From Narcine bancroftii (Eukaryota): a stretch of 64,000 bases of DNA. The position numbers and the translations under genes were made by a program. The stretch covers positions 81,716,001 through 81,780,000 of the forward strand of contig NC_091473.1 of NCBI RefSeq assembly GCF_036971445.1. The letters run 5' to 3'. This document shows, piece after piece, positions 1-64,000 of the stretch; positions within the stretch are counted from its first letter, which is position 1; each line of letters opens with the position of its first letter. The notes beneath the pieces are model-generated. The model made no database searches and was not told the DNA's origin. It saw only the letters and a list, made by a program, of their open reading frames with translations.

Positions 1-265
1 ATTTCCTTTAACTTTTCTGATACCAACATAAATCTGCAAGGATATAAAGCAATCTATAAAATGTCACACTGTTTCTAGTGTGCAGTAATGTAAGAGGACT
101 GCAGGTTTTCAATAGTCCCAGTTATAGCTTTCCAACAGAATTGGCAACATTAAGTATGACAAACATATTACAAAAATGTTCTGCATTTTAATACAGGTTC
201 TAAAATTTCTTAACTTAGTAGCTTTGAATTAAGACAAAGATTTAGACAACTGTTATATTCTTTGG

Positions 266-500
266 TTCACAGTTCGGCAGGCAGCAACCTCCTTTGAAGA
301 AGACCGCAGAGCCCACCTCACTGACAAAAGACAAAGGAGGAAAAACCCAAAACCCAACCCCAACCAACCAATTTTCCCTTGCAATCGCTGCAACCGTGCC
401 TGCCTGTCCCGCATCGGACTTGTCAGTCAACAACGAGCCTGCAGCAGATGTGTACATACCCCTCCATAAATTTTTATCCGCGAAGCCAAGCCAAAGAAAA
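266..500 (+). mobile_element. RTE-clade LINE, 3'-terminal fragment
   Basis: Near-identical to the reverse complement of the 3' end of the RTE element at 16385-16620; ends in GCCAAGCCAAAGAA like the other copies. Confidence 0.85.
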
Positions 501-502
501 TA

Positions 503-1640
503 CATAAAAAATGTTGAGAGGAATTCAGGAGGTCTCTCTGCTTCCATGGGAGGTAAAGATATATAGCCAATGTATCAGGCCTGAGCCCTTCTTCAAGGTA
601 TGAGTAAAAAGCATGTAGGTGCCTGAATTGAAAGGCTGGGGGGGGGGGGGGGCAGGGGAGGGAGTGGAGGAGGAAAGGAAGCACTGACCAAAAGACAAAA
701 GATGTTAATTGGATATGGATAGGAGAGAGGAAAGGTAAGAATTGATCAGGGAAAGGAGGTTGCCTCTGTGAGTGCAAAGCTGGAGGAGCATAAGCAGGGG
801 AAAGGAAAAGAGAGAGGGACACAGCTAGAGGAGAAGAGACATAGGGATAGATTGGGGTGGAGGACTAATGGAAAAAGTCAGTTAATACTACCTGGTTGAA
901 GGATGCCCAGACAGATTACGAGGCGCTGTTCCTTTAATTTTGCGGGTGGTCTCAGTTTGGCATGAGACCATGGATAGCCATGTTGACATGGGAATGGGGC
1001 AGGGAAATGAAATGGGTTAAGGTGCTAAACTAAGCAATCTCCCAGTCTGTATCCAGTCTCTCCGATGTAGAGGTGACAACAATGGGAGCACCAGATGAAG
1101 AAGATGACTCCTATAGATTCACAAGTGAAGTGTTGCTTCACTTGGAAAGACTGTTTTGGGCTCCGGATAGTGGTGTGAGTGAATGTTTAGCATTTTCTGT
1201 GGTCGAAGGGTAGGTGCCAAGGAGATATGATTGGGAAGGGAGGAGTGAACTAGTGAGTCATGGAGGGAGCAGTCCCTGTGGAAAGTGGAAAGGGGAGGAG
1301 AGGGTAAGATGTGACTGGTGTTGAGATCACATAGTAGGCTGTGGAAATGGCAAAGGATGATGCATTGGATGTAGAAAGTGATAGGCAATGTCAAGGGGAA
1401 TCCTGACCTTGTTGCGTGTGGGGATGGAGGGAACCAGGGCAGATGTGCAGGTAATGGACGTTATGTGGGTGAAGAATGAGTTGATGGTAGTAGAGGGAAA
1501 GTCATATTTTTTTTTGAAGAAGGCCATCTCAGATGGTATCACATGGAAGACCTTATCCTGGGAGCAGATGTGATGAAGATGGAGGAACTGCCAGAAAGGA
1601 ATGGAATCCTTACAAGGAACAGGGTGTGAAGAGGTAACCA
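503..1640 (-). mobile_element. Penelope-like retroelement remnant (RT C-terminal region plus terminal repeat)
   Basis: Minus-strand translation SSHPVPCKDSIPFWQFLHLHHICSQD resembles the Penelope RT C-terminal motif (SSHP..CK.SIP.SQFLRL.RICS); 503-800 is an inverted homologue of 7885-8075. Boundaries approximate. Confidence 0.65.
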
Positions 1641-1734
1641 TGGGAGTTTGTCTCTTGTGACGAAGACCGAGATTGAAAAAGCCTTCTGTCACCTTTCTCC
1701 CAGATCTACATTCACAGAGCCACCCCCTACCCTG

Positions 1735-4700
1735 CATTCAGCCCCTACCCTGCATTCAGCCCCTACCCTGCATTCAGCCCCTACCCTGCATTCAGCCCCT
1801 ACCCTGCATTCAGCCCCTACCCTGCATTCAGCCCCTACCCTGCATTCAGCCCCTACCCTGCATTCAGCCCCTACCCTGCATTCAGCCCCTACCCTGCATT
1901 CAGCCCCTACCCTGCATTCAGCCCCTACCCTGCATTCAGCCCCTACCCTGCATTCAGCCCCTACCCTGCATTCAGCCCCTACCCTGCATTCAGCCCCTAC
2001 CCTGCATTCAGCCCCTACCCTGCATTCAGCCCCTACCCTGCATTCAGCCCCTACCCTGCATTCAGCCCCTACCCTGCATTCAGCCCCTACCCTGCATTCA
2101 GCCCCTACCCTGCATTCAGCCCCTACCCTGCATTCAGCCCCTACCCTGCATTCAGCCCCTACCCTGCATTCAGCCCCTACCCTGCATTCAGCCCCTACCC
2201 TGCATTCAGCCCCTACCCTGCATTCAGCCCCTACCCTGCATTCAGCCCCTACCCTGCATTCAGCCCCTACCCTGCATTCAGCCCCTACCCTGCATTCAGC
2301 CCCTACCCTGCATTCAGCCCCTACCCTGCATTCAGCCCCTACCCTGCATTCAGCCCCTACCCTGCATTCAGCCCCTACCCTGCATTCAGCCCCTACCCTG
2401 CATTCAGCCCCTACCCTGCATTCAGCCCCTACCCTGCATTCAGCCCCTACCCTGCATTCAGCCCCTACCCTGCATTCAGCCCCTACCCTGCATTCAGCCC
2501 CTACCCTGCATTCAGCCCCTACCCTGCATTCAGCCCCTACCCTGCATTCAGCCCCTACCCTGCATTCAGCCCCTACCCTGCATTCAGCCCCTACCCTGCA
2601 TTCAGCCCCTACCCTGCATTCAGCCCCTACCCTGCATTCAGCCCCTACCCTGCATTCAGCCCCTACCCTGCATTCAGCCCCTACCCTGCATTCAGCCCCT
2701 ACCCTGCATTCAGCCCCTACCCTGCATTCAGCCCCTACCCTGCATTCAGCCCCTACCCTGCATTCAGCCCCTACCCTGCATTCAGCCCCTACCCTGCATT
2801 CAGCCCCTACCCTGCATTCAGCCCCTACCCTGCATTCAGCCCCTACCCTGCATTCAGCCCCTACCCTGCATTCAGCCCCTACCCTGCATTCAGCCCCTAC
2901 CCTGCATTCAGCCCCTACCCTGCATTCAGCCCCTACCCTGCATTCAGCCCCTACCCTGCATTCAGCCCCTACCCTGCATTCAGCCCCTACCCTGCATTCA
3001 GCCCCTACCCTGCATTCAGCCCCTACCCTGCATTCAGCCCCTACCCTGCATTCAGCCCCTACCCTGCATTCAGCCCCTACCCTGCATTCAGCCCCTACCC
3101 TGCATTCAGCCCCTACCCTGCATTCAGCCCCTACCCTGCATTCAGCCCCTACCCTGCATTCAGCCCCTACCCTGCATTCAGCCCCTACCCTGCATTCAGC
3201 CCCTACCCTGCATTCAGCCCCTACCCTGCATTCAGCCCCTACCCTGCATTCAGCCCCTACCCTGCATTCAGCCCCTACCCTGCATTCAGCCCCTACCCTG
3301 CATTCAGCCCCTACCCTGCATTCAGCCCCTACCCTGCATTCAGCCCCTACCCTGCATTCAGCCCCTACCCTGCATTCAGCCCCTACCCTGCATTCAGCCC
3401 CTACCCTGCATTCAGCCCCTACCCTGCATTCAGCCCCTACCCTGCATTCAGCCCCTACCCTGCATTCAGCCCCTACCCTGCATTCAGCCCCTACCCTGCA
3501 TTCAGCCCCTACCCTGCATTCAGCCCCTACCCTGCATTCAGCCCCTACCCTGCATTCAGCCCCTACCCTGCATTCAGCCCCTACCCTGCATTCAGCCCCT
3601 ACCCTGCATTCAGCCCCTACCCTGCATTCAGCCCCTACCCTGCATTCAGCCCCTACCCTGCATTCAGCCCCTACCCTGCATTCAGCCCCTACCCTGCATT
3701 CAGCCCCTACCCTGCATTCAGCCCCTACCCTGCATTCAGCCCCTACCCTGCATTCAGCCCCTACCCTGCATTCAGCCCCTACCCTGCATTCAGCCCCTAC
3801 CCTGCATTCAGCCCCTACCCTGCATTCAGCCCCTACCCTGCATTCAGCCCCTACCCTGCATTCAGCCCCTACCCTGCATTCAGCCCCTACCCTGCATTCA
3901 GCCCCTACCCTGCATTCAGCCCCTACCCTGCATTCAGCCCCTACCCTGCATTCAGCCCCTACCCTGCATTCAGCCCCTACCCTGCATTCAGCCCCTACCC
4001 TGCATTCAGCCCCTACCCTGCATTCAGCCCCTACCCTGCATTCAGCCCCTACCCTGCATTCAGCCCCTACCCTGCATTCAGCCCCTACCCTGCATTCAGC
4101 CCCTACCCTGCATTCAGCCCCTACCCTGCATTCAGCCCCTACCCTGCATTCAGCCCCTACCCTGCATTCAGCCCCTACCCTGCATTCAGCCCCTACCCTG
4201 CATTCAGCCCCTACCCTGCATTCAGCCCCTACCCTGCATTCAGCCCCTACCCTGCATTCAGCCCCTACCCTGCATTCAGCCCCTACCCTGCATTCAGCCC
4301 CTACCCTGCATTCAGCCCCTACCCTGCATTCAGCCCCTACCCTGCATTCAGCCCCTACCCTGCATTCAGCCCCTACCCTGCATTCAGCCCCTACCCTGCA
4401 TTCAGCCCCTACCCTGCATTCAGCCCCTACCCTGCATTCAGCCCCTACCCTGCATTCAGCCCCTACCCTGCATTCAGCCCCTACCCTGCATTCAGCCCCT
4501 ACCCTGCATTCAGCCCCTACCCTGCATTCAGCCCCTACCCTGCATTCAGCCCCTACCCTGCATTCAGCCCCTACCCTGCATTCAGCCCCTACCCTGCATT
4601 CAGCCCCTACCCTGCATTCAGCCCCTACCCTGCATTCAGCCCCTACCCTGCATTCAGCCCCTACCCTGCATTCAGCCCCTACCCTGCATTCAGCCCCTAC

Positions 4701-7548
4701 CCTGCATTCAGCCCCTACCCTGCATTCAGCCCCTACCCTGCATTCAGCCCCTACCCTGCATTCAGCCCCTACCCTGCATTCAGCCCCTACCCTGCATTCA
4801 GCCCCTACCCTGCATTCAGCCCCTACCCTGCATTCAGCCCCTACCCTGCATTCAGCCCCTACCCTGCATTCAGCCCCTACCCTGCATTCAGCCCCTACCC
4901 TGCATTCAGCCCCTACCCTGCATTCAGCCCCTACCCTGCATTCAGCCCCTACCCTGCATTCAGCCCCTACCCTGCATTCAGCCCCTACCCTGCATTCAGC
5001 CCCTACCCTGCATTCAGCCCCTACCCTGCATTCAGCCCCTACCCTGCATTCAGCCCCTACCCTGCATTCAGCCCCTACCCTGCATTCAGCCCCTACCCTG
5101 CATTCAGCCCCTACCCTGCATTCAGCCCCTACCCTGCATTCAGCCCCTACCCTGCATTCAGCCCCTACCCTGCATTCAGCCCCTACCCTGCATTCAGCCC
5201 CTACCCTGCATTCAGCCCCTACCCTGCATTCAGCCCCTACCCTGCATTCAGCCCCTACCCTGCATTCAGCCCCTACCCTGCATTCAGCCCCTACCCTGCA
5301 TTCAGCCCCTACCCTGCATTCAGCCCCTACCCTGCATTCAGCCCCTACCCTGCATTCAGCCCCTACCCTGCATTCAGCCCCTACCCTGCATTCAGCCCCT
5401 ACCCTGCATTCAGCCCCTACCCTGCATTCAGCCCCTACCCTGCATTCAGCCCCTACCCTGCATTCAGCCCCTACCCTGCATTCAGCCCCTACCCTGCATT
5501 CAGCCCCTACCCTGCATTCAGCCCCTACCCTGCATTCAGCCCCTACCCTGCATTCAGCCCCTACCCTGCATTCAGCCCCTACCCTGCATTCAGCCCCTAC
5601 CCTGCATTCAGCCCCTACCCTGCATTCAGCCCCTACCCTGCATTCAGCCCCTACCCTGCATTCAGCCCCTACCCTGCATTCAGCCCCTACCCTGCATTCA
5701 GCCCCTACCCTGCATTCAGCCCCTACCCTGCATTCAGCCCCTACCCTGCATTCAGCCCCTACCCTGCATTCAGCCCCTACCCTGCATTCAGCCCCTACCC
5801 TGCATTCAGCCCCTACCCTGCATTCAGCCCCTACCCTGCATTCAGCCCCTACCCTGCATTCAGCCCCTACCCTGCATTCAGCCCCTACCCTGCATTCAGC
5901 CCCTACCCTGCATTCAGCCCCTACCCTGCATTCAGCCCCTACCCTGCATTCAGCCCCTACCCTGCATTCAGCCCCTACCCTGCATTCAGCCCCTACCCTG
6001 CATTCAGCCCCTACCCTGCATTCAGCCCCTACCCTGCATTCAGCCCCTACCCTGCATTCAGCCCCTACCCTGCATTCAGCCCCTACCCTGCATTCAGCCC
6101 CTACCCTGCATTCAGCCCCTACCCTGCATTCAGCCCCTACCCTGCATTCAGCCCCTACCCTGCATTCAGCCCCTACCCTGCATTCAGCCCCTACCCTGCA
6201 TTCAGCCCCTACCCTGCATTCAGCCCCTACCCTGCATTCAGCCCCTACCCTGCATTCAGCCCCTACCCTGCATTCAGCCCCTACCCTGCATTCAGCCCCT
6301 ACCCTGCATTCAGCCCCTACCCTGCATTCAGCCCCTACCCTGCATTCAGCCCCTACCCTGCATTCAGCCCCTACCCTGCATTCAGCCCCTACCCTGCATT
6401 CAGCCCCTACCCTGCATTCAGCCCCTACCCTGCATTCAGCCCCTACCCTGCATTCAGCCCCTACCCTGCATTCAGCCCCTACCCTGCATTCAGCCCCTAC
6501 CCTGCATTCAGCCCCTACCCTGCATTCAGCCCCTACCCTGCATTCAGCCCCTACCCTGCATTCAGCCCCTACCCTGCATTCAGCCCCTACCCTGCATTCA
6601 GCCCCTACCCTGCATTCAGCCCCTACCCTGCATTCAGCCCCTACCCTGCATTCAGCCCCTACCCTGCATTCAGCCCCTACCCTGCATTCAGCCCCTACCC
6701 TGCATTCAGCCCCTACCCTGCATTCAGCCCCTACCCTGCATTCAGCCCCTACCCTGCATTCAGCCCCTACCCTGCATTCAGCCCCTACCCTGCATTCAGC
6801 CCCTACCCTGCATTCAGCCCCTACCCTGCATTCAGCCCCTACCCTGCATTCAGCCCCTACCCTGCATTCAGCCCCTACCCTGCATTCAGCCCCTACCCTG
6901 CATTCAGCCCCTACCCTGCATTCAGCCCCTACCCTGCATTCAGCCCCTACCCTGCATTCAGCCCCTACCCTGCATTCAGCCCCTACCCTGCATTCAGCCC
7001 CTACCCTGCATTCAGCCCCTACCCTGCATTCAGCCCCTACCCTGCATTCAGCCCCTACCCTGCATTCAGCCCCTACCCTGCATTCAGCCCCTACCCTGCA
7101 TTCAGCCCCTACCCTGCATTCAGCCCCTACCCTGCATTCAGCCCCTACCCTGCATTCAGCCCCTACCCTGCATTCAGCCCCTACCCTGCATTCAGCCCCT
7201 ACCCTGCATTCAGCCCCTACCCTGCATTCAGCCCCTACCCTGCATTCAGCCCCTACCCTGCATTCAGCCCCTACCCTGCATTCAGCCCCTACCCTGCATT
7301 CAGCCCCTACCCTGCATTCAGCCCCTACCCTGCATTCAGCCCCTACCCTGCATTCAGCCCCTACCCTGCATTCAGCCCCTACCCTGCATTCAGCCCCTAC
7401 CCTGCATTCAGCCCCTACCCTGCATTCAGCCCCTACCCTGCATTCAGCCCCTACCCTGCATTCAGCCCCTACCCTGCATTCAGCCCCTACCCTGCATTCA
7501 GCCCCTACCCTGCATTCAGCCCCTACCCTGCATTCAGCCCCTACCCTG
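1735..7548. repeat. Perfect 18-bp minisatellite (CATTCAGCCCCTACCCTG) x323
   Basis: 5814 bp / 18 = 323 units; no variant unit seen by eye. Confidence 0.97.
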
Positions 7549-7886
7549 CATTCACAGAGCCACCCCCTACCCTGCATTCACAGAGCCACCCCCTACCCTG
7601 CATTCACAGAGCCACCCCCTACCCTGCATTCACAGAGCCACCCCCTACCCTGCATTCACAGAGCCACCCCCTACCCTGCATTCACAGAGCCACCCCCTAC
7701 CCTGCATTCACAGAGCCACCCCCTACCCTGCATTCACAGAGCCACCCCCTACCCTGCATTCACAGAGCCACCCCCTACCCTGCATTCACAGAGCCACCCC
7801 CTACCCTGCATTCACAGAGCCACCCCCTACCCTGCATTCACAGAGCCACCCCCTACCCTGCATTCACAGAGCCACCCCCTACCCTG
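7549..7886. repeat. 26-bp minisatellite (CATTCACAGAGCCACCCCCTACCCTG) x13; one more copy at 1709-1734
   Basis: 338 bp / 26 = 13 units; shares both ends of its unit with the 18-mer. Confidence 0.95.
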
Positions 7887-8075
7887 ATTCTCCCCTCTCC
7901 ACTCCTGTCTAATTATCACCTTTTGTCTGTTGGGCTGTGCTTTTCTCCTGCCCTTTCTTCCCTACTCCCCAGCCTTTTTTTCAGGCCTACATTTTGCTCA
8001 ATCCTTGAACATCCATAATGTATCTTTACATCCTATGGAAGCTGTGACACCAGTCAAGTTCCACCAGGATTGTTG
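7887..8075 (+). mobile_element. Penelope-like terminal repeat, inverted relative to 503-720
   Basis: Reverse-complement similarity, e.g. ccagcctttttttcaggcctac vs gtaggtgcctgaattgaaaggctgg and tatctttacatcctatggaagc vs gcttccatgggaggtaaagata. Confidence 0.6.
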
Positions 8076-9271
8076 TGTTAACGTTGGCAGACATTCATGT
8101 TTAACGATATATTCTTTTTAACCAAAGTTTATTATGAAGTGTATAAACATTCATCAAAATTTAGTTCTGTCAATTCTTCATTCCTAGTTCTAGTTTTTAA
8201 AATTTAAAACCCAAAGCAACTAATAGTGGTTTTGTTTTTTTAAAAAAACTTAGCTCTTATGACTGGCAGTACTGAAGAATAGAACACGAGCTTTTTTTGG
8301 GACACACTAGGCTAGGGATGGGTTTTTGGTGCACTTCTTGACAAATCAGAAATCACCAGGAACAAAATTTCACACAACTGGGACACTCTTACTTTAAAAA
8401 ATAGTTACTGTTGCTTTTTTTCTGATTTCAAGCAGTGAACTCCTCGCATTTGCAATGGAAATGAGGTAAAATGGAGAGGGAGGGCTTAAGACAAGGAAGG
8501 CGAAAAATTAATTGGGGATGGAATTGAGGTGTGGAGAGAAGAAAATGATGGTGAAAGGACGCGAATGGGAGTGCTAAATGGCAGTGCAATATGGAAGTGT
8601 GCTAAGTGTCTGATGCCATGGTGTAGGGTGCTTCAAACACTGTGCAGTGATGGGACCACTACTGTAACAGAATTGCAAAGTGAAGCACCAATTCCAATTT
8701 CAGCAGATTCATGTTGATGTTATCACATGCAAAACCAAACAGGAAAATGACCCGGTGGAATTGCCTGATGGGTAAGATTGCTACAAACTTTACGCACACG
8801 TTATTGAATTTTGTCTGAAGGTTGTGGTAATTTCAGGTCAAAGTCTCAACAACATACTTGAACCTTTACTTTTATCGAGAATATAAATAAGTATATAAAA
8901 GAGCATTTGTACTGAGAATAACAAAATATCTGTGCTCCAATAAACTTCAGCATTATTTGAAGGTAAATTCTTAAATTAAAGGATGCTCAGAGTTGTCAAG
9001 AATCTATCTTAGTTGGTCATTCTTTATGCATCAAACACCAAGTAACATCAGACTATTTGACCAAGGCTATCAAAGTGCATTATAGACCAACATAAATGTT
9101 CCTGATGGCGATCCATTCTTGAGCATCGCGCTCTCTGGATAACAACCAGAAGTATAGAGCCATACCCCAGTCCATGACTAATTCCAGCAACACTAGCTAT
9201 GAAAGATGTCGGAAACAAAAATGTTTGTGGATGGAATTAAAAAAGGGCCAGACTGTTTCCATAGTCCAGAC

Positions 9272-9461
9272 CAGCTATTCTCAACCTTTTTGGCTATGGC
9301 CCCTATAAAACTCTGCTCAAAGTTTATTGCCACTCTTTCCTGTTCTTCTGTACTTCTCTCCTACCATCCACATAAAAAATAAAAGCTATTTATGTTACAC
9401 AAGGTGAAAAGAAAACAAGACTTTTACTTAAATGCACTGAAGTCTCTGTTGATAATGGCTG
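9272..9461. mobile_element. Non-autonomous hAT MITE (~190 bp)
   Basis: TIRs CAGCTATTCTCAAC / GTTGATAATGGCTG; 8-bp TSD GTCCAGAC (9264-9271) / GTCTAGAC (9462-9469). Confidence 0.75.
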
Positions 9462-9523
9462 GTCTAGACAAAAATCGCACGTAGGAACTTTTTCCAGATC
9501 AGATAAGATAGAAGAGACTGTAC

Positions 9524-9990
9524 CTTTCTCGTAAGCACAGGGACTGGAGCACAAGACTTCCATAGGCCTCAATGAATATAAATAAAGCCTTGGCACTTGT
9601 GCTAGGGTCAATAAATTTCTTTCTTGCTTCTACTGCAGTAAAAAGTTTCTCAGCAATCTGCTCAGGGAAGCCAATTAGTGAGTCGACGTGTTGTATATTG
9701 TCAGCTATAAAAGCAAGCACAACATCAAATAGTGACTTGGGAGAATAGCGAAGATTTCCTTCTTTTGTATAAGTGAAAACAATGTGATCAGTCCTGTAAG
9801 TATTTGGCTTGTCCCCATCTTCAATGCACAGATTAACAGTGAATCCCTTTTGAAACAGTCGCACTGCCTTGGATTTTCCAGTGGGCACTTTCAAACTCGA
9901 AGGACCATTTAACAGATGCAGCTGACCCTGTTCACGCACATAGATAGGTCCAAATTCAAATGCAGGATTTGTGTTGGTGAGCAAAGACAT
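9524..9990 (-). CDS. LRRC42: Leucine-rich repeat-containing protein 42, first coding exon (gene continues beyond the left edge)
   Basis: GPIYVREQGQLH...TDHIVFTYTKEGNLRYSPKSLF...DSLIGFPEQIAEKLF...EAYGSLVLQSLCLR matches the vertebrate LRRC42 N-terminus; acceptor AG at 10003-10002, donor GT at 9523-9522; synteny with HSPB11/DIO1/YIPF1. Confidence 0.93.
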
Positions 9991-10619
9991 TGGAATGCAC
10001 TCTGAAAAAGCAAGAAAGAAATAATTATATTAAAACTTACATTTCTGTTTTCCCTTAATATACAGAAGGCTACTCATCCCATCGAGTGTATGCTGGCTCT
10101 CAGAGTAGTCCCATTACATCACTTATTTTCCCATAATCTGTCCATCACCATATATGTCTATTAATTTACAAATCAGCACATTATTGGAATGTGGAAGGAC
10201 ACGCAAGTTCCTTGAGGAAACCCATGATATCACAAAGAGATTGTTCAATCTCCACAGCAACAGAAATCTGAATCAAATCCAGGTTGGTGAAGTTACCAGT
10301 CACTCTGCATGGAAAACCATGTTATTGAATATTTCCAATCTTTAACCTTCAAGTGCAAAACTTAAGAGTTTGATTCACACATTTAAAGGCAAGCTTTTAA
10401 AAGTGATATCCCCTAGTGACTATGATCCCATTGTTAGGAATTGAACATCAGTCATCTAACATCAACATTTAGAAAATAGTGAGTACATGGAAAAAAAAAT
10501 TCCATTGAACTGTACCTATGAGTTAAATTAAGGCATACCTTAAACACATGATAGCAAATGTCCACACATTGAAGATGGGTTATACCAGAAGGTGGTCCCA
10601 AATTACCTCTTTTTATGAA

Positions 10620-12690
10620 TATTTTATTTTTGTTTTTTTTTTTCAAAAATATACATAATAAAATCTTCAATATCTTAAACTTTTTCTTTCCAACAATAAC
10701 AAAAACAAAAGAATCCCTCCCTCCCTCCCCCAATCCATACATACAGGTCAGCACACAGTCAGAGCTTACAAATCTTTTAAATATATAGAATATAATTGGG
10801 GAAATTACTTCGGGTATAAGTAATCAGCATTTATATTCCTTTCTGTTACTGTGGTCCAGATATGGCTCTTAGATCTTGATAAAAGTTTCATATTTATTCT
10901 TTAAATTCTTTAAATTATGTGATTTTTTTTCCACAATCCATCGTGTTACAAGTAGAGGGGAATTGGACTTCCAAGTAATTGCAAATAATTTTTTTGCTAC
11001 CGTCAGTGAGATTTGATATTTGGTCAATTTGTTGCTTGTTTCCATCAAATTACCTAAAGATATAGTTTTGGGTCAACCATGAAGGCTACACCTGTTATTC
11101 TGGTTAATTTTTCTGTGATGTCTTGCCAAAATGGCCTCATCTTCATGCACAACCATGTGGCATGTAGAAAGAAAGGTTCCTGTCTCAGTCCCACTATCTC
11201 TGAAATTTTTGCTTTTGATCTATGTAACTTTAATAGGGTAAGATATAATTGGCGTAAAAAATTATGCTGAACCAATCCATATCTTGCATTTATAATTGAT
11301 GTCATGCTGTCCTTACACCAATTTGACCAGCTTCTTTTTTCCCCTTCACCTTCCTGTTTAACCCATTGATATTAAGACTAATAAACTTTAGTGTTTTATT
11401 CAAACCATTTTTAAAAACAAATATTGTATAACAATATCTTTACAATTTAAAAAATACTGTAACATTTCCCTTTTAAGACACACACACACATCCCTAGCTC
11501 TGACAGTGATGTAAACAATAGAGCCCGCAAGTCCATGAAAAAAGCCCGTAGAATCATCTGAGGAAGAACCCCTCCCTTCAGTGCCATCTTTTAAAACTGT
11601 TCCTCTCCTGGCACCATTTTCCCCCTTAAATTGGGGTCCTCACCCTTCCAATTTCCTCACCACCTTCCTTTCTTTCCCGAGCTCTCCATGTATATTACGA
11701 TTTTTATTTTAACAGTACTACAAAAAGAAAAAAAATACATCCTCCAGTTAGTCCTGCTCCAAAATAGTTTTTTCAATCTTCTTGTGTGGCAGCTCAAATC
11801 TCTTCATAACTTTCATAAAATCTCTTCCACTTCTTTATTCTTGAAAATTCGCCCATTACCTTCTGGGACATCAACCCTCAACGTTGCTGGGTAAATCATT
11901 GAATATTTTAAGTTTTTGTATAGCAGTTGACTCTTTACTGTTCTTTGTATGACCAAGGCACGGCTAAAGTCATGATAAAACATTACTTTTTCATTGTCCA
12001 CCACTAATGGACCAGTTATTTTTTTGAATATTCGTATGCTGCTCCACATCTCACTCCCAGTAACAAAAGTCTTACCAGGACTGGTTGTGGTTGTTGATAG
12101 CCATTTCTTCTGGGTCAGAGGATCCAGTGAGCCCTTTAAATTTGCAGTTTTGCATTTAATTTGTTTTGTCCCAGAATTTGTGGGATCCATGTTTCAAAGA
12201 AGCTCATTCCTTTTCTGTGTCCCATGTTTTTGCTTTTTCTTCTAGAGCCTTTAGCTCGTCTTTTGTTTTATCCAACTCAGCCTCCACTTAAGTCATTCGT
12301 TCCATTAAATCTTCCACGATTTCTTAAATTTCCAATATGCCTCTCATTGCTGATTCAACACTTGTACAACGAGTGCACAAAGTTTCCATCTTATTCAGGA
12401 TACTGGCTTCATCTTGGGCCAACCCCCTCCCCCTCCCCCACACCCACCCCAGCTTTGCTGGGCTCAGCTGGTCCCAAGGCCCCTCCAGGGCCACTCCTCA
12501 TTAGGCTTTCACTCAATGTTCTTGGCCGAGCTGTTGTTTCTTCAGGTTTTTTGTTACCTTGTTTGTTTAGAACTAGTTTTATCCATTTTTGATTATTGAA
12601 CTTTCAAACCATCTTTTTAATACTTTTTATGGACAGCTCTTACAAAACATATCCACTCAGATTTCCCCCCACCCAACCCACCAAAGATCC
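10620..12690 (-). mobile_element. Degenerate, internally deleted L1-clade LINE (ORF1 remnant plus ORF2 3' end)
   Basis: ORF1-like VMFYHDFSRALVIQR...YSMIYPATLRV (11813-12190); ORF2 C-terminal-like SIINARYGLVQHNFLRQLY...HATWLC..PFW (11054-11305); T-rich tail near 10620. Boundaries approximate. Confidence 0.65.
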
Positions 12691-12699
12691 ACCTTAACC

Positions 12700-13950
12700 A
12701 ATGACAGGAGATTGGAGGTTTTCAGGTGCAGCAGGTTATCAGGAAGGCAAATGGAATGTTGGCCTTCATTGGTGGAGGGATGGAATTTAAGAGTAGGGAG
12801 GTAACGCTCCAACTGTACAGATGCTGGTGAGGCCACATTTGAAGTACTGCTTGCAGTTTTGGTCTCTTTACTTGAGGAAGGATGTACTTCACCAGGTTGA
12901 TTCCAGAGATGAAGGGTTAGCCTATGAAGAGAAATTGAGTCATCTGGGACTGTACTAAGTGGAAATTAGAAGAATGAGAGGCGATGTTATAGAAACATAT
13001 AAAATTATGAAAGGTATAAATAAGACATAGGTAGGCAAGTTATTTCCATTGATAGGGGAGACCAGAACTAGAGGACATAGCCTCAAGATTCAGGGTAGTA
13101 GATTTAGGACAGAGATGAGGAGGAACTGCTTTTACCAGAGGGTGGTGAATCTGTGGAATTTGCTGCCCATTGAAGGAGTGGAGGTAACCTCAGTAAATAT
13201 ATTTAAGGTTGGATTGAATTTTTACATAGTTTTTAAAAAAACTTTATTTATGTCATTCAAAAAACAATTAGTATATTACATATACAACAATTAACCCTAA
13301 ACATGAACATTATTTTTTATATATAATAGAGAAAAAAAAGAAAAAAAAAGAAAAGAACTCCCCCCCCCCCCTTCAGCCAACTCTCCTAAGGAGAGCCATA
13401 AAGAAAAAAAGAAAAAATATTTTAAAAAAATTAAGCATACATATTAAGATCTAATCAATTTAAATTGAAATGTAAATATTCTGAATATAACAACCACTTA
13501 TTAATAAAACTATAATTATCATGTGAAACATATAAAATTTTTTCCATTATTAAACAATACTTCATCTCATTATGCCATCTATTAATATCAATCATATTTG
13601 TATCTTTCCACGTACTAGCAATACATTTTTTAGCTACAGATAAAGCTAAATATACAAAAGCAAGTTGAAACTTATCTAATCCCAAACTTTTCAAAGGTTG
13701 CAAACTACCCAATAAAAACACTGTCAGATCTAAAAGTATTTTAATCTTATACAGGTATTCTAAAAACAATTGAATTTTCTTCCAAAAAGATTGTATATGT
13801 TGAATTTTTACATAGTCAAGAAATTAAGGGACATGGGAAGTAGTCAGGTAGGTGGAGATGAGCCGATCATCAGATCATCCATGATCTCATTGAATGGTGG
13901 AGCAGGCTTGACAGGCCAGATGGCCTACTCCTTTTTCTTATTTTCTTACA
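12700..13950 (+). mobile_element. CR1-type LINE 3' fragment, interrupted by an L1
   Basis: TRGHSLKIQGSRFRTEMRRNCFYQRVVNLWNLLP is a CR1 ORF2 C-terminal motif. Confidence 0.75.
13231..13799 (-). mobile_element. 5'-truncated L1 inserted in CR1
   Basis: ORF2 C-terminus AKKCIASTWK...MEKI...KW; 17-bp TSD TTGAATTTTTACATAGT at 13214-13230 and 13800-13816. Confidence 0.8.
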
Positions 13951-16031
13951 ATTGAAGGGAAAGGACAGGATGGCTAGAAAAGCAAAACCGAGGATTGGAG
14001 GGAGCATGGGGTGGGGTGTCATCTTAGCCTAACCTGGGACTGAACAATCATGGGTTTCTTCAGGAAAACTAACCTACAGGTTTAGCAAACCACAGAGAAC
14101 TCAACAGCTTAATACTTACAGAACACTTGCTATAAGATCCTCTTCCAAAGGCTAGTTTCTGTGGCCAAATCAAATCAGGAAATCCACCTACCTATTACTT
14201 CCCACTCGTGACACAGAAGGAAGATCAAAACTTTCAAATTACGATGGTTAGCAAGATCTCAAGAAACTCAGCAATGTCACTGGGCAGCACAGTTAACAAC
14301 CTGGGTTTGAATCTGATGCTGTCTATAAGGAGTTTGTAAGTTCTCCCGGAGTCTTTGTGGGTTTCCTCTGGGTGCTCCACCTTCAAAACATATGGGAGCT
14401 GTAGGTTAACTGAGGTATTTGGCCAGCACAAGCTCCTGGGCCAGAAGAGCCTGTTACTGTACTGCATGTCTAAATTTTTAAAATTTAACAGCCCACAACA
14501 TTCTGGAGAAGTAAGTAACAGCTGGTTCACAGAGCACAAAGGCAGAGACCTCCAAAGCTGGGAGTAATTCAACCATTATCTTACGAGCAGATCATAAAAT
14601 TACATGAATAGTTTGGCTGCAAAGTCACTTTCTACATGATTTTCCAAAGACCATTCATTGACTGACTGACTGTGAGCCTCCAACTATCTGTTTAAAGGCT
14701 AAACAGGAAACTGAAGATGCTTTCATCTTTAGCAAAAAATAATACTGAATTAAAAAGGAATTGTCAACCATTCAGGTTGAAGCTCTGAGGGGAAAAGGAA
14801 TGTAGCTGGAATAAAGAGAGAGGGAGGGGTGAAAAAAATACCTGGTTAGCGATGTGGACAAAGAGGGATGGGGAATGATGGCCAGATGGAGCTGCATGAG
14901 GACAGGAAGAGGTGGAAGCAGACAAGAAAGAAAATAGGGGATAGATGGAGGGTGAAGGCAGAGACAGAGGCTGAAGGATGTTTAGCATAATCAGAATCTA
15001 CATGTCACATTTTCCCTTCTCCTCCCCTCTCAGCTTTCTGCAGGGACCACTCCCTCCAGGATTCCCTTGTCCATTCATCCCTTCCCATTAATTGTCCGTA
15101 CCTCTGCGACAGCAAAAAAAAAATGACACACTTGCACTCACATCTCATCCCTCACCACCATTTGGGTCGGAAAATGGTCATTCCAAGTGAAGCAACACTT
15201 GTGAATATGCAGGTGTGCTCCCACTGTGGCCTCCTGTACAATGGAGAGATTGGATGCAAATAGGAGATTGTTTCATTGAAGAGCTTTGGACGATCCACTC
15301 CCCCCCCCCACCCCCGTACTTTTTTTTTTCTCCTCTCCCACCTCTAACCTGCTTCCTGAACTCCTGTCTCAGCCCCTTTCTCTCCTCGGGCGCCTGCCTG
15401 CTTTTTGCTCATGCCTTGACATAGGCCCCAGGCCCAAAACGTTGGTTACCTTTTACTTCCCGAGTTTCTCCAGCATTTGTGCGTATTGCAAGTCCTGACA
15501 TCTGATCAGGATCTTAACGGGAATCATTTCATGGAGAGGTGGAACCAGATGGGATGTGCCTCTGGTGGGTGAAATTGTGGATAAAAGGTGGAGAGGACGA
15601 GGGGCGAGAAGAAAATGGGGGGTGGCAGAGAAAAGAAACAAGGTGGGTCAGGAGGGAAAAAGATAAACCAGAGGGTAAACTTTGCGAATTCATTATTCCA
15701 ATGATTGTGTTGGAGACCATTCGGGCAGTTTGCATTGGTCCTCGAACTGGGAGTGGAAAAGGGGATTGAAATGGCGTGGGGCTGGGAGCTCGGGCTGGGC
15801 ATTACGGACGGACAGAGCAACACCTCCACTCTGGAAGGAGAGTCGAGGAGGAATCCGCTCTTCCGTCTTGAATTTCTCGTCTTGCCACCCACACTTACCC
15901 TGCTCACTTTCAGAATGTCTCCAGGACGGACAGTGGCCACGATATTCCCCGGGTAAGTTCAAGAAACCGGAACCATTCGTTGACCGTTGGGGAGGGGGGG
16001 AAGGTATTATGGGATGGACCGGAAGTGAGAG

Positions 16032-16045
16032 GTTGCTGTGGTAAC
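16032..16045 (+). promoter_or_regulatory. RFX X-box-like motif
   Basis: GTTGCT-GT-GGTAAC is close to GTNRCC-N0-3-RGYAAC and lies 10 nt upstream of the IFT25 start codon. Confidence 0.6.
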
Positions 16046-16055
16046 GGCGAGGAAA

Positions 16056-16153
16056 ATGATGAAGCGGGACTTTGGTGTGGCCGCTGCGGGCTCGGAGCTT
16101 GTGTTAGCGACGTCGAGCGATGAGGATCACCCGCCGGAGAACATTATCGATGG
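16056..16153 (+). CDS. HSPB11: HSPB11/IFT25 coding exon 1
   Basis: MMKRDFGVAAAGSELVLATSSDEDHPPENIIDG (cf. human GSEVILATSSDEKHPPENIIDG); donor GG|GTAAGC. Confidence 0.92.
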
Positions 16154-16384
16154 GTAAGCAGCGGCTCACGGTCCCGAAAGGCAAAACGCATCCATTCTGA
16201 GCACCGGGTCGATCCGCTTCAGGCCTCCGCGTCCCCCGGCCGAGCCCGCTTCGCCCGTTGCCCCCCCCCCCCCCACACCGTGGATCTAAAAGAATCTCCA
16301 GGTCATAAACCTAAAAATCAAAACACAAACGTTCATCGACATTTTCCCTTCGCCCAATTCTACAAGGACTTTTCAAAAATATTC

Positions 16385-19300
16385 TTCTTTGGCTTGGCTT
16401 CGCGGACGAAGATTTATGGAGGGGGTAAATGTCCACGTCAGCTGCAGGCTCGTTTGTGGCTGACAAGTCCGATGCGGGACAGGCAGACACGGTTGCAGCG
16501 GCTGCAGGGGAAAATTTGTTGGTTGGGGTTGGGTGTTGGGTTTTTCCTCCTTTGCCTTTTGTCAGTGAGGTGGGCTCTGCGGTCTTCATCAAAGGAGGTT
16601 GCTGCCTGCCTAACTGTGAGGCGCCACGATGCACGGTTTGAGGCGAGATCAGCCCACTGGCGGTGGTCAATGGGGCAGGCACCAAGAGATTTCTTTAGGC
16701 AGTCCTTGTACCTTTTCTTTGGAGCACCTCTGTCACGGTGGCCAGTGGAGAGCTCGCCATATAACACGATCTTGGGAAGGCGATGGTCCTCCATTCTGGA
16801 GACGTGACCCATCCAGCGCAGCTGGATCTTCAGCAGCGTGGACTCGATGCTGTCGACCTCTGCCATCTCGAGTACTTCGACGTTAGGGGTGTAAGCGCTC
16901 CAATGGATGTTGAGGATGGAGCGGAGACAACGCTGGTGGAAGCGTTCTATGAGACGTAGGTGGTGCCGGTAGAGGACCCATGATTCGGAGCCGAACAGGA
17001 GTGTGGGTATGACAACGGCTCTGTATACGCTTATCTTTGTGAGGTTTTTCAGTTGGTTGTTTTTCCAGACTCTTTTGTGTAGTCTTCCAAAGGCGCTATT
17101 TGCCTTGGCGAGTCTGTTGTCTATCTCATTGTCGATCCTTGCATCTGATGAAATGGTGCAGCCGAGATAGGTAAACTGGTTGACCGTTTTGAGTTTTGTG
17201 TGCCCGATGGAGATGTGGGGGGGCTGGTAGTCATGGTGGGGAGCTGGCTGATGGAGGACCTCAGTTTTCTTCAGGCTGACTACCAGGCCAAACATTTTGG
17301 CAGTTTCCGCAAAGCAGGACGTCAAGCGCTGAAGAGCTGGCTCTGAATGGGCAACTAAAGCGGCATCATCTGCAAAGAGTAGTTCACGGACAAGTTTCTC
17401 TTGTGTCTTGGTGTGAGCATGCAGGCGCCTCAGATTGAAGAGACTGCCATCCGTGCGGTACCGGATGTAAACAGCGTCTTCATTGTTGGGGTCTTTCATG
17501 GCTTGGTTCAGCATCATGCTGAAGAAGATTGAAAAGAGGGTTGGTGCGAGAACGCAGCCTTGCTTCACGCCATTGTTAATGGAGAAGGGTTCGGAGAGCT
17601 CATTGCTGTATCTGACCCGACCTTGTTGGTTTTCATGCAGTTGGATAATCATGTTGAGGAACTTTGGGGGACATCCGATGCGCTCTAGTATTTGCCAAAG
17701 CCCTTTCCTGCTCACGGTGTCGAAGGCTTTGGTGAGGTCAACAAAGGTGATGTAGAGTCCTTTGTTTTGTTCTCTGCACTTTTCTTGGAGCTGTCTGAGG
17801 GCAAAGACCATGTCAGTGGTTCCTCTGTTTGCGCGAAAGCCGCACTGTGATTCTGGGAGAATATTCTCGGCGACACTAGGTATTATTCTATTTAGTAGAA
17901 TCCTAGCGAAGATTTTGCCTGCAATGGAGAGCAACGTGATTCCCCTGTAGTTTGAGCAGTCTGATTTCTCGCCTTTGTTTTTGTACAGGGTGATGATGGT
18001 GGCATCACGAAGATCCTGAGGCAGTTTACCTTGGTCCCAACAAAGCTTGAAAAACTCATGCAGTTTGGCATGCAGAGTTTTGCCGCCAGCCTTCCAGACT
18101 TCTGGGGGGATTCCATCCATACCTGCTGCTTTGCCACATTTCACTTGTTCGATTGCCTTATATGTCTCATCCAGGGTGGGAACCTCATCCAGCTCTAGCC
18201 TTAGGAGCTGTTGAGGGAGCTGGAGCAGGGCGGAATCTTGGACTGAGCGGTTGGCACTGAAAAGAGATTGGAAGTGTTCTGACCATCGGTTGAGGATGGA
18301 GATCTTGTCGCTGAGGAGGACTTTGCCGTCTGAGCTGCGCAGCGGGCTTTGGACTTGGGGTGAGGGGCCGTACACAGCCTTTAGAGCCTCGTAGAAACCC
18401 CTGAAGTCGCCAATGTCTGCGCTGAGCTGTGTTCGTTTGGCGAGGCTAGTCCACCACTCATTTTGGATCTCCCGGAGTTTACGCTGAAGATGGCTGCATG
18501 CGCGACGGAAGGCTTGTTTCTTCTCTGGACAGGACGGCTTTGTAAGGTGAGCCTGGTGGGCAGCTCGCTTCTTTGCCAGCAGCTCCTGGATTTCCTGGCT
18601 GTTTTCGTCGAACCAGTCCTTGTTTTTCCTGGAGGAGAAGCCCAGTACCTCTTCAGTGGATTGCAGTATGGTAGTCTTCAACTGATCCCAGAGGGTTTCA
18701 GGGGACGGGTCCGTGAGGCGGGTTGCATCGTCGAGCTTTGCTTTGAGGTTTGCCTGGAAGTTTCCTCTCGCTTCGTCTGACTGCAGGTTTCCAACATTGA
18801 ACCTCTTTCTGGGGGCTTTATTGTTCCTGGGCTTTGGTTTGAAGTGAAGGTTGAGCTTGCAGCGAACCAGCCGGTGGTCAGTGTGGCATTCCGCGCTAGG
18901 CATGACCCTGGTGTGGAGCACATCTCGTTTGTCACTTTCTCGCACCAGGATGTAGTCCAGGAGGTGCCAGTGTTTGGATCGGGGATGCATCCAGGTGGTC
19001 TTAAGGCTGTCCCTCTGCTGAAAAAGGGTGTTTGTAATGACAAGCCGCTGTTCTGCGCAGAGCTCCAACAGGAGGCGCCCATTGTCGTTGCACTTGCCGA
19101 CGCCATGCTTGCCCAGGATTCCTGGCCAGGTTTCTGAGTCTTTGCCGACACGAGCGTTGAAGTCGCCCAGGATGACAACCTTGTCGGCTGTAGGGGTACG
19201 TTGGATGAGGTTGCGCAGGTTGGTGTAGAACTTGTTCTTTTCTGCTGGTTCCGCCTGGAGGGTTGGAGCATAGACACTGATTAGGGTGATGTGACGCTTG

Positions 19301-20203
19301 TTTTGAAGTGGGAGTCGCATGGACATGATTCGGTCCGAGAGGCCTGTCGGAAGGTTTTCGAGTTTGGAGGCAATGAAGCTCTTGACCATGAAGCCTACAC
19401 CAGATAGGCGTCATTCATCCGAAGGCTTGCCAGACCAGTAGAGTGTGTAGCCCGCGCCGCGTTCTTGGAGGCTGCCTACATCTGCCAGGCGGACTTCACT
19501 GAGAGCGGCTATGTCGATGTCAAGTCTGAGGAGTTCATGTGCAATGAGGGCAGACCGACGTTCAGGTCGGTGGCTGTCAGCCTTGTCTAGCATGGTTCTG
19601 ATGTTCCAGCATGCTAGCTTGAGTTTGTGAGCATCTTTTGAGGGGGAGGACGTGGAGGGGGAGGACGTGGACCTGTCCTCGGGCCTGCGCAAAGGAGCTT
19701 TTAGGTGGAGTGCAGTGCGCGCAGTACTGGCCCCACCCTTTACACCCATGGTTCGTGTGCCGTGGCCGAGCAAGCTGGGACGTGGCAGCGAGGTCCTTGG
19801 GTCGTAGGTTTTATATCGGAGTGGCCTTCTCCTATGCAGGTTTCTTACCCGGGCTGGAGGGGCCTGCCTCCCCTCTTAGGTCGGTCCATACTGCCCGGAC
19901 CGGGGCCGAGGCCGCCGCAGCTCACCCTGTGCCTGGACTGGGGCCGCCGCCTCCCACTCTCAGCCCGGATCGGGGCCTTCGCCTGCCCCACTCGACCGAG
20001 GCCGGGGCCGCCGTCTCCCCCTTGCTCCTGCCCGGGTCGGGGCCGCCGCCGTCTACCCTTCGCCCGGACCGGGGCCGGGGCCGCTGCTGCTCTCCCTGTG
20101 CCCGGACTGGGGCCGCCGCCTCCCACTCCCTGTCCGGACCGTGGCCTCCGCCTGCCTCACTTGACTGAGGCCGGGGCCGCCGTCTCCCCCTTGCTCCTGC
20201 CCG
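16385..20203 (-). mobile_element. Near full-length RTE-clade LINE in HSPB11 intron 1
   Basis: Single ORF with APE endonuclease and RT (LLFADDAAL) plus a C-terminal CxxC...H motif; (GAA) tail at 16385; GC-rich repeated 5' region. Confidence 0.92.
16438..19773 (-). pseudogene. RTE APE-RT ORF with one in-frame TGA (19411-19413)
   Basis: ORFs 19411-19773 (LACWNIRTM...AALSEVR) and 16438-19389 are in the same frame, separated only by a TGA. Confidence 0.9.
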
Positions 20204-20719
20204 TATTGTCATGTAGAATGTATTTAGGTACCGAAATTCTTTCTTGCTGCAAACCGGAACTTTTCAGAACAACAGTGCAATAATAAATATTCAGTAATAA
20301 GACACAAAGGTGAGAGAAACCCAGCAGGTCAAGCAGCGCCCTTTATGTTGCAAAGGTAAAAATACATAACTGACGTTTCTGGCTTGAGCCTTTCATCCGG
20401 GAATGGGAAAATGTCGGCCGGCATCAGAACAAATGAGGAGGGGAGAGGGGTGGTCGCAAGGCAGGAGGTGACAGGTGGAGAAGGGAAGGAGTAGAGATCA
20501 AGGGGAGGAGGGATGGCCAGGATAAATACTATGGTTAGTCAAGAAAAGGGGTTTGATAAATGCATTAGTGCAAACGGTTTTTGTCATCTTGGAGTAGTTT
20601 ATAGTTCAGAAGATATACGAGCAGAAATAGGCCAATGCCCAGTGAGGTTGCTCTGCCATTCTATCAAAAACACAATGCTGAAAAAAACTCATCATCAAAC
20701 AGTGTACTTTTTACTCTTA

Positions 20720-23395
20720 TTGTGAGCTGATCCATCCTCCCACTGCCTGGCATTCTCCCTGTGCATCCCTTGATGCCCTGATTAATCAAATACCTGTCAA
20801 TCTCTGTCTTAACTACACCCGACGATCTTGTTTCCACAGCTGCCTGTGGCAACAAGTTCCATCGATTCATGAATCTCTGGCTAAAGAAATTTTTCTGCAT
20901 CTCTTAAATTGACACCCTTTTATCTTGAAGTTTTGCCCTCTTCCCTTACCATGGGAAGCAACCTTGCCACATCTACTCTACCCAGGCATTTCAGGATTTG
21001 AAATGTCTCTTTGAGGTCATCCCCTCATCCTTCTGTACTCCAACAACTGAATTTCACGACTTGTTCATGACAATAAATTCTGATTCTGAGAACAGTCCAA
21101 GAACTGACAAATGTTCCTCATATGCTAACCCTTTCATTCCTGGTATCATTTAAGTAAATCTCTGAATCCTTTCCAATGCCAGCATGCCTTTTCTCAAATA
21201 AGGTGTCCAAATCTGTACTCAATACTCCAAGTTAGGTCTCACCTGTGCCCCATAGAATCTCAACATTACATCCCTGCTCTTGAATGCTATTCTAGAAATC
21301 AGCGCCAACATTGCATTTGCCTTCTTCACCACCGACTCAACTTGGAGGTTAACCTTTAGGGTATCCTGCATGAGGACTCCAAGGTCCCTTTACACCTCCA
21401 AATTTTGAATTTTCTTCCCATCCGTGATAGTCCGCCCTGCTATTTATTTTACCAAAGTGTATGACTGTACAACTATTTCATCTTCCAACTCTTTGACCAT
21501 TTTCCTAATCAATCCAAATCTCTGCAGCATTTCAGTATCTTCAGCACCACCTGCCCTACCACCTATTTTGGTATCATCTGTAAATTTAGCTACAAAGCCA
21601 TCTGTTCCATAATCCAAATCATTTATATAAAATATAAAAAGAAACCGCCCAATACCGACCCCTTTGGAACACCTTTGGTAACCAGTAGCCAGCCAGAATG
21701 GGATCCCTGTTACGTGCCAATCAATCTATGCTCTACCCATGAAATTCCATGGGCTCTCGTCATGTTTAGCAGCCTCGTGTGGCAATTTGTCGAAGGTCTT
21801 TTGAAAGTCCAAATACATAACATCCACTGCATCTATCCTACTTGTGATCTCTTCAAAAAAATTCAGAGGTTTGTCAGGCATGATTTTCCTTTAAGGAAAT
21901 CATGCTGACTTGGGCTTATCTTTGTGCATGCCTCAAGGTACTCCACTACTTCAACCCTGACAATCAACTCCAACAGCTTCCCAACCACTGACATCAGGCT
22001 AATAGGTCTATAATTTCCCCTCTTCCCTTAAACAGCAAATTCCTGGAAGAACATTATCAATGCCTCCACAATCTCTACAGCTACCTTCTTCAGAACCTGA
22101 GGTTGCATTCCATCCAATCCAGGAGACTTATCTACCCTTAGACCATTTTGTTTCCCAAGTACCCTTTCTTTTTTGATCTTGACTGCACTCACTTTTCTCC
22201 CCAGAGACCCTTATGTCTCCAGAATGCTACTAATGTCTTCCACAGTGAAGACTGATCCAAAATACTCATTCAGTTCCTCTGCCATCTCCTTGTCTCCCAT
22301 TACAATTTCTCCAGCGTTGTTTTCTATTGGCCCAAATCCACTTTTGTCTCTCTTTTACTTTTTATATATTTAAAAAAAACTTTTAGTATCCTCTTTTATA
22401 TTATTTGCTAACCTCCTTTCATAATTCATCTTTTCCTTCCAAATCATCTCTTGGTTATCTTCTCCAAGTTTTAAAAAAGTTTCCCAGTCCTCTATCTTCC
22501 CACTAATTTTTGCTTCCTTGTATCCCATCTCTTTTGCTTTTACTTTGGCTTCAGCTACAATTGTCCATTTTTCATTCACAGTTTCCTTTTTGGTATGTGC
22601 CTATCCTGCACTTTTCTAATTTCTCACAATAACTCCAGCCATTGCTGATCTGCTGTTTTCCCTTTTTAGTGTGCTTTTCTAATCGACTTTGGCTAATTCC
22701 TCTCTCATGCCACTATAATTTCCTTTACTTCACTGAAATAAGTGACACATTGGACTTTTGGCTCTTTTCAAATTTCAGAGTAAACTCAATCATTTTGTGA
22801 TTGTTGCCTCCTAAGGGTTCCTTTACCTTAAGCTCTCTAATCATCTCTGGTTCATTACACAGTACTCAATCCAAAACAGCGGATCTCATGGTGCGCTCAT
22901 CAACAAACTGATTCAAAAGGCCATCCTGTAGGCTTACCAACTCCCTCTCCTGAGATCTCGTACTGACCTGACTTGCCCAATCTACTTTCATGTAAAATTC
23001 CCCCTTCATTAACGTAACACTGTCCTTCTACATGGCTTTTCTATTTCCAGTTGTATTTTGTAATCCACAACCCAGCTGTTGTTTGGAGGCCTGTATATAA
23101 CTACCATTAGGGTCCTTTTACCTTTACCATTATTTAACTCATCCCATAAGGATTCTACTTCTACTGGTCCTATGTCACTTCTTTCCAATGATTTAATATT
23201 GTTGCTTACCTGCAGAGCCATGACACCCTATCTGCCTACCCTCCTCCCTTCTGATACACTGTATGTCCTTGGATGTTCAGCTCCTAATGTCCTCTATCCT
23301 TTAGCCATTACTCAGTAAAGGCCACAACATTATACACTCTAATCTGTAGCTAAACCGCAAGATCATCTAATGCTAATGCTGCCTGCATTTAAGTA
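20720..23395 (-). mobile_element. Degenerate CR1-type LINE
   Basis: FFSQRFMNRWNLLP C-terminus (20664-20900), RLANNIKEDTKSFF, and endonuclease-like VESLWDEL...VIYRPPN (23009-23221). Confidence 0.75.
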
Positions 23396-23509
23396 TACAG
23401 TAAAATCCTCATTATCCTCATCAACCAGAAACTCAAACAACCAGCAAAAAAAATCAAGGAAATAAATTTTTTTTAGAAAATAAATAAAGTTTTAAAATAA
23501 AAGTTAAAA

Positions 23510-23750
23510 TTTCTTTAGACTTATAGCATGGTAACAGGCCATTTCGGCCCACAAGTCCATGCCACCCAATTAACTACAACCCCTGGTACATTTTGAACGG
23601 AGGGAGGAAGCAGGAGCCCCTGGGGAAAATTCACGTGCAAACCCATGAGAACTTACAAACTCCTTACGGACAGTGCAGGATTCGAACCCCAGTCCCAATC
23701 ACTGGTGTTGTAAAGGTGTTATGCTAACTGCTACGCCAACTGTGCCACAT
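23510..23750 (-). mobile_element. tRNA-derived SINE
   Basis: Reverse complement of the family with TGGCACAGTTGGCGTAGCAGTTAGC...GGTTCGAATCC (A/B boxes)...GTAAGGAGTTTGT. Confidence 0.7.
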
Positions 23751-24585
23751 TGTAAAAGTGAATGTTCTCTGAAGCAACACACAACCCTTGGGAGCAAAAA
23801 TTCAGGCAACGGAACACCCCAGTTGTGCCTGCCTTCACCAGCTGTTTTAATAAAGTTTCAATAAAGGTATATTTGAATAAAATGGCAGTGCCCAGGATGA
23901 AGAGCCTGCCTGGTGCCACTTGCTGCTGGAGAGACTCTCCCAAAGTGTCCCTGTCTGGTCAGAGCCTATATCTTTATTAGTATATTATTAAGCATATTAG
24001 TATGGCTTTATCTGTAAACTTGGGGGGGGGCGGTTAATTATGATGGCAGCACAGCTTACCAACTAGCGCAATGCTGTTCCAGTGCTCGCAAATAGGATTT
24101 AAATTTTAAAGAAGATGCACCAAGGGTCTGACCGGACGGAACACTGACATGGAGGTGAGTTGGGTTGCGCCGAAGGTCTGACTAGGAGACCTGGATGAAG
24201 AGCCATTCTATGTCACTTACTGCTGGTGTGACTCTCCCAAAGTGTCTCCCTATCCCTGCCTAGTTATAGTTTTTATTAATATTAAATATATTAATAAGGC
24301 TTTATCTGTAATCTTGTGGGAGGATGAGTGTTAATTAGGTTAGTGTAGCAGCCAGTGCAATGCTGTTACAGCACCACTGACCACGGTTCAAATTTAAATT
24401 TTGTATGTTTTGCGTGCATGACTTCATTAAAGCGAATTTTACTTAATTAAAGCCTACAATACTGATTTTTTTTCAAATTTCTTTACATTTTGCACTGTCT
24501 TGTGCCTTTTAATGTCGTATTCTTAATGCAGGTATATTAGGCATTGTAAGAATAAGTCAGAAATTTTTAATTTCCAGCATCTGTG

Positions 24586-24817
24586 TGTGGTGCACAGAAT
24601 AATCACGTCAACATGATGGAGTGATTAAACGGCTTTAATTAACAAAAACCTGAGCATGACTGATACTCTACTTGGCCAGGTTCCAGGTACAGGAGAAAGA
24701 GGGGGCAAGTCCAGACACGCCAGCCTTTATTGGGAAGGAGCCAAGGGAGGGGTTAGGGAAGGTCAGGTAGATTCGGACTGGCCAGTCCATACATCTATAC
24801 AATTGCCTTTCACCACA
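24586..24817 (-). mobile_element. Solo LTR (Gypsy-type)
   Basis: TGTGGTG...CACCACA termini; 5-bp TSD CTGTG at 24581-24585 and 24818-24822; layout like the LTRs at 57478 and 61108. Confidence 0.75.
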
Positions 24818-25414
24818 CTGTGTTCCCCATAGGTGCCAGAGAATGGAGATTTTACTGTAATATCTTCAGACCATGTCGTTTCTGGCTACATTAGGGTCAT
24901 CACCTGCCTGTCATCTTTGCTGCACACTATCTTTGATTTACTGCTGTTTTCCCCCTTCTTCAATCCTTCACTCTGGTTCTCATCCCCTGCCAGTTAGAGT
25001 AATAAGAGAAGGTTCAAGAGCCTGATAGCAGTTGGGGGGGGGGGAGGTGGGGGGTGGACTTTAGAGGTTCTGTACCTTCAGGCTTCTGTACTTTCTTGCC
25101 AAAAGTAGCAGTAAGAAGAGGTTGTGATCAGGCTGATAGAGCTCCTTTTTGATATTGGCTGCCTCTCGTAGCAGCATTTCATATAGATATCTAATAGATG
25201 GTTAGTTGATTATTAAGCATATTATGTCTATATTTGCTACTTTTACTTTTTGAGGGGAAAATATTGTTTATAAACATAAGTTGATCTTCAATATATTTAA
25301 AATCATGCCACTTAAGATTGAAGTTTGATGTTTTCTTATTAAACCTATAACTTCATTGAAATGAAAATGCTTTTTAAAAATTGTACATAAAAGATTTCTC
25401 ATTTTTACTTGCAG

Positions 25415-25521
25415 TAGTACAGAAACATTTTGGATCACAACAGGAATGTTCCCACAAGAATTTATTATACGTTTTCCTGAACTAATAAGTATAAGTTGTG
25501 TGAAAATTCACTCTTATAATG
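25415..25521 (+). CDS. HSPB11: HSPB11/IFT25 coding exon 2
   Basis: STETFWITTGMFPQEFIIRFPELISISCVKIHSYN; canonical AG/GT, phases compatible. Confidence 0.93.
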
Positions 25522-25759
25522 GTAAGATAATTATTTGCTATTTAACAAAAGATTTACAATAAAAACAAATTTGTTGCTTTTTTTTTAATGAGGCGATTCC
25601 TTCCTGGGCTATAATTGGCTTGCAAATGGTAGGAGAGGAGATGGCAGAAGAATTTATTTATAAATGGAATTTTTAATTAATTAAAAGGAAAAAAACTGAT
25701 TATTGAAATGTGTAATTTATATTTGAGATAAAATTAAATAACTTGTGGGATTAAGTGAA

Positions 25760-26420
25760 GGATTATCCTCAAAGATGCCTCTATCTCAAAACAGCTTTAA
25801 TACCCATGACTTTGGGTAATAGAATCATGGTATCAGGTGCATTGAAGGTTGTTATGATTAACAGAGGCAATTTATGACTTTTGAGGGACTTAAAAATAAA
25901 TATAATTTACCTAACAACACATTCTTCTGCTATCTCCAATTGTGATCTTTTTTGAGGGAAAAGTGGTGACCATTAATGGTTCTACCAATGTGCTCTGACA
26001 TAAAATTCTAATTTGGAAGGGGATGCAACCAAATTTTTCCAAGAGCAAAGCCCAAAATCTGAACTACATAGATCAAGGGAGAGATGGGGATTGGATTTGG
26101 GCATTGTAATCTATCTATATGTTGATAGTATGACTACCTTAATTAATTCTAGATATAGACTGATTCATTATAATTTTCTGCACCAATTATATATCACACC
26201 TCAAAAGATATGTAAAAATAAACCAAATTTTCTGATAGGTGTTTTAGGTGTGGTGTAGATGTTGGTACCTTTTCACATTCCATCTGGTTACCCACGAAAT
26301 TAAGACCCTTTTGGATAGAATTGGGGGAAGTGTTGGCATAAAACTGTGGGGGTGAACTTCCCTCTAGACCCAGAATTGTTTCTTCTGGGGAATTTAGCAG
26401 TTATAAAAGTTAATTGCGTT
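25760..26420 (+). mobile_element. L1-clade ORF2 3' fragment
   Basis: SMTTLINSRYRLIHYNFLHQLYITPQKI is homologous to the L1 remnant at 11054-11305. Boundaries approximate. Confidence 0.6.
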
Positions 26421-27426
26421 GTCAATAGCCAGGAAATGTATAGCGGTAACATGAAAATCCAATTCCCTACTTCACATTGAACATGAAAGTGCAAAGTTGT
26501 ATTCCCCTTGAGAAGATTACTTATAGTCTTAGTATGTTCATCAAAATTTGGCAACCTTATTTAGATTACTTAAATGCCCAGATTGTATAATTTATTTTGA
26601 TATTTGTCAATTAGTATACTCCTTATTAGAAATTTAATACTTTTAAAATGATGTGACTCTGAGATGTCGAACCTTGCTCCTGTTGCTTTTTCTTTTCTAT
26701 TTTCGTTCTTTTTATTTCCCTCTATTCCCTGTTGTCTGTCCCCTTTTCTTTTGAATCTGAGGAGGGGGCACAGGGAGAAGAGGGAATCTCCTTTGTGGCT
26801 TGTATTCCATTGCAAGTGCACAAAACACTCTGAGTAGAGCAAAGTTTCAGTTCAACTGATTTACTAATTCAAAATCACGTGCTTAAGAGGCCTGCGCTTC
26901 CCCGCAACCCTTGTGCCCTGCAGAGCGTAAGTGTCATTGGCTTCCGGGTTGAGGCCTTGCCCCACTCTGAGAGTCCCCTTGGATGTCGCTGGCATCCACC
27001 CGCTGCAGCCAGATTGCTTGTCAGGTGGGTGAACCACCACACCTTTTCTTTTGGACCTTATGAATATTTGTCTATGATTTTGTATTCAATGTAATATTGT
27101 TATTATATTAATTGAGTCCTATATTCTGTATTTTTTAAAAACTTAAATAAAATATTAATAAAAGATTTACAATGAAAGGGTTATTACATGCATGTTGGGG
27201 GAGGGTTAAAGAGCAAATAACAGGGCTTTTGATAAATAATTCATCTATTTTTAATTTGGAATTACAAATAAATTATTATTTTAAAGACTAATTGCTATGT
27301 TTCATTTCAGTGTGCATATGCAATAGATTAGCTTCTCAAGGATAATTAAAATACAAAACACTGGCTGCTTAAAATAATTCCAGAACAGTGCAAAATAATA
27401 TATTTCATCCTGATTTCTTCCTCCAG

Positions 27427-27495
27427 TCCGCAGGCTTAGTATTGAGAAAAGTACAGTAAAAGATCCTGTGGATTTTGAACCTTTAGCTAAGAGTG
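27427..27495 (+). CDS. HSPB11: HSPB11/IFT25 coding exon 3
   Basis: VRRLSIEKSTVKDPVDFEPLAKS (cf. human LKIEKSTSKEPVDFE); AG/GT. Confidence 0.92.
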
Positions 27496-27609
27496 GTAAG
27501 ATTATTCATCAAACTTATCAATGAAATCAATTGTTATCACAGAATGAAATTGCTTTGTCCCTATTCATCTGGTAGGTTTCACTTTTTGGTGATTCTCTTG
27601 TCTAAACAG

Positions 27610-27653
27610 AACTTGAGCACTATGAGGAACAGCTTCAGTTAGAAGAATTTAAA
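27610..27653 (+). CDS. HSPB11: HSPB11/IFT25 coding exon 4
   Basis: ELEHYEEQLQLEEFK (cf. human DLVHTEGQLQNEEI); AG/GTAAGT. Confidence 0.88.
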
Positions 27654-29884
27654 GTAAGTACTTTTTTTTTTCTTGTATTGATTATACAAGGTAGGGAGTT
27701 CAATAAAGAACAATGAACAATGTCAGGCTAAGTTGATTTCCCTTTAGTTCAAGCAATTCATGATCTGTAAGGTACATTATGAATTGGGGTTGTGGGGAGA
27801 GGTAGTTGAAAGGCATCTTATTTATAAGGAAATAGGGAATGGGGTTGATGGGAATATTCTGACATCATAGATGCATGAGCTGAATGACCTATTTTGCAAG
27901 AAAATGAGAAGCTTGCAAGTGGAAACTATAGTTTTCCCACCAGCGTAAATATTCAGGATTCCTTTATTGTTATGTAATAAACACCGTGCAATGCTACATG
28001 AAATTTGCTTTTGTCTGCTGTACAGCAGACACATTCCCCCCATCGGCAGAGATTGCCTGAAGTTCCTCTTACAGTCAGAGAAAGACAAGTAAAAGAGAGT
28101 CCCCAAGTGTCTGTAGATTTGCCTCCAGTGCTGCTGCAGCACCCGCAGCCACACAGAGTCCAGTCCAATCAACAGCTTGAGCTCCAGTTCCAAACCTCTG
28201 ACACAATCAGGAAACTTTCAACACCCTTGCACCCTCTCACATTCCAATTCCAGTACCTAGTACCTCTTAAGCTAGTCTCCAGCCAATCTCCAGCTGTCCA
28301 CCGCCTGGTGTGAACCCTTCAACCACAGTCACCTGCAGCCTCAATTCGCCTATAGCCCACTGCCTGCGTGTTCTTCAACTGCAAAGCCCTTCACTATTTC
28401 GCTGTTATGATCACCATCCCTTGGGTAATCTCTGCTTTTTCTCAATCAGTGGGCTGTTCTCCCTGCTTCCTGACGCCCTGCGTCTGTTCTGCTGCTGATC
28501 ATGAGCACTGACACCTTGAATGTAGACCCAAATAAAGCCAGTATATTGGAGCTGATGGCAATCAGACTGGGTGGCTGCATCCCATGGGAGTGCTGTGTCT
28601 CTGCTCTCTGCATTCCATGGGTGCGCATCAGCGCTGCCAAGTGGGGGTAATTTAAAGAATGTTGTACTGAGCTGACATCAATGAAGTTTTGAACACAGTA
28701 TAGTAATGGTTTGCGATAAGTCCAAAAAAACTGGCGCCAAGTTGAGGAGTAAATTAAAACAAAGATCTCAAATTCTAACAGATACGGCAACATCCCCTTC
28801 ATATTGTCTGTTTGGACAATGGAAATTGTTTTTTTGGAAGAATTAGCAAGTCACTACTTAAAGATTTTGCGAAGGAATGAAATTTTCTCTTGTAGAATTT
28901 TTGTGCAAAAAAGAAATAATTAAATCTTGATTTAAACAGGAAAGTCTGTAGAAGTTGTATGGTAACTTTTTTTTTGAAAACTTTATTTTTAATTTTAAAA
29001 TACATGTATATATTAAAAAAGAAAACAAACTAAAGTAAAATAACATGAACAAAACCCTCCCACAAAGAAAACCCCACAAGGGGAGCAAAAAACATAGATC
29101 AGTTAATTACTTACATACGCTGTGTGATATTACTAGCTTACAATATAAAAAAAAATTAAGATACTTCTAAACCCATAATTTCCAAATAAGATGACCACAT
29201 CTGAATGAAAATGAACAATTATCATGCAAATTACCATATTCGAGTATAATGCAAAAAAAATGTTCCCCCTTTTTCCCCTCAAACCAGAGGACATGGGTTA
29301 AGGATGAAAGGGGAAAAGTTTAGGGGAACATGAGGAGGAACAATTTCACACAGAGTGGTGGGAGTGTGGAATGAGCTGCCAGCTGAAGTGGTGAATGAGA
29401 ACTCAGTTTTAACATTTAAAAAGAATTTGGACTGGTATATGGATGGGTTATGGACTGGATGTTGGTCAGTGGGACTAGGCCAAAAAAAATTGGCACAGAC
29501 TAAAAGGACTGAAGGGGCCAGTTTTCTGTGCTGCCAGCCTTTGTTCCATGTAGTCCATTACACAGAAGTACTGGAGAAACCTTTGCTTCCTATGGGCGCA
29601 GCATGACCTGCTGAGTTTATCCAGCACTTTTGTGTATTGCATACAAGTAAATAAAACTTTTTTAACCTGCTTTTCTTGATATTATTTGAAACATACCGTG
29701 GGTGTAGGTTAATTTGGTTTAAATTGGACGGCACGGACTCATAGGCCAAAATGACCTATTACCGTGCTGTATATTTAAAAAAAAATTATGTAAGATTGTA
29801 ATAATGACCATTTTCTAGGAAAGCTCAGCCCACCTCTTCTTCCCCCGCACCCCCCAATAATAGTTGTCTTTGAGTTTTGAAATG

Positions 29885-30345
29885 CATGGTTAGTGTAGCG
29901 GTTACTGCAACACTGTTACAGCACCAGCAAATTCCACGTTGTTTGTAAGGAGTTGGTACCTTCTCCCCGTGTTTTTCCCAGGTTCCAAATTCCTCCCATT
30001 GTTCGAAATATACCAGAGGTTGTAAGTTAATTGGGCAGCATGGGCTCGTGGGCTGAAAGGGCCTGTTACTATACTGCATATCTAAATTTAAGATAAATAT
30101 ATTTAGGGCAGTATGGTCAGCATAGCAGTTAGTGCAATGCCTTGACAGCTCCAGTGATCGGAGTTCGAATCCTGCGCTGTCTGTAAGGTGTTTGTACGTT
30201 CTCCGTGTCTGTGTGGGTTTTCCCTGGGGGCTTTGGTTTTCTCCCACTGTTCGAGACTGACCGGGGGCGTAGGTTAATTGGGTGTAAATTGGGCAGCATG
30301 GACTCCTGGGCCGAAATGGCCTGTTACTGTACATCTAAATTTAAA
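29885..30345 (+). mobile_element. Two tandem tRNA-derived SINE copies (~29885-30090, ~30105-30345)
   Basis: Both have a GTAGCGGTTA/TAGCAGTTAG head, a TGTAAGG-GTT body and a TCTAAATTTAA tail; B box GTTCGAATCC in the second. Similar copies at ~14280 and ~33715. Confidence 0.7.
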
Positions 30346-30705
30346 GTTGAACTGGGAAATGCACTATTTTATTTAAGAGCTCCTCCTCTGTTATGAAAGG
30401 GTACATTTTGCTGTGTACAGCATTCTGCATTTAGCTGTAATGGTCCTTTCATAATTATTTCCTTCAGTCATTTCAGAGATCTGTACTGTTTCCTCATTGT
30501 TAATGTATTTTCCAGTAGAGTTCATTGGACTGAAGCAGTGACTGCTTGTTCCTAATACCAGACACCAAAGCAAATTGTTGTTTCCTTTGTAATGAACTAA
30601 CTGAATGTGTAACAAGGATCAAATATGTTTTCTCCACTTGGTCAATCAGCACTGAGCTGAGCTACTGATCAAATAAAATGAATTAAAGAACTATTTTCTC
30701 TGCAG

Positions 30706-30813
30706 CTTAATGGAACAAGAGCAACACATCTACGATTTGTTATCAAATCAGGATTTCACCATTTTGTATCAGTACACAAAGTGACAATAGAAAGTACAGA
30801 GGAAGTCACTTAA
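30706..30813 (+). CDS. HSPB11: HSPB11/IFT25 last coding exon
   Basis: LNGTRATHLRFVIKSGFHHFVSVHKVTIESTEEVT* (cf. human ATYLRFII.SAFDHFASVH.V); AATAAA at 30900-30905. Confidence 0.93.
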   Translation, partial: LNGTRATHLRFVIKSGFHHFVSVHKVTIESTEEVT

Positions 30814-31146
30814 GTGAACAGAGCACAAGTATTATAAAAACCAGACTTCACTGTTCAATCTTTCATCTCTTATGTAAAAACTTTATTGCAATTATTGTGA
30901 ATAAATGATTTTTGCTTTGCACTATTGCAATCTTCACTGGTACCTCTGAAGAGTGCATTATATTTTCAAATTGACTTAAACCCATCAAATTGAATTGAAA
31001 TAGCTTTATTATAACCATTTGGATACAATTTATTGAAGATTTCACTCCTAAATGAGCTGTTTAAAACCATGGAAATATACAAACAGATGTTGAATAATTG
31101 TTTAATATTTCAGAATATAAAATTTCAACCACTGATTTAAATGCTC

Positions 31147-31214
31147 TTAGCTAAACTTCAAAACATTAGATAACAGTCATCTTAATTTTGGCTGCAATCT
31201 TCATAAATAGCTAA
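31147..31214 (-). promoter_or_regulatory. Distal SECIS-like hairpin of DIO1 (non-canonical 3' core UAAU)
   Basis: TTAGCTA-ttt-ATGAA-GATTGCAGCCA-AAA-TTAAGA-TGACTGTTATC-TAAT-...-TAGCTAA: helix I, helix II and apical AAA are present. Confidence 0.55.
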
Positions 31215-31499
31215 AATCATTGTACTTACAATGGGTGACATATTATATTCCTCAATGAAATGTAAATATCCAGTGAAGCAGAATAATAGCTTTGGTTTTC
31301 TCCCACTGTTCGAAACTGACCGGGGGGAGTAGATTAATTGGGTGTTAATTTTGTGTAAAATTCAATGCTCTATTTGGAAAAAAATCTATTTTGCATCAGA
31401 AGTTGGGGGTGGGGGGGGGGGAAGACAAGATAACAGACAAAGAATAAACAAAAGTTAACATGGATTTCTGGGGAAAAAATCCTATTGAAGAAACATAAC

Positions 31500-32540
31500 C
31501 AGTTACATTTTCCAAATCTGTTATAAAGTAAATAATGGGAAGTTGCTGAATGTGGATTTTCAAAAAGTCAACAATAAAGTCAAAGGTTATTGTGTCAAAT
31601 TACGGAGCTTGGTGAAAGTAATGACATGAATTGAACATTAACAGACAAATCATAGTAATAAAATTGGTTATTTTAGGATGATTGGCAATAATAATTAGTG
31701 ATACCACAGGGATGTGGCCTCAGTACTTGGCCTCAGCTATTCATGATTTGAATGAGGGAGGAGAAAGGTAAATAATATGATAATAAATTGGAATGGTATT
31801 ATTAATTGTGATAGGGAGACAGAGGCTTCCAGATGACTTGGACATTAAATGGATAAAAACTTCCCAGATGTATGTAAATTGTTAAGATCCACTTTGGTTA
31901 AAAAAAGCAAAGATAATGAATTATTTAAATAGTGTTAGACTGTTGCATCTTATTCAGGTAAGAGAAAGCAAAAACACAGGAGTAACAAGAGTTAAGGAAG
32001 GAATATTAATGTTTGCTTTCATAGCAAAAAGATTAAAGGGACAACTATATTAATGCAGGGCCTTGGCAAGACCACGCAAGTTATTATAGGCGGTTTTTGG
32101 TCTCTTTCATCCAAGAAAGAATGTTATCCTAAAATGACTTTGTACAACAATTAAGTTGTTTAGGTTGGTATTCATTAGAGTGAAGAAGAATGAGAAAAAC
32201 AATCACAGTTTAATATAATCATAATAGGATAGATGGATTAGATATGGCAAGTCTTTCCCTTGACTAGGGTGTTAGATTTGAGCGGTCACTATCTCAGATA
32301 CAGGGTGAAGCAACAACAAAACATTTCTTCATTCAGAGATGGCAAATCTGTAATTTTTTCTACTGTGGACACCAAAATCACTTCATACATTTAAGGTGAT
32401 ATACATTTATAGATGCAAAAGGCATTGAGATATGGGAGGAGAGGATGGGAATAAGGAATTGAGATAATGGATCAGTCACAATTGAATTGTGGAGTTGGCT
32501 CAAAGGGCCCACAAGCTACATCTGCTTCGGTTTTTCTATT
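31500..32540 (+). mobile_element. Old CR1-type LINE fragment in the DIO1 3' region
   Basis: Degenerate RT/3' end motifs (gatttt-caaaa, gtgataccacaggg, ttcttcattcagag...ctgtaatt, CR1-like tail). Boundaries approximate. Confidence 0.55.
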
Positions 32541-32820
32541 TCCAATATTCTGGTTCTTGTTTTCCAAGACATTGAACACTGAGTTTAACATTGGGAATGC
32601 AGAATGCACAGACAGAATTCATTTTTTAGGAATCTAGGTTTTTTTTCTTCATGCTATTTTGAAAGTGTTGTCAAAGTGAGTCCTTTAGAATGCAATTGTA
32701 TTTTAAACACATTACACCACCAGATCCCAGCCCTAACTGAAAAAATTCACAGGTTAAATTATGTAATTAGTACAATTTATATTGAAATATAATCATCAAC
32801 AAAATATAAAGCTTCTTTTC

Positions 32821-32889
32821 TTCCACATTCAAATAATCAGATCCCAGTCATTGCAATTTAAAACTGAGAAAATCATGATCAATATGGAA
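32821..32889 (-). promoter_or_regulatory. Proximal SECIS element of DIO1
   Basis: TTCCATATT-gatc-ATGAT-TTTCTCAGTTTT-AAA-TTGCAA-TGACTGGGATC-TGAT-tatttg-AATGTGGAA: 9-bp helix I, AUGA/UGA core, AAA 12 nt above the core; ~80 nt after the stop codon. Confidence 0.7.
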
Positions 32890-32971
32890 AAGAAAATTTA
32901 TGGTCATATCTGAGAACATGAACACTTCCTCAGTGGATTACACCACGACTGCAAACCTGCCATCATGTTGT

Positions 32972-33037
32972 TTAACTTTGGTTTTGCAATATTAATCTTA
33001 CTTCTTCTAGATTATATCCCTGAGGTCCTCTGTTGCC
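32972..33037 (-). CDS. DIO1: Iodothyronine deiodinase type 1, exon 4
   Basis: GNRGPQGYNLEEVRLILQNQS* (cf. human GKSGPWNYNPEEVRAVLEK); acceptor TTTCAG. Confidence 0.9.
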   Translation of the reverse strand, partial: GNRGPQGYNLEEVRLILQNQS

Positions 33038-34325
33038 CTGAAATATATTAAAAAATACTGTTATAGTTGCAAATTAAATATCTTTGCCAAGGATCTTTAG
33101 GACATTTATTTGCCTTGTCTTTGATCCATAGTACACCATTTATTCTCATCAGTAATGTTGTATTGTTGCAAACCCGTGTTTCCTATGTACAGAAAAGGTT
33201 TTCTAGATCTGTGTTTAAATTCCTTTTTATGGTAAATTAACAAAAAAAATAGCAAAAATACAATTGATTAATGTTATCAATATAGAAATACTGTAGTTTT
33301 AATCAAAATCTTAAGATTTTCTGTGTATGTGAACAGTTGATTCTGTGGATTATATTAACTTGTAGGGCAAATGCAACTTATTCAAGACGACGAAGAGCCA
33401 GCATTCTGGCATCTGGTACAATTTTATTTAAACTTGAGCAAGGTCATTCTATTGTTAAACTTGGATTTAGAAGTCAAAACACCCAAAGGTTTTATTATAA
33501 AACCCATGAACATTGTCTGCCTTACACATTCTTAAGTCAATTTTCTTTTAGTAGCTCATTAAAAATTTCATTTTCTCCCCATCTTCATTGTTTATATTAA
33601 CACTAAATCTTCCCTTCATTTTAGTTCTTGGTCCATTTACAAAATGCAAAAATACATGGCTGCAAAAAGTAAAATTCAAGCATTAATGTTTACATTTCCA
33701 TGATTTAGAACATTAACGGTTAGTGTAGTGGTTAGTGCAATGCTGTTACAGCTCCAGTGATCGGGACTAGGGTATGAACCCTGTACTGTCTGTAAGGAGT
33801 TGGTGCGTTCTCTCTGTCTGCATGGGTTTTTCCCGGGGCCTCTTACTATTCAAAACTTATCGGGGATTGTAGGTGTAATTGGGCAACACGGTCTCATGGG
33901 CCGAAATGGCCTTTTACCATGCTGTATGCCTAAATTTAAATTGAAGATGTACTTAATTGCACCTCTCATCTTCTAAGTCAACAGCCTTGCCAAGTCCCAA
34001 AGAACCACCTTTCCCTTGGATACATATTTTACAATAATCCAATCTGGTTGAACAGCTGATATTTGTCCAAGGCCTAACTATTTTGTCTCCTTTGTAGTAA
34101 GAGTTGAAAGCATATTTTCTTTCTAAAATGTTTAAGAAAAAGAGAGAATAGACAGGCGAGAGATTCAATAAAACAACAGTCGCATCATCGCATCAATGCA
34201 CAGGGACATGTGGGATAGATGTATAGCATGAATTTTGATGCATTCATCTGTGTGTTGTACTTTGATAGAAACAAATATCAGTGAAACTCTTGTTTGGATT
34301 TGACCTTCAAAGGATAGTCAGTTAC

Positions 34326-34525
34326 CTTGTAAATGATTTTGCCATTGAGCACCACATACAGTCTTTCTGGCATAGCCCCATATTTGGAACTGGCCATATT
34401 ATCAATTGAGTCGATTACTATTGGACAGGGTGGCTCCTCTTTTAGGAGCAGGCTTGCAGCATTCATACGATCACTTAGTGTTTGATGTTTTTTAATATCC
34501 ACATTGTTTTTGAAAGCCCAGCCAT
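34326..34525 (-). CDS. DIO1: DIO1 exon 3
   Basis: [24 protein letters not shown]...[19 protein letters not shown]; 200 nt; AG/GT. Confidence 0.95.
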
Positions 34526-35391
34526 CTGAAACAAATAGCAATAAAATTAAGCAAATAATAAGACTTCACAAGAACTATACCACTTTTAAAAGATATAAAA
34601 GCTGAGATCATTTTGAGTAAGAAGCCCAGATGATAGACCTAAATAATGGTTAAGGAGCCATAACCATTATTAAGCTGACGCAAAATTGGTTTTGTAGTTC
34701 TTCCACCAGAAATTGGACTCTTCATTAAAGAAAGATTGCTATGTATCAATTGTTACAGCCCCATTTTAGTAATAAGACAGCCAAACCTTAAGACCAGTCT
34801 ACTAAGCCAATTGCCTTGAGCTACTTCATCTAGGATTTCTTTCTATCCTATGATAAGAAGTGGGGATGGCAGGTAGTGATTGCCCAGTATTCAATTCCAT
34901 TTACAACTGCTCAGTAAATGAGTAGTTCAGGCCTGCAAGCCACAAGACCAGGACAACATGCACAGCTGGGGCTTTGAGCAGATTCATCAGCTTACCCAGT
35001 GGTCAGTAAGGTTGTCAGATGGCTGTGCTCCCTACACCTGTTTGCTCTCCAGTCACAGGTGTTTCTGTGCTCCTCTCACATACACTGTTGCTGATCATTT
35101 CTGACTTAAAACAGTTCTCTGGGACGAAAGCCCATCATAGCATGGGGACTTCCTAGACAATTAAAAATAGCTGGTGATTTAATGGTTTCAAATTTCTATT
35201 GAAAAACAGCTCTTTTAACTTTTCAACTGCAAACCTTCCTGAATGAGAAAGTTCCAAATATCTGCACATTCATCAGCATTAAAATGTGCTGTGCTCCAAT
35301 ATTGGACACTTGGTTAGACTGCACAGATTCAGCAATTGCATTAATTTCAATGGAGAGAAGTGGCTGAGAGGGTGATTGGTTTTTTGACTTC

Positions 35392-36435
35392 TGTAATGGA
35401 ATATATATTTGGGAGATAATTGGTAAAATTAGAGTAGGTTACATACATACACACATTTTAAAACAAATCTTATTTGAAATATTGAAGAATTCATATTCAG
35501 TGAACTTTACAGAAACAATGGAGAATTTTATGCACATTTTGCAAGTAGGTGCTAATTGAAATGATGTCATGAAATGAATAGACCATTGTCTTGGAGGAGA
35601 CAAACTGGCTGTTTGCAAGTACCTAGAGAGCTCACAGAAAAGTTACTCCTGGGTTTTGTTTATCTAGGACAACAGATGGGAGCAGAAGGATAACTTGTGG
35701 TTTGCTGAAGAAGGTGGGGGATTTTGCAAGTGAGAGAGTCACATGGGCTTTCTAGCAGTCTCATTTGGGGAGAGAGAGAGAGAGAAGACAAGCTTCACAA
35801 GCTCTCTCAGCCAGTGTGTGTGTGACACTGAATAGTCACAGCTGAAACAAGCCAGGAAAAGCTTGTTGTAAACAAAGCTCCAGTGTGGCAGATGGGTGGG
35901 AGTGCTATTTGTCTGATGTTTCTCTTGGAATAAGTGGAACAGAAAGGAACTCCGCAGTAGCCTGAAAGAAAGAGGTTATCATCTGGAGAACCCTGACGGG
36001 GCAAATTTCATTAATGAGAGAGGTGACTAATGGTGGTACCTCAGTTGTGGATATCCTGGAACAACAAACATCTCTCTGCAAACCTCCAAAGAACCTTCCT
36101 GACTGGTAAACATTTACCTTTCGAGCATCAAAGCCTGATGAACTTTATACTTGTTAAATTCTAGGCACAGTATAAGAATTGCCTGCAACCAGAGAACTTG
36201 GAAGAAGGAGAAGTGAGATTGAACTGTGAAGCAAAGAACTTTTCTTAAAATTTATACACACATCATACACGTGCGCTTAGAATTAAAATGGGTTCATTTA
36301 GGTTTGTTAAGTATAGAGATAAGTTAAAGTTTGATTCTGTTTTCATGTTTAAAGATACAACTTTTGTTTAAGTAACTACTTGTCTTGGTGAATATCTATT
36401 GCTGCTGGGTTTTGGGGTCCTTTGGGCTTGTAACA
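35392..36435 (+). mobile_element. Solo LTR (~1.04 kb)
   Basis: TGTAA...TAACA termini; imperfect 4-bp TSD CTTC/CTTA; no coding remnant. Confidence 0.55.
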
Positions 36436-36479
36436 CTTAATTGTCAGGTTAAATATGTTAAATGTTACATTTTAGAACT

Positions 36480-38700
36480 AACAGAACCATAGAACATTAC
36501 AGCACAGAAAACAGGCTCTTCAGCCCTTCTAGTCAGTGCCAAATTATTATTCTGCCTCGTCCCACTGACTTGCACCCAGTCCACAGTGCTTCATACCCCT
36601 CCCATTCATCCATGGACCTGTTCATTTTTTTTTTCTGAAATATTAAAATCGAGCCTGAATTCACCACTTCAGCTGGTAGCTTGATCCACACTCCTACTTT
36701 TCTCTGTGTGAAGAAGTTCCAACTAATGTTCCCCCTAAACTGGCTAAGGACATTTTAAATATTGTATTAATAAATAGAAAATCTTTAAAAGATGTATATT
36801 ATAGGGCCCCCTGCAATTTCTAGTCTAGCCTCCATCAAGGTCCTAGGGGATATCTTGTCAGGCCTTGGGGATTTATCTACCCTTATTTAAGACAGCAAGC
36901 ACCTCCTCTTTAATATGTATAGGTTCAATAATCTCACTGCTTGTTTTCCTTACTTCCCTTGACTCTGTGCCAGTATTCTGAGTCAATACTGATGCAAAAA
37001 ACACATTTAAGATCTGTCCCATCTCTACTGGGTACAAGGAGACCAATTTGGTCCTTACTCTCATTTTGCTCTTAATATACCTGTAGAAACCCTTAGGACA
37101 CACATGTCAAACCTGGCCCGCGGGCCAAATATTTGGCCCGCAAGATCATTTCAAAGATGTATTAGAGGTGGCCTGCCCTGCAGCGAGAGCCGATGCTGTT
37201 TTTTGGTAATGTCACCCCCACCATCCTCCCCCTTCATTGCACATCCTTCCCCACCCCCTAACTATCCCCTTCCCCCTAAAACCACCCCCCTTAAAAGATG
37301 GCCAGAATATTCTCAAAAAGGAATCCAGAATGGTAAAGTTCCACAAACCTTCTGCTGGGAATCCTAACAACACCCGGGCATCAGATCCACGGGACGCGGA
37401 GGGAGCAACAGTGTTGCAGGTTGACCGTGCAAACTTTGAGAACGGGGAAAACAAAATTGTAACACGAGAAGTCTGTCGATGTCATCAGCCGGCAAGCCAG
37501 TTGGAAGGCTCCCCGCACAACCAGTCACTTCTCCCACTTGTCGAGCGGTGTGGCGGATTGGCGAGCGCTTGTGATTTCCTGTCGGCGCGACGGACATGGC
37601 AGGCTGCGCACGGCCCCCGCTGTTCCGCAAAGGCTGATTGGCAGCGCGCTGGGCCTGAGTGGGTGGGTAAGCAGGGGTGGCCTGAGGGTGTAGGTGAGGA
37701 GTAATGGGCAGGGAAAGTTATGGTGGTGCGAGGGGCAGTTAGAGGGAGGGATGAGTAGAAGGAGGGGTGGATAGGGAAGAGGTAAAAGGGGAGGGCCAGG
37801 GCGAGTAGGGGAGGGGTGATTAGAGGGTGAGAGACGGGTAGAGGGAGGAACAGGTTGAGGGGAGAGGCAGTAGAGGGGCATGTATAGGATGGGGTGGGTA
37901 GAGGCAGAGCGAGTGGAGTGAGGGGTGAGTAGAGGTTGGGTAAAGGACTGGTCAGGTAGAGGGATGATGAGTTGAGGGTGAATAGAGGACTAGAGCCTGA
38001 GGAGTGAGCAGGAAATGCTGAGTCCTGATGCAGGCCAAAATGGACACAGCCTGTGATTGCTGACTACATCTCCACAGGGACCAAATAGGTTTCCCTCAGG
38101 TCAAGCAAAGGGTGAACTTGAGCTACCTACTCCTGACCTGTAACATTATCCTCCTAAAGTTATATCCTAAAGTTTAACATTACATATGTTGAAAGAAGAG
38201 AAAACATGCAGATGTTGTTGAAAATTTTCAATAAATATTTAGTTCGGCCCTCGACTTAGTCCAAGTTTTTAAGTTTGGCCCTCCGTGAATTTGAGTTTGA
38301 CACCCCTGCCTTAGGATTTTCTTTCACATTGTCTGCCAAAGCAAACTCATATCTTCTTTTAGTCCTGATTTCCTTCTTAACTTTTACATTTTTTTAATAT
38401 TCCTCAAGCATCTCATTTGCTCCTTGTTGCCTATTCCTCTCTCATCCCCAATATCCATCGAAAATCAAGGTTCCCTATGTCTGTTAACTTTGCCTTTTAT
38501 CCTGACAGTAAAAGAGAACCTGTTCTCAAAATTTCACCTTTGAAGGCCTTCCACTTACCAGACATATCCTTGCCAGAAAACAACTTGTGCCATTCCACAC
38601 TTGCTCATTTCCCATTTCCTCAAAATTGGCCTTTCTCCTTATCCATAATTAACTTTAAATTAATGGCATTATGATCACTGAACCCAAAATGTTTCCCTAA
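36480..38700 (-). mobile_element. CR1-type LINE fragments split by a hAT insertion
   Basis: PKGFYRYIKSK...MGQILNVFFASV (36873-37103); CR1 tail near 36480. Confidence 0.65.
37099..38308. mobile_element. Non-autonomous hAT (Charlie-like) element, 1210 bp
   Basis: Termini CACACATGTCAAAC / GTTTGACACCCCTG; subterminal GGCCCGCGGGCC; perfect 8-bp TSD CCTTAGGA at 37091-37098 and 38309-38316. Confidence 0.85.
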
Positions 38701-39050
38701 AACTAAGTTTATGGCAGTACATTTTAATTGACCTTGGATTTCTTTTTCTTTATGAATGTCTGACAGTCAATCAATTTTTTGATAGTTTTGATAACTAGTT
38801 TAGTCTAAGGAATGGCATGAATGGGTTTCAAAGCGTTTCAATAAGACCTGACGGTTAATTGACAATTAGTGAGATTGCATTACTTTAGATCTTGCCAATC
38901 TCCCCTTGAAAATTGCTTCTACCCGGTAAGTGTGGATTTAGTGGGTGGGCAACTTGTTACCATGGATGGCAGCTCTGCAGAAATTCTATCACTAACCCTT
39001 CAGCATACATTGAAGATAGTTTAAAATGGTATGCTTGAGAACCTCTATAC

Positions 39051-39194
39051 CTGTGGCATGTGCCTCTTGAATGTACACAATGAGGAAATCAGCTTTTGAG
39101 CTGAAGTCTTTGACAAGTCTTTTGAACTCATCAAACTTGAAGAGAAATGGAGGTCAGGAGCAACTTCCGAAATTCAATACCAGTGGTTGGTTAT
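39051..39194 (-). CDS. DIO1: DIO1 exon 2 with selenocysteine UGA (39154-39156)
   Basis: [48 protein letters not shown]; 144 nt; canonical splice sites. Missed by the ORF track because of the UGA. Confidence 0.95.
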
Positions 39195-40793
39195 CTAGAA
39201 AGAAAATTTAATCTGTTACCAAAAGAGTTGTGAGAATACAATTATCTGCCAAAGCAGATTGCATTAGATGAATATGAAAATAATGCATGATAAATATTTC
39301 TAACCAATGGATTTTTTTGCATATTTATTTTTCCCAAAGAGAATGACGATTAGAATGACTTATGTGTGAAGATGAAAAATATTTACACAATGAGTAAATG
39401 ATCTGTAATGCCTAACACAAAAGGATGATCTCAGTAAATTTATTAAAGAGAGCTGCATATATACTGTACTTGTAAAACAAATCAAAATTTTGGAGAAAGG
39501 GTTTGGGAGTTTAATTGTTTAGCTTTTTTTTTAAAAAGAGTTCATATAGAGATGGAAGTGCTTTATTCAAGTTTATTCAACTTTAGTCAAGTTTATTATT
39601 AACTGATTGCACAGTACAACCTGATGAAATGGCATTGTCTGGACCTTGGTGCAAGCATGCAGATGTACAACCAAACAACTCACATACAGACAACAATACA
39701 TATGCAGGACAAGTATTCATATTGTTTCATGAATATGAGAGTGGGAAAAAGCTGTTTCTCAGCCTGATGGTGCTGGCTCTGATGCTCCTGTATCTCTTTC
39801 TTGATGGGAGCAGCTGAAAGCAGTGAAATGCATCTTAGTTATATCTAATGTGTCTTTTATAAGTGGCTTTCCTGTATTACACATCAGTGATTTTCCTAAA
39901 TTATGTGAGAGTCAATAATGCAGAATAAAACACAGGCTAGCGTCGGGTTACATGTTACTGAATTCTTATCTCGAATAAACAACATTGCACTAATTAATTG
40001 GTGAACCCATCAGCCAGATCATGTCCTCTTCACACTACTAACATCACGAAAAAGGTACGAGAGCCTGAAACACAGCACCTTGAGACGCAAGGACAATGTT
40101 TATCCCTCTGCCATAAGATTTCTCAATGAATAATGAACCACAGACTTTCACTTATTTTCTTGCGCTATTTAGTTCTGAAATAAATTTATAGCAATATTTG
40201 CACTGTAAAGCTGCTCCAAAACAATGAATTTTGTGACCCGTTCATAAATTCTGATAAAACAAACCCTTAAAGTTGTTTACCTTCCTGCATGACTTGGAAA
40301 CCAGCTATCAGAACTGGGATTCAAAGGTGTGCTGAGGCCAAGAATGGGTCCTAAGGGCCTCAGGTGCTGACGATTTCCTGGTTGTATTGGGAGTTTGGAT
40401 CTGGAGCTCAGGTTGCCTGAGAACTAAAGTCTCGTGTGGCTGCAGGAGCTCGGGACCTGAATTCACAGACGCTCATTTGGCGATTTCACCCCACAGGCAA
40501 ACGGTGACCCTAATTTTCCTGGAGAAATTCTCAGTTCTCCCAGGCCTTTCACACTGCAGTCCAAATTCATGGGTATTCACCCTCCCCAGCAATTTAGGGG
40601 GAGTCCCACCCCCAACTGCCCACCCACTCCCTCCTTCCCGGCCATCAGTAGATTAGTCACTCGCTCGCTCACTCCCTCCCTCCCATTGGTAGGTTGGTTG
40701 CTCGCCTGCCTGCTCCCTCCCCCCCAGTCGATCATCAGTCACTCGCCCACCTGGTCCCTCCCTCCTGGCCGTCGGTAGGTCGCTTGCCTGTCC

Positions 40794-43700
40794 TGCAGTA
40801 GTGTATTGTGCTGATGGCTGGCTCTGCCCCCATCTGCTCACATATAACCCTGGTGTCCTGTCGAAACCCAGAACCCTTCTGAAGACTACTGTGAAACCCT
40901 GCTCATAGTTATAAGCTAATAAAAGCGTTTATTCTCCCTCCAGTTGTGAGTTTTTATTCGCACTACAATTTTATGAGCTTATTCCCTAAACGATGGAAGT
41001 GCTACTCAAGCCAGGGATGCTGCTGATCAACCCTCTGTCCCCTGACGCGGTTACATGAGGCAGCGACTGCTCGAGTCAGGAAAAAAGGACCTGACTAGCC
41101 ATGTTGAACTGGCCAAATTGTTGGAACATGCCAAGCTCGAGAACGACGACCTCAAAGCTAGCAAGCTTGCTCACCCAGGTGAACCCTTCCAAGGGCTGGC
41201 TGCTCCTGCTACCCCTGCCCTAACGACTGCCACTTCCCGTGCTAGAGAGTGCTTTTTCTGCGGCAAGAGCCAGCATTCCCGATCTCGTTGCCTGTAAAGA
41301 CTCTGTGTGTTCTAGCTATGGCAAGAAAGGGCATTGCGTGAGGGTTCGCAGCGCGAGGGGAAGCCCGGGAAAGTCCACGTCTGAACCACTCCCGGACCCA
41401 ATTCCAGTCCCGAGCTGTCTGCCCCAAATTCATGCGAACCCACTTGGTGTGCTACACGCCGATGGAGGGTGGCATTGACAGTGAGGAAATGGCGCAAAAA
41501 GGTTCGGTGGCCATCTTGCCGTGACCCAAATTCAAACTTGGCACCATCATCGTCAGAGGAGGAAGGAGGGCAGCCATCTTGCTGTGCTACAAGGTCAACA
41601 TCATCTTACCCACGCAGGGTAACCCATGACGGTGGGGGTCACTCGAGTGAAGAGCATGGTGTCTCCGGGGTCCTAGCCTTGATGGTCCTAGATCAGGACA
41701 GACCTCACCAGCTCAGCAACTGGATAGTGACTGTGAAGGTAAATGCCATTAAATGCCTAACTGACACAGGCTCTACTAAAAGCTTCATATACTTGATGAA
41801 TTGTGTGCTCTGGTGTTGTTGAGTCTGGACTTCCTGTGTCACCTGAAGTGTGACCTTGGACTATTCTGGTCCCCTCCCCCCTGTAACGGTTTGGAATGGA
41901 GGGTCCCTAAAATCAGAACCCACATGCAGCCTCTCCACACTGAATATCGATCCCCCACCTCTCTTCCCAAACCTGTCCTCGGACTGCAAATCTATTGCTA
42001 CCAGCACAGCAGACCGAGATTTTATAAAGACTGAGACACAATGTCTACTCAACGAAGGTATCATCAAACCTAGCTCCAGCCCGTGGTGAGCGCAAGTGGT
42101 AGTGGTGAAAGGGGAAAACATGTCCAGGCTAGTAATTGACTATAGCCAAACTATTAATCGGTACACACTCCTGGACGCATACCCCCTTCCTCGAATTTCA
42201 GACATGGTGAATGATATTGTGCAGTATCGGGTCTATTTGACCATCAACCTAAAAGCTGCTTATCACCAGCTGCCAATCCATTCTGAGGAACATCCATATA
42301 CGGCATTTGAGGCCAACAGTCATCTCTATCAATTCCAGAGGGTCCCTTTTGATATCACTAACAGGGTTTCTATCCTCCAGAGGCAGATGTACAGAATGGT
42401 GGATGAGTATTGGGCGAAGGCTTCATTCCCCTAACTCGCTAACATCACCATCTGCAGCCACACCTTGGAAGACCATGATGCCAACCTCCAGAGTTTTCTC
42501 CACGTGGTGAAAGCACTGAACCTTACTCTGACAAGTGTGTGTTCAGGACTAAACGTCTGGCTATCCTTGGCTACTTAGTGAATGGCATAATTGGCCCCGA
42601 TCCTGATAGGATGCGTCCCCTGTTAGAGCTCCCCATCCCCTGGACCACAAAGGCTTTGAGGAGATGTCTAGGATTTTTCTCATATTATGCCCAGTGGATC
42701 CTTCAATACGCTGATAAGGTTTGCCCTCTCTTAAAAGCCACTAATTTCCCTATCTCGCCTGAAGTCCAAATGGCTTTTAACTACCTCTGGAATCACATTA
42801 TGAAAGCCGCCATGCATGTGGTGGATGAGAATGTACTTTTCCAAGTGGAAAGCGATGTTTTGGACGCAGCCCTGGCTGCGACCCTCAACCAGGCTCAGAC
42901 ATTACAAGGCCACGAACTCCGGAACCCATCGGTGGAAAAGGAGGCTCAAGCCATTGTAGAAGCTGTGAGGCACTTGAGATACTACCTGGCTGGTAGGAAA
43001 TTTATGCTCCTCACTGACCAGCGCTCGGTCGCATTCATGTTTAATAATGTAAGAGGAGCAAAATCAAAAATGACAAAATTGCTACAATTTTGACATTGTC
43101 TATTGGCCAGGAGCCCTTAATACCCTGCAGATGTCTTATCCAGAGGAAGCTGTGCCTCTGCATACACCGGGCAACTGTGGTCTCTGCATAATGAGCTCTG
43201 CCAACCAGGGGTTACCCACATGGCTCATTTTGTCAAGGCCTGCAACCTGCCCTACTCCATGGAAGACGTCAGGGAAATGACCAGGTCTGCGAGGAGTGCA
43301 AGCTGCATTTCTACAGTCTCGCAAAGCTACACCTGATCAAGTCATCCAGGCTCTTTGAACGGCTCAGGGTTGATTTTAAGGGACCTCCCCTCCACGAACA
43401 GGAACACTTTCTTCCCATCATTGATGAGTACTCCCGCTTCTTGTTCACCATTCCATGTCCAGACACATCCACTTCGTCATTCATAAAGGCCCTAGATTCC
43501 ATTTTTGCCCTGTTCGGGTATCCCAGCTATATTCATAGCAACTGGGGCTCATCCTTTATGAGTGATGAGCTACATCAGTACCTGCTGGTGAGGGGCATCA
43601 AATCCAGCAGGACCACTACCCACAACCCCCAGGGGAATGGGCAGGTTGAAAAGGAGAATGCTATGGTCTGGAAGACTGTCAAACTGTTCCTGGTCAAAAG

Positions 43701-44525
43701 GCCTTCCAGACTCACGCTGGCAGGAAGTCCTCCCATTGGCACTCCATTCCATCTGGTTGATAGTATGTACCGCGACCAACGCTACTCCTCACGAGCTCCT
43801 ATTCAATTTTGAAAGAAGGTCAACATCGGGAACCACATTCCAAACCTGGCTCACCACTCCTGGTCCAGTCCTTCTCAGGAAGCACGTGAGGAGAAGCAAG
43901 ACTGACCCCCCACCCCAGTGGAAAGGGTGAAACTGCTCCATGCTAATCCCACATATGCCTATGTGGAGTACCCAATGGCAGAGAGGACACCGTCTCCATC
44001 AGGGACCTGGCACCCGCCGGAACAGAGGGTCTGTTGCCTCGTGCCCTGCGAGCCACCGAGCTCATTCTTGCCACCCCCAGTCAGGGCCTCAGGGGATCTG
44101 GTTCAGGAGTAAAGTGCATCACCCTCCACCATTGGGCCGGAGTCCCAGCCCACCTCTTTTCCCTCACAAGGGAACCAGGAGATCCAAGGAGCCCAAGGCC
44201 CCCTGGGACTAAGGTGCTCCACCAGGATCTCCAGAACCCCAGATCGCTTAAATCTGTAAGTAACTGTATATTTTTCAACCTTTTTTTTCCTGAACCCATG
44301 TTCTCTGTCTTCATTCACAGACCCTAAATTCTGCAGGAAGGGCTGAATGCAGTGAACTAGGATTCACTGGTCGTGTGTTGTGCCTCCCGGCTCCACCCCC
44401 ATCTGCTCACATCTAACCCTAGTTTCCCACCTAAACCCAGAATCCTTCCAAAGACTACTGTGAGACCCTACCCATAGAGTTATAAGCTAATAAAAGCGTT
44501 TGTTCTCCCTCCAGTCGTGAGAGCT
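40794..44525 (+). mobile_element. Degenerate Gypsy LTR retrotransposon (LTRs ~40794-40967 and ~44348-44525)
   Basis: Gag CxxCxxxxH, protease DTGS, RT DYSQTINR..LDAYPLPRI, RNase H EKEAQAI/TDQRS, integrase NPQGNGQVEK; PPT GGAAGGGCTGAA before the 3' LTR; many stops and frameshifts. Confidence 0.88.
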
Positions 44526-45400
44526 TAAATAAAAGCTCTCCACACCCTCCCCTCAGCCATCCGTCGGTCACTTGGCCACCCGCTCCTTCCCTCCCCCCGG
44601 CTGTTTGTCGGTCGGGTTGGTTGCCCACCTCCCCGCACTTCGGGGCCGCTTTGGCCCGTCGCGACGGTGGCGCAATGTGGGACGAATGGCTGACTTCGTT
44701 TCGCATCATCTCTCATGCTCCGGGAAAATCAGCTGCGTGATGGATTAGAGTTAACAAGGCTGACCATTCATCCCACATTGTGCTGCCGAAGCGACCCGCT
44801 CTTCTCTGGTGGGAAGTATCTTTTAATTTTCATCGCCTACAAAGCGCTGATGTCACGCGGCTGCCTGCTTGGCCATTTGGCTCTTCACACTGATGGTCTG
44901 GGAAAAATTCCCGGCCCTGGACCCATTTAAAATTCCCGGGCCAATCTTTCTCACCACAGGTTCATGGGAAAATTTCCGGGGAATTTCCATTTTACAATAC
45001 GGTATGAAAAAGGGACTCCTTTTTGCTTCTTATTGTTTGGGGCACCGGCAATGCTCATGGTGACTCTTGCCTGACAGCAAATGTATATTACATTTTTACT
45101 GACATTACGTGATAATAAAAGGAACCTTTGAAATGAAGGGGTGATCCCAATTCTTGCTTATCCCTTTGAATCCATTTCAATGAGCATTATAAACAAATGC
45201 TGAAAAGTATGGATTGTTGAGCCTCAACAGGACGCATTCAAGTGCTTGCTTGTCCCTGCCTGTTCTGGATCTGAACTCACCATCATGTTGTACTTTTACC
45301 ATCGGTTGCACAGATTAAGTCGATTTGTTGAGCTAAAGGAAAATATGCACGTTACTTTTTTTGTACACGCCTCATGCAGTGAGATGCAAGTCATACATAC

Positions 45401-45731
45401 CTTTCGAGAAATCAAGCAGTCGATGTTCCTTGTGGTCAAAGTCGATGACTCGAGTATTGGGAGCAGAGGTGCCACTGAAAGCTTCATCTCCGGCATTTAT
45501 TAATAGATGTTGCACCACGACCTTCATAAACTTAAAACTGAAAAATGTTGGGCCCCAGTCTTCATATTTAAATTTTGAATTTTGTGTCATGGTGCTTTTC
45601 ATTCCAGCTTTCAGAACGATCTTCTTCAGGGTTTCAGGAAAGAGAAGCATCATAATTTTACCAATCAATGTCTGCAGAAAGATATAGACCAGAAGGCCCA
45701 AAGTCTTCAAGTACACAGTGAATTTCCCCAT
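45401..45731 (-). CDS. DIO1: DIO1 exon 1 (full protein 246 aa, Sec124)
   Basis: MGKFTVYLKTLGLLVYIFL...MTQNSKFKYEDWGPTFFSFKF...APNTRVI..; hydrophobic N-terminal anchor; donor G|GTATG; 331+144+200+66 = 741 nt in frame. Confidence 0.93.
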
Positions 45732-45759
45732 GTCCGCCTTGAACTGAACAGCAGCCTGT

Positions 45760-46530
45760 GAACTAAATACTGCTCCTCCTTTCCGTGCAACTCGATTCGA
45801 CACGGAAGGGTTGACGCTCCATCGGTTCGAAAGGTCCAGCCCATTTTATTGATCGTGAGCTCTCAGCTGACCCTGGGTCATTCTCCGTGAGTGCGCACAA
45901 AGAAAGACATCATCGCCTTCGTGGTTTTGGAGGGGGTGATCGCCCGCAAAATAGAAGCAGGGCGCGGCGCAGCTTGGCTGACCCATTGTTTGGGCCGAGC
46001 ACTGTTCAGCGTGGTCGTGGGGAATAGATTTGTCGGGGTGGATGAAGTTGCCTTTAAGGAGGACGTCGCCTTTAAGGAGGGGTGACTGGTGACGTGTCGT
46101 CCTCGTCCGGCCCGTGCTGCGCCATTGGGGTCCGACGTTGGGTGGAGAAGCAAAACGCCCCGCTGCCAGGAGGGAAGGAGTGTGAGCTCCTGCCCACGGT
46201 GAGGGAGGCCAGGGCCCGAGCCTTGTCAAGAAAGGGGTGGGTTTGTTTTTGGGGTGGGGGGGGGCGGCGTCGGTAATCCCCCTGCCCAGCCAGTCCCCCT
46301 CCCCTTGGGAAACCTCCCCGCCCAGCCACACTCTGCCCACTTGTTATTCGCCCCGCCCCGCGGTGCTGCCTCTGAGGCTGCTGACGGGGCACATTCTTAT
46401 CGAGGTGGAGACCGGTCGGTCGGGTTGACAGCCCTGACAGAGCCATCAGAGTTGAAGTGAAACTTGCCCCACTCGAGCACAGTGCAGGCTCTTCGGCCCT
46501 CGGCGTTGCTTCATGCCCCACTCAGCTTGC
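45760..46530. promoter_or_regulatory. CpG island / divergent DIO1-YIPF1 promoter
   Basis: CpG-dense; GC boxes (GGGGCGG ~46260, CCCCGCCCC ~46350); TGACGT at ~46090; lies between head-to-head genes. Confidence 0.7.
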
Positions 46531-47049
46531 AGCAAGGCTTTCCCCATCCTCATCCTTTGAGGTGCAATGTTCATAAAGGACCCTTTCGTCCAATAAATGT
46601 TCGTTAACAAATACAAACTAAGGGTCGTTCCTGCATTTTATTTTGTTTTCCCCACTTAATTATCATTGGGGAAGTTGATACTGAAAATTTAAATTTAAAG
46701 AGTATTGCTGTAGGTAACTAGTCCGCGATTACTTTATTTGCTTTCTATTTTGGGGTCCACGTTTCCAATGCATTCTTTATAAAATAGAGGTGTAAAAGTG
46801 TTGAAGCTCATATACCACGTGTTCATTTTTAAACGTGTGTCTTTTGGTTTTTTTTAATAATGTTTTCATTGATTATAAAATATCCCTGATACCTGTAGGT
46901 AAATACATTGTGTTAAAGTGAAGCTTCATTACAATCTATTTTGAGTGAGGCCTTGTCTTTTCTAAATCTGATCCTATTAAATTACCACATTTTTATTTTG
47001 CAGAAACTAAAGATCTGTTCATAAATTATTAGTTCTGGCAATCACGTAA

Positions 47050-47080
47050 ATGGCAGCGGCAGATGAATTACAGTTTCAAG
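47050..47080 (+). CDS. YIPF1: YIPF1 coding exon 1
   Basis: MAAADELQFQ (human MAAVDDLQFE); acceptor CAG at 47001-47003, donor G|GTAAC. Confidence 0.85.
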
Positions 47081-47972
47081 GTAACAAGTTTTTAAAAAAC
47101 ATGTTTTTAATGCTATGATATTTGTGTTTTTATCACAATGGTATTGAGCTCACTCAGATGACATAAAGTACCTTCTAAAACTTTTAAGCTAATTTGTTTC
47201 AATAGTCTTCCTTCCTAGGAAACAATTCTACCTTTATGCTGCTAATTTTGAAATATTTGAACTTATCAGCATGAAATGATATGATCAACATTATCAATTT
47301 TCTTCCATTCCTCCATCATCCTTTTGCTCACACTGACATTGCTCAATTTGCTGAGTTGTCCCAGCAGATTGTTTATCCTGTTATGAATCTTCATTTATTT
47401 TGAAAACTTTTAAACTAATGGATACATTGCAGACATCCCCCATACCTTTTGCTATTTTTGGCCACTTGATTTTTGGATCATAATCTCATCACTCTGTTCA
47501 CTCCCTGCTCCCTCCACTGCCCCCCACAACTTTTAACAGACTATTTTTACTTGTTTTACAACTTGTATTTTAGTTTCTTCTGCAATATAGTGACTTACTA
47601 TGTGGATGCAATATCAAGTCTCAAATTCAAATAATAAAAGTTTATTTAACTTGTTGTTAAATGCACAGGTGGCTTGAAGGCTTCTGATGAAATTAGCTGG
47701 TGTCCATTGGGTCAAGAACTATAACAGAGTTTATAAGAATGAGTTGATGTAGCTGTATACCACAATTAATTGTTTTTGTACAGTCCATGACTCCCTTTAT
47801 GAATTTTGTGACTCATAGAGCTTCATTAATTTGCAACAACAATAGAGGTTCATTAATTAGCAACAATGCCCATTTGTACAGCTTTCACATAGATGAATTT
47901 TCCAGCAAAACTTAAGAGTATTCATATGGTTTTTAATACTTTATTTTTTCATTCATGTGTTGCTTAATGAAG

Positions 47973-48136
47973 AGTTTGATGATGCTACAAACCTGTTGGC
48001 AGCAAATCCTGATGCCACAACAATAAGCATTACAGATCCCAATGATAAACCTAAAAATCAGAGGGGTCCATCAGATGAGGTAGGAAGAGATGAGGATGAA
48101 GATTTACTGGGAAATGAAGACTCTGACAAGGCAGAG
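47973..48136 (+). CDS. YIPF1: YIPF1 coding exon 2
   Basis: EFDDATNLLAANPDATTISITDP...EDEDLLGNEDSDKAE; 164 nt. Confidence 0.92.
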
Positions 48137-48415
48137 GTGAGCAATTTTGTACCAGTAATTGCTTTAGAAATTTAATTTCTGTTATGTTCCCCCAAAATAG
48201 AGAATTAGTATATTTCAATAATCAGTAGAATTTAAAAAAAAATGTTGTCGTCATGGGAAAATAAGTCCTTTATTGATTAACTTCAGTGTATCTTGACACT
48301 TAAGTCCTCAGTGAAGTTCCATATTGGAAATGGAATTGCTTCTAAACTTTTGTGGCCTTTCAGCAGTTTACTTTTTCATTTGGTTTCCTGGTGCTCCTTT
48401 TTGTACAACTGAATT

Positions 48416-50134
48416 CTTTGGCTTGGCTTTGCGGACGAAGATTTATGGAGGGGGTAAAAAGTCCACGTCAGCTGCAGGCTCGTTTGTGGCTGACAAGTCC
48501 AATGCGGGACAGGCAGACACGATTGCAGCGGTTGCAGGGGAAAATTGGTTGGTTGGGGTTGGGTGTTGGGTTTTTCCTCCTTTGCCTTTTGTCAGTGAGG
48601 TGGGCTCTGCGGTCTTCTTCAAAGGAGGTTGCTGCCCGCCAAACTGTGAGGCGCCAAGATGCACGGTTTGAGGCGTTATCAGCCCACTGGCGGTGGTCAA
48701 TGTGGCAGGCACCAAGAGATTTCTTTAGGCAGTCCTTGTACCTTTTCTTTGGTGCACCTCTGTCACGGTGGCCAGTGGAGAGCTGGCCATATAACACGAT
48801 CTTGGGAAGGCGATGGTCCTCCATTCTGGAGACGTGACCCATCCAGCGCAGCTGGATCTTCAGCAGCGTGGACTCGATGCTGTCGACCTCTGCCATCTCG
48901 AGTACTTCGACGTTAGGGATGTAAGCGCTCCAATGGATGTTGAGGATGGAGCGGAGACAACGCTGGTGGAAGCGTTCTAGGAGCCGTAGGTGGTGCCGGT
49001 AGAGGACCCATGATTCGGAGCCGAACAGGAGTGTGGTATGACAACGGCTCTGTATACGCTTATCTTTGTGAGGTTTTTCAGTTGGTTGTTTTTCCAGACT
49101 CTTTTGTGTAGTCTTCCAAAGGCGCTATTTGCCTTGGCGAGTCTGTTGTCTATCTCATTGTCGATCCTTGCATCTGATGAAATGGTGCAGCCGAGATAGG
49201 TAAACTGGTTGACCGTTTTGAGTTTTGTGTGCCCGATGGAGATGTGGGGGGGCTGGTAGTCATGGTGGGGAGCTGGCTGATGGAGGACCTCAGTTTTCTT
49301 CAGGCTGACTTCCAGGCCAAACATTTTGGCAGTTTCCGCAAAGCAGGACGTCAAGCGCTGAAGAACTGGCTCTGAATGGGCAACTAAAGCGGCATCGTCT
49401 GCAAAGAGTAGTTCACGGACAAAACTGCATGAGTTTTTCAAGCTTTGTTGGGACCAAGGTAAACTGCCTCAGGATCTTCGTGATGCCACCATCATCACCC
49501 TGTACAAAAACAAAGGCGAGAAATCAGACTGCTCAAACTACAGGGGAATCACGTTGCTCTCCATTGCAGGCAAAATCTTCGCTAGGATTCTACTAAATAG
49601 AATAATACCTAGTGTCACCGAGAATATTCTCCCAGAATCACAGTGCGGCTTTCGCGCAAACAGAGGAACCACTGACATGGTCTTTGCCCTCAGACAGCTC
49701 CAAGAAAAGTGCAGAGAACAAAACAAAGGACTCTACATCACCTTTGTTGACCTCACCAAAGCCTTCGACACCGTGAGCAGGAAAGGGCTTTGGCAAATAC
49801 TAGAGCGCATCGGATGTCCCCCAAAGTTCCTCAACATGATTATCCAACTGCACGAAAACCAACAAGGTCGGGTCAGATACAGCAATGAGCTCTCTGAACC
49901 CTTCTCCATTAACAATGGCGTGAAGCAAGGCTGTGTTCTCGCACCAACCCTCTTTTCAATCTTCTTCAGCATGATGCTGAACCAAGCCATGAAAGACCCC
50001 AACAATGAAGACGCTGTTTACATCCGGTACCGCACGGATGGTAGTCTCTTCAATCTGAGGCGCCTGCAAGCTCACACCAAGTCACAAGAGAAACTTGTCC
50101 GTGAACTACTCTTTGCAGACGATGCCGCTTTAGT
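48416..50134 (-). mobile_element. 5'-truncated, 5'-inverted RTE LINE
   Basis: 3' part on minus (48416-49422), upstream RT part on plus (~49420-50134); 12-bp TSD TACAACTGAATT at 48404-48415 and 50135-50146. Confidence 0.9.
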
Positions 50135-50224
50135 TACAACTGAATTATGATTCTTCTGTAAATTGACATAGGAAAATCTAAGGAAGGATTGCTTAGGGTG
50201 GAAGGGTTAGTGTAGCAGTTAGCA

Positions 50225-53200
50225 AGAGTCCTCCAAGATCATCTTCCAATCCAGAGTCCGAATGGTGGAGCAGGATGAGACATTTCTTCTTCCAAAAGGT
50301 TCACAAAGGGAGCTCTGTGATCCACACCCTTAAGGAAGAGAATGACTCAGTCACATCCTTGTAGACGAGCATTCAGAGGATTGGCAGATTCTTTTATGCC
50401 GGTCTGTTTGATGCTAAGGCTACAAATAGAATAGCTTCCCAAAACTTTCTGTCCTCTATCACGGATGTTTTAGACGACAGCATGAGGAAATGTCTGAATC
50501 GGCCAATTATTCTGGAGCTGATGGACTCCATCCATTCCTTTGGGTCGATTAAGACTCCCAGAAGTGATGGTCTTCTGGCTGAGTTGTTCCCAGCTCTGTG
50601 GGACTGGGTGGGCTCTGACCTGCTGGAAGTATACAACGCCATGCTCCTGGCAGAAAGCATGTCAGACTCCCATGAGGAAGGGCATCATCACCCTCATCTT
50701 CAAAATGAAGGGGGGAGGGGGAGGAGGAGGAGATCTGGAATTGGAGACCCATTTCATTGCTAAATATGGACTGCAAAATCCTGTCTAAGGCCATTGCCAA
50801 TCAAGTCAAGTATGCCCTGGGGCAGGTGATCCACCCAGACCAGACCTGCACGGTTCCAGACAGGAAGATCTCTGACAACCTCGCGCTGCTCAGGGACACT
50901 ATCACCAATGTGCTTGACGGTAGGGGTGGACATCTGCCTCGTCAGCTTAGAGCAGGAGAAGACTTTTAATCAAATATTGCACATGTACGTGATAGCCTCA
51001 ATGGCCTTTGGGGAGAGAATCCAGAATTGGATTAAGCTGCTCTACACAGACATCTGTAGTGTAGTCCAAATCAATGGGTGGGAAATAGATAGCTTCCATA
51101 TCAAGGTTGCCCACTGTCTCTAATCTATTTGTGTGCTGCATAGAGCCCTTTGTCAAATCCATCAGAAAGGATGAGGGCATAAGAGGAGTGATGTTACCAG
51201 GCAGTAAAGGCACTCAGTTTGAGGCCTCCCTGTATTTGGATGATGTCGTTGTCTTCTGTACAGATACACGATCAGTCTGGAGACTGACCAGCATATGTGG
51301 GTATTTTGAGTCTGCATCAGGTGCAAGGGTAAATTTGAAGAGTGAAAAGTAAATCCCAAAATTCTGTAGACACCGTGGTTGAAGTAAAAGCACAAAATGC
51401 TGGAGAAGCTCAGCAGGTCAAACAATGTCCTTTATCTAGCAAAAGTAAAGATACAGAACCGATATTTTGGATTTGAGCCCTTCATCAAACTATGAGAAAA
51501 TGCTGGCGAGTGTCTGAACAAAAGGGTAGAAGGGGGTGGCAAAGGCAGGAGATGCTAGGTGAGAAAGGAGGGAGGGGACAGCAGCAGTAAGGGGGAGGGA
51601 GATGGTAGGTGTGGGTGAAAGAAGTAGAAAAACAGGAAAAGGGGGGAGGGGAAAGAAAAGGCAAGCAGGTTTAATGGAAAAAGGTAAAGATAATGTTCAT
51701 GCCATGTGGGAGAGAGCCCATACGGAAGATAAGGTGTTGTTCCTCCAATCTGCAGGTGGTCAGGGTGGGAGAGTACATAAGGTCATGAACAGATGTATGA
51801 GCACGAGAGTGTGACCCCGAATTGAAATGGTCGCTCTGATTGTGAATGGAGCGGAGGTGCAGAGCAAAGTGATCTCCCAGTTATACTTTGATGAAGGGCT
51901 CAAATCCAAAATGTCAGTGTGTATCCTTGCCTTTGCTATATAAAGGACACTGATTGGCCTGATGAGCTTCTTCAGCGTTTTGTGTTTTTACTAGAAGAAG
52001 TGTGAGAATTACTCTTCGGTCCACCATCCCATTTACAGTCAGATCTTACTGTCTGAAGCTGCTGGGGATCTGGTTTGGAGGGGCTGAGGCATGCAACAAG
52101 AACTGGTCAGAGTGGATCACAAAAGTCCAACAAACATTGGGTCTGTGGGTGTGGTACTCCCTCATGATAACCTGGTCATCAGATGCAAGGTACTCTTGGT
52201 GCTGCTGTATGTTGTATGGGTGTGATCCATCCCCTGCATCTCTGCCCATTGCAGTTACCAGAACAGTTTTTAGAATCATTTGGGGGTCCAAAATGGATAG
52301 GGTCCGAAGGAGCAGCATGAACAAATCTTCAGAAAATGGGGGCAAGGGCATACCCAACATGGTGCTCATCCTGATGACCACCTTCATGTGTAACTGCATC
52401 AAAATGGGGATAAACCTAAGTACGAGGGCACCAAGTGCCACTATGTGCTGAGGTTCTACCTGTCTCAAGTGTTGTGAAAGGTGGGCCTAGGTTCGTTGCT
52501 GCACAATGACCCAGTTAGCTAGACTTTGCTACACCACCTATCCATTGTGGAAAAGTTTTTCTAGGACAATACCTTTAACTGCAAGGCCATCAGGCAGTGG
52601 TCACCACGGAACATCCTGCAGAAGCTGAGAGATGAGGACTCGATGGGATGGTTCACTGAGCAGACCGTCCAGGTCACCTGGTGAAATGCCTCATCGCCAG
52701 GGCTCACAAACAAGTACTAGGACTTGGCCTGGCTGGTAGTGAGAGGAGCCTTCCCAATGAGGTCTTTCTTGCCCAACCGGAACATCAACCTCCATGCACA
52801 TTGTCCTCAGGACGCTTGGGGTGGAGTGGAGACTGTCACCTACTTCTTTGTTGAATGTAGATTCACAAATTGTGTGTGGCGAAGGATGCAGGGGACTTTG
52901 TCACAGTTCATACTCCGCGGTAATATGACAGAGGATTCTCTGATCTATGGACTATTCCCAGGGACATACTCTGAGTTCGATATCCAGAATTGCTGGAAGA
53001 CCATCATCTCGGTGAAAGACACCCTTTGGTTGGCCTGAAACCTGTTGGTCTTTCAGCATACTGAGGTGTCGGTCCGGGAATGCTGCTGACTGCAGGCTGA
53101 AGGAGGACATGCTGAGGCTTGGTGCAGCTAACGTGAGGGTGCGGTGGGGAAGGACCACAGTCTAGCATCCTGGCATTACCGGCACTGAGGGGCTGAGACT

Positions 53201-53376
53201 GAGGTAGTGAGAAAGAGCAAGGTGCCACGTGATGGTAGCAAAGTATTATGAGAAGAATGTAATATGTACAATGCTGACTATATATCAATATGATTGACAT
53301 TATGAATGTAAAGAGTCTTGAATAGTTTTTCTTGTAAATAATTTATTGTGAACAAAGTATATTTTTGGGAAAAAAA
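50225..53376 (+). mobile_element. 5'-truncated Tx1/L1-clade LINE inserted into a SINE; carries a Penelope-like insert at ~51380-51990
   Basis: KTPRSDGL, LNMDCKILSKAIANQVK..IHPDQT, LYLDDV, C-terminal Cys/His region; A tail; TSD CAGTTAGCA at 50216-50224 and 53377-53385. Confidence 0.8.
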
Positions 53377-53644
53377 CAGTTAGCACAACGTTGCAGCGTC
53401 AGCAATCAGGGCTGAGGTTCAAATTCCACACTGTCTGTAAGGAGTTTGTGTGTGGGTTTTCCATGGAAATTTTATTTTAATTGTAGCATCAGTCCTGGTG
53501 TGTAGCAACCATTGCATTACTTGATTTTTTAAAAATAGCATTTCCTGAAACTGAATTTTCTTATTTATAGTTTGTAAAGAAAAGCTCATTACAATTAGAC
53601 TACTTGTGATCAAGTTTGTGATTAACATTTGTTGTTGTTCTTAG

Positions 53645-53725
53645 TTACTTGCAGGACAAAAGAAGAGTTCCCCCTTTTGGACTTTTGAATATTATCAAAC
53701 ATTTTTTGATGTTGACACTTTCCAG
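53645..53725 (+). CDS. YIPF1: YIPF1 coding exon 3
   Basis: LLAGQKKSSPFWTFEYYQTFFDVDTFQ; AG/GT. Confidence 0.95.
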
Positions 53726-54152
53726 GTATGAACGGGATTAATTTCCTTCACCATATTTAATTCTTCCATAATGGTAATAAAAATAGGAACATTTGAAATA
53801 TTTTTCACGCTTCCATTTTGCCCATCAGGTTATATTATGTCTTGAATTCTGTGTGACACCAAATTTCTGGTAATGAGTGGCAACAGATTTTGCACCATAT
53901 CAGACAGCAGAATCTTATCCTGTTTTATCTCTTGAAGACGTACAAGAATATTGAAATAGTCACTCAACAAGAAACATAATCCAAGCCTGTTTGCTTCTCC
54001 ATTCTGGCACAAGCTGCTACATTCAAACTTGTTCCCCAATGATCATTGTGCTCTATTTTAACCTGGCTAACAAATTAATGAAAAAGTTGAAAACTTTGAC
54101 ATCGACCATTATTTAAATTAAGGTAAACCAATTTTTCCTCTCTGTGTAATAG

Positions 54153-54281
<129 letters not shown>

Positions 54282-55620
54282 TAAAGTTATCCCTTATTGG
54301 AATGTCAATTTTCCTTTCAATTTCAATCCATTCTCTAAAATATAAAAACATTTTTTTCTAAATTAAGAACCTAGAAAGAATACAAGAAAAATACATTTTT
54401 TAAAATATTGTCTTGAAATAAAATTTAAACCGGGAAGCAGCAATATATTTCTCCAATATTAAAACTTGTTTCTGCTGCTTCCCTGGTTTATGAGTGCAAA
54501 GGTTAACATGGAGCTCTGTAGTTGAGGACACTCCTCGATTTCATCCTGACTTTGCTCAATTATTTTGATTGCAATTAGAGCAAGAGAAGAGATTGTGGAT
54601 TTGGCATTGTGTCCTGAATTAGAGAATGCCATAAATTATACAAGTATAGAAAATGTTGGGTGTAGAGGACATTCACCAGAATGTTGCCTAGATTGGAGGA
54701 ACCTAGTAATGCGGAGAGATTAGACAGACTGCTTGTTTCCCTGGAGTAAAGGATGCTGAGGGGTAATTTGATAGAGATATATAAAATTATGGGAGGTAAA
54801 TAGAATCTTTTTCCCATGGTAAGGGTATCAAAAACAACACGGCAGAGGTTTAAGGTGTTTTAAAGGGGAAAAGATTTTTTAATGCAGATAGTATTTGATA
54901 GATGGAGAGATGGTGGAAACACATACAATTACCTACATTTCAGACTAATTTAGAAAGTACTTGAATAAGCAAGGTATGGAAAGCTATGGACCTAAAGAGT
55001 AAAATGGAATTGGTGTGGTGGGCAAAAAATATAATGGTTCAAAAGGCAAGTTTCTGTGCTATACTTCAAACAATAGCCCAAGGTATTTGAGAGGAATAAA
55101 TTAAGGAGAGAGATGATAACTGAAATGAAGGGGAAGGTAATAAGATTTGAGGTGAAAGTACAGAGCGTTGGATCTAATTAGCCAGTGGATGCCTATTAAT
55201 GAATGGATTAAGAATATCAGGGATAAACAAATGACCGGAATTGTTGTCAGATGGAGTTCAGTGGGGGCTGAATATGGCAGGGAAGAAAATGTCATTGAGT
55301 GAACTTGGGGGAAGTAAAAATTAGAGGCAAAAATAAAATGTTTTCATCTGTTACATAGTTTTTCTTCCTAACTGAAAATGTTGAATTAAAATGTATTGTG
55401 AGGTGCAGAATTGTAGTCTGTTATATTGAATCAATTTTGGTATGAACCAATATTGAAAATGTATAGTGATTATTTTAGAGAAAATCTATTTACTATGTAA
55501 AATATTGAAAATTAAAGAACTTCCGCTATATTTTTGAAAATAAAAGATCATAAATATGTAACTGTTTTTTGGAATATGGAAAATAATAAGAGCTTGATTT
55601 TTGAAATTTGTCTTGTTCAG

Positions 55621-55737
55621 GTCCATTCTGGATTTGTGCCACTCTGGTGTTTGCTATAGCAATAAGTGGAAACCTTGCCAATTTCTTGACACATCGTGGC
55701 CAGAGTGGTTATCGTTATGTACCCGAGTTCCATAAAG
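55621..55737 (+). CDS. YIPF1: YIPF1 coding exon 5
   Basis: GPFWICATLVFAIAISGNLANFLTHRGQSGYRYVPEFHK; Yip1 domain. Confidence 0.95.
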
Positions 55738-56329
55738 GTAAAGGGAAAGTACTTCTTTTGTATAGAAATATGATTGAGTTAATATATATCCTTTTATATG
55801 GACAAAAAAAATTAAAAGATCAACACACTGTCCCATTGAATAATGATAAGTTGTTCTCTACTTCCAATGTTTTGACAGTTTCCATTATGACATGATACAT
55901 ATTTTTGCAGTGAGACTGATCATATCTGCCACATTGTGTACATTTCTCAGTGATAGTCTCACAGCAGAATTAGTGCAGGTCAAGATGCAGTGTCTCAGGT
56001 ATGCTGTCAGTCGTCAACAAAACCTAATTACATTTTCATTTATAAATCCTACAATAACCCAAAATATGCTAACAGCATATGGTGATAGCAGTATACAGTT
56101 TTAATGGGGGGAAATCCCTTGGAAACTGATAAGTAGATGGCATAAAATCATAATATGAATGCTGCATTAATGGAATCAAAATCCAATTAGCTTTCTTGTG
56201 TCTTATAGAAAATATCTGAAAATTATTTTTAAAAGGACACAGGATACATTCTGAAAACCAAGAGCTGGATACTGAGTTCATTGTCCCTCTGGTTGCCAAA
56301 AATTGCAGCAAGATCTTGATCAGTCAGTC

Positions 56330-56985
56330 AGATAGGGAGGGGAAGGGTAGATGGAATTTAACAAGATAAATATGAAGTATTGCATTTTGGGAAGTCTAAC
56401 ATGCACAGGACCTGCACAATATTGCAGTTGTATGAGATGTTGGTGAGGTGCCATTTTGAGCATTTGTTTTTTTTTGGTCACTGTGCTATCAGAAATATGT
56501 TGTTAAGCTGGAGATAGCATAGAGAAGATTTACAAGGATGTTCCCAAGGCTCGGGGGCTTGAACTATAGGAAGAGGTTGAGCAGGCTAGGGGCTTTATTC
56601 TTTGGAGTGCAGGAGGATGAAGGGTGATCTCACAGAGGTTTACAAAATCATGAGAGGAATAGATCGGGTGAACGCACAGATGCTTTTGCTCAGAGTAGGG
56701 GAATCGGTAACCAGAGAAATTAGGTTTAAGGTGAGGGGGGAATGATTTAGTGTTAACCTGAGGGATAACTTTTTTTAGACAGAAGGTGGTGAGTGTATGG
56801 TCTGGGCTGCAGGAAGAAGTGGTTGAGGCTGGTATTATTGCAATGTTTAAGAAACATTTGGATGGTTACATGGATAGGATAGGCTTAGAAGGATATAGGC
56901 CAAACACAGGCAGATGGTACTAGCAAGGTTGGGAATTTTGGTTAGTGTGGGCAAGTTGGGCTGAAGGTCCTGTTTCCATGTCACT
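56330..56985 (+). mobile_element. CR1-type LINE 3' fragment (a similar fragment lies at ~54650-55060)
   Basis: aggtttaaggtgaggggg...ttttttagacagaaggtggtgagtgtatgg...ctgc CR1 3' motif and tail. Confidence 0.65.
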
Positions 56986-57477
56986 TATCTACTTTCTTCA
57001 CAATTATATATAAGGCACTAATAATCTGTTGAAGACTTTTTGCTCCTGCCGTTCTCTCCTTCTGGTTGTACCTACATTATTTTCTTATGAAATAAATAGA
57101 ATTAAGAGTTAAATTAGAATTAAAGTTATCATCTGAAAATGAGCAACATCTGAACACATTTTGCTTTGTGTTGCTTTGTTTAGACGGTGAACTGAATCTT
57201 GCAGGCTGTGGTAAGCAGCTTTCTTAGGTTGCCCATCTTCAGACATGTGGAGCTGACAACTTTGAGCATTCTATTCTCCATTTTGCTTCTGTCAAAGCTT
57301 GTCAAAAATGTCTTCGAGGCAGGACCTTGCACAAGTCCAGAAGTAAAGTCATAACAACAAACTGCCTTGAGGGTGCAAAGGGCCAGCAAGATGGCCCAGC
57401 TACACATGGCCTGAACCAGTATAGTTGTTTGAGAACAATGGGCAGAAAATGTGGTCCAGTATATTTTGCAATATATG

Positions 57478-60400
57478 TGATGCACGATCAATTACTCAAA
57501 GACTGAAGTTGCCGAGACTGAAGGCTTTTATTTACAAGAGATGGACAGTATCCCTGTGCTGGTCATTCACACTGACCCAGACTCAAACTGTGGGAAGGCT
57601 TGTGACATGACAGCCTTTATGGGGGGAGAAAAGTGGAGGAGTCACGATCCGGCCATTGAGAGCAAGGTCAACTAGGAAAGGTATGACATTTAGAGATGGC
57701 ATACAAATGTACACAATAGTGGTTTCACTACATTCACCCCTTCTTTTTAAAAGGAAGTCCTGGATGGGGGGGGAAGGTGTGTGGTTATCCACCCCTCCTA
57801 AGTTCAGTTGGTCTGGCAGTCTTTTTTGGCATTGTGACTGGTGAGTCCCCATCCAGGGGTCTGTGATAGCCTTTGCGGTTTTGGCTGGTCCATCCTGCTT
57901 GGCCTGGCTGGAGTGCTTGGCTGAGTCAGGTGGGTTGTGGAGGGGGTGTGTGTGTCAACTGTCAGCTTGGCCAGGGTGGTGAGCATTGGAAGGTGGGCCC
58001 TGGAGAGCTGTGGCGGGGGGGGGGAGGGTGGGGTGGTTCAGATGCTCCCACATGTGTCAGGTGCTGGAGAGACACTGGGTCCTTGCACCCATCCGGGAAA
58101 GCCACATAGGCGTACTGTGGGTTCGTGTGGAGCAGCTGGACCCTCTCGACTAGAGGGTCAGACGTGTGTTTTTATGTCTATGGAGTATACCATCCCCGGG
58201 GACATCAGCCAGGTAGGTAAGGTGGTTCCTGACGCCGATCACTTGGGGAATAAAAAACATTCTCTTATGAGGTGTTTCGTTGGTGGCTGTACACAGGAGG
58301 GAGCGGATCGTCTGGAGGGCTTCTGCGAGAACCTCTTGCCAGTGGGGGGCAGGGAGGCCCTTGGACTTTAAGGCCAGTACTGCCTTCCAGACTGTGCTGT
58401 TCTTCTGCTGCACCTGGTGGTCTGGCTAGAGGTGATGCCCTTGGACAGCAAATATTGACACAGCTCGTCGCTCATGAAGGACGAATCCCTATCACTGTGG
58501 ACATAGCAAGGGTATTTGATAATGGTGAACAGATTGTACAGAGTCTTTATGACGGTAGGTGCAGTCATGTCCAGGGAGGGGATGGCAAAGGGGAACTGTG
58601 AGTTCTCATCAATGATGTTGATGAAGTACATGTTGCAGTTCATGGAGGATAGGGGTACTTTGAAGTCCATGCTTAGACGTTCAATGAGGTGAGTAGCCTT
58701 AATCAGGTGTGTCCGGTCGGCCAGGTAGAAACGCGGTTTGCACTCTGCGCAGACCCAGGAATTTCTGGCTAGTGTCCTGATGTCCTCAGTGGAGTAGGGG
58801 AGATTACAGGCCTTGATGAAGGGGAAAAAAATGGGTGATCCCGGGGTGGCAGAGGTCATTGTGTATGTCTGGAGGTGGTCCATCTGCGCACTGACTTAAG
58901 TCCCCCAAGCCAGGGCATCCGAGGGCTGGTTGAGCTTTCTGGGCCAGTACTGTATGTCATAATTGTAGGTGGAGAGCACGATTCTACTCCAGAGAATTTT
59001 AACCATTTTTGATTTTCTCCCACTACTGGTTGTTGAACATGAAGGCGACTGCCTGTTGGTCGATCAGTAGGGTAAAATGCTTACTGGCGAGAGAATGTCT
59101 CCAGTGCCATACCACTTCAACGATAGTCTGGGCCTCCTTCTTGATGGAAGAGTGTTGGATCTCGAGGCCCTAGGAGGTGCGTGAAAAAGTGCTACTAGCC
59201 TGCCCATCTGGTTAAGTCTGGCAGTCAGGGCAAAGTCGGATGCATTGCTGTCCACCTGGAACAGGATGGATTCATCCACTGCGTGCATCGCAGCCTTTTC
59301 AATGTCAGCTTTGATACGGTTGAATGCCTCACAGGCTTCTGCCAACAGGGAAACCAGTGGCCCTGATGAGGGGCCAGGCCTTCTCCGCGTAGCTGGAGAT
59401 GCACTGAGTGTAATAAGAGAAAAACCCCAGCCACCTTTCAAGGCCTTGGGCTCTCCAGGGGCCTGTACACTGTTCTGTCACCCCCATCAGTGAGGAGGTG
59501 TCTCACCTCTGACCATAAATGCCCTGTCCCCGGCACTATATCGCTGACTTTTAGTGGCAACGGGCTTACAGTCAGGGTGAGATTGGTGAACTGGGGTGGA
59601 GGAGAGATCTGAAGCGTGGAGAGATCCCATGTTGGACACGATGATTGGGTTTGGGGCTGATGGTTGGCCATGTGGTTGGAGGAGGGCGGATGGTTTAAAA
59701 ACTGCTCATTACAGACCATGAGGGGAGGATGGCGCCCAACATGCTCTTCATGTTACACTGGAAATCTAATCCCAGTAGGATGGGTGCACATAGCTGTGGC
59801 AGTACAAGGAGTTTAAAGTCCCAGTATACCATGCTCCAGACAGTCAGTGTTACTGTCCAACTGCCACAAGTCTTTGCCGAGTGAGATTTGGATGTCATGG
59901 AGATCCGGTGGCTCATGGGCTTCACCCCGAGGAATAGTGCTGTACAATATCTGGGTGAATAAAGCTTTCTGTGCTTCCACTGTTGAATAGACAAGCGGTG
60001 GGACAGCCATTTACCTGGATGTCCATCATGGACCTGGAGAGTTAATAAGATCTGTCCTGATTGAGGGTTTCCAATGCCAGCATCAGTTTGTCTTCTGAGG
60101 AGTTCTATTGGCTGCTCGCAGCCCCCATGGTACGCACGCAGTCCTGTCATAGTTTGCTGGAAGAGAAGGGGAAGAAGACAGAAGTGATAGCATCGCAGGC
60201 GGTGGTCTTCATGGTGCATGTGTGTGGTTGTCCCAGGTCCATGGAAGTGACGGTGGACGTGATGGCTGCCCCCACTTGCACGTGGCGCTGCTGGAACTTG
60301 GGATTGGTTTGGACTTGCAGAGCTTCACAAAGTGTCCTTCCCACAGTTGGAGCATGTGTGGTCCCTGCCAGGACAGTGTTTCCTCGGGTGCTTAGCCTGC

Positions 60401-61363
60401 CTGTAGAAGTAGCACTTCGGGTGGTCACTAATGGCAGTTGTGGTCAGTTCAGAGTGGGAGGAGGCTTGCAATCCCACCTCCCAAGATGGCAGCTCCCATG
60501 TTCACCACGAGGCAGCCACGTGTTCACTGGAGAAGTTTTGGATGGCTACCTCGAGAGTGTTCACCATTTTGATGGTTTGAGGTATGCTCATTTGTCTTTG
60601 TTTGAGTAGCCTCTGCCACATGCAGTTGGAGCGGATGCCTGTTATACAGGCGTCTCTGATCAGTAGCTGTGTGTGGTGTTCTGCACTTACAGCCTGACAG
60701 TTTTGCAGTCCTTTGCAAGCTCCTGCAGTGCTCTGATTAAGTCGTTGAAAGTTTTCCCCCAATTGCTGCCTGCGTGAGTGGAGTACATACCATGCGTAGA
60801 CCTCGTTCACCTGGACTTTATACTGATCCTTCAGGGAGTCCATTGCAGCTCAGTACGTCTGGCAGTCCCAGACCATCTGGTAGACCCTGTGTCTGATATA
60901 CGAGTACAGCAGATGGAGCTTGTCCTTGTTATCCTGGATAGCTGCTGTGGAGGCTGTGAGGAACTTTTTGAAACAGCAGTGCCATAGCACAAACTTGTTG
61001 GCTGCCTCAAGTTCTCTTGGGTCGATTTCCAGGCGATCCAACTTCACTGTAATTGTTATATGGTTATGTACTTGTCCATGTTCCGAAAAAAATCTTGTAA
61101 ATAAAATTGATGCACGATCAATTACAGGAAGACTGGAGTTGCTGAGACTGAAGGCTTTTATATTACTAGAGATGGACAGCATCCCTGTGTTGGTCGCTCT
61201 CACTGACCCGGATTCGAACTTGGGGCAGGCTTGTGGCATGACGGCCTTTATGGGAGATAAAGGGGGAGGAGTCATGAGCCGGCCAGTGAGAGCAGGGTCA
61301 ACAAGGAAAGGCCATGACATTTACATATGGCATATAAATATATACAATAGTGGTTTCACCACA
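57478..61363 (-). mobile_element. Degenerate Gypsy LTR retrotransposon (5' LTR 61108-61363, 3' LTR 57478-57732)
   Basis: Paired LTRs TG...CA; 5-bp TSD ATATG at 57473-57477 and 61364-61368; PPT AAAAGAAGGGGTGAA; gag, RNase H and integrase (HSDRDSSFMS) remnants; RT largely deleted. Confidence 0.9.
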
Positions 61364-62519
61364 ATATGATTGAGGTTGGTATAATTTCGCCTCTTATTCA
61401 TAAAGTCTAAAATATTATTGATTGATTTTTATACTTTTGGTATTTATTCTTGAATGTGTTGAGGAAGTATCATTCATCTGCAATTCATAAGATGTGCAAA
61501 TTCACAATTTAGAAGAAGCTTCGGGCATGTGAATTTTCCACATTTCCATGGATTTCCACATTTTTCAAATCCAGTTCTGCATTTTTAAAATCCACTTCCG
61601 TGTTTTTAAAATCCACCTTCGTATTTTATCAGTACCTTCCCTGCCTTCTCTGACACCCTCTGCTTGTTCCGTGTGATGATAGGATCTTGCTCTGTCGACT
61701 TTGGCTGCCACATTTCATGCAGTAGCACAGTGGTGGCACATCCCCATGCACCCCCTCCCCATTGCAAAGAGTTTCCAAATTGTTTGCAATGCTATACCAC
61801 TTATGCCAGTGGTGCTCCCTCGTGTTTTAACCATAGCTCGAAAACCACGTGTGAAGAAATGATTGGGAAAGACTAATTGCTTTTAAGGTTAGCTGAAGAA
61901 AACCCCTGAGTAACAGATGGTTGCGGATTGGGCAGGGCTCTACCTGGTGACTGAGGACAGGTTGGACATGGGTTCTACCTGGGGATTGGGTGCAGATTGG
62001 ATAGGGCTAATGCCTGGTGATTGAGGACAGGTTGGGCAGGGGTGCTGCCTGGGGATTGGATGTGTTGGGCAAGGGCACTGCTTGGCATGCTGGGTGTTAG
62101 TTATGGGCAAATACTGCTTAGAGTCAGGAGAACCAGACATTCTGGTTTGACCATAGGTCTAGCAGGTAGTGCCTGGTGATGTGGAAGGGGCTTGGAGTCT
62201 GGGTACAGAAGATGGTAGTGTCTGTCTGATAGACTGTGCTCAGTGTAAAAAAATAAACAATTGATTTTGTTTAAAATGACTCATTTTTTAATGGCTTAAA
62301 TCTGGTAATTTTTTTGTACATTTTCAAAAAATTTTCAAATAGGGGCCACTGTGTGCCTCGCACAAGCACTCAGCTCTTTCCCATTTTTTTTTGACCTCAC
62401 ACATTCCTGAAGCATAAAACATCCACTGACTGCATTACAAATATTTCCTTTTTGATTTCTCAATGCTTTTTAAAAAATGTACAGTAAACTATTCAGCATA
62501 ACTTTGTTTTTGTTTGTAG

Positions 62520-62686
62520 TGTCCATTGCAGCTACAGCAATCTATACATATGCCTGGCTCATTCCTCTTGGACTCTGGGGCTTTCTGATGTGGAGAAACA
62601 ATAAAGTGATGAACATTGTTTCTTATTCATTCCTGGAGATAGTGTGTGTCTATGGATACTCACTGTTTATTTACATTCCTACTGCA
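62520..62686 (+). CDS. YIPF1: YIPF1 coding exon 6 (gene continues past the window)
   Basis: VSIAATAIYTYAWLIPLGLWGFLMWRNNKVMNIVSYSFLEIVCVYGYSLFIYIPTA; AG/GTAAGT. Confidence 0.95.
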
Positions 62687-64000
62687 GTAAGTATGGGATT
62701 GTTTTTGAACTTGGGTTAAATTCATTGGGGTGGTGGAGCACTTGAGGAAAGTATATGTAGAAAAACCCATTTGAAATTTAGGGGGAATAGGAAAGTTTAA
62801 CTTTAGAAGATCATGTCATAATATCAATAGAGTAAAGCAGTAAGAATTGTTAGCTTACTGATTTTGGGTTAATGATGACGCGACATTCTTGGATCCAGTT
62901 TTGCTATTCATTGTTGAAGATGATTATGACCTGTCTGAGAGATGAACCGGTGCGGACTTGAAAGGCCGACATGGCCTGTTTCCGCTCCGTAAATGGTTAT
63001 GTGGTTATGAAATGTTTGCTGAGGTGATTTAAATTATAGCTGGGATTAGAAATTCCTGGAGAAACTTCACCAGCCAGTTTTAGTGGTTTTGTTGTAGTTT
63101 GTAATAGACCTCTGATATTAGGCTGCCTGATGCTTGGAAAACAATAGATAGATGATTCAAAGATTACAGAAACATGTGCATCTGAATTTGGAGTGTTAAT
63201 CCATGCTGTTTGTAAATTTTTAAAGAGAAAAATAAAGTGCAATTGATATTATTTTAATTCAGACTGCAGACAAATAAATATAGGAGGTAAGGAGCAGGAA
63301 TAAATTTAGGATTCTTGTTGAAGACCTACATCAAGAACCTCTTATGAAGCATCACAATACTGATTTTTGAGGTGATATTTTTTTAGAAATGTAGCTCTGA
63401 CCTTTTCAGAGGTACCCTTGTGAAAACAGTTTTATCGCACTATTTTTTCCATCATTTCTGGCCACTGCAAATTGAATGTGTTAATCAGTCATTCTTTGCA
63501 TGAGATGATGTAATCTTGCAGTCACATAAAAAGCTGGAAACAGGCTCTTTAGTCTTCTGGGTCCCATTTCATTCTTTCCCCTCTTCCCTTCCCCCCCAAT
63601 CCCATTACTTATAACCATATAACCGTTTACAGCATGGAAACAGGCCATGTCGGCCCTTCAAGTCCGTACCGGTTCACTTGAACAACTCCACTAGTTCCTC
63701 CGCAAACTCCTGAGGAAGTAGAGGCTTTCTTCATGATGCTATTGGTGTGTTGGTTCCTTTCTCCCACATGTGAATTGAATTATGTAATGTTCAGAGCACA
63801 ATTTTAATTGCTGAGATAAATTAGATCTCAGATCCTGACTATATTTAGTCACTTGCATCACTTGATCAGCAGTTTCCTAATTTATTAAAGACATTTGACT
63901 TTGTTCCATTCCAGTGCTGGTTGCCTTTAAATTGTGTAATTGCCAGCTTCAGCTATTCTCTGTGCCCTATCCATGGCCCCTTACTCAAACTTCCCTGAGC

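Follow-up and report, generated by a model that had tools for sequence, protein, structure and literature searches.

Two SECIS-type hairpins behind the single-Sec DIO1 gene of the ray Narcine bancroftii, one of them with A instead of G in its core

The DIO1 gene and its transcript

The window, the whole stretch of 64,000 nucleotides analyzed here, holds a DIO1 gene on its minus strand, with four exons, 246 codons, GT-AG ends throughout, and an intact frame. The coding part of exon 1 (45401-45731, with the ATG at 45731) matches PF00837, and exon 2 (39051-39194) carries the sole in-frame TGA at 39154-39156, residue 124 of 246, in the context SCSUPPF. Exon 3 (34326-34525) shares 79% identity with a shark protein that bears the name type I deiodinase, and the coding part of exon 4 (32972-33037) ends in a TAA stop at 32972. 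When the genome was searched with PF00837, the five matches were the three DIO1 exons of the window and two intronless deiodinase genes on C5. A second DIO1 gene as the owner of the distal hairpin described below was therefore rejected.

Several repeats share the window with the gene. From 1724 to 7890 runs a tandem array in which an 18-bp unit is repeated 324 times with 100% matches, and a related 26-bp array follows it. An uninterrupted frame of 990 amino acids at 16438-19410 (minus strand) presumably encodes a LINE endonuclease and reverse transcriptase, and broken pieces related to it lie at about 48300-50200. Intron 1 of DIO1 contains, at about 40300-44500, an insert with frames broken by stops, which we take to be LTR-retrotransposon-like with protease-, RT-, and integrase-like frames. 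Intron 3 holds an abundant SINE-like repeat (33716-33940), a short fragment of which is also found in the untranslated region (UTR) at about 31290-31350, upstream of the distal hairpin; both draw many contigs.

The splice joint of exons 3 and 4 (33036/34325) is present in contigs of runs X1 and X16, and the presumed RNA status of runs X1, X8, and X16 rests on this joint together with low intron depth. Contigs of 6 of the 16 runs were aligned in this way; X13 had none over the proximal cluster, which says nothing either way. One X1 contig covers 30706-33039, that is, both hairpins. The earliest pair of AATAAA signals 3' of the stop (31029-31034 and 31005-31010) lies beyond the distal hairpin, and 31005-31034 on the minus strand is the likely main poly(A) region. 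The depth of the X8 contigs drops from 1685 to 418 over 30991-31023, which, coming from contigs, is a weak hint of a poly(A) region only. Because of the splice joint, the spanning contig, and the AATAAA signals past the distal element, both hairpins can be placed in the transcribed 3' UTR.

The original prediction had suggested that alternative polyadenylation might tune the use of the hairpins. This idea is unsupported, since the sequence has no AATAAA between the stop and the distal hairpin and one RNA contig covers both. ATTAAA at 32214 and TATAAA at 32781 and 32411 are possible minor sites between the hairpins, and contigs, which show neither transcript ends nor levels, leave room for one such as the ATTAAA. 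Farther downstream, 30781-30875 forms a second run of about 95 nt free of substitutions in one relative (organism D, with a 4-nt insertion) around an AATAAA at 30887, and is possibly a conserved downstream poly(A) region.

The hairpins of the 3' UTR

All four stretches that had been predicted lie at their given coordinates on the minus strand, past the DIO1 stop codon (32972). For comparison, 12 SECIS candidates of the genome were used: those of SELENOF, a TXNRD-like gene, two deiodinases, and five GPX genes, and three SELENOP elements. Nine of the 12 were chosen by eye through a descriptor that requires GA in the 3' core, and three came from a model without that requirement; all are candidates, with gene names that rest on nearby Pfam matches. 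Two covariance models were built, neither of which included DIO1 sequences. R2 was built from three sequences and recovered 0 of 6 other candidates under default filters, and R3 was built from six non-DIO1 SECIS, those of nine candidates with E up to 0.09. The Rfam model SECIS_1 (RF00031) gave no match in the window at gathering or E-value thresholds, and neither hairpin reaches any Rfam score; genome-wide, 130 of 56760 candidates were scored with it and yielded two SECIS, one over the cut-off, so its reach here is uncertain. A profile search with PF10262 gave no match. On both strands of the 64 kb, a strict descriptor that accepts GA or AA as the 3' core, the AA option having been added after the distal element was seen, matched exactly twice, at the proximal and the distal hairpin.

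The proximal hairpin (32821-32889, minus strand) has AUGA at 32876-32873, AAA at 32859-32857, and UGAU at 32839-32836. The gene in whose 3' UTR it lies has an in-frame Sec UGA, and the hairpin fits the RUGAN/KGAW core with apical AA (AUGAU/UGAU, AAA), which has no listed change in three relatives (organisms B, D, and F). As predicted, this canonical core (UGA/GA) is topped directly by two mismatches, U·C and U·U, where Watson-Crick pairs are expected on the quartet; according to PMC1874613, SBP2 binding needs paired, preferably purine-pyrimidine, positions above the core. Both positions are paired in 8 of the 9 tabulated SECIS candidates of the genome, one is mismatched in 1 of 9, and both are mismatched in none. 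(One intronless deiodinase has a SECIS candidate, L021:9426-9499 on the minus strand, in which A·C stands as a mismatch immediately over the core.) The spacer from core to AA measures 13 nt, or 14 in the relatives, compared with 11-12 nt in 12/12 other candidates (one read by eye). Published ranges for helix 2 differ, being given as 14-15 bp in PMC2761289 and 11-16 bp in PMC2647825.

The proximal hairpin folds with a z of -3.87 and a constrained energy of -20.5 kcal/mol, within the -19.9 to -36.2 of eight scored references, and it scores at background level with both models (below 3.1 bits with R2, 6.2 bits with R3). The changes listed for it in the relatives are one loop substitution (B, D, and F), one internal-loop substitution (B and D), and a loop insertion of 1-2 nt, which lengthens the spacer to 14. 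The core, both mismatches, and the stems have no change among the listed substitutions (9 of 14 in B, 9 of 13 in D, 11 of 16 in F). With position classes set by hand, changes affect 3 of 19 loop positions and none of the 50 in the core or stems (Fisher p 0.018); organisms B and D have identical substitution lists at the proximal cluster and are not independent.

The canonical core, the stable fold in the range of other SECIS, and the restriction of changes to loops are what would be seen if the proximal hairpin alone worked as the SECIS, the distal one being a disabled duplicate or being kept for another role at the 3' end, such as stability or polyadenylation. Human SELENOF, which carries a nonfunctional extra SECIS according to PMC2874816, is a precedent, and overall the UTR is more conserved over its final 560 nt (21/563 versus 127/1496 substitutions in organism D). 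However, a lone proximal SECIS would break the helix-2 rule for SBP2 binding, would have a spacer unlike those of all the other candidates, and would score as background with the genome's own SECIS model. This account seems rather unlikely.

The distal hairpin (31147-31214, minus strand) has AUGA at 31204-31201, AAAA at 31189-31186, and UAAU at 31168-31165. It is in the same UTR, upstream of the first AATAAA. Its core is AUGAA/UAAU, with an A at 31167 in place of the canonical G, and UAAU is what the genome, the X1 and X8 RNA contigs, and organism D all read, so that the invariant 3' GA is missing. The rest of the geometry is that of a SECIS, with a helix 1, a paired base of helix 2, a spacer of 11 nt within the usual 11-12, and an apical AA. 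The first pairs above the core are G-C and then A-U, the arrangement that SBP2 prefers (PMC1874613, PMC2647825). The original prediction of a better stem over a mutated core was right about the core and the base of the stem; the rest of the stem has two internal mismatches and the fold is weaker (-11.4 versus -20.5 kcal/mol for the proximal hairpin). Alone, the 68-mer folds no better than its shuffles (z -0.70) and more weakly than 8/8 scored SECIS candidates, and it ranks 12th by fold among 42 window hairpins when any 3' core is allowed.

The distal element also sits at the tip of an extended hairpin of 154 nt (31105-31258, minus strand; fold z -3.10), in which 4/4 differences of organism D are unpaired or preserve pairing. 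A long hairpin of this kind could invite A-to-I editing, which would turn UAAU into UIAU and restore a G-like core, but the RNA contigs of X1 and X8 read A at 31167 with no other letter. Only majority editing is ruled out by this, because contigs drop rare variants; editing nonetheless appears extremely improbable. Both covariance models place the distal element first in the window, R2 at 17.0 bits and R3 at 20.5 bits (E 0.046, with rough calibration). Chance matches in the window reach 18.4 bits, and the six held-out SECIS candidates span 13.0-25.6 bits, a range that includes the distal score.

Conservation of the distal element was read fully in one relative, organism D, which is about 7% divergent. 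There, the 98 nt of 31124-31221 have no substitution and no net indel, with all 21 substitutions of the covering contig listed, and therefore the A at 31167 is common to organism D. The element itself has 0 substitutions in 68 nt versus 148 in 2059 nt, which gives p 0.006 against the whole-UTR baseline; with the lower local divergence as baseline it rises to 0.05-0.06, and for a 98-nt identical run anywhere in the contig it is 0.34. In organism F, 2 nt are inserted at some point within 31124-31227, and the list for this organism covers 9 of 15 substitutions.

One could reverse the roles and consider the distal A·A-core hairpin as the working SECIS, with the proximal one a weak or dead copy that is slow to decay. 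The model scores (20.5 versus 6.2 bits), the consensus spacer and stem base, the 98-nt identity in organism D, and the position just before the first AATAAA all agree with this, as does a parallel in a GPX1-like gene discussed below. Yet a dead copy should not stay unchanged as the proximal hairpin has, with its core, mismatches, and stems free of listed changes in three relatives while the stem of its degenerate neighbor changes, and the core G that the distal hairpin lacks is otherwise invariant. The reversal is considered improbable.

The common motif predicted for the proximal and distal hairpins, AAATT-nnn-ATGACTG-nn-ATCT(G/A)AT, matches exactly in both. It is the top direct repeat within 2.6 kb, and, as a motif picked post hoc, it occurs twice in the 3.33-Gb genome, both times in the DIO1 UTR, against 0 for the reversed control. 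In local alignment with the proximal element, the distal element scores 34, the degenerate copy 35, and the presumed remnant 24. Shuffled partners reach these scores in 0, 2, and 604 of 5000 trials, respectively, and shuffles of the whole 2.1-kb UTR in 75, 48, and 959 of 1000; none of 56 real window tiles reaches the distal or the degenerate score. The distal element and the degenerate copy are the two best UTR matches to the proximal element, and each is just marginal at UTR scale. Among 36 pairs of other SECIS candidates in the genome, the maximum is 22, compared with 34 for the proximal-distal pair. An unrelated SELENOP SECIS aligns with the distal element at a score of 29, so SECIS look-alikes can come near the duplication score. 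An independent point for common origin is position 32852, where all three relatives (B, D, and F) have a G, the letter of the distal copy at the aligned place. On these scores, a duplication that produced the proximal and distal hairpins is likely yet unproven.

The genome has two SECIS candidates behind SELENOP on C1 (L037:3078-3149 and 2613-2683, minus strand), and the first agrees with the DIO1 distal hairpin at 13 of the 14 bases that make up its 3' stem and core, a likeness that is probably convergent. An origin of the distal element as a repeat or mobile element was rejected, since 161 nt around it, searched genome-wide with a method that skips common words, gave one match, itself.

The distal element might also be a chance AT-rich look-alike in a conserved 3' end and no copy of the proximal one at all. 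The 75 shuffled UTRs that match the proximal hairpin equally well would allow this, as would the rank of 12 among 42 hairpins and the lack of an Rfam match. Chance would, however, have to bring sequence likeness, SECIS geometry, and model rank together within a selenoprotein UTR and on its sense strand, in an element that is one of only two strict-descriptor matches in 128 kb and the top match for two DIO1-naive models. Such a coincidence is very unlikely.

The degenerate tandem copy of the proximal hairpin (32707-32767, core part 32719-32752, minus strand) reads GUGA...UGGU and has lost its apical AAA loop. Placed 126 nt downstream from the proximal hairpin, it keeps the helix-2 strands in part, has UGGU as its core, and does not fold (z -0.43). 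The copy is present in 3/3 relatives with an altered stem, the listed changes including the deletion of 2 nt in D and substitutions at three positions in F. Its alignment score and the stem changes bear out the prediction of a copy without its loop: it is a real duplicate, and it is decaying. The supposed 5'-half remnant (32761-32810, minus strand) is no real element. Its similarity is at chance level, with a score matched by 959 of 1000 UTR shuffles, and its ATGA reads ATGT in 3/3 relatives (B, D, and F); it was rejected as a half-SECIS on both counts. SECIS duplication in a single-Sec gene, as originally proposed, is accordingly supported for three copies (proximal, degenerate, and distal) and not for the fourth. 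The accompanying idea of turnover fits the degenerate copy, the sole one that looks like turnover, and not the distal element, which does not look like a decaying relic because it is conserved in the one fully read relative and is the best model match.

The A core and a GPX1-like gene

SBP2, the protein that reads the SECIS, belongs to the L7Ae family. In our mapping of the SECIS onto kink-turn numbering, the changed G would be position 2n, and the distal hairpin would have A·A at 2b·2n. Its sequence fits such a kink-turn, with G1b·A1n and A2b kept and an A at 2n (5' UGA, 3' AA). One report is said to describe tolerated core mutations in the rat D1 SECIS. According to PMC5061560 and PMC3985660, L7Ae binds kink-turns with A·A at 2b·2n, a pair that is isosteric with A·G. 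The same change of G to A on the nonbulged strand is seen there in Thelohania solenopsae Kt-23 and in SAM-I G2nA; these differ in being rRNA or riboswitch turns bound by L7Ae, none of them a SECIS or an SBP2 case. In the one SBP2 exon compared with human, the human sequence of the L7Ae helix is kept, and therefore no compensating change is visible in that exon.

Among 286 curated SECIS, UGA/GA is described as invariable, the single exception being GGA/GA (PMC2647825). A SelW pseudogene SECIS that lost the 3' GA is taken as dead (PMC3316567), and SECISearch3 drops candidates without a GA-AG core (PMC3753652).

A second case of an A core was found with R3, which matches a hairpin at 21.5 bits some 180 nt past the stop codon of a GPX1-like gene (C11 of genome G000, 5.03 Mb). 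The hairpin (L026:648-725, G000:C11 about 5031650-5031720) aligns to the canonical SECIS of a tandem paralogue and has a fold z of -2.25. In the assembly sequence its 3' core is UAAG (L026:666), versus UGAU in the paralogue. The gene has an intact two-exon frame with an in-frame TGA in the context SLUGTT. Its 90% cluster includes a sawfish protein and four Logan proteins; the Logan proteins cross the intron, and one of them, full-length, reads across the UGA and has a conserved N-terminus. Over the 4.5 kb that follow the gene, no canonical RUGA-type SECIS was found, and one CUGA candidate lies beyond the gene's ATTAAA/AATAAA signals. A neighboring GPX paralogue with a canonical SECIS (L053 exon 1, G000:C11 about 4968400-4968700) has the active-site context SLUDQT, not SLUGTT, and about 1.3 kb from stop to SECIS.

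An A core occurs in 1 of 12 non-DIO1 SECIS candidates, a count that is biased towards GA. As far as the assembly tells, the same G-to-A core change is present in the only SECIS candidate of the GPX1-like gene and in the DIO1 distal hairpin. If the proximal hairpin were the only working SECIS of DIO1 and A cores were dead, the GPX1-like gene would be left without any SECIS.

A division of labor, known systems, and meaning

The preferred reading, with a probability of about 0.4, is that both DIO1 hairpins are retained and that both likely help to recode the single UGA as Sec. We infer its functional steps, for both hairpins, from sequence, fold, and comparison. The proximal hairpin would offer SBP2 a normal G·A/A·G kink-turn, but its long helix and its U·C and U·U pairs would make the binding weak. 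In the distal hairpin, the kink-turn would form around A·A at 2b·2n, a pair isosteric with A·G, and this hairpin would serve as a second, probably weaker, SBP2 recruitment site near the poly(A) signal. The two likely derive from an old duplication, and selection would keep both because each copy is impaired; the third, adjacent copy has lost its loop and core and is decaying. An argument that the A core is tolerated comes from the GPX1-like gene, because its only SECIS candidate reads UAAG. That the distal hairpin is active at all is, on balance, somewhat probable. The wider proposal is held tentatively, at a little under even odds: rays would use A·A-core SECIS, independently evolved in at least two genes (DIO1 and the GPX1-like gene) and read by an unmodified SBP2, and DIO1 recoding would be split over two complementary, individually defective copies.

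A teleost DIO1 reportedly has two putative SECIS. Compared with type I SECIS (RF00031; vertebrate DIO1 and GPX1, PMC2647825 and PMC2761289), both hairpins are alike in having helix 1, the internal loop with AUGA, then helix 2 and a run of A at the apex, with no third helix. The proximal hairpin differs by its two pyrimidine mismatches at the helix-2 base and by its spacer of 13-14 nt, and the distal one by its 3' core, UAAU. Genes with a single Sec codon and two SECIS-shaped elements include amphioxus Bf.DI_b, also a deiodinase, and Nematostella Gpx_a (PMC3473315), as well as Ciona SelW1 and human SELENOF (PMC2874816). Their extra element is canonical or has been shown to be dead, whereas the two ray DIO1 elements each miss a different consensus feature and are both constrained, and the ray gene also has a third, decaying copy.

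SELENOP, like DIO1 here, has two elements in one 3' UTR (PMC5133445), and SELENOP of this genome has both. In SELENOP, however, there are many UGAs, the work is divided between the elements, and the human gene has a poly(A) site between them; the ray DIO1, with its 246 codons, has a single in-frame TGA, and its two hairpins are not separated by any AATAAA. SELENOP is called the only two-SECIS vertebrate mRNA in PMC3316567 and PMC5133445. Title listings yielded no literature on this locus, on two SECIS in cartilaginous-fish DIO1, or on A·A-core SECIS. Two SECIS on a one-Sec gene are thus already known, and what is new is the A core recurring in an intact GPX1-like gene.

DIO1 alone cannot prove that an A core works, because the gene here also has a canonical-core hairpin, and the GPX1-like gene is the cleaner test. 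Together they form a natural test set, consisting of a canonical core with a poor stem, an A core with a good stem, and a pair of GPX paralogues that differ at the same base. If both DIO1 hairpins contribute, the supposedly invariant G of the SECIS can be an A. The loss of the 3' GA serves to call selenoprotein pseudogenes. If A-core hairpins do work in a vertebrate, the GA-AG filter would be hiding real selenoproteins, and recognition by SBP2 would be looser than has been taught.

Follow-up and report, generated by a model that had tools for sequence, protein, structure and literature searches.

A lineage of Ty3/Gypsy LTR retrotransposons, met here as two decayed elements in the genome of Narcine bancroftii, carries at the position of its primer-binding site (PBS) a sequence that pairs with a 9–19 base arm of its own LTR, and it is likely that the element's own RNA primes minus-strand DNA synthesis after a predicted cut at AAA|RCC. 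The duplex potential, its exact register, the covariation of its bases, the absence of a tRNA site and the structure of reverse-transcription by-products are all read directly from genomic copies.

Both elements lie in the window, by which we mean the whole 64,000-nucleotide stretch of NC_091473.1 (81,716,001 to 81,780,000) that was analysed. Element 2 belongs to family 2 and has the following features.

57478..61363, minus strand: element 2, a decayed Ty3/Gypsy LTR retrotransposon with the RT core deleted
61364-61368 and 57473-57477: target site duplication (TSD), CATAT
61108..61363, minus strand: 5' LTR, TG...CA
61247..61252, minus strand: TATA-like CATAAA in the 5' LTR, a putative promoter element
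61217..61225, minus strand: Inr-like motif, the predicted transcription start, ~50 nt upstream of the arm (3' LTR copy at 57594-57586)
61156..61170, minus strand: LTR arm, 5' LTR copy, the predicted 3' part of the self-primer
61153..61155, minus strand: GCC immediately 3' of the arm, forming the AAA|RCC junction, the predicted cleavage site
61107..61107, minus strand: single spacer base A between the LTR end and the PBS position
61093..61106, minus strand: PBS position, TTTTATTTACAAGA, complement of the LTR arm
61077..61079, minus strand: gag start codon, 14 nt past the PBS (gag of the clade begins MDK or MER)
58371..58895, minus strand: integrase core remnant (Pfam rve, E 8.9e-8)
57733..57748, minus strand: polypurine tract (PPT)
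57478..57732, minus strand: 3' LTR
57526..57539, minus strand: LTR arm, 3' LTR copy, holding AATAAA

The layout given by the first-pass annotation, in which a 5' LTR ending GCATCA at 61108 is followed by one A and then by TTTTATTTACAAGA, with no TGG, was reproduced with its coordinates, as was the 14/14 complementarity of that sequence (61106-61093) to the 3' LTR (57539-57526). The two changes it had seen in the 5' LTR copy of the arm (61170-61156) resolve into one substitution and one inserted base. A match of 14 between PBS position and LTR was reached by only 1 of 100,000 LTR shuffles. The Ty3/Gypsy hallmarks (TG...CA LTRs, a TSD within 4–6 bp and a PPT) are present, and the two LTRs are identical at 219 of 254 positions. 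The CATAAA lies ~30 nt above the Inr-like motif, which is the spacing seen in family 3, whose by-products end at the Inr. Because the RT core of element 2 has been lost, with PWRAQ fused to the connection region, the DYSQTINR motif is visible within the window in element 1 only.

Element 1 represents family 1 on the plus strand.

40794..40967, plus strand: 5' LTR
40911..40924, plus strand: LTR arm
40969..40982, plus strand: PBS position, complementary to its own arm at 13/14
42090..42428, plus strand: RT remnant with the DYSQTINR motif
44348..44521, plus strand: 3' LTR, end degraded, with its arm at 44482-44495

This element had been credited with an arm/PBS pair of its own, different from that of element 2; the distinct pair is there, but it falls one base short of full complementarity. 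In the U5 of family 1 (for example window 40917-40960, L035), a second GCTTTTATT could pair with AATAAAAGC within either LTR, and the alternative hairpin so formed might be a competitor of the arm-PBS pairing. No tRNA gene was found in the window, and none of the six loci examined had an Rfam match of note, whether a ribozyme or another known RNA.

Other features were noted in the window. A long perfect 18-bp tandem array, with a 26-bp unit at its end, occupies 1700-7900 and gives rise to spurious 2,000-aa frames. A young LINE with a 990-aa open frame (16438-19410, minus strand), which we take to be RTE-like, has a second copy at 48450-50150, the 5' part of which is inverted (714 nt, 99%), a pattern like that of twin priming. 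Two minus-strand exons seem to us to resemble LRRC42 (9499-10029) and iodothyronine deiodinase 1 (45372-45845), and element 1 sits just downstream of the latter.

Copies elsewhere in the genome show that arm and PBS change together. Family 2 was found at 30 loci, of which 26 have a scorable LTR-PBS junction and 3 are LTR ends lacking a PBS; the window copy stands outside this count, since its insertion breaks the search pattern. At one stem pair the 26 copies read T-A in 18, C-G in 4, T-G in 2, C-A in 1 and otherwise in 1 (Fisher p 0.005, on copies that are non-independent). The terminal stem pair of family 1, scored in the 27 of 40 loci that preserve the junction, is A-T in 19, G-C in 5 and unpaired in 3, counts that are likewise non-independent because the copies are related. 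Two control families of the same genome, which we take from their RT motifs to be Mag-like and Gmr1-like, have tRNA-type PBSs (TGGCGACGAG in the Mag-like family) and self stems of 0–7 bp across 20 regions. The proposal that the pairing covaries is thus borne out by compensatory changes in both window families, and between families the sequences differ while pairing is kept.

The closest RT matches come from rays and sharks, followed by corals, a damselfly and a tunicate. Neither a viral scan nor a metagenome scan that used a single protein gave any match; an alignment-driven scan returned 66 metagenome loci and 6 loci on MAG contigs, with the gag start in 37 and sufficient upstream DNA in 34. 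Pairing, whose absence from related families would have counted against the first-pass claim, was found in most: a perfect stem of 11–19 bp starts exactly one base past the LTR CA in 26 of these 34 testable distant loci, and the one-base spacer holds in all 26. The other loci comprise one with a 9-bp stem, six with imperfect or shifted stems and one, L132, with none. The same procedure applied at internal positions gave at least 11 bp in 3 of 1201 cases. Together with the compensatory changes and the tRNA-type PBSs of the controls, this supports the idea of a lineage-wide, tRNA-independent, covarying duplex at the position where priming would begin.

Twenty-one families were then compared, with the representatives picked from loci having stems. 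Each of stem pairs 4–14 occurs as 2–4 different Watson-Crick pairs, and the PBS begins with TGG in 0 of the 21 families, the TGG type being met in the control families. The first three pairs are almost always A-T, an exception being one family with GAAGA/TCTTC. At pair 10, 18 of 20 families have G-C, which places a conserved G ten bases before the predicted cut. RCC directly abuts the 3' end of the arm in families 2 and 3 and in 16 of 18 metagenome representatives. What is constant in the clade is the register, one base after CA, and the AAA|RCC junction. The loop from arm to PBS measures 24–87 nt, and the gag AUG lies 11–49 nt 3' of the duplex.

Folding of the LTR plus leader, which had been suggested as a check, gave a divided answer. 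The arm-to-PBS segments fold better than shuffles (z −2.0 to −3.9), with a mean pair probability of 0.88–0.98 for the arm-PBS duplex, whereas the folding energy of whole leaders is no better than that of shuffles (z −0.42, +0.26 and −0.95). Most of the 21 families are predicted to form a hairpin, usually RCC...GGY, that opens directly 3' of the arm; stems of at least 4 bp also arise in ~44% of shuffles, so that hairpin length alone is not beyond chance. A conserved duplex downstream of the PBS did not emerge.

Several further observations were made on these loci. In L131 (137-246), a PBS-like sequence stands twice in tandem, each copy after a CACA-A end. L167-L172 are contigs of clade retrotransposons inside prokaryote MAGs, several of which resemble circularly permuted elements; as animal retrotransposons in prokaryote MAGs, we ascribe them to host contamination. 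In the clade alignment (A1), the YxDD motif of the RT active site is mostly YLDN or YMDN, with YLDD in a few, and a literature search for 'YLDN' with 'retrotransposon' returned nothing relevant.

The ends of the putative primer can be approached through family 3, which is young (LTR pairs 98–100% identical) and has about 1,400–1,500 LTR-PBS junctions in the genome.

LTR nt 189-204: family 3 arm
nt 254-269: family 3 PBS

At 111 family-3 places, LTR, A and PBS run on into the sequence that precedes the arm, read in reverse complement, and these aberrant insertions look like fossil reverse-transcription accidents. Typing covered 91 of the 111 places, with 94 junctions, and yielded 23 junctions of type A, 19 of type C, 49 of type B and 3 others. 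In type A, copying extended all the way to the first base of the LTR, leaving a mini-insert bounded by U3 at both ends; an exact 5-bp TSD flanks 19 of the 23, which so formed before integration. Inserts of types B and C with both ends in view carry a TSD in 11 of 12 cases.

In type C (18 of 19 independent), the over-run stopped part way and then jumped, mostly into internal sequence. End points fall at LTR nt 149–176 in 14 of the 18, with 7 at 149–156 and 0 at 141–148 (clustering p 1.8e-7 vs uniform; edge p 0.008); the outliers lie at 26, 92, 115 and 130. At LTR 150–153 stands an Inr-like GATCATT, 30 nt below a TATA-like TTAAAG and ~39 nt upstream of the arm, and since the over-run ends stop there, we infer that family-3 RNA starts at this point. 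Type B counts 37 independent internal jumps among its 49 junctions; here internal sequence in minus sense resumes within the LTR near the arm, with a median of 205 and with 32 of 37 restart points at 191–214. The predicted cut falls at 204|205, and a median of 205 is the expected end of strong-stop DNA if the template is cut after the arm. Since the breakpoints centre on the 3' end of the arm and the over-runs stop at the Inr ~39 bases upstream, the primer is probably released from an internal stretch of the RNA, unlike that of Tf1, which consists of the first RNA bases.

The run length of A within the arm also distinguishes the copies. The over-copied PBS carries the arm's 4 A in 111 vs 2 places, and about nine in ten of these PBS copies derive from a subfamily in which 16 of 21 copies carry 5 A in their ordinary PBS. 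The persistence of the 5-A form in those 16 copies points to a primer that does not efficiently rewrite the PBS in each cycle. The same by-product types were found for window families 1 and 2 (9 and ~6 loci, too few to map the start), the family-1 set coming from 16 exact pattern matches and one other that were examined; a one-mismatch pattern mostly matched normal LTRs. Over-run ends in family 1, where a start near 110 is predicted, fall at 137, 137, 127, 99 and 53, and the family-2 end is at 184; mapping of the start site by over-run ends thus holds for family 3 only. The by-product junction also occurs in one short-read contig set (X2, loose end at 1368).

Some LTRs bear related structures. 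In family-1 LTRs L402, L404, L405, L408-L413, L415 and L417, the arm is followed by TTGT or TTAT, the start of the U5 complement, and not by GCG, which looks like an inherited short priming-and-return event; a 27-nt version of this structure is present in family 3 (L244, L288, L299 and L305). Three family-3 copies stand in tandem at L191 (G000:C8:173.35 Mb) with a spacing of 5,512 bp, recalling the integrase-independent tandem Tf insertions described in PMC11042837.

Taken as a mechanism, transcription would start ~40–50 nt upstream of the arm, and the arm of the RNA would pair with the PBS position. A cut 3' of the arm at AAA|RCC would follow, made by a nuclease that, to judge from Tf1, is probably the RNase H of the element; the freed capped fragment of ~55 nt, whole or trimmed, would then prime DNA synthesis, starting at the spacer base. 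Normally, plus-strand synthesis would copy the paired part only, with over-run leaving the aberrant insertions; a hairpin abutting the 5' side of the arm, predicted in family 3 from the putative start, could halt plus-strand copying at the PBS end. In families with AATAAA in the arm, a side role of the duplex would be to mask the poly(A) signal of the 5' LTR. A weak point of a single-cut model is the breadth of the restart points noted above, 17 of 37 of which lie inside the arm, a spread that one cut alone leaves unexplained. Types A and C would also result, with no covalent 55-nt primer, if a paused plus strand folded back or switched to a second RNA. The fullest form of the proposal, an independently evolved, animal-wide self-priming in non-chromovirus Gypsy elements, with a capped primer of ~55 nt cut out of the RNA interior at a sequence-specific AAA|RCC, its last 14–16 bases paired and often doubling as a poly(A) signal, and both of its ends readable from fossil accidents, is one that we advance tentatively, with belief a little short of even.

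An arm-sequence primer might instead act in trans, as a separate short LTR transcript (from solo LTRs, 3' LTRs or a second packaged RNA) with its 3' end trimmed to the duplex. All by-product classes need only such a primer with its 5' end at the start site, and in four runs the depth of LTR contigs far exceeds that of internal ones, although these are assembled contigs whose RNA status is a guess. The restart centre at 205 nonetheless fits a cut of the template itself, and the short loops, with a hairpin stacked on the 3' end of the arm in most families, are features of an intramolecular fold, so that we consider action in trans unlikely. Slightly less probable still is a reading in which some other primer is used and the duplex serves chiefly to mask the poly(A) signal of the 5' LTR or to regulate gag translation. 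The claim of a duplex over AATAAA holds in part: AATAAA or ATTAAA lies within the arm of 13 of 21 families, but one has a weak variant and seven have none of 13 poly(A) hexamers. The duplex can form at the 5' LTR only, and its high pair probability and closeness to the gag AUG would suit masking or translational control. Masking does not, however, call for a register of one base at the end of the LTR or predict the by-product break points, and in addition to the seven arms devoid of hexamers, two families carry the hexamer in the loop and one arm ends GAAGA/TCTTC. Masking of the poly(A) signal by the duplex is thus at most secondary. Cleavage by the poly(A) machinery was rejected, since restart points at or beyond 222 number only 4 of 37 and the signal is missing from 7 of 21 arms.

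That the complement is a functionless, neutral inverted duplication homogenised by template switching we regard as very improbable. Switching between arm and PBS is frequent (~7% of junctions) and could homogenise both, yet the mismatched PBS is mostly left uncorrected, no alternative primer site exists, and families that diverged deeply all keep to the register, with AAA|RCC and the G ten bases before the cut likewise conserved among them. Self-priming from the paired arm remains our preferred reading.

What is new here is the fossil by-product mapping of the primer in a young family and a clade-wide self-pairing for which we found no published description. Our search turned up no paper on self-priming in the clade; Repbase notes and subscription journals lay outside it and may mention it. 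At present, self-priming is regarded as characteristic of Tf1/sushi chromoviruses and of a small number of plant lineages. If the present reading is true, a large non-chromoviral clade of rays, sharks, corals, insects and tunicates with an internal primer widens the known ways in which reverse transcription starts. Such a clade is missed by LTR finders that demand a tRNA PBS, and it would escape silencing by tRNA fragments. The aberrant insertions offer a sequence-only route to RNA start and cut sites, and the mechanism is testable by end-sequencing.

The clade itself has the domain order protease-RT-RNase H-integrase in 15 polyproteins (Pfam), with remnants in the window. Neither a chromodomain nor a Tf2-type SH3 was found by Pfam in any of the 15, whereas sushi-like proteins do carry PF00385. 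It is monophyletic in the RT/RNase H tree (branch support 100/100, length 0.6), apart from nine fish chromodomain elements. A forced grouping with the chromovirus-like group gave p-AU 0.19 (44 of 100 rows used, with Tf1 outside the tree); as this sisterhood is not rejected, an independent origin of the clade's self-priming is plausible only. The clade may possibly correspond to Cigr-1 or to a MolGy clade. In its available text, PMC6238403 names the animal Gypsy clades Cigr-1 and MolGy1/2, without motifs or PBS, and the comparison literature also includes PMC3601003. No intact sushi-like element was found in the Narcine bancroftii genome, only a decayed sushi-type chromovirus RT fragment (L385:4118-4306, minus strand).

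Among known systems, the tRNA-primed animal Gypsy clades Mag/SURL, CsRN1 and Gmr1 share with this clade short LTRs, a 5-bp TSD, compact gag-pol, the lack of a chromodomain and their presence in the same genome. They differ in having a TGG-type tRNA PBS (tRNA-Trp for CsRN1, according to PMC2582038) and no self stem, and their RT is 22–30% identical to that of the clade. Dictyostelid Skipper and fungal GalEa also lack a TGG PBS, and unconventional priming has been proposed for them in PMC5006619 and PMC6934838, where Skipper is described with no complementary LTR region and GalEa with hairpins within the internal domain. For plant Tcn1 chromoviruses and for the Copia TAR lineage (Houba, Osr-1), as for the present clade, self-priming is predicted from LTR-PBS complementarity; they are plant elements of other lineages, and the available text of PMC6317226 describes no experimental or by-product evidence for them.

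The nearest likeness is to Tf1/Tf2 of Schizosaccharomyces pombe, to Tj1 and to the Tf1/sushi group of chromoviruses. Self-priming as a mechanism has precedent: the yeast element Tf1 is the case proven so far, and predictions of it exist for Tf1/sushi, Tcn1 and Copia TAR (PMC10085805, PMC6317226). Tf1/sushi elements are described as chromodomain-bearing, with three duplexes in the structure and with the RNA 5' end serving as self-primer (PMC10085805), and Tj1 of S. japonicus is described in the same way (PMC4600332). In these as in the clade, the PBS is complementary to the element's own 5' LTR RNA and not to a tRNA, and cleavage frees (in the clade, would free) the primer; in Tf1/sushi and Tj1, further duplexes flank the central one (PMC10085805, PMC4600332). 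In Tf1 the PBS is copied onto the plus-strand cDNA end (PMC11042837), a further likeness. The clade stands apart in its missing chromodomain and SH3, in an RT on its own long branch, and in an arm that usually ends AAA and often holds a poly(A) signal. Its predicted flanking helix is a local RCC...GGY hairpin where descriptions of Tf1/sushi give a three-duplex 'pretzel', and its primer arm apparently lies ~39 nt inside the RNA, judging from by-product ends in family 3, and not at the RNA 5' end. The clade probably functions like Tf1 yet falls outside Tf1/sushi membership.
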